Origin: Chloroflexota bacterium
GTDB taxonomy: Bacteria; Chloroflexota; Anaerolineae; Anaerolineales; UBA4823
Reading direction: 5' to 3'
Assembly: GCA_037443025.1 (NCBI GenBank)
Contig: JBBIPD010000001.1
Location: 1 to 39,022 of the forward strand
Length of the DNA: 39,022 bases
Positions 1 through 39,022 of this stretch are shown in pieces. Within the stretch, counting starts at the first letter, position 1. Each line of letters opens with the position of its first letter. Below the pieces are notes generated by a model. The model was not told where the DNA came from. It saw only the letters and a program-made list of their open reading frames with translations, and made no database searches. A program made the position numbers and the translations under genes.

Positions 1-303
1 TGATGGGAATTTATAGCTCGACTATCTTGTGTTTTCCCCACACGGGTGGGGGTGGACCATTTACACGGCTTTATCGCTGGCAAAGGAGGTAGTTTTCCCC
101 ACACGCGTGGGGGTGGACCGTCGACGTTTGGCGCGTCCGGATCAGCGAACGCAGTTTTCCCCACACGCGTGGGGGTGGACCTTCGCGGATGTAGAACTGA
201 GCATTCCGCTGGATGTTTTCCCCACACGCGTGGGGGTGGACCCGTGCTCCCCGAGTCGGACATGCGATAACCCCAGTTTTCCCCACACGCGTGGGGGTGG
301 ACC
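1..303 (+). CRISPR. CRISPR array, partial (runs off the 5' edge); 5 copies of 28-nt repeat GTTTTCCCCACACGCGTGGGGGTGGACC, type I-E-like
   Basis: Repeat copies lie at 31-58, 92-119, 154-181, 215-242 and 276-303, with periods of 61/62/61/61 nt. Spacers are unique and 33-34 nt long. The repeat has an internal palindrome CCCCAC/GTGGGG. The copy at 31-58 carries one substitution (CACGGGTG instead of CACGCGTG). Repeat length and sequence resemble the Thermus/E. coli type I-E class (GT..TCCCC.C...GGGG.T..ACC.), recalled from memory. Confidence 0.95.
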
Positions 304-345
304 AATTCGTGGCTGGCAGACCCTTGCCCTTGATCCCTCCTCCTG

Positions 346-354
346 TGCTACAAT
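346..354 (+). promoter_or_regulatory. Candidate extended -10 promoter (TGCTACAAT) for the cupin gene
   Basis: TGnTACAAT lies 47 nt upstream of ATG 401. There is no good -35. GGAGAG at 385-390 is a plausible SD. Confidence 0.3.
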
Positions 355-400
355 CGAGCTGGAGCCTGACCCAAAACGCCGCATGGAGAGTGAATAACCA

Positions 401-772
401 ATGGAGCATGTCATCAACCCCAATCACGTCGAAGAGTGGGCAATCGAAAAACACCAGGGGGTGTTCTCGCGCATGTTGATCGAAGGACAGAATATGACGG
501 TGATGATGACCCGCTGGGAGCCGGGCGCCAGCGCGCCGGAACACACCCATCCCCACGAGCAGAGCGGCATCGTCCTGGCGGGGCAGATCGTCTTCACCAT
601 CAACGGCGTGGATTACCCGGTGAACGCCGGCGAGTTTGTCTACATCCCGCCGGGCGCGCCTCACGCGGAGCGCAACGCCGGCGAGACAACGGCAATACTC
701 ACCGATTTCTTCGCCCCGGCGCGCCAGGACCTGCACCGGCGCCGCTTCCAGCCCAAGATCGTCGCCGAATAG
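401..772 (+). CDS. Cupin domain protein (123 aa)
   Basis: The translation carries cupin motif 1 (PEHTHPHEQSGIVLAG) and motif 2 (GEFVYIPPGAPHAERN). It has single-domain size. Confidence 0.8.
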   Translation: MEHVINPNHVEEWAIEKHQGVFSRMLIEGQNMTVMMTRWEPGASAPEHTHPHEQSGIVLAGQIVFTINGVDYPVNAGEFVYIPPGAPHAERNAGETTAILTDFFAPARQDLHRRRFQPKIVAE

Positions 773-810
773 TGCCCCTCAGAGGTTGCCTTGCCGCCCG
801 GATACCTGCC

Positions 811-2079
811 ATGCTTGCAGGGGCGCAGGATTGTTCTGATCGGCAGGCACCCCAGGGTGGTCGCCCTGACCGGGCGTTGGTTGATCATCCGTCAGACTAT
901 CCCGTGTTGAGCCAGGATTCACCCCCCTCCCCTCCCTCCGGCGGCGAGCCGCGCCCGCTCGACGTGCTGATCATCGGCGGCGGACCGGCGGGCGTCTCCA
1001 CCGCTCTGCACCTGCTCCAACTCGACGTCTCCTGGGCGGGGCGGATGCTGCTAATCGAAAAGCAGACCCACCCGCGGCATAAGCTCTGCGGCGGCGGGCT
1101 GACCTACTTCGGCTTGCGCATCCTGCAGGGGTTGGGCTTTCGCCTGCCGCTGCCTATCCCCCAGGCGCGGGTCGAAGATCTGCGCATCCGCTATAAGGGC
1201 TGGACGGTGCACGCCCGCGGCTATCCCCTGTTCGTGGTCTATCCCCGCGCCGAACTGGACCATTACCTTGTCCGGGCGGCGGGCGAGCGGGGGGTGGAGG
1301 TGCATCAGGATGAGCGCGCCCTCTCCATCCGGGTGGAGGAAGGCGGGGTGCTGGTGGAGACCGATCGGGCGCGCTACCTGGCGCAGACCGTGGTCGGCGC
1401 AGACGGCTCCAAAGGGCTTAGCCGGCGGGCGGTTTATGGCGACCGGGTGAACACGCGGGTGGGGCGAACCCTGGAGGTGGTCTTGCCTGCGCCCGAGACC
1501 GCGCCCCATTTCAGCCAGGCTTTCGCCCTCTTCGATTTCACCCCCCTCGCCCGCCATCTGCAGGGCTACGCCTGGGATTTCCCCTCGCGGCTGGACGGCG
1601 CCCCCGCCTTCAACCGCGGCGTGTACGACGCCCGCTTTTACCGCCGCAGACCCCGGGCGGCGCTCCCCGCCCTGCTGCAGGACTGGCTGGCAACCCTGGA
1701 CGACCCGCAGCGGCTCCAGGCGCAAGGTCATCCCATCCACCTCTTCAGTCCGCGCAACCGTTTCTCTGCGCCGCGCCTGCTGCTGGTGGGCGACGCCGCC
1801 GGCGCCGACCCCCTCTTTGGCGAGGGCATCGCTCCGGCGCTGGGCTACGGGGCGGCGGCGGCAGACGCGATTCGAGACGCCTTCGCCCGGGGCGATTTCT
1901 CCTACCGCGATTACCGGCGCAGGCTGCTCGCCTCCCCGGTTGGGCGTTACCTGCTCCTCCGCTTCGGCGTGGCGTGGTGGAGCTACCGCCTGTGCCGCCT
2001 GCCCGGCTTCATGCCCGCCCTGTGGGCTGCGGCGACCCTGCTGAGCTGGGTTTTGCCCAAACCCAGGGTAGAGGGGTGA
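811..2079 (+). CDS. FAD-dependent oxidoreductase, geranylgeranyl-reductase/FixC-like family
   Basis: This is the frame of track ORF 436-2079, whose 5' part overlaps the cupin gene. The start was therefore moved to the first ATG after the cupin stop (811); GTG 904 is an alternative. The protein has the Rossmann motif DVLIIGGGPAGVS and a LLLVGDAAGADPLFGEGI motif typical of this flavoprotein family. Confidence 0.75.
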   Translation: MLAGAQDCSDRQAPQGGRPDRALVDHPSDYPVLSQDSPPSPPSGGEPRPLDVLIIGGGPAGVSTALHLLQLDVSWAGRMLLIEKQTHPRHKLCGGGLTYFGLRILQGLGFRLPLPIPQARVEDLRIRYKGWTVHARGYPLFVVYPRAELDHYLVRAAGERGVEVHQDERALSIRVEEGGVLVETDRARYLAQTVVGADGSKGLSRRAVYGDRVNTRVGRTLEVVLPAPETAPHFSQAFALFDFTPLARHLQGYAWDFPSRLDGAPAFNRGVYDARFYRRRPRAALPALLQDWLATLDDPQRLQAQGHPIHLFSPRNRFSAPRLLLVGDAAGADPLFGEGIAPALGYGAAAADAIRDAFARGDFSYRDYRRRLLASPVGRYLLLRFGVAWWSYRLCRLPGFMPALWAAATLLSWVLPKPRVEG

Positions 2080-2094
2080 GGTTTCCGAAGAGCC

Positions 2095-2129
2095 AGGGTC
2101 TACCCTTGAAGCGATTTAGGGTAGACCCT
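2095..2129. repeat. Inverted pair of the GGGTCTACCC motif (12-bp arms AGGGTCTACCCT / AGGGTAGACCCT, 11-nt spacer)
   Basis: Core copies lie at 2096-2105 (forward) and 2119-2128 (reverse). This is the first of four clusters of the same motif bracketing the antirepressor-parA-RHH module. Confidence 0.85.
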
Positions 2130-2184
2130 TATTCGCCCATCGCCTGGAGCGAGGGGAGCGGGAGCCTTTAAATGCGAACTATTG

Positions 2185-2193
2185 TGCTATAAT
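2185..2193 (+). promoter_or_regulatory. Candidate extended -10 promoter (TGCTATAAT) upstream of the antirepressor-like gene
   Basis: A perfect TGnTATAAT lies about 97 nt upstream of ATG 2290. It is followed by an imperfect hairpin GGGGATGTCCA..TGGACACCCC (about 2201-2229) in the leader. Confidence 0.4.
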
Positions 2194-2289
2194 CACCTGA
2201 AGGGGATGTCCATAATGGACACCCCCTTTAGGCGGCATTCTCAAACCACAGCGACAAGCTTCCTGTTTTCAATGTAGAGAGGAAACCCG

Positions 2290-3153
2290 ATGGACAACAT
2301 GCCTGTCTTCCCCTTGCAACCGCTCAGAGAGCGCAGTTTTGTGTTTCGGGGAAAAGAGATCAAAACCGCTGACCTGCCCGATAACCAGGGCTATGTTTCA
2401 TTTTATAGTCTGTGCGACGCCTTTGGTTTGGATCGGCGGGCGCAGAAAAAAAGATTGGAACGCCAGGGCGGTTATTTTCGCGAGTACACTGCCCTGATCA
2501 CGCTCTCCACCCCCGGCGGTCCGCAGGCTACCCTGTGCCTGCTGGCGGCGGCGGTGCCGCTTTTTCTGACCGGCGTGCAGTTGGAGCGGGTGGCAGATGT
2601 GCAAGCGCGCGAGCTGTTGCGCGCCTTCCTGGATGAGGCTTTGGATGTGCTGGCAGAGCATTTTGGCATCTCGGAGCGCGGCGAGATGCGCTTCCTGCGC
2701 GAGGCGGTGGCGCGCATGGTGGCGGAGCAGGAGGCTTTTGATGCCCGCATTGAGGGCATCGAAAAAAAAGTAGAGGCGGAGCTGGCGGAGATTCGCCAGG
2801 CGCAGGATGAGAAGGTGCAGCAAATCCGCGAGGCCTTTGCCGGGCTGCGCGGAGAAGTGCGCCAGATTGGCGGACCCAAGGAACGCCTGACGCCTGAGCA
2901 GCTGGGTCAGCTCCGCGAGACGGTCAACACCCTGGGGGTGATGCTGCAAGAGCTGGGTGAAACGAACCCCTACGCAGGGATTTACGCCTCCATCTTCCGC
3001 ATGACCGGCATTGCCCGCTCGGAGCATATAGCCCAGCAGGATTTCCCGCGCGTGCTGGCGTTTCTGGACAAACAGATTGAAGCGGTGAGCAAGCGGCTGG
3101 AAGCGCAACGAGCGAAGAACTCAACTGAAGCCGGTGAGACCGATAGCCGTTAA
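2290..3153 (+). CDS. Phage antirepressor-like protein (P22_AR N-terminal-like domain, coiled-coil middle, ORF11CD3-like C-terminus)
   Basis: The N-terminus FVFRGKEIKTADLPDNQGYVSFYSLCDAFGLDRRAQKKRLER...GGPQATLCLLAAAVPLFLTGVQLERV follows the P22 antirepressor N-domain pattern, recalled from memory. The middle is rich in E/A/R/Q heptads. GAGAGG SD sits upstream of the ATG. Confidence 0.55.
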   Translation: MDNMPVFPLQPLRERSFVFRGKEIKTADLPDNQGYVSFYSLCDAFGLDRRAQKKRLERQGGYFREYTALITLSTPGGPQATLCLLAAAVPLFLTGVQLERVADVQARELLRAFLDEALDVLAEHFGISERGEMRFLREAVARMVAEQEAFDARIEGIEKKVEAELAEIRQAQDEKVQQIREAFAGLRGEVRQIGGPKERLTPEQLGQLRETVNTLGVMLQELGETNPYAGIYASIFRMTGIARSEHIAQQDFPRVLAFLDKQIEAVSKRLEAQRAKNSTEAGETDSR

Positions 3154-3180
3154 CTGTCGAGTCAGCAGTAAATAAACATC

Positions 3181-3209
3181 AAGGGTCTACCCTTTGTGGG
3201 TAGACCCTT
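3181..3209. repeat. Perfect hairpin-forming inverted pair of the GGGTCTACCC motif (AAGGGTCTACCC tttgt GGGTAGACCCTT)
   Basis: Core copies lie at 3183-3192 and 3198-3207. The 12-bp arms are perfect, and the pair starts 28 nt after the stop of 2290-3153. Confidence 0.85.
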
Positions 3210-3241
3210 GATGTGATCTCGGGCATGCTGCGCTCCTGGAG

Positions 3242-3309
3242 ATGCGGGGCTGTGATGACCCCGCATGTGGGGATTGGGGTGAAGATGCGGGGTCATGGCG
3301 ACCCTGCAT
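3242..3309 (+). repeat. Two tandem hairpins (ATGCGGGG..CCCCGCAT at 3242-3266; ATGCGGGGTC..GACCCTGCAT at 3285-3309), 43-nt period
   Basis: Direct repeat of AGATGCGGGG...CATGTG units, each internally palindromic. Non-coding position. Confidence 0.6.
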
Positions 3310-3343
3310 GTGTCGCATTATAGCACGCGGGGCATACTTGCGG

Positions 3344-3367
3344 AGACCTCTCAAGAGGTTTTTTTTC
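3344..3367 (+). terminator. Intrinsic terminator-like stem-loop followed by a T8 run
   Basis: Sequence is AGACCTC tcaa GAGGTTT followed by TTTTTT. The T-run is only on the plus strand. It lies about 190 nt downstream of the 2290-3153 stop. Confidence 0.5.
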
Positions 3368-3386
3368 CAGCCGGGTATAAAGCGTA

Positions 3387-3406
3387 GAACAGGCTTTAGC
3401 CTGTTC
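3387..3406. repeat. REP-like palindrome GAACAGGCT tt AGCCTGTTC
   Basis: Perfect 9-bp arms. It has the same architecture as AACCGGCT tt AGCCGGTT at 33653-33670. Confidence 0.6.
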
Positions 3407-3466
3407 ACACCATAAGAATTCAGGCTGGTGGGGGAGCGCCTTTCAGCGGGCTTTCTGCGGCTTTAT

Positions 3467-3558
3467 GGGTCTACCCTTATTTTCTCTTTGGGTAGACCTT
3501 TTAGGGTCTACCTTGACAAAATATAGGTAGACCCTGTATAATGCCTTTGGGTCTACCC
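3467..3558. repeat. Iteron-like cluster: five alternating-orientation copies of GGGTCTACCC
   Basis: Copies lie at 3467-3476 (forward), 3490-3499 (reverse, 9/10), 3504-3513 (forward, 9/10), 3525-3534 (reverse, 9/10) and 3549-3558 (forward). Confidence 0.85.
3513..3542 (+). promoter_or_regulatory. Near-consensus sigma70-type promoter TTGACA-18 nt-TATAAT embedded in the iteron cluster
   Basis: TTGACA lies at 3513-3518 and TATAAT at 3537-3542. One motif copy (3525-3534) sits in the spacer and others flank both hexamers. The promoter points toward parA (ATG 3901). Confidence 0.55.
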
Positions 3559-3593
3559 TTGATAAACGTTCGGCGCCTTTTCCGCGATCGCTT

Positions 3594-3823
3594 TTCCCCT
3601 CCTGCTCCCCGGGGTGGGGGAGGGGAAAGGATTCACCGCTGAGACGCAGAGAACGCGGAGGTTAAAGATCAATGCTGAGTAAGCTGAGTTTTTATGTAAT
3701 CCCTCCGCCACATGGGCATCGAATGAATTCGACGCCTGATATGGAAAACAGGCTGAAGCATGTTGGAATCTGTAACCCGTTTCAACGGGTTTGGGGATGG
3801 CAGCCCGCAATTCATTCGCGGGC
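3594..3823. repeat. Cluster of short REP-like hairpins in the parA leader
   Basis: Four hairpins: TTCCCCTCC..GGAGGGGAA (3594-3627); GCATCGAAT ga ATTCGACGCC (about 3716-3736), an inverted copy of the element at 33579-33602; AACCCGTT tc AACGGGTT (3774-3791); GCCCGC..GCGGGC (3803-3823). Confidence 0.55.
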
Positions 3824-3900
3824 GATGCGCTAGCCACATGCACGGCGCTGAAAAAACCCTGCGCGCTTTGTAAACTCTGTGGTAAAAAAAGGATTTTTTT

Positions 3901-4689
3901 ATGACGGTTTTTGCGGTTGTCAATCAAAAAGGCGGGGTGGGCAAGACGGTGACCGCGGTCAACCTGGCGCACGGTTTCGCCCTGCGCGGCTATCGCACCC
4001 TGTTGGTGGACCTCGACCCGCAGGGCAATGTCGCCGACTGCCTGGGGCTTCCCCCCGGCAATGACCTCTACCGCCTGATCTTCCCCGACGACGCGGTGCG
4101 CCTGCCCCTGGCGCTGGCAGCCTGCGGCAGCGGTCGGGAGAACCTGGACGTGGTGCGCTCCGACCGCTCCAGCGCCAATCTGAAGGTCGCCATCGGCTCG
4201 CTGCCCGGACCGCGCGAGTTCATCCTGGATGATGTCCTGGTCAACGCGCCCTACGAGGTCGTCATCCTGGATTGCGCCCCCTCGGTGGACATTTTGCACA
4301 CCCTGGCGGTGGTGGCGGCGCACTATCTGCTCATCCCCACCCGCCTCGACCAACTGGCGGTGAAGGGCGTGCGGGATATGCTCGCCACGCTCAAGTCGCT
4401 GGAGCGGGTGACCACCTGCCAGCTCGGCGCCATCATCCCCACCTTTTACGACCGCACCACCAACGAGAGCTACCTGCAGCTCAAGCACCTGGTGAAGAAT
4501 TTTCAAAACTACGTCTGGCCTCCCATCCCCCAGGACGTGGTCTGCCGCGAGTCCACCCGCTTCGGCAAGACCCTGTGGGAATACGCCCCCAACACGCGCG
4601 CCCTGACCGGCTACACCGATCGGGCGGGGAGGTTGATTGGCGGCTACCGCCAGATCGTTGAGCGGGTGGAGGAAGGATTGATGCAATGA
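3901..4689 (+). CDS. parA: ParA/Soj-family partition ATPase (262 aa)
   Basis: Deviant Walker A VNQKGGVGKTVTAVNLA, then LLVDLDPQGN, then Walker B-like VILDCAPS. The stop overlaps the next start (ATGA at 4686-4689). Confidence 0.9.
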   Translation: MTVFAVVNQKGGVGKTVTAVNLAHGFALRGYRTLLVDLDPQGNVADCLGLPPGNDLYRLIFPDDAVRLPLALAACGSGRENLDVVRSDRSSANLKVAIGSLPGPREFILDDVLVNAPYEVVILDCAPSVDILHTLAVVAAHYLLIPTRLDQLAVKGVRDMLATLKSLERVTTCQLGAIIPTFYDRTTNESYLQLKHLVKNFQNYVWPPIPQDVVCRESTRFGKTLWEYAPNTRALTGYTDRAGRLIGGYRQIVERVEEGLMQ

Positions 4690-5141
4690 GCCCAGCCAAG
4701 CGCCAGCCCAAGGACGATGAAGACAGCTTCATCCGTTTTGAAGAAGCGCCGCCCATGCCCGACCCCGCTGTGAGCGCCCTGTTGGCGCGCACCGAGCGCC
4801 GCCAGGCGGAGGCGCACCTGAGTCACAAGGAGCGGGAGAAGAAGAAGAAAGAGCGGGAGAAGATCCGCGCCCGCCGTCCCTATCACACCACCTATGACCT
4901 GCCGGTGGAGTTGCGCCAGCGCATCAAGGAACTGGCGGAGCAGCACGGCGTGCCTGCCAGCCAGCTCGCCACCCTGGGTTTGCTGCGCTTTGTGGAGGAC
5001 CTGGCGGCGCGGCGGCTGGACCTGACGGCGCATAAAGTGCCCTCGCGCAGCCCGCGCTACGACTTCAACCTGGTGATTTCGATGGAAGAGTACCCCGCCA
5101 CCTTTGCCGTCCCGCGGCGGGGCAAGAGGAAGCAGTCTTAG
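4686..5141 (+). CDS. Ribbon-helix-helix (CopG/ParG-like) protein, putative centromere-binding partner of ParA (151 aa)
   Basis: Translationally coupled to parA. It has a K/E/R-rich N-terminal tail. The RHH pattern is TTYDLPVELRQRIKELAEQHGVPASQLATLGLLRFVEDL (beta strand plus two helices). The stop codon abuts a GGGTCTACC motif. Confidence 0.6.
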   Translation: MSPAKRQPKDDEDSFIRFEEAPPMPDPAVSALLARTERRQAEAHLSHKEREKKKKEREKIRARRPYHTTYDLPVELRQRIKELAEQHGVPASQLATLGLLRFVEDLAARRLDLTAHKVPSRSPRYDFNLVISMEEYPATFAVPRRGKRKQS

Positions 5142-5165
5142 GGTCTACCTTATAGGGTAGACCCT
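5140..5165. repeat. Inverted pair of the GGGTCTACCC motif at the 3' end of the partition module
   Basis: Copies lie at 5141-5150 (forward, 9/10) and 5155-5164 (reverse), with a 4-nt gap between the cores. It overlaps the TAG stop at 5139-5141. Confidence 0.8.
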
Positions 5166-5223
5166 GAATCGCGGTTTGCAAAACTTGAGATGCGCCTTCC
5201 CCAATCGGATTATAATCAACCCT

Positions 5224-5505
5224 ATGGACAGGGATTTGCTCATCCAGCGCCTGCAAGTAGCTTTATCCGCCGTTCCGGGCGTTTGCCTGGGATACCTGTT
5301 TGGCTCGCAGGTGGGTGAGGCGACCGGTCCGATGAGCGACGTAGATTTAGGCGTTGTGCTGGAGGGCGCTGAAGGTAGTCTCGAGGTCCAATCGGCGCTG
5401 TCTCACCAATTGGGAAAGGTGGTCCAGCCGTTGCCCATTGATGTGATTCTTCTCAGAGATGCGCCGAAAGACAACCTTGACAACCCAGACCAGGAGTCGC
5501 GATGA
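5224..5505 (+). pseudogene. MNT-type minimal nucleotidyltransferase, apparently C-terminally truncated (93 aa)
   Basis: GYLFGSQVGEATGPMSDVDLGVVL matches the GS-x9-12-D-x-D polymerase-beta-type NTase motif. The usual C-terminal helix after IDVILLRDAP is replaced by KDNLDNPDQESR. The ORF ends in an ATGA overlap with the next gene. No HEPN partner is present. ATG 5224 is preferred over the track start 5176. Confidence 0.5.
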
Positions 5506-6155
5506 CAGACGTTCAACCTGAAGGATATCTCGCTCTGCCCCATGCGGGCGAGGGTCCGGGCGTGCTGGTGCTGCACGCCTGGTGGGGCTTGAGCGACGCC
5601 ATCAAAGATTTTTGCGACCGGCTGGCAGGGGAGGGTTTCACGGCATACGCGCCCGATCTGTACCACGGCAGCCTGGCGAGCAGCATCGCCGAAGCCGAGG
5701 CATTGAGGGACGAACTGGATTTGAACGCGGGGCGCGCCGAAGCCGATATTGCCCAGGCGGCGGATTATCTCAGCCGGCGCGCCCAACCGCCAGGGGGCGG
5801 GATGGGTGTGGTGGGGTTCTCGCTGGGCGCCTACTATGCGCTCAAGTTTTCGGTGGAAGCTCCCCAGCTCGTGCGCGCCGTGGTGCTATTCTATGGCAGC
5901 GGCGGAGGGGATTTCAGCCAGGCGCGGGCGGCTTACCTGGGGCACTTCGCCGAGAATGACCCCTATGAGCCGCCGGAGGCGGTGGACTGGCTGGAAGGAG
6001 AGCTTAAATCCGCCGGTCGTCCGGCGACATTCTATCGTTATGCCGGCGTGGGGCACTGGTTTTGCGAGCCAGATCGCCCCGAGGCATACAACGAAGCCGC
6101 CGCCCGGCTCGCCCGGCGACGGACGGTGGAATTTCTGCGGGAGGCGCTTGAATAG
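5502..6155 (+). CDS. Dienelactone hydrolase family protein (217 aa)
   Basis: Has GVLVLHAWWGL, the nucleophile elbow VVGFSLGAYY and a C-terminal GVGHWF histidine, as in the alpha/beta-hydrolase DLH family. Confidence 0.8.
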   Translation: MTDVQPEGYLALPHAGEGPGVLVLHAWWGLSDAIKDFCDRLAGEGFTAYAPDLYHGSLASSIAEAEALRDELDLNAGRAEADIAQAADYLSRRAQPPGGGMGVVGFSLGAYYALKFSVEAPQLVRAVVLFYGSGGGDFSQARAAYLGHFAENDPYEPPEAVDWLEGELKSAGRPATFYRYAGVGHWFCEPDRPEAYNEAAARLARRRTVEFLREALE

Positions 6156-6378
6156 AGAAAAGGGCATTTCGTATAGTATATTCGCATAGCCATTTACCCC
6201 CAACAGAGACGACAAGCAGTCAACAGACACGCGCAGCATAAGGTAAATCAAACAGGCGCAGTTCCCGACCGGTTCCTCCAAGCGCGTCGCGAGAGCGATC
6301 GTATCAATCTACCCTAGCATTATGGAGAATGGGTGGGTCGAATTTCTTTTAATCCGTTAAGGTATCGTTAACCATATA

Positions 6379-6407
6379 TTGCAATATTATGACATTCATG
6401 GTAATAA
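6379..6407 (+). promoter_or_regulatory. Candidate promoter TTGCAA-17 nt-TAATAA in the AT-rich region ahead of the nine-gene operon
   Basis: TTGCAA lies at 6379-6384 and TAATAA at 6402-6407, about 100 nt upstream of ATG 6510. This is a hexamer match only. Confidence 0.3.
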
Positions 6408-6509
6408 TAGACAGATTTCTCAAAGCGGCAACACCGATCGCCGCCCAGGCGCCGATCGAGTGCGATTTCTCAGCCTGTTCTCTCTCAATAGTTGATATGG
6501 AGGCAAAAT

Positions 6510-7043
6510 ATGGGTAAAGGCGGCGATGTAGACATGGATGTGGATGCAAATATCGATTCGTCGAACAGCGTCGAAATCGTCGGGTTGGACGATATCGGGA
6601 TGCGCATGGAGCTCGTTGTCCCTGAGCCAATCCGCACCGAAGGGCGCAACGAGTTTGCCATCACCGAGCCAATCCGCATGCAGAATGAAATCTCAGCCGA
6701 TCTGGATGTTGATACCACCATGGATATCAAGCCTATCCAGCTCAGCAACGATATAGACCTGGATATCCGACCGGTGGTGATGGATCTGTGCTTCAAGCTG
6801 GAATTTGGCGCACCCCCGCCCACCTGCATTCGCCAGCCCTATAGCCACCACTTCGGAATTACCCTGTTCGGCATGGAGGTGCTGGGGTTCAACTTTTCAG
6901 GCGAATCGCGCATCATCGTGGATGAACTGCCCAAGAAACCGCAGGTCGTCCTGGGAGGCAGCCATGGCGGCAAGCATGTCGCCGGCGGTCGCTCGCAGGG
7001 GAAAAGCGGTTCCGAGGACAGTCTGCGGATTCGATTCGATTAG
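6510..7043 (+). CDS. Hypothetical acidic-repeat protein (177 aa), first gene of the operon
   Basis: GGAGG at 6499-6503 lies 6 nt before ATG 6510 (track ORF starts at 6492). The N-terminal half is Asp-rich with internal repeats (VPEPIRTEGRNEFA / ITEPIRMQNEISA; DLDVDTTMDIKPI / DIDLDIRPV). The C-terminus is Gly/basic. There is no signal peptide or TM helix and no family I can name. Confidence 0.6.
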   Translation: MGKGGDVDMDVDANIDSSNSVEIVGLDDIGMRMELVVPEPIRTEGRNEFAITEPIRMQNEISADLDVDTTMDIKPIQLSNDIDLDIRPVVMDLCFKLEFGAPPPTCIRQPYSHHFGITLFGMEVLGFNFSGESRIIVDELPKKPQVVLGGSHGGKHVAGGRSQGKSGSEDSLRIRFD

Positions 7044-7054
7044 GAGGCGCAGCC

Positions 7055-7888
7055 ATGCCTGCCAAGAAGAAAGTCGCCGGTGTTGAAGCCGTGGAGAGCC
7101 CGGGCGAAAAGCCCATTATCTTGATGGGGCAGCCGGGCGCTCTCAAGGGCGAGTTGTTCCTGCACAATCCAGGAGAAGGGCGCATGGTCTTCAGAGGGGC
7201 TGAACTGCGCAGCCGTGAAGCGGAGATGCTCAAAACAGGTCGGGCGGTGGAGCAATGGATGGTCTCGCGCAAAGTGCCTGCCGTGACCGTCAAACCGGGC
7301 GAGAGGCGGCGCGTCCCACTGCGCTTTGCCCTCGACCCCACCACACCCCCCGGCGAGTATCACGCCCTGCTCCAGATGGCAGACCGAAGCTGGCAAGTTA
7401 TTTTCCAGGTGACCGAGCGCATCGCTCTCGAAATCTCCCCCGCCGTGCTGGTGATTCATAATCGTCCTGGCTCCACCGCGGTCAAGCAAATCGTCCTCAG
7501 GAATGCCGGCAATGTCGAACTGACCATTGAGGAAATCTCAGCCGTCCCCCTGGACGACGAGCTAGTCCAGTGCCGCATCCTCAGGGCGGTGGCGGCGGCG
7601 ATTGGCTCTCAGGAGGAGAGCAAGCTGGATGACATCCTGACCGAGTTTGCCCATCAGTCCAAAGCCGTCCTGGACCAGGCTGGCATCCTGCGCGTGCGCA
7701 ATCGCTCCGGCAGATTTACCTTGCAGCCGGGCGAAGTGCGCCGCATCGAAATCGAGATACGGCTGCCCGAGTCGTTAGAAAAACGCAGCCGCTATCGAGC
7801 CGTTCTTCCAATCTACAACGCCGATCTCACCTTCTCCATCACCCCGTCATTAGAAGGTCAGGCGCCCAATAAACCCGCAGGAAACTAG
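7055..7888 (+). CDS. Hypothetical protein with two beta-sandwich-like modules (277 aa)
   Basis: AGGAGG at 7042-7047 overlaps the upstream stop. Strand-turn patterns are typical of Ig-like/ASH/CARDB-type domains (VTVKPGERRRVPLRFALDPTTPPGEYHALL; VKQIVLRNAGNVELTIEEIS; FTLQPGEVRRIEIEIRLP). No signal peptide. Confidence 0.6.
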   Translation: MPAKKKVAGVEAVESPGEKPIILMGQPGALKGELFLHNPGEGRMVFRGAELRSREAEMLKTGRAVEQWMVSRKVPAVTVKPGERRRVPLRFALDPTTPPGEYHALLQMADRSWQVIFQVTERIALEISPAVLVIHNRPGSTAVKQIVLRNAGNVELTIEEISAVPLDDELVQCRILRAVAAAIGSQEESKLDDILTEFAHQSKAVLDQAGILRVRNRSGRFTLQPGEVRRIEIEIRLPESLEKRSRYRAVLPIYNADLTFSITPSLEGQAPNKPAGN

Positions 7889-7953
7889 CTCCCCCTGCAA
7901 AGTCGCTCGGTCTGGAATCCGACAGAAGACGATATTCATTTGAGAGGTGGCGT

Positions 7954-8676
7954 ATGGATGACCAACATGAACAATATAGAACTCGCAGGGGGGCAAGGAT
8001 GTCCGGCGAGGGACCAACCGCGGCAGATTTGCTCGAACAAATGAATCAACTCAACCAGACGATATCCACCATGATTATGGCTGGCTTGAACCAGATTCTG
8101 GCGGCGGGCGGGGCAGCGACCACCGCCCCAGGTCGCAGGCGGGGCGAGCCGGAGCGCGAACACCGCCATAAACGCAGACACGAGGAGTGCTGCGACTGCC
8201 CGGAATGCGAGCGGGATGAGTGCTACTGCCGCTGCTGCATTGGCGACGCCGACCTGGTGATTTACGCCCGATTGTTTGAGCTGCGCGTGATTCCCATCAC
8301 TCTGGTCAACGAGCGCCGGCGAGAGAAGAAAATTCATCTAGAGCTGAGCGAGTTTAAAACCCGCGGCGGGGAGACCCTGGGCGTGAGAGGGGTGCTCCTG
8401 CCGCCGGTTGATTTTACGCTCCCGCCTTGTGGAGAGCAGAAGATCGTCATCGCCGTCGAGACCTTCCCCGGCGGCGAACAGCCCGGCGCTCAAGGCGTCT
8501 CCAGATTTCAGACCGCGGCGGAGGCGCGCGAGCTCCCGGATGTGGATGAATGTAAGGTGCTGTACGCCGATTTGCGCGTGGAGGGCTGCGATATCCGCCC
8601 CATCCGCATCGCCCTGGCGCTCCTTCCCCGCGACTGCGACGATTACGAGATTGACTGCGGTTGTAGCTGCTGCTGA
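7954..8676 (+). CDS. Hypothetical cysteine-rich protein (240 aa): helical N-terminus, Cys cluster, beta-sandwich-like core, C-terminal CGCSCC
   Basis: GAGAGGTGG SD lies just upstream. There are 8 Cys within 17 residues (CCDCPECERDECYCRCC) and 4 Cys in the last 6 residues. The core is paralogous to the middle of the 9796-10839 product. Confidence 0.65.
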   Translation: MDDQHEQYRTRRGARMSGEGPTAADLLEQMNQLNQTISTMIMAGLNQILAAGGAATTAPGRRRGEPEREHRHKRRHEECCDCPECERDECYCRCCIGDADLVIYARLFELRVIPITLVNERRREKKIHLELSEFKTRGGETLGVRGVLLPPVDFTLPPCGEQKIVIAVETFPGGEQPGAQGVSRFQTAAEARELPDVDECKVLYADLRVEGCDIRPIRIALALLPRDCDDYEIDCGCSCC

Positions 8677-8749
8677 GCGCCGAGGTAGCCCGCAGACTGC
8701 CCAATTCAGATAGCCGTCCGCTCTTGCGGGTCGGCTTGCCACAGGAATC

Positions 8750-9778
8750 ATGCAAACCAACCGTTTGGAATCCTACCTGGCAGAGTGCCGGGAGATGGTG
8801 CTGGAGGAGATTCGCGAGATTGTGCCGCAAAATCGCTATCGGGCGATTTTGTACGATCTGATTCTGGATTACCCTCTGCGCATGGGCAAAGCCTTCAGAC
8901 CTGCGCTGTGCATTGCCACCTGCCGCGCTTTGGGAGGGCGCTTGCAGGATGTCATTCACACTGCGGCGGTCCTGGAATTGCTGCACAACGCCTTCCTGGT
9001 GCATGATGATCTGGAGGATGGCTCTCTGCTGCGCCGCGGCTCTCCGACTCTGCACCAGGAATACGGCGTACCGATTGCGGTCAATGTGGGCGACGGCGCC
9101 TTTGTGCTTACCCTGCAACCCTTGCTGGATAATATGCGCCTGCTGGGGATGACCAAAGCCCTGCGCATCTTGCAGATTATCGCCCAGATGTCGCGGGAGT
9201 CGGTCGAGGGGCAGGCAGTCGAACTGGACTGGGTGCGCCAGGGCAATTGGAGCCTGCGCGACCAAGATTACTGCCTGATGGTCTATAAAAAAACCTGCTG
9301 GTACACATTCATCGCTCCCATGCAAATCGGCGGTGTGATTACCGACCTGGACGAGCGACGGATGACTTTACTGCGGCGCTACGCGAGCTACGTGGGCGTG
9401 GCGTTCCAGATACAGGATGATGTGCTTAACCTGGCGGCAGACGAGAAACGTTACGGTAAGGAGATTGGCGGCGATCTGTGGGAGGGCAAGCACACTTTGA
9501 TCTTGCTCCACATGTTGCGCAACGCTGCCCCACACGAACGTCAGCAGGCGCTGCGCAGCCTGGATAAGCCGCGCGAACAGAAGACGGAGACGGATATTGC
9601 CTTGCTTTTCGAGCTGATCCATCGCTATCGCAGCCTGAATTACGCCAGACAGGTGGCTTATCGCCTGGCAAAGAAAGCCGAAGACCTGTTGGACAGCGCC
9701 AGGGATTGGATGCCGCCGTCCGTCCATCGGGATTTCATCCACAGCATGGCGCAGCATGTCATTCACAGGGACAAATAA
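8750..9778 (+). CDS. Polyprenyl (trans-isoprenyl) diphosphate synthase, short-chain FPP/GGPP-synthase-like (342 aa)
   Basis: The first Asp-rich motif is LLHNAFLVHDDLEDGSLLRRG and the second is GVAFQIQDDVLNL (DDxxN variant). GKEIGGDLWEGKHT lies downstream. Phe at position -4 of the first motif suggests a short-chain product (inference). Confidence 0.85.
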   Translation: MQTNRLESYLAECREMVLEEIREIVPQNRYRAILYDLILDYPLRMGKAFRPALCIATCRALGGRLQDVIHTAAVLELLHNAFLVHDDLEDGSLLRRGSPTLHQEYGVPIAVNVGDGAFVLTLQPLLDNMRLLGMTKALRILQIIAQMSRESVEGQAVELDWVRQGNWSLRDQDYCLMVYKKTCWYTFIAPMQIGGVITDLDERRMTLLRRYASYVGVAFQIQDDVLNLAADEKRYGKEIGGDLWEGKHTLILLHMLRNAAPHERQQALRSLDKPREQKTETDIALLFELIHRYRSLNYARQVAYRLAKKAEDLLDSARDWMPPSVHRDFIHSMAQHVIHRDK

Positions 9779-9795
9779 AATAACAAGGAATTTCT

Positions 9796-10839
9796 ATGAC
9801 CCAGGACCCTGAAGACATTTCAAAATGGATCCAGGAATTGATCACCCTCTCCTCCCGCCAGCAGGCTCAGGCTCTCCAGCGGTTGAGCGGGCTGATTCAG
9901 CGGGTGAACAGCGGCGAACTCGACCAGAAGGCGGTGCAGCAGGAATACGCCCACTTCATCCGCGATGAATCGGCGCACTTTGTGGAGGATCTCACCCGCC
10001 TGGGATTGAGCTTCCAGACCGCTCTGCTGGAGCTGAACCGCAAATATACCGACCGATTTTTCGAAAAGGTGTTGGGGTCGAGCGCGGCTGAAACTCAGAC
10101 CGCTGACGGACAGACCGGGCGACCCAGAGAAATCGGGATTGTGCTGCGCGGCGTGAGCGGCGAGGAGCTGTTGAAATCCTTCGTGATTGAGAACAAGCGC
10201 AACGACGAGGAGACGGTGACCTTCCTGGTCTCCGAGTTCACCGACGAGGTCGGCGGGGAGGCTTTTCGCCCGCCGTTGCAAATTCAGCCGCCGCGCCTGG
10301 CGCTGCGTCCGGGGGAGGAGCGCATCGTGTCCATCCGTTTGCCTCTGCTGCCCGAGCTGTTTAAGGCGCAGCACACCTATCATGCAACCATCCTTGCCCG
10401 CGGGCATGTAGATGTGGTCCTGGCGCTGCGGGTCGAGGTGAGCAGTCCCGAAATCCATATCAAAGTGGACAAGGAAAACAGCCAGAGCGTCGAGCCGGGG
10501 ATGGTCATCCACGAACCTCCCGCCACGGAGAAGAAACCTGCCCGGAGCGCTGCCCTGGAGGGGAACGGCGGGGTATCCACTGGCGATGATCTGACCCAAA
10601 TCAAGGGCATCGGTCGGGCGTACGCAGAGAGGTTGTATGCGGCGGGCGTGCGCAGCTTTGCCGCTCTTTCCAGGCTGTCGCCTGAGCGGCTGCGGGAGAT
10701 ATTGGGAGACGCCGGCAGTCAGCGGGCGCAGCGGGAAGGATGGATCGAGCAAGCCATGCGGGCGACAGGGGGCAAAAAGGCTGGCAGGGGAGGGTTGCAG
10801 CGGCAGGCGGCTTCAGGCTCGAAGGGGGAGGTCGAATGA
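9796..10839 (+). CDS. Hypothetical protein: helical N-terminus, beta-sandwich-like middle, C-terminal helix-hairpin-helix (347 aa)
   Basis: The middle (VIENKRNDEETVTFLVSEFTDEVGGEAF..PPRLALRPGEERIVSIRL) parallels the 7954-8676 core. The C-terminal LTQIKGIGRAYAERLYAAGVRSFAALSRLSPERL is an HhH motif. The tail is Gly/basic. Confidence 0.65.
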   Translation: MTQDPEDISKWIQELITLSSRQQAQALQRLSGLIQRVNSGELDQKAVQQEYAHFIRDESAHFVEDLTRLGLSFQTALLELNRKYTDRFFEKVLGSSAAETQTADGQTGRPREIGIVLRGVSGEELLKSFVIENKRNDEETVTFLVSEFTDEVGGEAFRPPLQIQPPRLALRPGEERIVSIRLPLLPELFKAQHTYHATILARGHVDVVLALRVEVSSPEIHIKVDKENSQSVEPGMVIHEPPATEKKPARSAALEGNGGVSTGDDLTQIKGIGRAYAERLYAAGVRSFAALSRLSPERLREILGDAGSQRAQREGWIEQAMRATGGKKAGRGGLQRQAASGSKGEVE

Positions 10840-11234
10840 CCACCGAAACCGAACCGGCTGCCATCCGCCTCACCCTGCGCGAGGAGAACGACCTCATCTC
10901 GGATTTTCTGCTCCGGGGACAGCGCTTCCTGATGAAGCACCCGCAGGCATCGCGGGCTTTGATTTTGAGCCTGGTGGAAGAGGGGCGCCGCTTCGCCGCC
11001 ACGCCCGAGGGGCAGCGTTGGCTGGAGGGGCTGGCTGGCTCCGAGCTGGTCAAGCGCGGCGTTCTCGTCTGGGAGGCTTACGGCTTGGACCTGCTGTTGG
11101 AATCGGAGCCGGTGATCACCCCCTCCGCCTGGCTGGAGCTGATGCTGACGGCGCTTGCCAACCCCGACCTGGAGAGCCTCCTCTCCATGCTGATTGTAGA
11201 AGAAATGCGCAGTGGAAATGTCGCCAATATATGA
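10836..11234 (+). CDS. Hypothetical small helical protein (132 aa)
   Basis: ATG 10836 overlaps the upstream TGA (ATGA), with GGGGGAG SD. The track ORF start 10740 lies inside the preceding gene. No recognisable family. Confidence 0.5.
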   Translation: MTTETEPAAIRLTLREENDLISDFLLRGQRFLMKHPQASRALILSLVEEGRRFAATPEGQRWLEGLAGSELVKRGVLVWEAYGLDLLLESEPVITPSAWLELMLTALANPDLESLLSMLIVEEMRSGNVANI

Positions 11235-11541
11235 ACTGCTTCCGGCTTTCAAGGAGCGTAATCAGCTCATCTTTCTGGTGTTGGGCTTGTATTCTGTAAG
11301 CCAGGAGTGGAAACGCCTGCTGGAGGCGCAGGCGCAGAGCGCGCCGCTGCCTCCGCAGACAGAGGCTCCTTTGGAGCAGGAGGATAACAGTCGGGGATTT
11401 GTGTATTTCCTGCTCGGAACAATCGCTTTTTCTGACCGCTTTGCGCGCGCCCTGGACATCGAAAGGATGATCGCCGCCGCGGCGCGGGTCGCAGACCAAC
11501 CCCTCGCTGATTGGGGCGATGTTTTCGATCTTCTGCGTTGA
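11212..11541 (+). CDS. Hypothetical small protein (109 aa)
   Basis: Overlaps the previous gene by 23 nt (17 nt if ATG 11218 is used). No recognisable family. Coding status rests on operon context only. Confidence 0.4.
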   Translation: MEMSPIYELLPAFKERNQLIFLVLGLYSVSQEWKRLLEAQAQSAPLPPQTEAPLEQEDNSRGFVYFLLGTIAFSDRFARALDIERMIAAAARVADQPLADWGDVFDLLR

Positions 11542-11556
11542 GGCAAGGATAGACCG

Positions 11557-12606
11557 ATGGACCTGATGCCCCAGGTGATTGCCCTGACCGATTACTTCCG
11601 CCTGCCGCTCAGCATCGAGAAGGGAGCCCACCGGCATAAAGAGTGGCACCACTTTTGCGTTGTCCATCCCGCTATCCAGGCGATAGTCAATCTGAGCCTG
11701 ATGCGGGCTGCCGGAAATGAGGCGGGCTGGACTGCGCGCCTGATCGCTCTGGTGAAGGACGAGGGCGGGTGGGACGGGGAGGTGGACACCATCCCCAGCC
11801 GGGATGTGCGCGCCAGGCGGGGGAAGCTCGACCTCACCTTTGGGCACAACACGCTGATTTACCAGGATGGGCGCTACAATCTTTCGTTGGCGCTGGAGAG
11901 CCGTCCCATCACCCTGCAACTCCAATTCCAGCCAGCCAGCTACCCGCTTATGCGGCGCAATACGCCCATAGCAAGCGGAAGAATCAACTGGGTTGTTGTG
12001 CCGCGCCTGCTCGCGACGGGGACGATTGTGGTTGGGCGGCGCGTGCATCGTCTGGATAACATGCCCGCCTATCACGATCACAACTGGGGGAGTTGGTCGT
12101 GGGGAGAAGATTTCTCCTGGCAGTGGGGGTATGCCGTCCCGCAGCAAATTGAGTCGCCCTGGAGTGTGGTCTTTGACCGCATGACGAACCGCGGGCGCAA
12201 CGCTGTCCTGGAGTTGAAGCTCTCCTTATGGAAGAACCAAAAGCTGCACCGGCTGTACATGCAGGATGAAGTTGGCATCCAGCAAAGCGGTTTTGTCACC
12301 CAAACCCGCCAGGGCGGTTTCGCCGGGGATGCTCGGCTGGCGAAGTTCCCCCGCCCAATGGCGCTGCTGGCTCCCGAGCGGGCGACGGATGTGCCTCGCC
12401 GGTTCGAGATAACGGCTGAGCGCGGCAGCGACCGGCTGGCGTGTCGCTTCATGCCGGATGATGTGGCGCAGATTATCCTCCCCAACGATACCGACCTGGG
12501 CGTGACCATCATCAACGAGGTGAGCGGGGTGATGAGCGTGGAGGGCGCGGTATCCGGTGAAGCGGTTTTCATGGAAGGCAGGGGATTTTTTGAGTTTCTT
12601 ACCTGA
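11557..12606 (+). CDS. Hypothetical protein, possibly lipocalin-like CrtC/AttH/tocopherol-cyclase superfamily (349 aa)
   Basis: HKEWHHFCVV near the N-terminus and MPAYHDHNWGSWSWGEDFSWQWGY mid-protein recall the EWWY... and (D/E)xNWG signatures of that superfamily. This comes from memory, not a profile search. Confidence 0.6.
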   Translation: MDLMPQVIALTDYFRLPLSIEKGAHRHKEWHHFCVVHPAIQAIVNLSLMRAAGNEAGWTARLIALVKDEGGWDGEVDTIPSRDVRARRGKLDLTFGHNTLIYQDGRYNLSLALESRPITLQLQFQPASYPLMRRNTPIASGRINWVVVPRLLATGTIVVGRRVHRLDNMPAYHDHNWGSWSWGEDFSWQWGYAVPQQIESPWSVVFDRMTNRGRNAVLELKLSLWKNQKLHRLYMQDEVGIQQSGFVTQTRQGGFAGDARLAKFPRPMALLAPERATDVPRRFEITAERGSDRLACRFMPDDVAQIILPNDTDLGVTIINEVSGVMSVEGAVSGEAVFMEGRGFFEFLT

Positions 12607-13036
12607 TAGCGACCGTTTCTCTCATTTCTTGCGGGCATCGTTGGATGTGATGCGGGTCGAGTGCCGCCCTGCTTATGAGCGGTTATGCGAGCTTCTGGAG
12701 GGCAGGCAGGTGCATCTTGCGGTGGACGGCGAGGAGGTCGTTCTCGGTTTTGCCGCAGACGGCGTTACCTTGCTTTCCGAAGCGACGCTGCCCCCGATGG
12801 CGAAGTTGTCGTTCTCCCGCCGGACGATTCTCGACCTGGTGGATGGGTCTATCAGCCTCCAGGATGGCATCATCGAAGGGCGAGTGGGAGTGCAGGGAGG
12901 CATCCAGCAGTTGCTGCTGTTTCACGAGGGTTGGTTGACCTATCTGGGCGGTGCCGCCCGTTGTCCCTCGTTTCCCTACCTGCTTGAGCGCTTCCGCTAT
13001 GCAACAGAGAGGGCGGCGAGTCCGCTGGGGGTGTAG
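12557..13036 (+). CDS. SCP2-like (sterol/lipid carrier) domain protein (up to 159 aa)
   Basis: VHLAVDGEEVVLGFAADGVTL....SFSRRTILDLVDGSISLQDGIIEGRVGVQGGIQQLLLF follows the SCP2 pattern (..tl.dl..G.l....a...G.v.v.G). The start is uncertain: GTG 12557 gives a 50-nt overlap, TTG 12590 a 17-nt overlap, and ATG 12650 is also possible. Confidence 0.5.
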   Translation: MKRFSWKAGDFLSFLPDSDRFSHFLRASLDVMRVECRPAYERLCELLEGRQVHLAVDGEEVVLGFAADGVTLLSEATLPPMAKLSFSRRTILDLVDGSISLQDGIIEGRVGVQGGIQQLLLFHEGWLTYLGGAARCPSFPYLLERFRYATERAASPLGV

Positions 13037-13063
13037 CGGGAGAAGCTGCCCCGGCGCAACGCC

Positions 13064-14146
13064 TCATTCCTCCAGTGTAACTTTACCGATATAACGGAAA
13101 GCCCCCGGGGTGACGCCCAGGCGCTCCGCCAGGCGGTAGCTGAGGAGCTGCACCGGGATAATCTCTGCCAGGGGTAGCCCGGCTCCCTCCGCCTGGGGCA
13201 GGGGCAGATAGCCCTCGCCCGCCTCTTTCTGCGAGATGTCGAGCAGGCGGGCATTCACCCCCAGTTTACGCAGTTCTTCCCACAACTTGCGGTTCAGCCT
13301 CCAGGCGCTGGAGCCGGGTTCGCCGGCGAAGACCCAGGCGCCCATCTCCGGAGATGCCATCTCCAGCGGACCATGGCGGAATTCGCCCGCCTGGAAACCC
13401 AGGGCAGGCGTCTTGGCGGCTTCCTGCAGGTAGAGAGCGCCGCAGAGGGCAGAAGCCAGAGAACTTCCGCGACCAATCAGGGCGATGGTCGGCGGGACGC
13501 CGGGCGGGAGTTTCTCCAGAAAACCATCCATCTGTTCCAGGGCGCTTGCTCGCTGGTCCAGGTAGTATTCAATTGCCTCTGCTGCGGCGGATAAATCGTG
13601 GAGCAGGTCAGCCGCATCTGCGCCGGTAAGCAGCGCCTGGGCGGCGAGTTGAGCGAGCGCCAGAGTGTTGAGGTAGGTGCGGGTGGAGACGGTGGCTTCT
13701 GGCTGTGTATGGAGCAAGAGGAGCTGTCCGTTTTCCCACTCCTGGGCGGCTTTTCCCAACGGACTGTCGGGGTCATTGGTCAATGCCAGCAGCGCCGCAA
13801 CGCGTCGCTGACCGGCGAGGCGCACCAGGCTCACCACCTCGGCGCTGCGCCCGGATTGCGAGGCAACCCAGAGGAGCGTTGCGCCATCTAAGAGCGCCGG
13901 GGCATGGTGAATCAGCTCAGCCGTGTCCACCCACAGCGCTGGAAGCCCGGCGGATGCCAGGCGCAGCCAGGCAGGATAAAGCCCATAAAACGAGGCGCCC
14001 ATTCCGCTCAGGATGAGGCGACCATAGCGCCCGCCATCCAAATCTTTACGTAAGGGTTCCAGGGACGAAAAGTCGCAGGATTTCAATGCCAGGCGCAGCG
14101 CTTGGGGTTGGCTGAGAATATCGGCGAGGTAAGGGTTCATAGACAT
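13064..14146 (-). CDS. SIS-domain sugar-phosphate isomerase/deaminase (GlmS C-terminal-like; AgaS/FrlB/NagB-II type), 360 aa
   Basis: Two SIS modules (LILSGMGASFYGL; VASQSGRSAEVVSL; ALIGRGSSLASA). The start is 2 nt after the ROK stop. Confidence 0.8.
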   Translation of the reverse strand: MSMNPYLADILSQPQALRLALKSCDFSSLEPLRKDLDGGRYGRLILSGMGASFYGLYPAWLRLASAGLPALWVDTAELIHHAPALLDGATLLWVASQSGRSAEVVSLVRLAGQRRVAALLALTNDPDSPLGKAAQEWENGQLLLLHTQPEATVSTRTYLNTLALAQLAAQALLTGADAADLLHDLSAAAEAIEYYLDQRASALEQMDGFLEKLPPGVPPTIALIGRGSSLASALCGALYLQEAAKTPALGFQAGEFRHGPLEMASPEMGAWVFAGEPGSSAWRLNRKLWEELRKLGVNARLLDISQKEAGEGYLPLPQAEGAGLPLAEIIPVQLLSYRLAERLGVTPGAFRYIGKVTLEE

Positions 14147-14148
14147 CT

Positions 14149-15213
14149 TCAGAATGGGGGCTGAATTTCCAATTGGGGATGGTGGATGGCTTGGAGCAGG
14201 GCATAGGCTGCCCCATAGACGCCGGCGTAATATCCCAGTCGGGCGGGCAGGATGTGCACCCTCTCGATCGGCAGGTAGGCGGAGGCGGCGTGTTGCATCT
14301 CATTCAGGGCTGGCATGAACAGGTCGCTGCTGTGCATCACGCCCCCGCTCAATACGATCACCTCTGGGAAGAAGAGCATCAGGATATTGAAGACGCCCAA
14401 TGCGAAGGCTTTTGCCGCCTGCTCAATCACCCCTCTGGAGAGCGGGTCGCCCTGACGGGCTGCTTTGCACACCAGGCGGGCGTCTATCCTGTCCACCTCT
14501 CCCCCGGCGAGTTTGAGCAGGGCTGTTCCAGCCTCGGGTGCGGCTTTCAGGGCAGAGCGCCCCATGCGCCCAATCGCGCTGCCGCTGCACAGGCTCTCCC
14601 AGCAACCCCGCCCCCCGCAGTAACATTCTGGACCGGAGGGGTCAACAATTTGGTGACCACCTTCGGGGTGAAAGCCGTCTGCGCCGCGCACCACCTGCCC
14701 GTCGAGGATAAACGCAGTCCCGATGCCGGTGCCCACTGTGATGGCGTACAGGCGCCGTACGGGCGGGATGCCAGCCTGGGTGGGGTGCCCGACGCCCTGC
14801 CAGTATTCCCCCAGGGCGGCGGCGTCGGCGTCATTCTCCAGGCATACCGGGGTGTGAAAGCGGTCTTGCAGATGGGCGACAATCGGCACGTTCAACCAGC
14901 CTGGCATCGTCCCAGGGTTGACGAGCAAGCCGCGGCGTGAATCGACTGGTCCGGTAGAGCCGATTCCAATCCCGAGCAGGCAACGCCTGTCCAACTCTGC
15001 CTGATGGAGCAGGTTTTCAACCAGCGAAGCGATGCGCTCCAGCCCGGCGTCTGGACCTTCCTCGGCGCGAATCTCGCCTTCCAGGCTGGAAATGAGCGCC
15101 CCATCTGGCTGGAATGCTCCCAGGCGGATGCGGGTCGCGCCCAGGTCCATCCCAATGACGAATTCAGGGGGATTCTCTTTTCTGGCGTTGATGGAAGTTG
15201 CCATGTCGCTCAA
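14149..15213 (-). CDS. ROK-family sugar kinase (354 aa)
   Basis: VIGMDLGATRIRLG is the ATP-binding N-terminus, GIGIGSTGPVD follows, and CYCGGRGCWESLCSG is the ROK zinc motif. Confidence 0.85.
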   Translation of the reverse strand: MSDMATSINARKENPPEFVIGMDLGATRIRLGAFQPDGALISSLEGEIRAEEGPDAGLERIASLVENLLHQAELDRRCLLGIGIGSTGPVDSRRGLLVNPGTMPGWLNVPIVAHLQDRFHTPVCLENDADAAALGEYWQGVGHPTQAGIPPVRRLYAITVGTGIGTAFILDGQVVRGADGFHPEGGHQIVDPSGPECYCGGRGCWESLCSGSAIGRMGRSALKAAPEAGTALLKLAGGEVDRIDARLVCKAARQGDPLSRGVIEQAAKAFALGVFNILMLFFPEVIVLSGGVMHSSDLFMPALNEMQHAASAYLPIERVHILPARLGYYAGVYGAAYALLQAIHHPQLEIQPPF

Positions 15214-15217
15214 ATCA

Positions 15218-16069
15218 TCAACCCTTCACTGCTCCGGCGGTCAGCCCGCTGACGATGTAGCGGGAGAAGATAAGCGATAACAACACGGGTGGAATCGCCG
15301 CCAGCACTCCCCCGGTCATCATCCCGCCCACATCCACCACATAGCGCCCGGTGAACTCAGCGATTGCCACCGGCACCGTCTTGGCGGCGGTGGTGCTGGT
15401 GAAAAGCAGGGCAAAGAAGAACTCATCCCAGGCGGTGAGGAAGACGAACAATGCTGTGGAAACCAGCCCCGGCGAGGAGATGGGCAGAATGATAGAGAAG
15501 AGCGTGCGCAGGTGAGAAGCGCCGTCTATGCGGGCTGCGTCTTCTAGCTCGATCGGGATGGTCTCAAAAAAGGCGACCATCAGCCAGATGGCAAACGGCA
15601 GGGCGAAGCTGAGGTAGGTCAATATCAACACCGGCGGCTTGTTGTACAACCCCACCCGTACGGCAATGATATAGAGCGGGATGACCAGTGAGACCTCGGG
15701 TATCATGCGGATGCCCATGATGCCAATCAGCAGTGCATTGCGGAATCCCAGGCGCATTCGCGCCAGGGCGTAGGCGGCAAGCGACCCCACCGCCAGCGAG
15801 ATGAGCGTCACCGACCCGGCGACAATCAGCGAGTTGCGCAGGGTAGCCTTGAAGGTGCGCGCCACTTCCGAGGTCGCCGTGCCCGGGGTAAGGATGTCAA
15901 TGTAGTTCTTCAGGGTTGGGTTCTGGGGAATCCAGTGGATGGGAGTGGAGAGCAGTTCGGCGCGGGTGGAGATGGATGAAATCACCAGCCAGACCACCGG
16001 CAGATAAATGAACAACAAGATCGGCACGGTCAGGAGGAATAATAACAGGCGGTTCAGGCGGCGTCTCAT
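15218..16069 (-). CDS. Carbohydrate ABC transporter permease (MalG-like), 283 aa
   Basis: Multi-TM protein with EAA loop EDAARIDGASHLRTLFSIILP. It overlaps the upstream permease by 4 nt. Confidence 0.9.
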   Translation of the reverse strand: MRRRLNRLLLFLLTVPILLFIYLPVVWLVISSISTRAELLSTPIHWIPQNPTLKNYIDILTPGTATSEVARTFKATLRNSLIVAGSVTLISLAVGSLAAYALARMRLGFRNALLIGIMGIRMIPEVSLVIPLYIIAVRVGLYNKPPVLILTYLSFALPFAIWLMVAFFETIPIELEDAARIDGASHLRTLFSIILPISSPGLVSTALFVFLTAWDEFFFALLFTSTTAAKTVPVAIAEFTGRYVVDVGGMMTGGVLAAIPPVLLSLIFSRYIVSGLTAGAVKG

Positions 16070-16956
16070 AAGGCGCGATCCTCCGGGCGATAGAGAAAGC
16101 GGATGTAGGCAATCGCCATGAGCAGGGTGAACACGGAGATGAGAAAGGAGAGCGCCGCCCCCCGCCCCACATGCCCAAAGCTGAAGGTCTCAAGGTAGGT
16201 CAGGAAAGAAATTGTGGTCGTGCCGAACGCCGGTCCACCGTTGGTGATGACATAAATGATATCGAAGACTCGAAAAGCCTCCACGGTGCGGATGACCAAT
16301 GCCACCAGGATAGCGGAGCGCAGTAGCGGCAGGCGCACCAGAAAGAAGCGTTGCCAGGCGTTGGCGCCATCCACCGCCGCGGCTTCCTCCAAATCGGTTG
16401 GCAGGGTCGCCAGGGCAGCCTGCAGGATGAGGGCAATGAATGGGACGCTGTGCCAGATATCCGCCAGAATCACCAGGTTCATCGCCGTCCGCGGCTGGGT
16501 CAGCCAGGGGATATAGCGGTCTATGACGCCAAGCTGGGTGAGCAATCCATTCAGCGCCCCGTAGTCGGCGTTGTAAATCCAGCGCCACATCGTTCCATTG
16601 ACAATGGTTGGAACCGCCCAGGGGATGATCAGGCTCACCCGCAGGAACTGCCAGCCTGCTGGGCGGGAGTGAATCAACTGAGCGATGCCCAGCCCCAGCA
16701 CCAATTCCAGCCCAACGGAGACCAGGGTGAAATAGAGTGTGCGCTGGATGGTGACCCAAAAGACTTTATCGCTGAGCAGGTCTATGTAGTTTTTAGCGCC
16801 GATAAAGGTATTGGCGGCGGTTTTGCTCAGGCTGGCTTCAAAAAAGCTGAGGTAAAAGGTGCTCAGCACCGGTTGAAGGGTGATGCCGAGGATGATGATG
16901 AGCGCGGGAGAGACAAACAACAGCCCAATCAGGTGTTCACGGCGGTGGAGTGACAT
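16066..16956 (-). CDS. Carbohydrate ABC transporter permease (MalF-like), 296 aa
   Basis: Multi-TM protein with EAA loop EEAAAVDGANAWQRFFLVRLP. Confidence 0.9.
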   Translation of the reverse strand: MSLHRREHLIGLLFVSPALIIILGITLQPVLSTFYLSFFEASLSKTAANTFIGAKNYIDLLSDKVFWVTIQRTLYFTLVSVGLELVLGLGIAQLIHSRPAGWQFLRVSLIIPWAVPTIVNGTMWRWIYNADYGALNGLLTQLGVIDRYIPWLTQPRTAMNLVILADIWHSVPFIALILQAALATLPTDLEEAAAVDGANAWQRFFLVRLPLLRSAILVALVIRTVEAFRVFDIIYVITNGGPAFGTTTISFLTYLETFSFGHVGRGAALSFLISVFTLLMAIAYIRFLYRPEDRAL

Positions 16957-16984
16957 GCTGGCAATTGGCGGATGGTGCTATGGC

Positions 16985-17016
16985 GTACCTGAGGGTTCAC
17001 CGGAACCCTCAGGTAC
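16985..17016 (-). promoter_or_regulatory. Intercistronic perfect hairpin (14-bp arms GTACCTGAGGGTTC / GAACCCTCAGGTAC, 4-nt loop) between binding-protein and permease genes
   Basis: Seen directly. The position after the binding-protein gene is typical of mRNA-stabilising or attenuating stem-loops in ABC operons. Confidence 0.6.
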
Positions 17017-17031
17017 GGGTTGAAAGAAGGT

Positions 17032-18351
17032 CTATTTCATTAATTCAAGCCACTTGGCGGCTGCATCGTCCAGCGCCTGCTTGGGGCTTTTTTGCTTGGT
17101 CAGGGCTTCCTGTAGGGCGAGTTGCAGCGCCTTGGATGCCTCGGGGTAGAAGGGTACTTTGGGGCGGACATGCGAGTAGGGGAACTGCTGTTGGAACATC
17201 GGCACGGTCACTTTGGTGACCTCGCTCAGGCTGGCGAGCTTCTCGCCGCTTGCGCCCTCAAAGCTCGTCTTCCAAATCGGCAGCATATGGGCAGAGTATT
17301 TCTCCTGCACCGGTTGAGAGGTGAGGTATTCCACGTAGGACCAGGCTGCGTCGGGGTTGGCTGAGGTGGCAGCCACCGAGAAGCCCATCGAGCCGTCTAT
17401 TGTGGCGCTTTTTACGCCGCTGTTGGCGAAGGCGGGCATCAGTGCCATTTTGATTTGTCCCGTGACCTGCGACTGCTCCGCCTGGAAGTTGACCAGGTCG
17501 TACATGTAGTTCCAATTCAGGGCAAAGACAGCCTTGCCCTGGGAGAAGACGTTGCGCACATCTTCCTCGACATAAGAGACCGAGGCAGGGTTGGTGATAC
17601 CCTCGTCAATCGTCCGAATCATCCATTCCAGAGTCTTGACCCCGATGTCGCTGTTGAAGACGGGCTTGCCGCTTTCATCCGCCATGGCTCCGCCGTTGCC
17701 AAAGAGCAGCGTCACCCAGTCGCAGATGGCGGCTTCATACTGCCCCCAGGACCAGACGATGGGGAATTCGGCGATGCCCTTCTCTTTGATTACTTTCGAT
17801 TGTTCAACCAGCTCTTCCCAGGTCGTTGGCGGCGCATCGAAGCCGGCTTCCCGGAGCATTTTCTCGTTGTAGAAGAAATATTTCTGATCCAGCAGCCAGG
17901 GCATGCCGTACACCTTGCCGTTCACCGTGCTGATTTCCCAGGCTGCCTCGAAGATGCCGTTCCGCATCTCCGGGGTGATGCGGTTGGTCACATCCAGCAC
18001 GTAGCCCTTGTCGGCGAATTCGGCGTACCAGATATCATCCACCAGAAACACGTCATACGCCGGAGGGGTGGATGCCAGGGCTGTGGTGATCTTATCGTGC
18101 AAGGCGTCGTAAGAGACGTAATCAATCAACACATTGACATTGGGTTGCTGGGTGTTGAACTCGGTGACGATCTGGTTCATCTCGTCTACGGTCGGACCAG
18201 CCTGTTCCATGGTCAGGACGCGGATGGTGACTTTCTCGGGGGGTTTGGGCGCCTGGGTCTCCATGGCTGTTGGAGTGGCTGCGGGGGCGCAGCCAGCCAG
18301 TACAAAGGCGGTTATCAGCAGGATCGAAATCCAGCGAAATATGGCTTTCAT
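17032..18351 (-). CDS. ABC transporter extracellular solute-binding lipoprotein (sugar family 1), 439 aa
   Basis: The start was moved to ATG 18351 (AGGAG SD), giving MKAIFRWISILLITAFVLAGC with a lipobox. The remainder looks like a typical family-1 sugar binding protein. Confidence 0.85.
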   Translation of the reverse strand: MKAIFRWISILLITAFVLAGCAPAATPTAMETQAPKPPEKVTIRVLTMEQAGPTVDEMNQIVTEFNTQQPNVNVLIDYVSYDALHDKITTALASTPPAYDVFLVDDIWYAEFADKGYVLDVTNRITPEMRNGIFEAAWEISTVNGKVYGMPWLLDQKYFFYNEKMLREAGFDAPPTTWEELVEQSKVIKEKGIAEFPIVWSWGQYEAAICDWVTLLFGNGGAMADESGKPVFNSDIGVKTLEWMIRTIDEGITNPASVSYVEEDVRNVFSQGKAVFALNWNYMYDLVNFQAEQSQVTGQIKMALMPAFANSGVKSATIDGSMGFSVAATSANPDAAWSYVEYLTSQPVQEKYSAHMLPIWKTSFEGASGEKLASLSEVTKVTVPMFQQQFPYSHVRPKVPFYPEASKALQLALQEALTKQKSPKQALDDAAAKWLELMK

Positions 18352-18456
18352 AGGTCTCCTCCGTGATCGGGTCAAAATTTGGTTAAATGAGCGTGGATTG
18401 TCTTGCTGTCTGCTTTCAAAGATCGTCAATCACCTCCTTGGAACCTGAAGCGCGGC

Positions 18457-19233
18457 TCAACTTTCGCCGCGCCGAAAGGAAAAATAGAACTGGCTGTATT
18501 CGTTGTGGGCGACAGAGTGGGAATATTCAACCACCTCGCCCTCCGCGGTGTAGGCAACGCTTTCGCTGAAGATCGAGGGCGAGCCTGGTTCTGCGCCCAA
18601 CAGGTTTGCCTGCTCCTCGGTTAGCGTCACCGCTTTGAGGGTCTGATCAATGCGGGCGACGATCACTCCGTATTCCCGGCTCATGCACTCGTAGAGAGAG
18701 CCGTGCTCGAGAGCGGTATTGCTCTCCAGGTTGGGGAAACGCTGGCTGGAGAGATAGGCGGTTTCATGCAACAGGGGGATGCCGTCCGCCAGGCGCAGAC
18801 GCACGATCTCTATCACCGGCTGCGCCTCAGCCAGCAGGAGGCGCTGGGCGATAAACGCTCTGGCTGGGATCACCCGGCTGCTCAGCAGGCGGCTGGACGG
18901 TCTGCGACCGATGGCAAGCATTTCCTGGGTGAAGCTGAGATGGCTGGGGATGATGGCGGCAATGGTGGGGTGGGAGACGAAGGTGCCTACCCCATGGCGG
19001 CGGCTGAGCCATCCCTGGCGCACCAGGTCGTCCAGGGCGCGGCGCACGGTGAGGCGGCTCACCCCGTACCTCCCCGCCAGTTCCCACTCAGGGGGCACGG
19101 CGGTCCCTGGCTTGAGCCAGCCGCTGAGGATCAACTGGCGCAGGTTGCGCTCAATTTGTTCATAAAGCGGAAGCTTATCCTGCCGGTCAATATAAAAACG
19201 ATCGAGAGATCTGTGCTGGGCTAGAGCCGCCAT
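18457..19233 (-). CDS. GntR-family transcriptional regulator, HutC/UTRA subfamily (258 aa)
   Basis: The winged HTH is LPLYEQIERNLRQLILSGWLKPGTAVPPEWELAGRYGVSRLTVRRALDDLVRQGWL. A C-terminal UTRA-like effector domain follows. Confidence 0.85.
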   Translation of the reverse strand: MAALAQHRSLDRFYIDRQDKLPLYEQIERNLRQLILSGWLKPGTAVPPEWELAGRYGVSRLTVRRALDDLVRQGWLSRRHGVGTFVSHPTIAAIIPSHLSFTQEMLAIGRRPSSRLLSSRVIPARAFIAQRLLLAEAQPVIEIVRLRLADGIPLLHETAYLSSQRFPNLESNTALEHGSLYECMSREYGVIVARIDQTLKAVTLTEEQANLLGAEPGSPSIFSESVAYTAEGEVVEYSHSVAHNEYSQFYFSFRRGES

Positions 19234-19310
19234 TCAAACTCCGCGGGCTGAACTGGCAGAGATGAGGTTTCGATTGTGCGCGTGATGATTGAAAGAAAAG
19301 GAAATGTTGT

Positions 19311-19362
19311 ATAGATGTATTGACATCTATCTATATTATAGAGAGAAAGATATTAAAGTCAA
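19311..19362 (-). promoter_or_regulatory. Minus-strand promoter TTGACT-16 nt-TATAAT with a 20-bp perfect palindrome operator (ATAGATGT attg ACATCTAT) at the predicted start site
   Basis: The -35 hexamer is the complement of 19357-19362 and the -10 hexamer the complement of 19335-19340. The palindrome lies at 19311-19330, about 80 nt upstream of the GntR start codon. Confidence 0.5.
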
Positions 19363-19741
19363 GCGCTTTCATCCGCCGCTGGGCGGCAAGACCGCAAGCG
19401 ACGGTACCTGGGGTTAAGTTTATTTTAAGAGCGGATGTTTTGGGCTGATCATCCTGCGAGGCTCTGCCTGGAAGCGCATATTCTCTTGGCGGGTTGCATT
19501 TGTCTCAAACCATCATCGCGCTAATTTGCGTCCCCCAAACATTCCAAAGAGGTATGTTCTTAAGCCAGAAGCAATGCCCATGATGCCATCAAGGTCGGAG
19601 ATTGTCTCGCAGAAGTCGCTCTCAATAACGCCGTGAGAACTGACACATACCTAAGAATCACTATATGAATTATGAGTATATATAGACATCTTATTTAGCA
19701 TGATTTATGGTCTTGTATAGGCGCGGGTTGGTAATCTCAGC

Positions 19742-20203
19742 CTAGTGGTCTATTGTGGGTAATGGACGAAAGGGAGGCCGGATCAGAGGGTGAGCCAGCC
19801 AGATAATGACGATCAAGATTACGAAGTTTACTGCAATTAAGCCATAAAGTACCCGTAGCACAACGCGGTACTCGTTCTCCTTTTGATCCAGCTCAACCTC
19901 TCTTTTGTTAAGCTCTTCTTCACGGGTTTCTATATTTGCCTGGCGTTTGTCCAGATCGGCTTTTCTCTGGTTGAGCTCGTCTTCACGGGTTTCTATATTT
20001 GCCTGACGTTCGTCTAGCTCGGTTTTCAGCCTTTCCAATTGCATTGCATCATCCTTATTCGCCTCGTTCTGGACACATGACGTTGGTTGGGAAGCTCCTT
20101 GGATACTACCAAAGCTTGTCGGGTCAATGAATTTTTGTCCCACTAGTATGAACAACCACCCAATTGTGATCAGCAACAATGCGTATCCTGTAGTCACTTT
20201 CAT
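19742..20203 (-). CDS. Membrane-anchored coiled-coil protein with internal 21-aa tandem repeat (153 aa)
   Basis: It has an N-terminal TM helix (YALLLITIGWLFILVG), a C-terminal TM helix (LYGLIAVNFVILIVIIWLA) and a central ERQANIETREDELNQRKADLDKRQANIETREEELNKRE. AT-rich codon usage. Confidence 0.6.
   Translation of the reverse strand: MKVTTGYALLLITIGWLFILVGQKFIDPTSFGSIQGASQPTSCVQNEANKDDAMQLERLKTELDERQANIETREDELNQRKADLDKRQANIETREEELNKREVELDQKENEYRVVLRVLYGLIAVNFVILIVIIWLAHPLIRPPFRPLPTIDH
19912..20037. repeat. Two tandem 63-bp units inside the coiled-coil gene
   Basis: The 25-nt identical core CTTCACGGGTTTCTATATTTGCCTG occurs at 19918 and 19981, with similar flanks. Confidence 0.8.
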
Positions 20204-20475
20204 CTCTCACCTCCGATAAATCTTCGGATCTCTGATGAAGTTAGCAGATAGCCTTGTCTCATTTTTATTTTAGCTAAATGCTTAGTGACTTAGAAGTTAG
20301 GCGGGATGGCAATTTACTTGGTGAATGTACACGAACTATTACCCCTCAAGCCCAGTGGAGATGGGGATTGAGAATAGAAAAAAAACACTGCGGGATTAAT
20401 TTAAATGCAGCTTGGCTGGGTTTAAGACAAGGCAAAAATATAGATTCTCTAGCGAAGAAGTTATCTCGCCGAGTT

Positions 20476-21201
20476 CTAATCGCGACAGTACTTTACTCGA
20501 TTATTGCGATACCAATTAGTCAAATCCTTGAGCTGGATGGTCTCCCTGCTGTTATGTATATCCCCCATGTCTGCTGGCAGGATGAACGGCGCTAGTGCGT
20601 CGCGTATATCGCCGATCCAATTTTGGATAGATTCTGATGTACGATCCATTTCTTTACCCATCTGGGCGTAGGTTTTTCCCTCATTGAGTAGTTTTAGGGT
20701 TTGCCATTGCTTATCGCTTAGCGGGTCGGGAGTTGAAGGAATTGCCAATGGCAGGTAGTCGGCAGGAGTTGGGCTGATCACTAAATAACCTTTATTCACA
20801 ATCTCAACTACCTCTGCAAAGCTTATCCGCTCGTCCCTTCGGCGACAGTATATGAAGGATATCCTAGCTACCAACAGTTGCCTGAGTACCAGATCATAAT
20901 CGATCGTCTTATGACCTTGAGCAGTGTACGCCAGGATTGGGTAGTTCTCAAATCGCTCTCGCAGTTCAATAGCCAGTCTTATTCCCTCTTCAGCATGGTC
21001 TTCATCCAAGGGTGGAAGTCCTAGGTCGACGGCAAAGAAATCGAATTGCTCCTGTCTCCTACTCGCTTGTTCGATCCGAAAAAACGTGTCCTGGCGGTCA
21101 TACGCCCGCGTTACATTCCACCCGTTTTCCTTCAAGCTCCTGGTAAGGGTCTCTGCTTGGCTAGATTGATCTTCAATCAACAGTAACCTTTTCGAATCCA
21201 T
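20476..21201 (-). CDS. Response regulator, receiver domain plus LuxR/FixJ-type HTH (241 aa)
   Basis: The start was moved to ATG 21201 (GGAGGGAA SD), giving MDSKRLLLIEDQ. The phospho-acceptor context is FFAVDLGLP. The HTH is LSDKQWQTLKLLNEGKTYAQMGKEMDRTSESIQNWIGDIRD. Confidence 0.75.
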   Translation of the reverse strand: MDSKRLLLIEDQSSQAETLTRSLKENGWNVTRAYDRQDTFFRIEQASRRQEQFDFFAVDLGLPPLDEDHAEEGIRLAIELRERFENYPILAYTAQGHKTIDYDLVLRQLLVARISFIYCRRRDERISFAEVVEIVNKGYLVISPTPADYLPLAIPSTPDPLSDKQWQTLKLLNEGKTYAQMGKEMDRTSESIQNWIGDIRDALAPFILPADMGDIHNSRETIQLKDLTNWYRNNRVKYCRD

Positions 21202-21223
21202 ATTCCCTCCCACCAAAACAAAC

Positions 21224-23545
21224 TCACGCGGACAATAAGCAAGGGATGGAGATCCGCACAATAGCGCCTACGTTTCCCTCTCCGGGAAAGATTGAATGAC
21301 TAGCACCAAATGTCTCTTTGACCTGCTTAAAAAGATAAAGAATGCCTTTGCTTGCTGGCGTAAAGCGTTTCTGATAATTGGGATCCAGTGGAATACCATC
21401 ATTGCACACTTCAATCTCAATACTGATAGGCTGCCGTTGCAAGCGTATGGATGTGTTATTAGCCTGTCCATGAATGATTGCATTGTTGACTGCCTCGGTG
21501 ATTACCCTGTATAAGGCAAGCTTGACAACTGGGTTCTCACGCTCAATTCGGTAGTCAAAATTGTCAATTGTAATGTGGGGAACGCGATCTCTTTCCAAGA
21601 GGGGCTTGGAATGTATGAAACGTTCTAGAGTCATTTCTAGAGAGATTCCTCGATCCCAAAAGTTGGGCGGCACCAGCATTTCTTCGAACTGAATTTCGTC
21701 CATGAAACGGTCAATCCGCTCGGTTAGATCTCTCAGATCGTTGAGTTCAGAGCGACCAACGGTTTTGCCTTCGAGTTTAAGGATCAGGTTTTCGAACTCT
21801 TGCGACACTTTCCCTTTCAAACCGTATGCTCCTAGCTTGTAGTGGATATCGTATGCTGGACTGCCAAAGCTTTCGTAAACCAGTTTGCGATAACGATTTT
21901 TCCAGGCGACGGTGGCAAATGCCTGCGAAAAGCTATGCACCATCAGGTCGAACAGATGGTCAAATAGTATTGGCTTGGTAAAATTCAGGAATAGGGCACC
22001 TAAGGGCTCGTCGCGGATGCCAACCGGGACAAAATAATTGGACTTGACCCTCTCGCGCAGGACAAACGCCGATGGTTGTTTGGTGGATGGATTGAAATAG
22101 GTGGGATCTGACAAAACGTTTGGGGAAGAATGGTACTTCCAATCTTGGAGTAATTGAGCAAGTAAACCCGAGTAGTTGCCGATCCCTTCGCGCAGATATT
22201 CTGGGAAGTCAAGCCCAAAAGATAATGGTTTTACATGAGGATAGCCGGTCGGCGATAACGGATAATAGACAATTTTATCTACCCCCAGATGTTGAGAAGC
22301 AAATTGGGCAAATATTTCAAACAGGTCTTGCTCAGATGAGCCTTGCGAGTCAGCTAGCTCATCCCACATCGCTCCAGCCCGGCTAAGCAGTTGCTTGTCG
22401 CGGTACAAAGCGATGGCAGAACCAGTGATCCAAGCTATAGTTTCCAGGATGAGTTTGTCGCCCGGACCATAAATCCCTGGGCGGCTTGATTGTACATCTA
22501 GAACACCGTAAACCTTCTCACGATAAATGATAGGAACGGCAATTTCTGCCTGTGTATCATCTTTCCCTTTACCGTCGAACAAACTCAGGTAATAGGGGCA
22601 TTGGTTGACATCGTTCCAGGCTACCGGGGTCTTTCTTTCCACAGCTCTCCAGGTGATGCCCCTGCGGTTGCTTGGAATATTCTGTCCAATAAGAGATGGA
22701 GATATATCACCAAAAACTCCTGTCACAGTTAAACGCGTGGAGTCTGTATCTAAAAGTAGAGTTGTCACTTTTTCATAGCGCAACAATAAACCAATCAATT
22801 CGGGGATCTCTTTTTTCAAAGCCTGGGGAACGTCGGCATAGGCGAATACCTTTTCTGTAATCTGTCGGATCAGATCGTTGATCACCCTTTCTCCAATCCA
22901 CAGACGTTGGTTGATGTAAATGTCAAAGTATATGAGCCCGGCAACCAATCCATAAGTTAGCATGCTGAAAGAATCGTGAGTCGCTCGATAAGCGCCTACT
23001 GCAATTGAAGCACTACCAAATGCAATCAGAACGATCCAGCTGTGGATATAAGTTCCCCAGGCAACGTTTCTCATTGCTTCCAGAGCCAGGATTCCCAAAG
23101 AAGTGATGCTGTACAGCATGAGTAAAACCGCAATAGAGAAACTGCTCTGGTTAAGTAGGATCCAAATCCAGGTTAAGAGAGTAATTAAGAGCGGCATCAG
23201 CCAGTGCAATTGATGCCTATGCGTAAAAAACCAAGTGTCAGGATAAATGGAGTAGACCTCATCAAGATCTTCTAAATCGGTTTTGATAAATCTCCCAGCG
23301 AAAACGCGGTTGAGCGCCTTGTAGAAGGAGTAAGATATTTTAGAATGTGGTTCGGACATTTCATAGATGAGGCTGCAGACACTGACAACAACAAACCATA
23401 CATAGCCTAATGGCGAGATAGGTCCTATCCGAGATGAATATCCCAAAACTACCAGTGCGCAGACCAGCAGCCCCCAGGGAAAGATGAGCTGTGCCCTGCG
23501 CCGGTGGTGGAGCCTTGCAGCAACAGGTATGGCTGGGTTAAACAC
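21224..23545 (-). CDS. Multi-TM sensor histidine kinase with GAF-like domain(s) and divergent NarL-class kinase core (773 aa)
   Basis: The N-terminal ~230 aa are hydrophobic (several TM helices). A GAF-like segment is VPIIYREKVYGVLDVQSSRPG. The N-box is ITEAVNNAIIHG, followed by EVCNDGIPL. The GTG start at 23545 is uncertain. Confidence 0.65.
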   Translation of the reverse strand: MFNPAIPVAARLHHRRRAQLIFPWGLLVCALVVLGYSSRIGPISPLGYVWFVVVSVCSLIYEMSEPHSKISYSFYKALNRVFAGRFIKTDLEDLDEVYSIYPDTWFFTHRHQLHWLMPLLITLLTWIWILLNQSSFSIAVLLMLYSITSLGILALEAMRNVAWGTYIHSWIVLIAFGSASIAVGAYRATHDSFSMLTYGLVAGLIYFDIYINQRLWIGERVINDLIRQITEKVFAYADVPQALKKEIPELIGLLLRYEKVTTLLLDTDSTRLTVTGVFGDISPSLIGQNIPSNRRGITWRAVERKTPVAWNDVNQCPYYLSLFDGKGKDDTQAEIAVPIIYREKVYGVLDVQSSRPGIYGPGDKLILETIAWITGSAIALYRDKQLLSRAGAMWDELADSQGSSEQDLFEIFAQFASQHLGVDKIVYYPLSPTGYPHVKPLSFGLDFPEYLREGIGNYSGLLAQLLQDWKYHSSPNVLSDPTYFNPSTKQPSAFVLRERVKSNYFVPVGIRDEPLGALFLNFTKPILFDHLFDLMVHSFSQAFATVAWKNRYRKLVYESFGSPAYDIHYKLGAYGLKGKVSQEFENLILKLEGKTVGRSELNDLRDLTERIDRFMDEIQFEEMLVPPNFWDRGISLEMTLERFIHSKPLLERDRVPHITIDNFDYRIERENPVVKLALYRVITEAVNNAIIHGQANNTSIRLQRQPISIEIEVCNDGIPLDPNYQKRFTPASKGILYLFKQVKETFGASHSIFPGEGNVGAIVRISIPCLLSA

Positions 23546-23699
23546 CTTGAAAACCTCTGAAGGACATCAAGTTGTACACACGCACGTCTATTATATATAA
23601 TCATCGGACCAGTTCATATACCGTCTGAGTATTAATATTTTAATCCCTGGGTGAAGAATATTTACTGTTTGACTTTTGCGGGAATGGCTAGAATATGGG

Positions 23700-23933
23700 C
23701 TAGACGAACTGAAATACATCAGCTGGATAGTTAGGAAAGAGCTGCTTATGCAGTTGACGCCGATTGAAACAATAAGGAGCTTCAAGGCTACCTTCAAATG
23801 GATAAGCCCAGGCTTTGGGTTCTGGCGTGTATTTGATTTGGCAAAACATGCAGCTGTAGCGCTGACTGCCGCTGCCTGTTTTCCCTACTCGGTTTTGGAC
23901 TTCTGCTCGATGACATCTTGGACATTCAATCAT
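23700..23933 (-). pseudogene. IS1-family-like transposase N-terminal zinc-ribbon fragment (77 aa ORF, no catalytic domain)
   Basis: CPRCH..x12..QRYSCMFCQIKYTPEPK matches the CxxC...QRYxCxxC zinc-ribbon of InsA/IS1-type transposases, recalled from memory. The ORF then degenerates and no DDE region follows. Confidence 0.4.
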
Positions 23934-24047
23934 GCCTTTATTTTAGCCCGATTTTTAGCCAGCCCCCGGGCTAATCGCTTTGTGCTTGAGCTGCAATCTG
24001 CCGCGCAACGTTTTTCGCATGTGGTAAACTTTCTCAAGGAGAGGCTC

Positions 24048-25364
24048 ATGACCATTGACGAATTCCCCCACGATTTCCTATGGGGCGCCGCCACCGCTTC
24101 TTACCAGGTGGAGGGCGCCTGGGACGCCGACGGCAAGGGGGAGTCCATCTGGGATCGTTTCAGCCACACCCCCGGCAAGATCGCCAACGGCGATACGGGC
24201 GACGTGGCTTGTGACCACTACCACCGCTGGAGCGAGGATGTGGCATGGATGCGCCGGCTCGGCTTGAAGGCGTACCGCTTTTCGATTTCCTGGACTCGCG
24301 TCCTGCCCGCCGGTAAGGGCGCGGTCAACCCCGCTGGCTTGGCGTTCTACGACCGCCTGGTGGATGCCCTCTGCGCCGCAAACATCGAGCCTTTCATCAC
24401 CCTGCACCATTGGGATTACCCCCAGGCGTTGTATGAGAGCGGCGGCTGGACCAACCGCGACAACCTGGCGTACTTTGCCGATTACGCCGCGCTGCTGGTC
24501 AAACTGCTCGGCGACCGGGTGCAAAAATGGGCTACCTTTAACGAACCGGGGGTGATCGCCTGGGTCGGCTATCTCTACGGCAGCCATGCCCCGGGGGAGC
24601 AAGACCCGCTTAAGGCGCGGCAGGTGGCGCACAACCTGATGCTGGCGCATGGCTTGGCGACCCAGGCGGTGCGCGCCGTGAACCCCAACCTCCAGGTGGG
24701 CATCGTGCTTAACCAGTGGATGACCGACCCCGCCGATGACGACCCCCGCTCCCTCCAGAACGCCGAGGACGCCTGGAACACCGAGCAGACCACCTTCCTC
24801 CACCCCATCTTCAAGGGCTGTTACCACCCGGCGCAGGCGGAATGGGTGGAGAGGCTGCCCGACCTGCGGGCGGGCGATATGGCGCTGATTGCTCAAAAGC
24901 TGGATTTCTTGGGCATCAATTACTACTCGCGCCACGTGTACAATGCCAACGGTCGCCTGGAGAAGGTGCCCGGCTCGCAGTACACCGAGATGGGTTGGGA
25001 GGTCTGCGCCCCGGCATTCCGCCGCCTGCTGAACAAGATTCACCGCGATTACAACCCGCCGCCCATCTACATCACCGAGAACGGGGCGGCGTTCCCCGAC
25101 GTGGTGGAAGCGGACGGCAAAATCCACGATACGCAGCGCATCAACTACCTGAGAGACCACTTCATCCAGACGCGCCTGGCAATGCAGGACGGCGTGGACG
25201 TGCGCGGCTTTCTGGTCTGGTCGCTGCTGGACAACTTCGAGTGGGCGTATGGCTTCAGTAAGCGCTTCGGCTTGATTTATGTGGACTATGCCACCCAGCA
25301 GCGCATCATCAAAGACAGCGGCGAATGGTACGCCCGGGTTATCGCCAATAACGCGGTGGAATAG
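24048..25364 (+). CDS. GH1 beta-glucosidase (438 aa)
   Basis: The start was moved to ATG 24048 (AAGGAGAGG SD). FLWGAATASYQVEGA is present, TFNEP carries the acid/base Glu and YITENGAAF the nucleophile Glu. The track's 124-aa N-terminal extension overlaps the IS remnant and AT-rich DNA. Confidence 0.92.
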   Translation: MTIDEFPHDFLWGAATASYQVEGAWDADGKGESIWDRFSHTPGKIANGDTGDVACDHYHRWSEDVAWMRRLGLKAYRFSISWTRVLPAGKGAVNPAGLAFYDRLVDALCAANIEPFITLHHWDYPQALYESGGWTNRDNLAYFADYAALLVKLLGDRVQKWATFNEPGVIAWVGYLYGSHAPGEQDPLKARQVAHNLMLAHGLATQAVRAVNPNLQVGIVLNQWMTDPADDDPRSLQNAEDAWNTEQTTFLHPIFKGCYHPAQAEWVERLPDLRAGDMALIAQKLDFLGINYYSRHVYNANGRLEKVPGSQYTEMGWEVCAPAFRRLLNKIHRDYNPPPIYITENGAAFPDVVEADGKIHDTQRINYLRDHFIQTRLAMQDGVDVRGFLVWSLLDNFEWAYGFSKRFGLIYVDYATQQRIIKDSGEWYARVIANNAVE

Positions 25365-25629
25365 ATAAGACAGTCCCGCCCATCGCTCCCGCGTTCTTTG
25401 CGGAGCGGATTGGGGGTGGGGGTGTGGTTCCAGGTATTCACCAATGAATATGTCATTGCGAACCCGGCGGTCTGTGCCGACCGGTGGTCCCATTCGCTGC
25501 GCTCAGGGCATGCTTTGCCGGGTGAGGCAATCTCCGATGATGCACGGGCTGCTTCGCCGCCAAGAACGCTACTCGCAGCGACAAATTCCCTTCTTGCGAA
25601 AACTCTGCCTGCCGCAGCGAACCCGAAAA

Positions 25630-25658
25630 TTGACAATGACGTCTGCCTGTTATAGAAT
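25630..25658 (+). promoter_or_regulatory. Candidate promoter TTGACA-17 nt-TAGAAT about 345 nt upstream of the aminotransferase gene
   Basis: TTGACA lies at 25630-25635 and TAGAAT at 25653-25658. No convincing plus-strand ORF occurs between it and ATG 26005. Confidence 0.4.
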
Positions 25659-26004
25659 CGTGAAAACCGTTGTGACTGCGGAGAACACATCCGGCGCCAA
25701 ACACATCATCCGCCCCTTGATTGAAGCCCATGGCAGGCGCCGGATGGCTTTTTGCTCAATCTGCAGGGGCGTGAGGATTCGTGCTGGCGGTTTGCCAGTT
25801 GTTGAAGTGCATTCAAGGGCAATCCGCCAAGCCCGGAGACCCTGTTGCCCATCGAGCCGATCATCTGCTGTTCCTGCTTGTGCAGCGCCGAGGCGGGTGG
25901 ATCAGAACTGAATTGAAAAATCGGGTTGAATGACTCCATTGGACAGGTTTTTTAGCGACGCTGATGACAACCGCCAAATTCCCCCGGAAAACAGAGAGGC
26001 TTAA

Positions 26005-27339
26005 ATGAGTGAGATATTCACCTCCTACTGGAACGACGCCCGGCAGTACCTGACCGGGGGCGTCTCATCCAGTTTTCGCATTAACCCCTTTACCGGTCAG
26101 CCGATGTACCTGAGCCGCGCCGAGGGGGCTCATATTTATGGGGTGGACGGCAGCCGCTACATAGATTTCTTCATGGGGCATGGCGCCTGCACCCTGGGAC
26201 ATAACCGCCCTGAGATTATCGCAGCCGTGCAGGATGTGCTGCAATATGGCTTCTTTGCCGAATACGACCACCCCCTCACCCTGGAACTGGCGAAGAAGAT
26301 CGTGGCGCACATCCCCTGCGCCGAGCGTGTGCGTTTCGTCAATTCGGGCAGCGAAGCCACCCTGCTCGCCATTCGCCTGGCGCGGGGTTACACCGGACGC
26401 AAGAAGATCGTGCGCATGGATGGACACTTCCACGGCGGACATGATTACGCCCTGCCCAACAATCTGGCAGCCTATATTGACCGCGACAACCCCGGGGACC
26501 GGGTCTCCCGAATCGTCCATTACACGGCGGGCATTCCCGAGACGATCGGCGAAACCCTGTACCTCATCCCCTGGAACAATGCAGAAGTCCTGGAGAAGCT
26601 CGCCCAAAGCAAGGGGGAGGAGATCGCCGCCGTCCTGATGAACCCGATTGACTACAACAACGGCTGTATCGGTTCATCCACCGAATACTTGGCAGCGGTG
26701 CGCCAGATTTGCGACGAACACGGGATTGTGATGGTTCTGGACGAAGTCCTCTCGGGCTTCCGCACCGGCATCACCTGCGCCCAGGGGTATTACGGTGTCA
26801 CGCCCGACCTGTGCCTGCTTGCCAAAGCCCTGACCAATGGCGTGCCCCTGGCGGCGATTGCGGGCAAAAAAGAGATCATGGACAAAATCATGGATCCGGT
26901 CAATCCGGTCATCGCTGGCGGCACTTTTTCCGGCAATCTGTTTGGCTGCGCCGCGGGCATTGCCGCCCTGGGGGTCATGGAACAACCCGGTTTCTTTGAA
27001 GCGTGGTTGCAGCGCGTCGATCACTTCTACAAACAGGTCCAGGCGATTTTTGACGAGCAGGGTTTCCCCGCCATCTTGCAGGGTATTGGATGCACCTTTG
27101 GCATATACGTGGGCACGCGTGAGCCGGTGCGCAACTATCACGACATCGTCGAAAAGACCGACCCAGCCCTGCGGGAGGCGTTTTTCCGGGAATGTATCTC
27201 CAAAGGCTTGTATTTCCACACCGATTTCACCATCTCAGCCATGCATACCGAAGAGACGCTTGCCAAAGCGCTGGAACTACTTCGAGAGGCGACCCGCCAG
27301 ACCAGGCAAAAGGTCAGGAAACACAGGGAGGTGGTATAA
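26005..27339 (+). CDS. Class III PLP-dependent aminotransferase (glutamate-1-semialdehyde aminomutase-like), 444 aa
   Basis: VNSGSEATLLAIRLARGYTGRKKIV and a DEV...GFR segment are typical of the class III/HemL-like family. Confidence 0.85.
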   Translation: MSEIFTSYWNDARQYLTGGVSSSFRINPFTGQPMYLSRAEGAHIYGVDGSRYIDFFMGHGACTLGHNRPEIIAAVQDVLQYGFFAEYDHPLTLELAKKIVAHIPCAERVRFVNSGSEATLLAIRLARGYTGRKKIVRMDGHFHGGHDYALPNNLAAYIDRDNPGDRVSRIVHYTAGIPETIGETLYLIPWNNAEVLEKLAQSKGEEIAAVLMNPIDYNNGCIGSSTEYLAAVRQICDEHGIVMVLDEVLSGFRTGITCAQGYYGVTPDLCLLAKALTNGVPLAAIAGKKEIMDKIMDPVNPVIAGGTFSGNLFGCAAGIAALGVMEQPGFFEAWLQRVDHFYKQVQAIFDEQGFPAILQGIGCTFGIYVGTREPVRNYHDIVEKTDPALREAFFRECISKGLYFHTDFTISAMHTEETLAKALELLREATRQTRQKVRKHREVV

Positions 27340-27414
27340 ATAGACTAGAGAGAATTGAATCCCCAGGTTTATAGATAAAGTATCGCCAATCGCAGTTATC
27401 AAGAAGGAGAAACC

Positions 27415-28722
27415 ATGAACACAAATCGCAATCTCACTCACGTATCCCGCCGGGGTTTTCTCAAAATGGCGGGAGCAGGGGCTGCCGGCGTTGCCTTCAG
27501 CAATTTGCTTGCGGCATGCGCCCCGAAAAGCGCAGGACCTGTCGTATTGAAGGTGCTGGTGCCTGCCGCCCCCGATCCGGCGCCGCCTGGGGTGGCAAAA
27601 TTCAGCGAAGAAGCTTTTGCCAAGTGGAAGACGGACAACAATGTGGAAGTGGTGTACGAAGCGCCGCCCTGGCCTCAATTGCACGACAAAATGGCGGCAA
27701 ATTTCGCCTCCGGTCAGTACGTCCACGATGTGATTTACAATTGCGGCTGGGTGCCCGAGTTTGCCGATTACCTGGTGGATTTCGTCAAAGACCTCCCCAA
27801 AGAATTGGTTGACGACCTGCCTCCATCCTCCTTCAGCACGGTGACCTGGGACGGCAAGAAGCTGGGGGTGGTATTTACACTTTCCCTGCTGACCCTGTTC
27901 TACAACAAAGAACACCTGGAGAAAGCCGGCATCAAGGAACCGCCTAAAAACTGGGATGAGCTGAAAGGCATGGCGAAGCAGCTTACCGGCGGAGGGCAGT
28001 ACGGCTGGGTGCTGAATTACGGCGCGCCCGAGGGCATTGGCGGCGTGGCGTCCTACTGGATGTGCTTCCTCCAGCAGGCTGGCGGGAAGGTGTACGACGC
28101 TAACGGCATGCCCGCCTTTAATAACGAGGCAGGCGTGGATTCCCTGCAGGTGATGATTGACCTGATGGAGAGCACCGACCCCGGCTCCATCAGCTACGTG
28201 GGCATCAATGACGCCACCAACGTCTTCTCCTCGGGTCAGGCTTCGATGATGATGAACTGGCCCTTCATGTGGGTGCCCGCCAACGATCCTGCCACATCCA
28301 AGGTGGTGGGCAAAGTGGGTTCGGCGCTCCTGCCCGCCGGTCCGGCTGGCACCGCATCCATTGATGGGACGGACGCCTATACCATCGCCAAGCTCTCCCC
28401 CAACCCCGATAAGGCGCGCCAGCTCATCGAGTTCTACCTGGACAAAGAGGTGCAAAAACGTCAGGTGCTGGATACCGGCTGGCTCCCAATTCGCCTCTCC
28501 GTCTTGAATGACCCTGAGGTACAGGCGGCGGCGCCCAACGCTGCGGTCGTACTCGAACAGGCGAAGAATCCCTATGACAGCTTTATCACCCCGGATTACA
28601 ACGCGGTGACCACTGCCATTGGCGTCGAAATCCAGAAAGCGCTGGCTGGTTCCCAAAGCGCGGCGGAGACCATCCAGAACGCCTATGACCAGGTGACAGA
28701 GATTGTAAAGAAACGCGGTTAA
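27415..28722 (+). CDS. ABC transporter sugar-binding lipoprotein with Tat-like signal (435 aa)
   Basis: AAGGAGA SD. SRRGFLKMAGAGAAGVAFSNLLAAC combines a twin-arginine motif with a lipobox. The body is a family-1 binding protein. Confidence 0.9.
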   Translation: MNTNRNLTHVSRRGFLKMAGAGAAGVAFSNLLAACAPKSAGPVVLKVLVPAAPDPAPPGVAKFSEEAFAKWKTDNNVEVVYEAPPWPQLHDKMAANFASGQYVHDVIYNCGWVPEFADYLVDFVKDLPKELVDDLPPSSFSTVTWDGKKLGVVFTLSLLTLFYNKEHLEKAGIKEPPKNWDELKGMAKQLTGGGQYGWVLNYGAPEGIGGVASYWMCFLQQAGGKVYDANGMPAFNNEAGVDSLQVMIDLMESTDPGSISYVGINDATNVFSSGQASMMMNWPFMWVPANDPATSKVVGKVGSALLPAGPAGTASIDGTDAYTIAKLSPNPDKARQLIEFYLDKEVQKRQVLDTGWLPIRLSVLNDPEVQAAAPNAAVVLEQAKNPYDSFITPDYNAVTTAIGVEIQKALAGSQSAAETIQNAYDQVTEIVKKRG

Positions 28723-28735
28723 TCGCAGCGCATCA

Positions 28736-28770
28736 CCCCCTGCCCCTGCAATCCAGGCAGGGGCAGGGGG
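28736..28770 (+). promoter_or_regulatory. Intercistronic perfect hairpin (14-bp arms CCCCCTGCCCCTGC / GCAGGGGCAGGGGG, 7-nt loop) after the binding-protein gene
   Basis: Seen directly. There is no T-run, and it occupies the same position as the hairpin at 16985-17016. Confidence 0.6.
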
Positions 28771-28783
28771 AAGGGCAACGTTT

Positions 28784-29695
28784 ATGCAAATCACCAACGA
28801 CTACAACCGTCGGCGCTTTCGCATGGGGTTGTGGTTCACCGCTCCAGCCATCATCGTGCTCCTGGCGGTGCTGGCGTATCCCATTATCGCCTCGTGGGTG
28901 CTGTCTTTCTTGCGCGTGCGCTTCGCCGGGCAGGGGTTGAGCTTCCAGTTTTACGGCTTCAAAAACTACACGGATATGCTCTCCAATCAATTGTTCCGCG
29001 AGGCATTGGCGCGTTCGATTTATTTCACCTTTGTCGAGGTGGTGGTGGTTGTCTTTTTGGCGTTGATCGTGGCGCTCATGCTCAACCACCCCCTCGGACG
29101 GCATGCCTTCTTTCGCGTGGTGCTGCTTGTGCCGTGGGCGCTGGCGCCGGTGGCTAACGCCGTGCTGTGGAAATGGATTTACAACGCCAACTACGGCATC
29201 CTCAACCAGATTCTGGTCGGCGTCGGACTCATCGAAAAAAATATCGTCTGGTTGGGCAGCCCGTTGCTGGCGCTCAACATGATCTTGCTGGCGGATATCT
29301 GGAAAGCCGTCCCTTTTATCGCTTTGTTGTTGCTGGCAGGCTTACAGAATATCCCGTCTTACCTGTATAAAGCCGCCCGGCTGGACGGCGCCAACACCTG
29401 GCAGCAGTTCCAGCACGTCACCCTGCCCGGGCTGAAAACCACGCTGGTCATCTCCATTGTCTTGCAGAGCATCTGGGCGCTGAAAGTGTTCGACCTGATT
29501 TATGTCCTCACCAAGGGCAGCCCCGCCGACAGCACCGTCCTGCTCAACTATCTCTCCTGGCGCGAGACCTTCAGCAACCTGGATGTCGGCTACGGCGCGG
29601 CGATTGCCAATGTGCTTTTCGTGATGATGTTCTTATTGGCGCTGATCTACATCCGCGCTTTGCGACCCCGTCAAACCGGCGAAAGGGCAGGCTGA
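28784..29695 (+). CDS. Carbohydrate ABC transporter permease (MalF-like), 303 aa
   Basis: Multi-TM protein with EAA loop YKAARLDGANTWQQFQHVTLP. Confidence 0.9.
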   Translation: MQITNDYNRRRFRMGLWFTAPAIIVLLAVLAYPIIASWVLSFLRVRFAGQGLSFQFYGFKNYTDMLSNQLFREALARSIYFTFVEVVVVVFLALIVALMLNHPLGRHAFFRVVLLVPWALAPVANAVLWKWIYNANYGILNQILVGVGLIEKNIVWLGSPLLALNMILLADIWKAVPFIALLLLAGLQNIPSYLYKAARLDGANTWQQFQHVTLPGLKTTLVISIVLQSIWALKVFDLIYVLTKGSPADSTVLLNYLSWRETFSNLDVGYGAAIANVLFVMMFLLALIYIRALRPRQTGERAG

Positions 29696-29696
29696 T

Positions 29697-30533
29697 ATGT
29701 TCTCTTATAGGCGCTATCTATCGCGTTTCTTTATCCGCCTGGGGCTGGCTCTCTTCACCTTAATCGCCCTGGGACCGGTGATTTGGGCAGTGATCACCAG
29801 CCTGCTTCCTCTTTCGGCGCTCACCTCCCGCCCGCCAGACCTGAACCCGCTCAATCTGACCCTGGAGAATTACCGGCTGGTTCTTGATAGCAGCCGCGGC
29901 TTGTTCTCGGGGTTGATCAACTCGTTCATCATCGCCACCTTCACCGGCGCTGTGGGGCTGGTGATTGGCTCGATGGCAGCCTACGCCCTGGCGCGGTTGC
30001 GCATGCCCGGCAGCGGTACGATTCTGATGATGATTCTTGCCACCCAGATGTTCCCCGGCATCGTCATTGCCATCCCCCTCTTTCTGGTGATGAGCCGCCT
30101 GCACCTGGTGGACACCCACTTTGCGTTGGTTGTGGTGTATTTGTCTTTCACGCTGCCCATCGTTATCTGGATCTTGAAGGGCTTTTTCGAGAGTGTGCCC
30201 ATGGAACTGGAGCGCGCCGCCGCCGTGGATGGCGCCTCGCCTTTGCAAACCTTTCGGCATGTGGTTCTGCCCATTTCCCTGCCGCCGTTATTTGCCACCG
30301 GCGTTTTTGTCTTCATCGAATCGTGGAACGAATTCTTCTTCGCCATTATCCTCACCCGCATCAACGTCAAAACCGCGCCCATCGCCATCGCTGAGTTCTC
30401 GGGTCAGTACCAGACTCTCTACGGGCAGATGCTTGCTTCGGCGGTGCTGGCAAGCGTCCCGGTAGTGTTGCTTGCCATTATTTTCCGCAAGTTCATTCTG
30501 GAGGGCTTCGTGGAAGGAGCGATCAAAGCCTGA
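29697..30533 (+). CDS. Carbohydrate ABC transporter permease (MalG-like), 278 aa
   Basis: Multi-TM protein with EAA loop ERAAAVDGASPLQTFRHVVLP. Confidence 0.9.
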   Translation: MFSYRRYLSRFFIRLGLALFTLIALGPVIWAVITSLLPLSALTSRPPDLNPLNLTLENYRLVLDSSRGLFSGLINSFIIATFTGAVGLVIGSMAAYALARLRMPGSGTILMMILATQMFPGIVIAIPLFLVMSRLHLVDTHFALVVVYLSFTLPIVIWILKGFFESVPMELERAAAVDGASPLQTFRHVVLPISLPPLFATGVFVFIESWNEFFFAIILTRINVKTAPIAIAEFSGQYQTLYGQMLASAVLASVPVVLLAIIFRKFILEGFVEGAIKA

Positions 30534-31594
30534 TGGCTACCCTTGAATTGGTCCACATCGTGAAGAAATTTGGCGAGGTCACCGCCGTGAACGACATCAG
30601 CCTGCGCGTGGAAGAAGGCGAGTTCGTCACGCTGCTCGGTCCCTCGGGTTGCGGCAAATCCACCATCCTCAATATGACCGCCGGGTTGGAGGATGTCACC
30701 TCGGGCGAGATTCGAATCAATGGAAAAACCGTCAACCATCTTGGACCCTACGAGCGGGATGTGGCGATGGTCTTTCAGAACTATGCCCTTTATCCGCACA
30801 TGACGGTGGAAGAAAACATCGGCTTTTCACTGCGTTTGAGAAAGCGCCCCAAAGATGAAATCCGCGAACGGGTGAGGAAAGTGGCGGAGATGCTCGAGCT
30901 GGAGCAGTTGCTCCACCGCCTGCCCCGCGAGCTTTCCGGCGGGCAGCAGCAGCGCGTCGCCATCGGTCGGGCGGTCATCCGCGAGCCTTCCATCTTCTTG
31001 TTTGATGAGCCTTTCTCCAACCTGGACGCCGCACTGCGCATCAAGACCCGCGGCGAAATCAAGGAATTGCACCAGCGCCTGGGGGTCACCTCCATTTTTG
31101 TCACCCACGACCAGGAGGAAGCTTTATCCCTCTCCGACCGCATCGCGGTTGTGCGCCTGGGTCATCTGGAACAGTTTGGCACGCCGGAGGAAGTGTACGC
31201 CAGACCCGCCTCAAAATACGTGGCGCGCTTTATCGGCACCCCACAGATGGACATCTTCAGCGGCGAGTTCCTGCGCCAGGATGGCTTGTATTATCGGATT
31301 GGCAAAGCCCGGATTCCTCTGCCCGCCTCCATCCAGCCGCCCGCCGCCGCCGTGGACATGGGCGTGCGCTCCGAATTTGTGCGCCTGGGCGCTCAGGGTT
31401 TCCCGGCGATGGTGCGCCTGGTGCAACCTGTGGGTCCGTTCACTTACGTCACGGTGGAGTGGCAGGGCGGCGGCGTCACAGCCCGCGTGAACGGCGTCTC
31501 GCACCTGAAACCCAGAGAAAACATCCGGGTCGAAATTGACCCTGAAGGGGTGCTCTTCTTCGACCGCGGCACAGAGAAACGGATAGACCTGTGA
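30533..31594 (+). CDS. ABC transporter ATP-binding protein (MalK/UgpC/MsiK-like), 353 aa
   Basis: Walker A is GPSGCGKST, the signature is LSGGQQQRVAIGRA and Walker B is IFLFDEP. A C-terminal regulatory (TOBE-like) domain follows. Confidence 0.92.
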   Translation: MATLELVHIVKKFGEVTAVNDISLRVEEGEFVTLLGPSGCGKSTILNMTAGLEDVTSGEIRINGKTVNHLGPYERDVAMVFQNYALYPHMTVEENIGFSLRLRKRPKDEIRERVRKVAEMLELEQLLHRLPRELSGGQQQRVAIGRAVIREPSIFLFDEPFSNLDAALRIKTRGEIKELHQRLGVTSIFVTHDQEEALSLSDRIAVVRLGHLEQFGTPEEVYARPASKYVARFIGTPQMDIFSGEFLRQDGLYYRIGKARIPLPASIQPPAAAVDMGVRSEFVRLGAQGFPAMVRLVQPVGPFTYVTVEWQGGGVTARVNGVSHLKPRENIRVEIDPEGVLFFDRGTEKRIDL

Positions 31595-32559
31595 TGAAAA
31601 CCATCCCCACCCTGCCCTTTGCGCGCCTGATGCCCTTCTCGCAGGTCGAGGAGAAACGCCCCGTCCTGCTGGTCACCTCCATGCCCGCCTGGAACGCGGT
31701 CGGCGCCAGCCTGAGCGGTTTGCATACGGTCGCCCTGCTGGAGGCGACCCAAGCCAATACCGCCCACTGGGATGAGCTGCTCTCGAAAATCGACGCCAGC
31801 CAACCCGAAATCGTCTATGCCGTGGGCGGCGGGCTGACCGCCGACGCCGGCAAGTACCTCGCCTCCCGCCTCAACCTGGAGCTGGTGGTTTTGCCCACCG
31901 CCCTTTCCGTGGACGCGTTCCTCACCGCCGCCTCGGGGGTCCGCCGCGAGGGTTGTGTCTATTACATCCCCACCAAAGCGCCGGAGACGCTCATCCTGGA
32001 CCTCGAAGTCATCGCCGGCGCGCCGCTCTCCATCCGCGCCGCGGGCGTCACGGATGTCATGTCCATCGCCACCGGCTGTTGGGACTGGAAATTCGCCCAC
32101 GAGCGGGGGATGAACCCTCCCGGCATGCAGTTCGTCCCCTGGGTGTACCACAACGCCCAGAGCATCCTGGAGGGCGTCCTGGACTGCGCCGAAGCCGCCG
32201 GGCGCGGCGACCCGGATGGATTGAAGACGCTCTACGATTGCCTGGCGATGGAGGTGCAGTTGTGCAACCAGGTCGGTCACGCCCGCCCGGAGGAGGGCAG
32301 CGAGCACTACTTCGCCTACTGCGCCGAGAACTACCTGGGTCACGGCTTGCCCCACGGCGACCTGGTCGGACCGGGGATTTTGCTTATGGCGGGTCTGCAG
32401 GGGCAGGATACCCGGCGCTACGAGGCGGCGTTGCGGGCGTGCAACATCCCCCTGGAGCGCATCCCCCCCGAGGTGACCGCCCAGACCCTGAGGGATTTGC
32501 CGGCTTACTGCGCAAAGCACGGGCTGCCCTTTGGCATCGCCCACACCCTCCAGGGATGA
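31591..32559 (+). CDS. Iron-containing alcohol dehydrogenase / glycerol-1-phosphate dehydrogenase-like protein (DHQS-like superfamily), 322 aa
   Basis: VYAVGGGLTADAGKYLA is the GGGxxxDxxK nucleotide-binding motif, and EHYFAY/HG residues lie downstream. The start is GTG 31591 or ATG 31594. Confidence 0.6.
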   Translation: MMKTIPTLPFARLMPFSQVEEKRPVLLVTSMPAWNAVGASLSGLHTVALLEATQANTAHWDELLSKIDASQPEIVYAVGGGLTADAGKYLASRLNLELVVLPTALSVDAFLTAASGVRREGCVYYIPTKAPETLILDLEVIAGAPLSIRAAGVTDVMSIATGCWDWKFAHERGMNPPGMQFVPWVYHNAQSILEGVLDCAEAAGRGDPDGLKTLYDCLAMEVQLCNQVGHARPEEGSEHYFAYCAENYLGHGLPHGDLVGPGILLMAGLQGQDTRRYEAALRACNIPLERIPPEVTAQTLRDLPAYCAKHGLPFGIAHTLQG

Positions 32560-32584
32560 GGTTGTGTGTGAGAGGAGGCAAGCG

Positions 32585-33580
32585 ATGAAGGTCGCCATTG
32601 CAGGCGCAGGCTATATCGCCGCCATCCACGCCCGAGCGGTGAAGACGAATGGCGGGGAGGTGGTCGCCGTGATTGAGAAGTTCCCGCAGGTGGGGGCGCG
32701 CTTCGCCAGGCGCTTCCGCATCGAGCGCCAGTACGAGAGCGTGGAAGAGGCGTTGGCGCAGGCGCAGTTCGACGCCCTGGTCATCGGCACGCCCAATTAC
32801 CTGCACGCCCCGCAGGCGATCGCCGCCCTGAAGGCGGGCGTGGCGGTGATGGTCGAGAAGCCGATGGCGTTGAACGCCGCCGAGTGCCAGGAGATGGCGC
32901 AAGCCAGCCAGAAAAGCGGCGCTCCTTTGATGGTGGCGCACTGCTGGCGCTTCGATAGAGATGTGCTCTGGCTGAAGAGGCAGGCGCCGCGCCTGGGCAA
33001 AATCTTCCGCACCAAGGGCTACGGCGTGCACGCCAATTGGGGACCCGCGGGCTGGTTCACCCAGAAGCAGTTCGCCGGAGGCGGGGCGATGGTGGATATG
33101 GGCGTCCACGCCATTGACACGGCGCGCTTCCTGCTGGGCGACCCGCAGCCGGTGAGTGTGTTTGCAAAAATCGGGACGTATTACAAGGATTACGATGTGG
33201 ACGACACCGGGGTGGTGATTGTCGAGTGGGATAACGGCGCCGTTTCCTATATCGAATCCGGCTGGTGGCAGCCGCACAGCGACGCTCCCGAGGCAGCCAC
33301 CCAGCTCTACGGGCAAAAAGGCTTCGGGCAGTTGTTCCCCACCCTGCTCGAAATCCCCGACTGGCAAACGCGACAGGTGCAGGTCGTCCCATCTGGCTAC
33401 GCGTTCCCCCGCAAGGAGCACTGCCCGCAGCGCATGTACAACGCCCAGATGAAATACTTCCTGGGCTGCGTCGCAACCCGCCAGACCCCCGTTCCGGGCT
33501 GGCAGGAAGGCTTGACCAACATGCGCATCGTGGACGCCGCCTATGAGTCGAACCGGACGGGGAGGGTGGTGGCGGTTTAG
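32585..33580 (+). CDS. Gfo/Idh/MocA-family NAD(P)-dependent oxidoreductase (331 aa)
   Basis: The start was moved to ATG 32585 (GAGAGGAGG SD), giving MKVAIAGAGYIAAIHARAV. VMVEKPMA is the EKP motif. Confidence 0.88.
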   Translation: MKVAIAGAGYIAAIHARAVKTNGGEVVAVIEKFPQVGARFARRFRIERQYESVEEALAQAQFDALVIGTPNYLHAPQAIAALKAGVAVMVEKPMALNAAECQEMAQASQKSGAPLMVAHCWRFDRDVLWLKRQAPRLGKIFRTKGYGVHANWGPAGWFTQKQFAGGGAMVDMGVHAIDTARFLLGDPQPVSVFAKIGTYYKDYDVDDTGVVIVEWDNGAVSYIESGWWQPHSDAPEAATQLYGQKGFGQLFPTLLEIPDWQTRQVQVVPSGYAFPRKEHCPQRMYNAQMKYFLGCVATRQTPVPGWQEGLTNMRIVDAAYESNRTGRVVAV

Positions 33581-33704
33581 GCGTCGAATTCATTCGACGC
33601 CTGGCAGGGTGAAACCCGATGCGCCAACGCATAAAAGCGGGTTGGGGTGAATAACCGGCTTTAGCCGGTTTCAGGGTGCCAGCCGCCGGTTTCAACCGGC
33701 GGCT
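33579..33704. repeat. Cluster of REP-like hairpins
   Basis: Three perfect hairpins: AGGCGTCGAAT tc ATTCGACGCCT (33579-33602, overlapping the TAG stop), AACCGGCT tt AGCCGGTT (33653-33670) and AGCCGCCGGTT tc AACCGGCGGCT (33681-33704). All arms are perfect. Related elements lie at 3387-3406, about 3716-3736 and 3774-3791. Confidence 0.7.
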
Positions 33705-33718
33705 TATGGAGGTGACTT

Positions 33719-34279
33719 ATGCCAACAGCCATGATTATCAGCCCCCACGCCGACGACGCCGCGGCGTTCTGCGGGGCGACCATCGCCAAATTCGCCGACC
33801 AGGGTTGGGAGATTATTTTGGCGCGGGTCACGGACGACCGCAAGGACTCGGTCGGGCTGAGCATCGAGGAGACCATCGCCCGCAACACGGCGGAGTTGCA
33901 TCGGGCGGCAGCCATCCTCGGCGTGCGCCAGGTGGTGGAATTGGGCTTCGAGACCGACACGCTGGCGGATATCCCCCTGGGAAAACTGCGCGAGCGCATC
34001 GTCTATCTGTTCCGCAAGTACCAGCCCTACGCCGTTTTCACCTTCGACCCTTTCGGGCTGTATGAGAACAACCAGGACCACCTGCGCGTGGCGCAGGCGG
34101 TGGACGAAGCCTTCTGGGTGGCGTGTTTCGACAAGCACTACCCGGAGCATTTTGCCGAGGGGCTGGCGCCGTTTTCGGTGTGCGAGCGCTGGTACTTCGC
34201 CCGCCAGTTGCCCAAAGCGACCCACTACGAAGAGGTCTCGAAGACCATCGAGAGAAAAATCGAGGCGTTGTGCGCCTAG
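33719..34279 (+). CDS. PIG-L/LmbE-family N-acetylglucosaminyl deacetylase, ends at an in-frame TAG (186 aa as written)
   Basis: MIISPHADDAAAFCGATIA and ILARVTDD are present. GGAGG SD. The ORF stops where the paralog at 36433-37179 has Tyr, and the downstream ORF is in the same frame. Confidence 0.8.
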   Translation: MPTAMIISPHADDAAAFCGATIAKFADQGWEIILARVTDDRKDSVGLSIEETIARNTAELHRAAAILGVRQVVELGFETDTLADIPLGKLRERIVYLFRKYQPYAVFTFDPFGLYENNQDHLRVAQAVDEAFWVACFDKHYPEHFAEGLAPFSVCERWYFARQLPKATHYEEVSKTIERKIEALCA

Positions 34280-34285
34280 CGCGAG

Positions 34286-35074
34286 ATGATGCGCAACACC
34301 ATCAACCAGTACCGCCTGCAGCTCAAAACCTGGGGCAGGCGCGTACCCTGGCTGGATGAATCCATGGAGGGCGACCTGCGCCCGCTGCTGGCGATGTTCC
34401 TGCAGGAGCAAGCCAAAGCCCTGGCAATTGAAGCCGGTTGGGATAGCGAGACCTGCCTGGCGGAGGCGTTCCGCCTGGAGCGCTTTGGCGACCTGGAACC
34501 TCTCTTCCAGATGCTGGCGGAGCCGCTGGAAGGCGCCGAGCCAGCCCCTGAGCGCCCCGAGTTGGACCAGAGCCACGCCTCGCCCTGGGATGAGGCGCAG
34601 CTCCAGCAGATCATCCCCCAGGATATCGCCGAGCGCGTGCGCCTGATGGGGCATCACCATCTGTGCGCCGGGGCGTTCGAGCAGTTGATTGCCCAGCCCA
34701 CCTTCCGCCTGGGTTACGCCAGCCTGGTGGAACACTTCAACCCCAACCCCGATTTGATCATCGAAAGCATCTACGGTTACGACCTGTTTTGCTACCAGTG
34801 CGGCTATTGGTCGGAGGAGGAAGGGCGTTGCTCGACCGGTTGGAAGAACAAGATCACCAAAGACGCCACCGTCCTTAAACACCTGGGGCTGAAACCCGGC
34901 GACCAGACCCGCCTGGAGGACCTGCAGCGCCTGCTGGCGGAGAAAGTCCCCTATGAAAAGCTGGAATACTTCTGCGGACCCGGCGGCGAGTGGAAGTGCG
35001 AGTTCTACGCCCTGGGCGTCTGCCAGAAAGCCTATGCAGACCTGCGCCAAAAGTTCGGCATTGCATCCCGGTAA
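34286..35074 (+). CDS. Hypothetical Cys/His-rich protein, C-terminal part reminiscent of DUF1284; probably the continuation of the PIG-L ORF (262 aa)
   Basis: It is in the same reading frame as 33719-34279, separated only by TAG plus 2 codons. Motifs are MGHHHLCAGAFEQL, CYQCGYWSEEEGRC and YFCGPGGEWKCEFYALGVC. The DUF1284 resemblance is from memory. Confidence 0.55.
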   Translation: MMRNTINQYRLQLKTWGRRVPWLDESMEGDLRPLLAMFLQEQAKALAIEAGWDSETCLAEAFRLERFGDLEPLFQMLAEPLEGAEPAPERPELDQSHASPWDEAQLQQIIPQDIAERVRLMGHHHLCAGAFEQLIAQPTFRLGYASLVEHFNPNPDLIIESIYGYDLFCYQCGYWSEEEGRCSTGWKNKITKDATVLKHLGLKPGDQTRLEDLQRLLAEKVPYEKLEYFCGPGGEWKCEFYALGVCQKAYADLRQKFGIASR

Positions 35075-35079
35075 GCACA

Positions 35080-36405
35080 ATGAAGGGCGTCATGGAATCT
35101 ACCAGGAAAAAAGGCGGGGGGCGCATCCTGACCGCCCTCGGCTTTGGGTTCTTCATCGACTCCGCCGAAGATGTGGCTTTGCCCATGCTCTGGCCCGCCG
35201 TGCGCGCCGCCCTCGGGCTGTCCTATGCTCAATTGGGCTACATTGACAGCATCCGCGTCATTTTCCAGACCTTCAGCGGACCCTTTTGGGGTATGCTGGC
35301 AGACCGTTACAACCGCAAATGGATTTTGGTCATCGGCACGGGAGTCTGGGGGTTGTGGACTTCTGTCTGCGGCTTGGTGACCGATTACTGGCAGTTGCTC
35401 ATCATCCGGGTCATCGCCTGCATCGGGTTGGGCTGCCTGTACCCTGCCGCCTTCAGCATCCTGGCGGATTCGTTCGGTCCAAAAAAGCGCGGGCGCGCCA
35501 TGGGCGCCATCAGCGCCATCGGCATGTTCGGCATCGTCGCCGGGGCGTTGGCGTTTGGGGCTGTGGTTGGCGTCTCCGAGAACGGCTGGCGCATCGGCTT
35601 CATCGGTCTGGGCTTGACCAGCGTCCTCTCCGGCTTGGTGATCGCTCTCCTGGTCAGGGAGCCGGTGCGCGGCGCGGCGGAGCCTGAGCTGGAGAGCATC
35701 ATCACAGACGAAGCCGCCGCCCGCTTCCGCTTCGATTTGAAAGGCGTGCGCGAGCTGCTTGGGGTCAAGACGGTGCTGGTGAACTTCCTCCAGGGCGTTT
35801 TCATGCTGACCACCATCAACGCCCTGGCGACTTTTTACGTCACCTGGCTGGTGGACGACCGCGGCTTTTCAGAATCGGATGCGCCGCTGTTTTTCGGGGG
35901 CGTGGTGATTGCCCTGGCGGTGGGCAATTTCGTGGGCGGCGTGGTTGGGGATAAGGCGTTTCAACGCTCGCCCAAATACGGGCGCGCCGTGGTCTCGCAA
36001 ATCTCGATTGCCATCGCCCTGCCCGCGATGTGGTACCTGTTCAGCCGGGCGACCACCACCCCGGAGATTGTAATCTGCTCGCTCCTGGCAGGCTTCTTCC
36101 TGGATTGGACCCGGCGCGGCGCGATGCAGCCCATGGTGCAGAGCGCCGTCCGACCGGAGCTGCGCAGCACCGCCATGGCGCTCACCGAATTCGTCAACGG
36201 CGCCTTCGCCTCGCTGGTCATCATCCTGTTTGGCAATTTTGCCAACCGCTACGGTCTCTCCAGCACGCTGCTCATCCTGACCTGCGGCTTTTGGACGCTT
36301 GCCTTCCTGGTGACGCCCCTGTACTATCGGGTGTTCCCGCCCGATTCAGCCCGCCTGCGCGCCCAGATGCAGGAACGGCGCGAGATCATTGTGGGAGCGC
36401 CGTGA
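35080..36405 (+). CDS. MFS transporter (441 aa)
   Basis: It has 12 predicted hydrophobic segments. FWGMLADRYNRKWIL is the MFS loop 2-3 motif. The start is ATG 35080 or 35092 (track start 34990 overlaps the upstream gene). Confidence 0.85.
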   Translation: MKGVMESTRKKGGGRILTALGFGFFIDSAEDVALPMLWPAVRAALGLSYAQLGYIDSIRVIFQTFSGPFWGMLADRYNRKWILVIGTGVWGLWTSVCGLVTDYWQLLIIRVIACIGLGCLYPAAFSILADSFGPKKRGRAMGAISAIGMFGIVAGALAFGAVVGVSENGWRIGFIGLGLTSVLSGLVIALLVREPVRGAAEPELESIITDEAAARFRFDLKGVRELLGVKTVLVNFLQGVFMLTTINALATFYVTWLVDDRGFSESDAPLFFGGVVIALAVGNFVGGVVGDKAFQRSPKYGRAVVSQISIAIALPAMWYLFSRATTTPEIVICSLLAGFFLDWTRRGAMQPMVQSAVRPELRSTAMALTEFVNGAFASLVIILFGNFANRYGLSSTLLILTCGFWTLAFLVTPLYYRVFPPDSARLRAQMQERREIIVGAP

Positions 36406-36432
36406 ACCCACCCTATCCAAGCGAGGTTGCCC

Positions 36433-37179
36433 ATGACCCTTGAGTCCATCCTTCCCATTCCCGATATCTTTTTCGCAAAGCGTCTCCTCTGCGTCCAGCC
36501 GCATTACGACGACAACGACATCGCCGCCGGCGGGACAATCGCCCTGCTCAAAAAAGCCGGGGCTGAAATCATCTACCTGACCGTGACCGACGACCTGATG
36601 GGGGTGGTGGATAGTTCGCTCTCCCCCGAAGAGGCTGCCAGAGCGCTGGAGCGCGATCAGCTCGCCGCGGGGTCAATCATCGGCGTGGATCGGCAAATCT
36701 CCCTGGGCTACCCGGACGCCGGCGATTATGACTACTTTGCCCTGCGCCGGGATATGCTCAAATACATCCGCCTGCTCAAACCAGATGTGATCTTCACCCC
36801 AGACCCCTGGCTGACCTACGAAGCGCACCGCGACCACATCCAGACCGGCTTGGCGGTGGCGGAGGCGGTCATTTTTCTGGGGCTGCCTAAAATCGCCTCC
36901 AGCGACCCGGCGGTGGACGCCGCCTATGCCGGGCACAATCTTCAGGGCGTCGCCTTCTACTATACGCGTGAGCCCAACCAGGTCATAGACGTTTCCTCCG
37001 TCTGGGAGACGAAGGTCGCCGCCCTGCGCTGTTACCAGGCGCAATTCAACCCGCAGGGGATGGAGGAGCTGCTCTACGCGCTGGACATGAAATCGCGCCA
37101 GGCGGCGGCGGGCAAGCCTTTTGAGCGCGGCGAGCCGCTGAAAGCATTGCACCCGGCGGCTTTGCACTGTGGACTCTGA
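36433..37179 (+). CDS. PIG-L/LmbE-family deacetylase (248 aa)
   Basis: LLCVQPHYDDNDIAAGGTIA, YLTVTDD, HRDH and KVAALRCYQAQF are present. ATG 36433 is preferred over TTG 36427. Confidence 0.85.
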   Translation: MTLESILPIPDIFFAKRLLCVQPHYDDNDIAAGGTIALLKKAGAEIIYLTVTDDLMGVVDSSLSPEEAARALERDQLAAGSIIGVDRQISLGYPDAGDYDYFALRRDMLKYIRLLKPDVIFTPDPWLTYEAHRDHIQTGLAVAEAVIFLGLPKIASSDPAVDAAYAGHNLQGVAFYYTREPNQVIDVSSVWETKVAALRCYQAQFNPQGMEELLYALDMKSRQAAAGKPFERGEPLKALHPAALHCGL

Positions 37180-37221
37180 GCCGCCCCCTATCCGCGCTAT
37201 CAAGCGCAGGAGGAGAACCCA

Positions 37222-38577
37222 ATGACAGAAACCGCATTGACATTCGAGACCAGCACCAAAACGCGCCTGCGCTATTCGCTGATGAGCCTGGGAGTCGCCA
37301 CACCCGCCGAGGCAATCGCCGGGGTGATGGCGTTCTACATCGTGGACGTGAAGAACCTGCCCGCCGAGTGGTTTGCCGTCTTCTGGTTCGGATACACCAT
37401 CTACAACGCCCTCAACAACCCCGCTCTGGGCTACCTCTCCGACCGCACCCGCTCGCGCTGGGGCAGGCGCATCCCATACGTCCTGTTCGGCGGGCTGCCC
37501 TACGCGGTGATGTTTGCCCTGCTCTTCACCGCCCCCTTCGATGGCAGGGATAACCCGCTGGGCTTGCTCATCTACTTCGGGACAGTCATCGTCATCTGGG
37601 AAGGTCTCTACACTGCCATCGCCACCGGCTTTTATGGGCTGCTGCCGGAGATGTTCAGCGATTACCGCGAGCGAACGGACGTCGCCGCCAAGATGAATAT
37701 CTTCCAGACCATCGCCCTGGTGCTGGGCGCCGCTCTGCCGCCCATGCTGGCGGAGATGTTCGGCTGGTCTGGCATGGCGACCATTCTTGCGGTCATCTCG
37801 GTTATCGCCATTTACACCGGCTATCCGGCGCTCTTCGAGCGACCTGACCTGAAGAACGACGCCAGCTTTCCCTTCGGCAAGGCGCTTAAGTACACTTTCA
37901 TGAACCGTAGTTACCTGACCGCCGCCGGGGCGCAGGCGATGCGCTTCTTTGCCACCGGCGTCTTGCAGATGGGCATCTTGTTTTACCTCAAATACAGCCT
38001 GAAGGTGGATGAAAGCCTGGCAACCGTCATCCTGGGCGTCGCTTTCCTGGTCGCCATGCTCTCGCTCTACCCCTGGCGCAACTGGGTGGCGAATAAGCTG
38101 GATTCGCGCCGCACGCTGATGCTGGCGAATGCAGTGATGATATTGGGGATTGTGCCGATGGGCTTCTCGCCCAACATCCTCTTCACCTACGCCGCGGCGG
38201 TGGTGCTGGGGATTGGGCTGGGCGGGTTGGTGCTCATCGGCGATGTGATTATCGCCGAAGTGGTAGATGAGGATGAAGTCAAAACAGGTCACCAGCGCGC
38301 CGGGATGTACTTTGGCATGAGCGGCTTTCTCATCACCTTGAGCGGGCTGCTGGTCTCCTCGGTGTTCGGGCTGATCATGCCCGCCTTTGGCTACGACACC
38401 CTGCTCGAGGTCCAACCCGCCAGCGTGGACCTGGGCTTCCGCATCTTCCTCACCGTCCCCACCAGCATCGGCTTCCTGTTTGCCATCTTTCTGCTGTGGC
38501 TGTACCCCCTGCACGGCAGGCGCTTGCGGGAGATTAAAGAGAGGCTGGATGCGAAGAAAGGGGCTTTTTCGACCTGA
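37222..38577 (+). CDS. Glycoside-pentoside-hexuronide (GPH):cation symporter family transporter (MelB-like), 451 aa
   Basis: LGYLSDRTRSRWGRRIPYVLFG is the GPH signature D-x-T-x-S-R-x-G-R-R-x-P. It has 12 hydrophobic segments. Confidence 0.88.
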   Translation: MTETALTFETSTKTRLRYSLMSLGVATPAEAIAGVMAFYIVDVKNLPAEWFAVFWFGYTIYNALNNPALGYLSDRTRSRWGRRIPYVLFGGLPYAVMFALLFTAPFDGRDNPLGLLIYFGTVIVIWEGLYTAIATGFYGLLPEMFSDYRERTDVAAKMNIFQTIALVLGAALPPMLAEMFGWSGMATILAVISVIAIYTGYPALFERPDLKNDASFPFGKALKYTFMNRSYLTAAGAQAMRFFATGVLQMGILFYLKYSLKVDESLATVILGVAFLVAMLSLYPWRNWVANKLDSRRTLMLANAVMILGIVPMGFSPNILFTYAAAVVLGIGLGGLVLIGDVIIAEVVDEDEVKTGHQRAGMYFGMSGFLITLSGLLVSSVFGLIMPAFGYDTLLEVQPASVDLGFRIFLTVPTSIGFLFAIFLLWLYPLHGRRLREIKERLDAKKGAFST

Positions 38578-38629
38578 CGCTCTGCCCCGGCAGCGGGGGA
38601 GGGCTGGGGCGGGGGTAGATGGAGGTCGC

Positions 38630-39022
38630 ATGAGGTACTTTCTCGGCGTTGATGTTGGCTCCTCCAAAACCGATGCCATGATCGCCTGCGAAGTGGGGCG
38701 CTGCCTGGGTTATGGCAAATCTTCGGGCGGCAACCACCAGACTGTGGGCTACGAGGGTCTGCAGCGCGCCCTGCAGGAGGCGTTCGGTCGGGCGTTGGAA
38801 ATGTCTGCCATACAGCCGGGGCAGATCGCCGGAGCCGGTTTTGGCGTGGCGGGTTATGATTTTCCATCCGAGCGTCAGGCGCACCTCGGGGCGATTGCCG
38901 CCCTGGGCTTGTCTTGCCCGCTCGAGGTGGTCAACGACGCAGTGGTTGGCTTGCTGGCGGGCGCCACGCGGGGGGTGGGGGTGAACCTCGCCGCCGGTTC
39001 GGGGGTGAACTGCCGCGGGCGG
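38630..39022 (+). CDS. BadF/BadG/BcrA/BcrD-type ATPase (N-acetylglucosamine-kinase-like), 5' partial, continues past the window end
   Basis: Not in the supplied track because it has no stop. GGAGG lies at 38621-38625 and ATG at 38630. My translation is MRYFLGVDVGSSKTDAMIA...GAGFGVAGYD...VVNDAVVGLLAG...NLAAGSGVNCRG, open to the last base (131 codons). Confidence 0.75.
   Translation, partial: MRYFLGVDVGSSKTDAMIACEVGRCLGYGKSSGGNHQTVGYEGLQRALQEAFGRALEMSAIQPGQIAGAGFGVAGYDFPSERQAHLGAIAALGLSCPLEVVNDAVVGLLAGATRGVGVNLAAGSGVNCRGR

Follow-up and report, generated by a model that had tools for sequence, protein, structure and literature searches.

A conserved nine-gene operon of a Chloroflexota bacterium that may encode a nucleoid-tethered scaffold for an isoprenoid product

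Analysis of a 39,022-nucleotide stretch of DNA from a Chloroflexota bacterium (contig JBBIPD010000001.1; hereafter, the window) revealed a block of nine plus-strand open reading frames (O1 to O9) at positions 6510 to 13036. The genes fall into two modules, an enzyme module (O4, O6, O7, O8, and O9) and a core module (O1, O2, O3, and O5). The core proteins resemble nothing described, with the exception of the O5 tail. Sequence comparison and analogy led to the tentative proposal that the operon encodes a new protein scaffold or coat, tethered to the nucleoid, that would collect a hydrophobic isoprenoid product. Since the core set recurs in uncultured bacteria with several phylum labels, it may well form a cytoplasmic scaffold or coat, hitherto undescribed, for such hydrophobic products.

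Organization of the operon

All nine reading frames listed in a preliminary description of this DNA were found at their coordinates, and each has a coding-type GC3 excess (GC3 of 0.64 to 0.80 compared with GC2 of 0.36 to 0.47). The intergenic gaps from O1 to O9 are 11, 65, 73, 17, -4 (ATGA at 10836), -23, 15, and 43 nt, so that two of the overlaps described before were recovered. The start of O9 is most likely the ATG at 12650 and not position 12557; an identical 128-aa product is on record at NCBI, and the same gene call is present in the 99% identical contig L005. Therefore, the third overlap, of up to 50 nt between O8 and O9, is probably not real. The start of O7 may be the ATG at 11218 rather than the GTG at 11212. 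The AT-rich noncoding stretch reported upstream of O1 (about 350 nt) measures 354 nt and has a GC content of 46%, compared with approximately 60% for the region. The convergent gene reported to close the block encodes a SIS-domain protein (13064 to 14146, minus strand). The features are as follows.

6354..6509, + strand: promoter/leader, conserved across related upstream sequences
6355-6360 and 6366-6371, + strand: direct repeat CGTTAA of the promoter/leader
6379-6384, + strand: -35 element TTGCAA of the promoter/leader
6399-6407, + strand: extended -10 element TGgTAATAA of the promoter/leader
6499-6503, + strand: Shine-Dalgarno sequence GGAGG of the promoter/leader; leader of ~100 nt
6510..7043, + strand: O1, 177 aa, core module, no database family
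7055..7888, + strand: O2, 277 aa, core module, two Ig-like domains by model
7954..8676, + strand: O3, 240 aa, core module, Ig-like, Cys-rich
8750..9778, + strand: O4, 342 aa, enzyme module, Pfam polyprenyl_synt
9796..10839, + strand: O5, 347 aa, core module, HHH_5 tail above cut-off
10836..11234, + strand: O6, 132 aa, acidic, enzyme module, without family; start overlaps O5 stop
11212..11541, + strand: O7, 107 to 109 aa, enzyme module, without family
11557..12606, + strand: O8, 349 aa, enzyme module, weak DUF2804/Tocopherol_cycl matches
12650..13036, + strand: O9, 128 aa, enzyme module, predicted SCP2-like lipid-binding protein

DNA similarity to L005 and to L006/L007 starts at window position 6354. 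Alignment of five related upstream sequences revealed that the repeat, the -35 core, and most of the -10 element are invariant. A promoter scan also picked this promoter-like site, with a scan total not significantly above that of shuffled sequences. Comparison of the promoter/leader with Rfam gave no match, and a search for internal terminators within the nine-gene block gave no convincing candidate. Together with the tight spacing, the single promoter-like leader conserved in five sequences suggests that the nine genes form one operon, and the single transcription unit proposed earlier was kept as the simplest reading.

The enzyme module and recurrence of the gene set

Three products had been recognized in the preliminary description (a prenyl synthase, a CrtC/AttH-like protein, and an SCP2-like protein), and their identities were upheld by matches of Pfam models and of family members. 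O4 was assigned as a trans-isoprenyl diphosphate synthase, probably a short-chain one, by its match to polyprenyl_synt (E value of 6.6e-61, 206 bits). Its first Asp-rich motif is DDLED, preceded by Ala at -5 and Phe at -4, and its second is DDVLN, the Asn of which is kept in all orthologues. The top NCBIfam models (IdsA, GGPP synthase, and family-2 encapsulin cargo) all scored far under their cut-offs. O4 would join IPP and an allylic diphosphate to form a short prenyl diphosphate, probably C15 to C20.

O8 appears to be a distant member of the AttH/CrtC/tocopherol-cyclase-like group. Its DUF2804 match is weak (19 bits compared with a cut-off of 26.9). Among 55 family members, weak DUF2804 and Tocopherol_cycl matches occur in 30 and 28, respectively, and an SCP2 domain is fused in 4. 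W145 and Y172-H173-D174 are invariant and are followed by highly conserved N176-W177-G178; W145 and D174 are aligned in a weak profile match to a CrtC-domain protein in the PDB (entry 7a0q). Enzymes of the AttH family catalyze the hydration of isoprene double bonds (PMC4717167; bioRxiv 10.1101/2025.10.20.683597). Given this family chemistry and the conserved Asp motif, O8 may protonate an isoprene double bond, whereby the chain would be hydrated or cyclized. O9 scored 18.6 bits against SCP2 (cut-off of 21.3), and its orthologues in L022 and L014 scored 23.2 and 20.9 bits. As an SCP2-type binder, it would be the carrier of a hydrophobic compound, either the intermediate or the product. The enzyme module would thus make and handle a hydrophobic isoprenoid. 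Searches of Pfam and NCBIfam detected no protein prenyltransferase and no ABBA or UbiA-type transferase among the products.

O6 matched nothing in the family databases. Its orthologues occur in 14 of 19 tabulated loci, and a weak homologue is the 188-aa protein of the rearranged locus L002 (28% identity, E value of 3e-4). O7 diverges fast and was recovered by tblastn in closer relatives only; an ORF of 70 to 115 aa occupies the same position in most loci. It contains a short hydrophobic segment of 11 residues (LIFLVLGLYSV). None of the nine proteins has a transmembrane helix, as noted previously for six of them, or a hydrophobic segment of signal-peptide strength, and the lack of transmembrane helices supports a cytoplasmic location.

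Conservation of the gene neighborhood had been set beforehand as a check, and the result was strongly positive: gene set and order are repeated, beyond chance, in dozens of independent contigs, and the flanking genes vary. The comparison covered 42 nonredundant related loci, all derived from metagenomes or MAGs. In 30 of 31 testable loci, O1 is followed by O2, and in 23 of 24, O2 is followed by O3. Of the 19 loci with sufficient sequence, 16 contain O4 and O8. The core was found in MAGs of uncultured bacteria that carry at least three to four phylum labels. It occurs with WS/DGAT (L002/L008; in L038/L039, WS/DGAT and a methyltransferase lie 3' of O9), with LytB (L002, L013, L016, and L051), with an ACP, an acyltransferase, and a B12-radical-SAM protein (L013/L016), with a type I PKS (L017/L018), or with DUF362 and an SDR (L040/L043), and core-only loci lack the prenyl synthase. 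In L011, the O1-O2 pair adjoins Tc toxin genes. The core is therefore modular and teams with varied enzyme sets for lipids or hydrophobic metabolites; a lipid link is not obvious for the DUF362-SDR set and the Tc toxin neighborhood. Some loci adjoin a gene for CopC, a CusB-cupredoxin fusion, or ferritin/rubrerythrin, which differs by locus, and UbiE-like methyltransferases lie near some loci.

These neighborhoods bear on the alternative that the operon is an ordinary soluble cluster for a specialized terpenoid, in which O4, O8, and O9 would carry out the synthesis, the others would be accessory carriers, chaperones, regulators, or self-protection proteins, and no body or shell would exist. The prenyl diphosphate synthase is the sole confident enzyme, and the methyltransferase, B12-radical-SAM, PKS, ACP, and SDR neighbors are typical tailoring genes. 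The O8 family, with 523 representative clusters, is larger than those of O1 or O2, and O8 may therefore also act outside this system. However, four nonenzymatic proteins stay fixed in order over at least three to four phylum labels while the enzymes change, the reverse of what is expected of accessory proteins, and the swapping of the DNA-binding-type tails of O5 (see below) is left unexplained. We consider this alternative unlikely.

The core proteins and the proposed scaffold

No catalytic domain was recognized in the core proteins. Outside the O5 tail, their scores stayed below the cut-offs of Pfam and NCBIfam, and no significant match was obtained with PHROGs, PADLOC, or PDB sequences. O5 consists of a helical N-terminal region (residues ~1 to 100), an Ig-like sandwich (~110 to 215), a linker, a helix-hairpin-helix domain (264 to 312), and a basic end. 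The helix-hairpin-helix domain matched HHH_5 with 37.3 bits (Pfam cut-off of 27) and also DUF4332. The preliminary description had stated that six proteins lack a family, which holds for five but not for the O5 tail, and that they contain no DNA-binding-type motif, which is wrong because of this domain. [quoted passage not shown] Alignment of homologues revealed a conserved N terminus and sandwich and a variable tail, which is of the helix-hairpin-helix type, histone H1-like (net charge of +15 to +27), a zinc ribbon with a basic part, or absent; several lineages lack a DNA-binding-type tail. PHB granules are tethered to the nucleoid by PhaH via a helix-hairpin-helix and by PhaF/PhaM via histone-like tails (PMC13052382). 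O5 is similar in build to these tethers.

The beta-sandwich modules noted earlier in three proteins were found in O2 (model and fold search) and in O3 and O5 (profile comparison). The sandwiches of O3 and O5 are homologous (hhalign probability of 93.9%, E value of 1.5e-7), which identifies them as paralogous. O2 was modeled (AlphaFold2 pLDDT of 75) as tandem Ig-like sandwiches (~21 to 119 and ~125 to 264), the second with a helical hairpin insert (171 to 209). It carries an invariant LDDEL..C motif, and only 27 clusters of homologues were found among 5.8 billion proteins. Foldseek revealed generic Ig-like multidomain scaffold-type folds (E values of 1e-8 to 1e-5, low TM-scores), including Hydin-like ciliary proteins, CEP192 SPD-2, RbmA, and pilus chaperones, and no capsid fold was found in a viral fold library. 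O1 begins with a Gly/Lys N terminus (MGKGG) and has a basic tail that closes with GLRIRxx; its N-terminal half is acidic (pI 4.05) and contains GLDD as well as one to four [VLI][PT][EDQ]P[IFL]xT[EQ] repeats, the number of which varies between homologues. The AlphaFold2 model of O1 is of too low quality for interpretation (pLDDT of 37), and the only modeled feature is a hairpin (105 to 137); the conserved segment HHFGxTLFGxExxGF is modeled as a beta hairpin. O1 matched nothing in Pfam, NCBIfam, PHROGs, PADLOC, or the PDB, and none of its 73 homologue clusters is named or has a Pfam domain. O3 has a variable N terminus followed by the sandwich between two CxCxCC motifs (CYCRCC at 90 to 95 and CGCSCC at the extreme C terminus), and it gave no match in family databases or the PDB. 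Alignment of 12 orthologues revealed 13 invariant cysteines; O1 and O2 have one or two each.

In the favored scaffold or coat reading, O1, O2, O3, and O5 would assemble in the cytoplasm and gather the isoprenoid product. O2, O3, and O5 would provide Ig-like building blocks, the largely disordered, repeat-containing O1 would serve as glue, and the cysteine motifs of O3 would allow cross-linking through metal or disulfides. By binding DNA, O5 would anchor the body to the nucleoid through its helix-hairpin-helix tail, in the manner of PhaH on PHB granules. The partner swapping and the PHB tether-like build of O5 are circumstantial arguments for a function in packaging or as a scaffold. Several observations count against it: 13 invariant cysteines are unusual for a structural protein in a reducing cytoplasm, the nine proteins contain no amphipathic helix above shuffled controls and no phasin domain or lipid-droplet protein family in Pfam/NCBIfam, the window has no WS/DGAT, some partner sets are not obviously linked to lipids, and the DNA-binding-type tail of O5 is missing in several lineages.

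The cysteines of O3 allow two other readings. In the first, the Cys-rich end would covalently receive, by prenylation or acylation, the lipid that the neighboring enzymes produce, giving an assembly of Ig-like protein that is lipid-anchored to a membrane or a lipid surface. The terminal C.C.CC is invariant in all 12 orthologues, forming the last residues in 9 and lying 1 to 2 residues from the end in 3, which recalls the Rab CC/CXC geranylgeranylation sites of eukaryotes. In nearly all cases, an adjacent gene serves lipid-donor synthesis (a prenyl synthase, a PKS, or an ACP with an acyltransferase). The reading nevertheless appears rather improbable: the transferases named above were not detected, core-only loci have no prenyl synthase, and the internal CxCxCC, conserved to the same degree, would rather fit a paired site of a structural or metal-binding kind. 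In the second, O3 would be metallothionein-like or an Fe-S/Cu-thiolate protein, and the operon would couple the handling of metal with an isoprenoid compound resembling a quinone or chromanol. The clustered cysteines of O3, those of O1 and O2, the metal-related and UbiE-like neighbors, and the weak tocopherol-cyclase matches of O8 are in line with it. It is very improbable, as the metal-related neighbors are not conserved, a UbiA-type prenyltransferase and an aromatic-ring pathway are absent (Pfam/NCBIfam), and O1, O2, and the O5 tails remain unexplained.

Least probable is an extracellular or envelope fiber or coat of disulfide-cross-linked Ig-like subunits, with lipid enzymes for envelope remodeling (comparable to endospore appendages and donor-strand pili), to which the pilus chaperones and biofilm matrix protein RbmA among the O2 fold matches, the Cys-rich connectors flanking the O3 sandwich, and the disordered O1, whose long modeled hairpin could donate a strand to another subunit, would conform, but the nine proteins have no segment of signal-peptide or transmembrane strength and match no secretion, usher, or sortase family (Pfam/NCBIfam), and the nucleic acid-binding-type tails of O5 indicate the cytoplasm.

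Organization and conservation of the operon

Analysis of the region supported the preliminary description in that all nine plus-strand open reading frames (O1 to O9) are real, each with a coding-type GC3 > GC2 bias on a contig of about 60% GC.

Genes of the operon and conserved elements of its leader
6355-6360 and 6366-6371: direct repeat CGTTAA
6379-6384: -35-like element TTGCAA
6399-6407: extended -10-like element TGgTAATAA
seven bases before the O1 ATG: GGAGG
6510-7043, plus strand: O1, core protein
7055-7888, plus strand: O2, core protein
7954-8676, plus strand: O3, core protein
8750-9778, plus strand: O4, prenyl diphosphate synthase family
9796-10839, plus strand: O5, core protein
10836-11234, plus strand: O6, enzyme module
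11212-11541, plus strand: O7, enzyme module
11557-12606, plus strand: O8, putative AttH/CrtC/tocopherol-cyclase relative
12650-13036, plus strand: O9, SCP2-like by sequence (most likely start)
13064-14146, convergent: SIS-domain gene

The genes are tightly spaced (11, 65, 73, 17, -4, -23, 15, and 43 nt from O1 to O9). The start of O9 is most likely the ATG at 12650, which gives a product of 128 aa. An identical 128-aa product is present on a database record, and the 99%-identical contig L005 carries the same gene call. With this start, the O8/O9 overlap of up to 50 nt described previously is probably not real. For O7, ATG 11218 may be an alternative start. A pattern scan of the operon revealed no convincing internal terminator, and the SIS-domain gene closes the block. 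This arrangement is most simply read as one transcription unit.

The non-coding gap upstream of O1 comprises 354 nt with 46% GC. DNA similarity to the related contigs L005, L006, and L007 begins at window position 6354, about 156 nt before O1, and none was found further upstream. Alignment of five related upstream regions revealed that the direct repeat, the -35-like and extended -10-like elements, and the GGAGG are conserved. A pattern scan recovered the identical promoter-like site, with a scan total not above the shuffled expectation. Searching Rfam revealed no family match, and a riboswitch-controlled unit is thus unsupported.

Among 5.8 billion proteins, O1 and O2 have 73 and just 27 homologue clusters, respectively, and neither set contained an informative name. 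Contigs with selected homologues, one species-representative genome scan, and one metagenome scan yielded 53 loci, of which 42 were left after removal of near-duplicates. O2 directly follows O1 at 30 of the 31 loci with room for it, and O3 follows O2 at 23 of 24. Both O4 and O8 are present at 16 of the 19 loci with enough downstream sequence. These co-conservation counts exclude a chance juxtaposition. The full nine-gene order recurs between entirely different flanks at L006, L014, L021, L022, and L053, and the order minus the fast-diverging O7 recurs at L015, L038, and L041.

The system was found only in metagenome contigs and metagenome-assembled genomes (MAGs) labelled Anaerolineae, Actinomycetota, Gemmatimonadaceae, and others. 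The named sources, all MAGs, are Anaerolineae, Actinomycetota, two Gemmatimonadaceae, one genome labelled Burkholderiaceae, and one, represented by a 2.3-kb contig, labelled Bifidobacteriaceae. No relatives of O1 or O2 were detected on viral contigs (IMG/VR) and none of O2 or O8 on plasmids. A plasmid trait is therefore unsupported, and an anti-phage defence system or phage element is likewise unsupported, since the PADLOC, PHROGs, and O1/O2 viral-contig scans were all without significant match.

Enzymes and core proteins

The O4 protein, judged from its sequence, is clearly a member of the trans-isoprenyl diphosphate synthase family, a polyprenyl synthase (Pfam PF00348, residues 38-280, 206.1 bits against a cut-off of 27, E = 6.6e-61). 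Its first Asp-rich motif is DDLED, and DDxxD is kept there in all ten orthologues examined; Ala at -5 and Phe at -4 before this motif, positions that bear on the chain-length class, are conserved as well. The second Asp-rich motif is DDVLN (window 9440-9460), and its last Asp is replaced by Asn in all 10 orthologues, so that DDxLN instead of the usual DDxxD is a clade-specific signature. Because the third Asp is the least critical one, O4 is likely to be catalytically active despite DDxxN. The nearest NCBIfam models were short-chain IdsA and GGPP synthase, all with scores far below the equivalog cut-offs.

The O8 protein of the window alone gave a weak DUF2804 match (19 bits against a cut-off of 26.9). 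The O8 family comprises at least 523 representative clusters, and 55 members were scanned. Weak matches to DUF2804 (30/55; best E-value, 3.2e-5), Tocopherol_cycl (28/55; 1.2e-5), and CrtC (4/55; 0.0098) were obtained, every one below the curated cut-off. Because these matches are recurrent yet sub-threshold, O8 is treated as a probable distant relative of the AttH/CrtC/tocopherol-cyclase-like group and not as a filed member. Members of this group, which includes kievitone hydratase, hydrate or cyclize isoprene double bonds, and O8 relates to it by the weak matches. CrtC requires His239, Trp241, Tyr266, and Asp268, of which the Asp is proposed to act as the acid in protonating the isoprene double bond (PMC4717167). 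Archaeal tetraether lipids were recently shown to be hydrated in their isoprenoid chains by an AttH-like enzyme (bioRxiv 10.1101/2025.10.20.683597). In CrtC, a conserved Trp is followed about 25 residues on by Tyr-x-Asp, to which a Trp and a Tyr-x-Asp-type motif of O8 may correspond: W145, Y172, H173, and D174 are invariant over the 55 sequences. A weak family-profile match to the CrtC-domain structure 7a0q places W145 on a Trp and D174 on an Asp; no O8 counterpart of His239 was picked out. Carotenoid and homogentisate pathway genes are absent.

By its sequence, O9 appears SCP2-like: against PF02036 (cut-off 21.3), the window protein scored 18.6 bits, the L014 orthologue 20.9, and the L022 orthologue 23.2, which passes. 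The O8 homologues P0132, P0157, P0192, P0257, P0261, and P0268, with 474 to 513 aa, are about 150 aa longer, and a fused SCP2 domain was found in 4 of the 55 scanned family members. Such long relatives look like natural O8-O9 fusions, which supports a functional link between O8 and O9.

Searching Pfam, NCBIfam, PHROGs, PADLOC, and PDB sequences with O1, O2, O3, O6, and O7 revealed nothing significant, and profile searches of PDB sequences with O1, O2, O3, O5, and O6 gave nothing meaningful. The O2 model (pLDDT 75, moderate confidence) predicts two tandem Ig-like sandwiches with a helical hairpin insert in the second. Foldseek matched it with low TM-scores to Hydin-like ciliary proteins, the CEP192 SPD-2 domain, RbmA, and pilus chaperones, and no capsid fold was among the matches. 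These matches are generic, of an Ig-like, multi-domain scaffold type. A disulfide-linked extracellular fibre, with which one may associate RbmA, the pilus chaperones, and the O3 cysteines, is the least likely of the readings weighed here; no transmembrane helix was found in any of the nine products.

The O1 model, built from 36 sequences, reached a pLDDT of 37 and contains one long hairpin (105-137). Its N-terminus is Gly/Lys, its acidic half carries one to four [VLI][PT][EDQ]P[IFL]xT[EQ] repeats, and its end is a near-universal GLRIRxx. O3 has 13 invariant cysteines in 12 orthologues, including two CxCxCC motifs on either side of a beta-sandwich. One of these motifs lies at the C-terminus or at most 2 residues from it in 12/12 orthologues, and a reading of the system by covalent lipidation of this cysteine tail is improbable. 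A metal or redox role of O3, for which the invariant cysteines speak, is judged more improbable still. A literature search via the CxCxCC motif revealed no account of this system. The O3 and O5 sandwiches are homologous (hhalign probability 93.9%), and O2 domain 1 weakly resembles the O5 sandwich (probability 41%).

The preliminary description missed the helix-hairpin-helix of O5, which lies above the Pfam cut-off (HHH_5, residues 264-312, 37.3 bits against 27). Positions 133-230 of the PhaH model NF045508 match O5 residues 227-322 (E = 1.4e-7), with a total score of 31.9 bits against a cut-off of 250, so that there is no full-length match. Residues 1-226 gave no phasin family match and, like O1, O2, O3, O6, and O7, no significant match in any of the collections searched with those proteins. 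Comparison of the orthologues revealed that the helical N-terminus and the sandwich are conserved and that the tail varies by lineage.

C-terminal tails of O5 orthologues
Helix-hairpin-helix: window, L006, L014, L021 (alignment); L053 (Pfam annotation)
Histone-H1-like, Lys/Ala/Pro-rich: L015 (net charge +27), L016 (+15)
Shorter, basic: L013 (net charge +7)
Zinc ribbon plus basic: L002, L008
Absent: L022, L017, L018

In PhaM, PhaF, and PhaH, the N-termini bind polyhydroxybutyrate (PHB) granules and the C-termini bind DNA non-specifically, by histone-like domains in PhaM and PhaF and by a helix-hairpin-helix domain in PhaH (2025 review, PMC13052382). Because the tail alternatives mirror those of PhaM/PhaF and PhaH, O5 is predicted to have the build of an inclusion-to-nucleoid tether, with a front part unrelated to phasins. 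Scanning of the nine proteins gave no amphipathic-helix signal above shuffles, and classic phasin- or perilipin-style surface binding is accordingly unsupported.

Partner modules and comparison with known inclusions

At the related loci, O1, O2, and O3 go together as one unit, in most cases along with O5, and this unit is joined to varying partners.

Partner genes of the core at related loci
L002, L008: core set against divergent O4, Ig-like 150-aa protein, O6-like, O8, O9-like, and WS/DGAT; in L002 also LytB and a methyltransferase
L013, L016: core with ACP, LytB, O5, O6, O8, (O9), O4, an acyltransferase, and a B12-radical-SAM enzyme
L051, similar to L013/L016: O1, O3, LytB, O6, O8, O4; O2 and O5 not detected
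L038, L039: canonical nine genes, then a methyltransferase and WS/DGAT
L017, L018 (Gemmatimonadaceae): without O4/O8; core adjoins type I PKS (KS-AT-KR-ACP-MT)
L040, L043: core, then a large DUF362 protein and an SDR/epimerase
L011: O1 and O2 alone, adjoining Tc toxin genes

In L011, a divergent pair of genes resembling O1 (120 aa) and O2 (261 aa) occupies 568-1759, without O3 or O5, and is directly followed at 2372-11471 by Tc-toxin-type genes (TcA/TcB-binding domain, SpvB, RHS/YD shell). A 409-aa protein with 77 to 80% identity and no Pfam match is encoded at L040 10234-11463, L043 8593-9813, L048 236-1456, and L049 1250-2470; these loci are core-only and also carry the DUF362 protein and SDR. 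This protein may be a further partner.

Tentatively, and with somewhat less than even confidence, the operon is best read as two cooperating modules, an isoprenoid enzyme set and a core that organizes or coats the product. O4, O8, and O9, with O6 and O7, would synthesize a hydrophobic product, and the non-enzymatic O1, O2, O3, and O5 would organize or coat it in the cytoplasm and tie it to the nucleoid. Counted against the scaffold part are the missing amphipathic-helix signal, the absence of WS/DGAT from the window, and some partner sets that are not obviously lipid-related. A bolder form of this reading, possible and rather doubtful, is that the core provides the building blocks of a hitherto unknown kind of nucleoid-tethered prokaryotic inclusion into which lineages plug different hydrophobic-metabolite pathways. 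Its scaffold or coat would be made from Ig-like subunits that are paralogous to one another, a disordered protein with repeats, and a cross-linker with clustered cysteines, and the pathways would be isoprenoid, wax ester, polyketide, or acyl lipid, depending on the lineage. The operon is unlikely to be an ordinary terpenoid gene cluster whose remaining proteins are accessory; the prenyl synthase would suit such a cluster, whereas a core that stays fixed while its enzymes change speaks against it.

Functionally nearest are PHB granules and their nucleoid tethers, droplets of wax ester or triacylglycerol, plastoglobules, and those family 2 encapsulins whose cargo is a prenyl enzyme. PHB granules (carbonosomes) have the genes of a hydrophobic-product pathway next to those of non-enzymatic surface proteins, and the operon would have the same layout. 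It has, however, no PHA synthase or phasin domain, and its chemistry would be isoprenoid rather than polyester; no PHA synthase turned up in the operon, in gene tables or neighbour scans for related loci, or in the scanned part of the rest of the window. PHB-granule tethers join a body-binding N-terminal part to a non-specific DNA-binding tail, and O5 orthologues show the same tail alternatives, whereas O5 finds no known match for its N-terminal part or its Ig-like part, and the three other core proteins are without counterpart.

WS/DGAT, the enzyme of wax-ester and triacylglycerol droplets, adjoins the system in two arrangements (L002/L008 and L038/L039). Droplet proteins such as MLDS and TadA have basic DNA- or heparin-binding tails, and some O5 orthologues likewise have basic tails. 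The nine proteins gave no match to known lipid-droplet protein families in Pfam and NCBIfam. In plastids and cyanobacteria, plastoglobules are bodies of neutral isoprenoid lipid with a protein coat, and their surface carries methyltransferases and VTE1, a tocopherol cyclase. This set parallels, by analogy only, the O8-like enzyme and UbiE-like methyltransferase of some loci; neither a fibrillin/PAP domain nor a UbiA prenyltransferase was detected among the nine proteins (Pfam, NCBIfam).

Family 2 encapsulins also encode a prenyl-chain enzyme beside self-assembling non-enzymatic proteins, similar to O4 beside a core that may self-assemble, and those with polyprenyl transferase or terpene cyclase cargo are a precedent for compartmentalized terpenoid synthesis (PMC8346489 and PMC11550324). 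Their shell has the HK97 fold, whereas O2, the only protein modelled with confidence, is predicted to be Ig-like. None of the nine proteins matched an encapsulin or capsid family (Pfam, NCBIfam, PHROGs), O4 scored 178.8 bits against a cut-off of 450 with the cargo polyprenyl transferase model NF041169 (E = 1.7e-52), and no cargo-loading extension was found on it. A family 2 encapsulin was rejected on the missing shell family. A bacterial microcompartment was rejected because no shell family is present, the nine proteins giving no match to BMC-H/T (PF00936) or BMC-P (PF03319).

By sequence comparison, the enzymes are divergent members or relatives of known superfamilies, and the four core families are without described relative; among the papers searched, no description of this gene set was found. 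Because the defining features of the nearest systems, tested where possible, were not found, the core is regarded as new, with a hypothetical function. Should the core proteins build a body, this would add a new class to the bacterial compartments and inclusions. Such an inclusion would be the lipid-side counterpart of encapsulins and microcompartments, and a natural swappable chassis to store or channel terpenoids, wax esters, and polyketides would be of interest for metabolic engineering. Read as conservatively as possible, the data still define four unannotated protein families (O1, O2, O3, and O5), together with distinct clades of a prenyl synthase (DDxxN second motif) and an AttH/tocopherol-cyclase-like enzyme. 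They also extend the tail swap known from granule tethers (helix-hairpin-helix versus histone-like) beyond PHB to an unrelated system.

Flanking genes and mobile elements

In the window, a dienelactone-hydrolase gene (5502-6155) almost directly precedes the operon. Between this gene and the operon, about 9 kb of additional genes are present in L005 (L005 1-9300 versus window 6156-6354), coding for a GntR regulator, NIF3, an 846-aa protein, an ABC sugar transporter, a peptidase S9, and GGACT, and similarity resumes exactly at 6354. This points to a strain-level insertion or deletion at the left edge of the operon. Just upstream, at 2290-5505, the window contains mobile-element-like genes.

Mobile-element-like genes upstream of the operon
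2290-3153: P22 antirepressor N-terminal domain protein
3901-4689: ParA/MinD-type ATPase
4686-5141: overlapping 151-aa partner of the ATPase
5176-5505: nucleotidyltransferase

These genes are absent from the gene tables of related loci, where tables exist, and are therefore probably unrelated to the operon; for the same reason, the ParA-like gene 1.8 kb upstream was dropped as a positioning partner.

L020 and L021 are two contigs of one sample (ERZ25072999) with the same operon. In L020, two opposite-strand DUF1670 genes (13350-14938) are inserted between O4 and O5. Transposase genes lie just upstream of O1 in both contigs, and an IS66 transposase lies upstream in L006 and L007. The insertion and the transposases suggest that the operon block is itself mobile or a target of mobile elements.

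Downstream, a low-GC island at about 19200-24000 (45 to 50% versus about 60% elsewhere) contains the minus-strand genes listed below.

Genes of the low-GC island
19742-20203, minus strand: small protein, weak match to the RNase Y N-terminal region
20476-21261, minus strand: response-regulator-like protein
21224-23545, minus strand: GAF-domain histidine kinase

This island was possibly acquired horizontally.

Follow-up and report, generated by a model that had tools for sequence, protein, structure and literature searches.

A conserved bacterial cysteine-rich protein with a modelled Ig-like fold, encoded in a four-gene module beside lipid-type enzymes

Described systems closest to protein C

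Closely spaced cysteines in CxC and CC arrangement are of the metallothionein type; metallothioneins (SmtA/BmtA, plant type 2 metallothioneins) are small proteins (<∼10 kDa) with 15–30% cysteine and no independent fold. We considered a cysteine-rich protein, protein C, encoded in a window of 39 022 nt (the whole stretch of DNA analysed) of a Chloroflexota genome; the source is a hot-spring organism, and the two associated DNA runs both come from hot springs. Protein C shares with metallothioneins dense CxC, CC and CxxC motifs, His-rich tracts and, as its sequence suggests, likely metal–thiolate clusters. Unlike metallothioneins it has 240 amino acids, only 6.7% cysteine and a modelled fold; its cysteines are fixed around an Ig-like domain, and its gene belongs to a four-gene module rather than to a metal-homeostasis locus. 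It had no match to the metallothionein family in Pfam or NCBIfam.

Domains of the PapD-like/ASH/MSP type, found in pilus chaperones, CEP192, HYDIN and VAP, generally work by binding a short peptide or strand of a partner protein. Residues 98–229 of protein C are modelled in the same fold class; in distinction from these domains, protein C is bacterial and predicted to be cytoplasmic, and at the sequence level it belongs to none of the Pfam families PapD_N, Motile_Sperm and ASH. None of the templates matched is described with cysteine clusters at the domain borders, where protein C has them.

Rab proteins end in a CC or CXC geranylgeranylation signal. A -CC/-CXC end is likewise conserved in the family of protein C, and the next gene in the window is GGPPS-like. 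However, protein C is modelled as an Ig-like sandwich, has no Ras-family match in Pfam and carries an internal copy of the terminal motif; REP and RabGGTase were not detected. Nor is a prenyl-donor gene an obligate neighbour, with no synthase within 8 kb in 24 of 44 loci, although a donor might be made from elsewhere in the genome. The ferredoxin-type 4Fe–4S pattern (CxxCxxCxxxCP, Fer4) is also absent from protein C, the spacing being CxCxxCxxC...CxCxCC.

Non-enzymatic proteins encoded beside enzymes with hydrophobic products, as seen here, are known from granules and droplets (the phasin PhaH) and from encapsulin family 2 operons with polyprenyl-transferase cargo; the likeness is one of gene logic only. 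The C-terminal HHH/DUF4332 region of protein E, another product of the module, reached an E-value of 1.4e-7 with the NCBIfam PhaH model (below cut-off), and protein D, the GGPPS-like neighbour, scored 179 bits with the encapsulin cargo polyprenyl transferase model, for which the cut-off is 450. Phasin, encapsulin and BMC shell families were absent in Pfam and NCBIfam searches.

Gene, fold and conserved cysteines of protein C

The gene of protein C occupies positions 7954..8676 of the forward strand, on which all features described below also lie, with an ATG start codon, a TGA stop codon and a translation of 240 amino acids; a purine-rich stretch, GAGAGGTGG, is read from the sequence 5′ of the start codon. 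Cysteines are at residues 79, 80, 82, 85, 90, 92, 94, 95, 159, 200, 212, 228, 235, 237, 239 and 240, 16 in all, against a mean of 1.24% cysteine in the window's remaining 36 long ORFs. At that background rate the probability of at least 16 cysteines in 240 residues is 8e-8, and that of at least eight in 17 is 1e-11; the cysteine richness of protein C is not due to chance. Judged from the aligned sequences, conservation is a stronger argument for these cysteines than the composition statistics.

The preliminary description of this locus, made from the DNA sequence, had pointed out eight cysteines within 17 residues, a basic stretch ahead of them and a CGCSCC terminus, and we saw all three. The basic, His-containing stretch HRHKRRHEE covers residues 70–78 (8161..8187) and corresponds to a variable, often His-rich tract in homologues. 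The N-terminal cluster, CCDCPECERDECYCRCC, covers residues 79–95 (8188..8238) and in the homologue alignment ends in an internal CxCxCC (residues 90–95, 8221–8238); the terminal CxCxCC, CGCSCC, makes up residues 235–240 (8656..8673). The prediction of a cytoplasmic protein agreed with a crude hydropathy test, since protein C has no TM-like stretch and, by an equally crude check of the sequence, no signal-peptide-like N-terminus; no 19-residue stretch in it or in eight neighbouring products reached a Kyte–Doolittle value of 1.6. A moderately amphipathic N-terminal helix (μH up to 0.42) is predicted for residues 23–46 (8020..8091) from the DSSP string of the AF2 model, with pLDDT 54–67; the region around it is poorly conserved, falling into variable alignment columns.

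We found 163 homologues of protein C at E ≤ 1e-3. The family comprises 230 clusters at 50% identity and is spread across at least six phyla, yet it is rare in the window's own class; the lineages are mostly mesophilic, from soil and marine habitats. No match was found in Pfam (at E ≤ 0.01), NCBIfam or PADLOC, and a PDB profile search gave nothing beyond a chance match (E 0.98). Those parts of the full-text literature open to searching held nothing on the family, the string ‘CxCxCC’ turning up in unrelated papers. Protein C is a real bacterial protein without annotation. Longer fused forms were not found in a fusion search (weak evidence), and tblastn against plasmid and phage collections gave no match.

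Twelve cysteines are invariant or nearly so across 157 aligned homologues, each being present in 149–157 of them, while the intervening residues vary. Eight of them make up an internal and a terminal motif of identical CxCxCC pattern; the remaining four stand singly. In the internal motif C90, C92 and C94 occur in 157/157 homologues and C95 in 156/157; the cysteines upstream of it are less fixed (C85 in 150/157, C79 in 138/157, C82 in 125/157), and there the alignment shows the CxCxxCxxC extension, with CxxCxxC-like spacing in many homologues. The four single loop cysteines, C159 (8428–8430), C200 (8551–8553), C212 (8587–8589) and C228 (8635–8637), are each present in 157/157. Within the terminal motif C235 and C240 occur in 157/157, C239 in 156/157 and C237 in 149/157; the exceptions at position 237 are three sequences with His (Actinomycetota loci, CQH[EG]CC) and five sphingomonad-type sequences shifted to CCxxCC.

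In a set of 146 representatives from farther away in the family, 120 sequences finish in CC followed by no more than three residues and eight have other Cys-rich tails (CxC-type or similar); the remaining 18 are cut short ahead of the last strand. A Cys-rich C-terminus is present in every homologue keeping that strand. At the other end, the 40 residues preceding the cluster contain at least four His in 60/159 homologues and at least eight in 30/159, with a maximum of 23. Charged residues are conserved as well, and adjoin the cysteine positions: in a basic loop N119 and R123 are invariant, with R121, R122 and E124 conserved at ≥90%; of the acidic residues D196 is invariant, with D198 and D227 at ≥90%.

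In the AF2 model residues 98–229 (8245..8640) are confidently predicted as an Ig-like β-sandwich of the PapD-like/ASH/MSP type, a seven-strand s-type class, with pLDDT >90 across most of residues 100–170 and 200–225. At the C-terminal tail (235–240) pLDDT falls below 50; a poorly modelled tail beside a confident sandwich is expected where a cofactor is missing. Structural alignment of residues 98–229 by VIA-align gave Z-scores of 10.1 for 8jmw, 9.6 for 6fvi (CEP192 ASH) and 9.1 for 6tqr (VAP-A MSP); with 7ptb, 1row and 1grw included, Z ranged from 10.1 to 8.3, with rmsd of 2.1–3.4 Å over 82–101 aligned residues. Foldseek matched Caf1M (4e-5), FimC and PapD, all within 4e-5 to 3e-4, and the Atlas neighbours were weakly Ig-like (scores 0.76–0.80). 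As the fold is common, it says little on the function of protein C. The DSSP string of protein C by itself is compatible with six, seven or eight passes; we adopted the seven-pass topology by analogy with the MSP and ASH templates.

The four-gene module and its enzyme neighbours

Neighbours were counted over 44 loci, a synthase being scored as present if located within 8 kb. The constant core is a set of four genes, A, B, C and E, with C third. Protein A (6492..7043, 183 aa as listed; the ATG at 6510 is the likelier start) is an acidic protein. Its N-terminal PxPxKT[ED]-like repeats are variable; its core, which includes a long β-hairpin, and its GLRIRLG-like C-terminal peptide are conserved. 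The mean pLDDT of its AF2 model is 59.9, with values >90 in the hairpin (111–143) and a poor model elsewhere. Gene A is upstream of C in 40/44 loci, the other four being cut by contig ends. Protein B (7055..7888, 277 aa) appears from alignment and a weak Pfam match (Cep192_D3, E 0.001, below cut-off) to have two Ig-like repeats; many of its homologues have a basic tail, and the gene is present in 41/44 loci, again with contig ends accounting for the misses. Protein E (9796..10839, 347 aa; HHH_5 3.8e-9, DUF4332 2.9e-6) has a helical N-terminus, a putative Ig-like middle and, in the window's lineage, a C-terminal HHH/DUF4332 domain, while its homologues show weak PapD_N and fn3_5 matches. An E-like gene follows C in 43/44 loci; in the 44th the contig ends at C. 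The core would thus consist of three Ig-like proteins (B, C and E, with B and E assigned from sub-threshold matches) and one hairpin/repeat protein (A).

The order of the genes is the same in Chloroflexota, Actinomycetota, Acidobacteriota, Gemmatimonadota and Alpha-, Beta- and Gammaproteobacteria. We saw no significant relation of C to E or B by BLASTP, or of C to B by profile comparison with hhalign. The module matches no curated protein family and, by sequence, no solved structure, and the full-text literature covered by our searches was blank on it. An Rfam scan of positions 5500–13 500 gave no match and thus no riboswitch clue to a ligand; promoter and terminator scans did not rise above shuffled sequences. 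Genes for ParA, RHH, nucleotidyltransferase and P22-antirepressor proteins lie upstream; considered as possible members of the module, they are present in 0/44 loci.

Directly downstream of C, as the preliminary description had it, is a prenyl synthase gene (8750..9778), which starts 74 nt past C; its product, protein D, is a polyprenyl diphosphate synthase (PF00348, E 6.6e-61) of GGPPS/IdsA-like type; in NCBIfam its best models are IdsA and GGPP synthase, with no score reaching the cut-off of the model. This adjacency holds for the window; as a general link of C to prenyl synthase it does not. A polyprenyl synthase is within 8 kb in 20/44 loci and directly after C in only 5 of these 20 (six arrangements including the window); D is a flavour-specific accessory enzyme of the module. 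In 5/5 genomes tested the module-linked synthase copy was the best match.

Other genes vary with the flavour of the locus. Protein F (10836..11234, ∼132 aa), whose ATG overlaps the stop codon of E as ATGA, is confined to the synthase flavour (8/44 loci). Protein H (11557..12606, 349 aa) is a CrtC/AttH/tocopherol-cyclase-like candidate terpenoid hydratase/cyclase with a weak DUF2804 match (E 8.8e-4); its Atlas neighbours (carotenoid 1,2-hydratase, AttH and CrtC, scores 0.94–0.97) are to be taken as a lead only. It occurs in 17/44 loci, always with D (17 of the 20 synthase loci). Protein I (12557..13036, 159 aa as listed), a weak SCP2-like lipid-binding candidate (PF02036, E 0.0024, below cut-off), is present in 6/44 loci. 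Other loci have a PKS of type I or a set of DUF362, epimerase and PAP2 genes. Lipid-type neighbours are present in 40/44 loci: synthase (with or without the CrtC-like protein) in 20, PKS in 11, DUF362/epimerase in 9–11 and WS/DGAT (wax-ester synthase) in 7.

Possible roles of the conserved cysteines

Metal–thiolate sites are, on the sequence evidence, the best fit for the conserved cysteines of protein C. A metal or Fe–S site had been put forward earlier as an alternative to prenylation, and we favour this alternative in view of the His-rich tracts and the Cys-to-His exchange at position 237, even though protein C matched no known metal-binding family in Pfam, NCBIfam or the PDB profile search. 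Both this exchange and the one-place shift of the motif are typical of ligand sets and argue for metal ligands. Two observations weigh on the other side: conserved Asp residues adjoin the cysteines, which is unusual for classical Zn or Fe–S sites, and the terminal -CC/-CXC is also compatible with lipidation signals of Rab type.

We propose that protein C is a soluble, cytoplasmic PapD/ASH/MSP-type sandwich with metal–thiolate sites, acting as a structural subunit of a lipid-associated scaffold or coat; taken as a whole, this proposal seems to us about evenly poised between right and wrong. The twelve near-invariant cysteines would be ligands of Zn(II), Cu(I) or an Fe–S cluster, a choice that the sequence cannot make. 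Of the putative ligands, the internal CxCxCC would directly precede the first strand, the terminal one would follow the last, and the other four cysteines would sit in loops, with the variable CxCxxCxxC extension and the His-rich tract upstream of the internal motif. If the seven-pass topology holds, the DSSP strand order and the MSP topology would place one CxCxCC and two loop cysteines, six cysteines in total, at each pole of the domain, one pole lying beside the basic loop N119-RRRE and the other beside the acidic DVDEC/RDCD. Metal clusters at these poles would rigidify the domain and would probably join subunits. Protein C would work with A, B and E, not alone. As the module stands beside interchangeable enzymes with hydrophobic products, the most likely role of protein C, as suggested by gene neighbourhood, is to serve as a structural subunit in a scaffold or coat associated with the synthesis or storage of lipid, and it is probably part of an undescribed intracellular structure.

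One could speculate further that A, B, C and E surround a neutral-lipid inclusion with an unrecognised scaffold or coat, which would make it a new kind of bacterial lipid body; we consider this rather unlikely. The same shell genes would then be combined with swappable enzymes (isoprenoid, polyketide, wax ester or the DUF362 set). Copies of protein C might be stitched head-to-tail, metal ions being shared between the basic pole of one subunit and the acidic pole of the following one, each with six Cys, and the GLRIRLG strand and short repeats of A might dock on PapD-like domains by strand addition.

An electron-transfer function, with the cysteines holding [4Fe–4S] or [2Fe–2S] clusters and protein C feeding electrons to those enzymes of the locus that modify lipids, appears unlikely. 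CxxCxxC-like spacing does occur upstream in many homologues, and one flavour includes DUF362 proteins, which are often associated with Fe–S domains; the His at position 237 would also be compatible, as Cys-to-His exchange occurs in Fe–S ligand sets. However, neither Fer4 nor any other Fe–S family was matched in Pfam or NCBIfam, CxCxCC and vicinal CC are atypical for such sites, the three enzyme flavours have no obvious common redox need, and the His-rich tracts point more to Zn, Ni or Cu than to Fe–S.

The cysteines could alternatively be paired in disulfides within or between molecules, serving to harden an assembly or to detect oxidation; we regard this as distinctly improbable. Some thermophiles keep cytoplasmic disulfides and the window comes from a hot-spring organism, but the family is mostly mesophilic, from soil and sea, and a protein with no signal peptide or TM segment would stay in the reducing cytoplasm. 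The invariant cysteines are even in number (12) and lie at or near domain boundaries; on the other hand, vicinal CC disulfides are rare, and disulfides would leave the His tracts and the Cys-to-His exchange unexplained.

A bacterial S-prenylation module had been suggested for this locus, a suggestion made to depend on homologues keeping the Cys tail. They do keep it: 150/164 homologues have CxCxCC with no more than three residues after it. The terminal CC/CXC, and perhaps other cysteines, would be prenylated or acylated with the product of the neighbouring enzyme, which would anchor protein C in a membrane or lipid body in the manner known for the C-termini of Rab proteins and for eukaryotic cysteine-string proteins. 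Besides the tail, found in every homologue with the last strand, the dedicated GGPPS-like subgroup accompanying the module in 20/44 loci (and giving the best match in 5/5 genomes) and the supply of an activated lipid donor by every flavour speak for lipidation. The conserved tail keeps prenylation conceivable, though we consider it very unlikely. A C-terminal signal leaves unexplained the identical and equally invariant internal CxCxCC and the four invariant single cysteines, and a Cys-to-His exchange at 237 is unsuited to a lipidation site. No synthase lies within 8 kb in 24/44 loci; where present, its partner resembles a terpenoid hydratase/cyclase (CrtC-like), which implies a small-molecule route. 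Protein C is not a GTPase and so has no Rab/REP recognition surface. PF00432 and PF01239 had no match in the organism's own genome; this is weak evidence, as the genome is 80% complete and the PF00432 control was silent in all 14 control genomes. The lack of a recognisable prenyltransferase in the cluster is not decisive, given that ComQ-type peptide prenyltransferases are homologues of polyprenyl synthases. The part of the literature covered by our search contained no case of endogenous bacterial protein S-prenylation. We know of none. Protein C itself is probably not lipid-tagged.

Least probable of all is that protein C is a metallothionein-like buffer for metal storage or detoxification with incidental operon partners: the CxC/CC motifs and His-rich tracts would suit such a buffer, but the cysteines occupy set positions on a folded domain of 130 residues, and the gene is tied to a four-gene module with lipid enzymes in 40/44 loci. 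Among the neighbours we saw no recurring metal transporter or metal regulator, and there is no metal riboswitch upstream.

Returning to the metal–thiolate scaffold subunit, metal binding by these cysteines, if true, would mean that an Ig-like fold is fitted with metal clusters in a new manner. A lipid-associated scaffold, if that is what the module makes, would add a new intracellular structure to those of bacteria, one whose biosynthetic cargo can be swapped, of possible interest for lipid and terpenoid engineering; S-lipidation, if true, would be the first endogenous bacterial protein S-prenylation as far as we know. The family has carriers in culture, Pacificimonas pallii WHA3, Aurantiacibacter sp. 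and Kribbella sp., and the question of the module is thus directly testable.

The cysteine-rich protein C and its family

The ORF at window positions 7954-8676 (+) encodes C, a protein of 240 aa with an ATG start and a purine-rich stretch upstream of it. The preliminary description of its sequence was accurate: a basic HRHKRRHEE stretch is followed by a cluster of 8 Cys in 17 residues, CCDCPECERDECYCRCC, and the C-terminus is CGCSCC. There are 16 Cys in total (residues 79, 80, 82, 85, 90, 92, 94, 95, 159, 200, 212, 228, 235, 237, 239 and 240). The remaining 36 long ORFs of the window have 1.24% Cys; at that rate, 16 Cys in 240 residues would occur by chance with P = 8e-8, and 8 in 17 with P = 1e-11. 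The earlier placement of C in the cytoplasm stands by a crude test, as no transmembrane-like stretch was seen in any of the nine operon products (maximum KD19 1.39) and C has no signal-peptide-like N-terminus.

C had no match in Pfam, NCBIfam or PADLOC, and a profile of 40 homologues found no sequence match in PDB; a full-text literature search gave no description of the family or its module in titles and abstract openings. A word-indexed search returned 163 proteins at E ≤ 1e-3, all of the named ones being 'hypothetical', and when 1.84 billion representatives were searched exhaustively with a profile, 230 clusters at 50% identity matched, 196 with E ≤ 1e-10. By sequence comparison, then, C represents a genuine protein family despite the lack of Pfam and NCBIfam matches.

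A pattern scan, with one genome taken per species, located 44 C loci: in Anaerolineae and Ardenticatenaceae on the Chloroflexota side; in Actinomycetota (Acidimicrobiia and others, including a Kribbella isolate); in Acidobacteriota and Gemmatimonadaceae; and in Alpha-, Beta- and Gammaproteobacteria, among them Pacificimonas pallii WHA3 and an Aurantiacibacter isolate. As C was found in only one of 300 other genomes sampled from the window's own class, its distribution is wide but patchy. Searches of plasmid and phage collections turned up no copy of C.

Conserved cysteines and the predicted fold

Conservation was counted over 157 aligned homologues out of 164 collected; seven with truncated or wrong-frame ends (L019, L023, L037, L039, L044, P0106 and P0110) were left out before alignment. 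Nine Cys were present in all 157 sequences (C90, C92, C94, C159, C200, C212, C228, C235 and C240), C95 and C239 in 156 and C237 in 149; upstream Cys were kept more loosely (C85 in 150, C79 in 138, C82 in 125). The motif set thus consists of CxCxCC twice, internal (residues 90-95) and terminal (235-240), and four single invariant Cys. The internal motif, found in 159 of the 164 homologues, always precedes [IV]GD; the stretch before it is variable and often His-rich, four or more His occurring in 60 of 159 sequences and eight or more in 30, with a maximum of 23. Position 237 is occupied by His in the sequences of three Actinomycetota loci (L011, L033 and L041; CQH[EG]CC), while its Cys is shifted by one place in five sphingomonad-type sequences (CCQACC), four of which have an extra Cys at position 226.

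Among 146 distant representatives, 98 terminate in CxCxCC plus at most three residues, 22 have another pattern with CC within the last five residues, and eight have other Cys-rich tails (CGCSC, CGCGC, CSHC, CARC etc.). The 18 that have no Cys tail are fragments or frame-shifted calls, since all of them also lack the last-strand motif.

An AlphaFold2 model built from a 40-sequence alignment (mean pLDDT 71.5) has an N-terminal helix (residues 23-46) and a beta-sandwich at ~98-229, with pLDDT >90 outside the variable loop at 171-199. The internal CxCxCC is modelled with moderate confidence (block mean 84); the terminal one is unmodelled (pLDDT <50). Foldseek and VIA-align agree that the modelled sandwich is of the PapD-like/ASH/MSP Ig-like type, with matches to the Vpr fibril domain (8jmw, Z 10.1), the CEP192 ASH domain (6fvi, Z 9.6), VAP-A MSP (6tqr, Z 9.1) and MSP (1grw, Z 8.3), as well as to Caf1M, FimC and PapD (Foldseek 4e-5 to 3e-4). 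This fold is very common and by itself says nothing about the function of C.

The strand order of MSP/ASH domains, laid over the DSSP strands of C, gives seven passes. One pole would then carry the internal CxCxCC, C159 and C212 beside the N119-RRRE loop, and the opposite pole C200, C228 and the terminal CxCxCC beside DVDEC and RDCD; the loop and both motifs are conserved in the C alignment. Six Cys per pole, with opposite charges at the two poles, would make an attractive arrangement.

Candidate roles of the cysteines

Metal-thiolate sites fit these data best, and we consider the chances of this reading to be about even. Twelve Cys are fixed with a free choice of residues in between, their spacing is of metallothionein type, a Cys-to-His exchange occurs at position 237, many homologues have His-rich tracts, the model is poor where a cofactor would sit, and of the two identical motifs one cannot be a C-terminal signal. 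The ligand set resembles that of metallothioneins, as if grafted onto a PapD-like domain; by the tests applied, C is a member of neither family. The same cysteines could instead hold a redox-active Fe-S cluster, which we regard as unlikely, or form disulfide cross-links, which seems a little less likely still.

One could also speculate, as the preliminary description did from the Cys tail and the adjoining synthase gene, that the tail is S-prenylated; a broader version of the idea is S-lipidation. That gene, D (8750-9778), does lie 74 nt downstream of C and encodes a polyprenyl synthase (PF00348, E 6.6e-61), and the tail proved to be conserved, 150 of the 164 homologues having a terminal CxCxCC plus at most three residues. 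However, lipidation leaves unexplained the internal motif, the single invariant Cys and the 24 of 44 loci that have no synthase, and C is similar to Rab tails only in its last residues. Nor was a transferase recognisable: PF00432 and PF01239 had no match in the window's own genome (80% complete), PF00432 being silent in the control as well. We thus consider S-lipidation improbable, and plain metal storage by C marginally more so.

The A-B-C-E module and its surroundings

Neighbours were counted by tblastn of the window's neighbour genes against the 44 loci; genes in the loci were simple longest-ORF calls, over-called in GC-rich DNA, and the argument uses only Pfam-confirmed families. Gene A (6492-7043) was found in 40 loci, and 41 have B (7055-7888), always in the order A, B, 5′ of C on the same strand; in the loci that miss either gene, the contig is broken off. 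Once three further E queries had been added, a gene like E (9796-10839) was found 3′ of C in 43 loci, the contig of the remaining one stopping at C.

In protein A, short PxPxKT[ED]-like repeats, whose number varies, precede a conserved core that is modelled as one long beta-hairpin (111-143, pLDDT >90) with the remainder disordered; the protein terminates in a conserved GLRIRLG-like peptide. Given this strand-like end and the three PapD-like proteins encoded alongside, docking of A on its PapD-like partners might proceed through strand addition. For B, two Ig-like repeats are predicted (a weak, sub-threshold Cep192_D3 match), and many homologues also have a long Lys/Arg/Thr-rich tail. E combines a helical N-terminus with a putative Ig-like middle (weak, sub-threshold PapD_N and fn3_5 matches in homologues); its HHH/DUF4332 end, seen in the Chloroflexota-type loci examined, is common to the NCBIfam phasin PhaH model. 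Alignments of the families show two conserved Cys in A (DLC; TC/IC within the PxTCIR region) and a moderately conserved single Cys in the DELxxCR motif of B. The stop of E and the likely start of F (10836-11234) overlap as ATGA (10836-10839) with GGGGGAGG upstream, so that F is probably ~132 aa long, shorter than its longest ORF (164 aa).

The enzymes around this core vary. The polyprenyl synthase is present in 20 loci; it lies between C and E, as in the window, in only five (L003, L004, L005, L012 and L045), and upstream on the opposite strand in Actinomycetota. Eleven loci have a ~1770-aa type I PKS directly 3′ of E (e.g. L040:9565-14889, L025:9418-14739), KS-AT-KR-ACP with a C-terminal methyltransferase; 8-11 loci have a DUF362 protein together with an NAD-dependent epimerase/dehydratase, a PAP2 phosphatase and an uncharacterised 406-aa protein; seven have a wax-ester synthase/DGAT, mostly alongside the synthase. 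At least one lipid-type neighbour occurs in 40 of the 44 loci; among the others (L002, L026, L032 and L033) three have short flanks, while L002 shows no such neighbour over 8 kb of downstream sequence. The sphingomonad-type order is 406-aa gene, PAP2, A-B-C-E, 700-aa DUF362 protein, NAD-dependent epimerase/dehydratase (L030:4454-12269, from Pacificimonas pallii WHA3, and related loci); this cultured strain would be a practical test organism.

The best NCBIfam models for D, IdsA and GGPP synthase, were all below cut-off. In five of five genomes tested the module-adjoining synthase matched the window's enzyme best (45-64% identity), most other copies being near 30%; two genomes, G301 (locus L016) and G303 (L012), have a second module-type synthase elsewhere (42-44%). 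Judged by these identities, the synthase linked to the module belongs to a dedicated subgroup. Its usual companion, in 17 loci, is H (11557-12606), which has a weak Pfam match to DUF2804 (E 8.8e-4); the Atlas neighbours of H bear the names carotenoid 1,2-hydratase, AttH and CrtC (scores 0.94-0.97). The resemblance of H to CrtC/AttH/tocopherol-cyclase-type enzymes, as yet a lead, suggests that the synthase feeds a small terpenoid, not a protein.

A constant core with interchangeable enzymes for hydrophobic products is reminiscent of other bacterial compartments with their shell-plus-cargo logic; from this neighbourhood, A-B-C-E may have a structural role tied to lipid synthesis or storage.

Just 5′ of the operon, positions 2290-5505 encode a P22 antirepressor N-domain protein, a ParA-like ATPase, whose gene overlaps that of a small RHH protein, and a nucleotidyltransferase. 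These four genes, none of which occurs in the other 44 loci, look like a mobile-element or partition-type context. A low-GC island at 19000-24000 (0.45-0.50 versus ~0.60 elsewhere), with GAF-histidine-kinase-like (773 aa), weakly response-regulator-like and small RNase Y N-terminal-like ORFs, may be foreign DNA.
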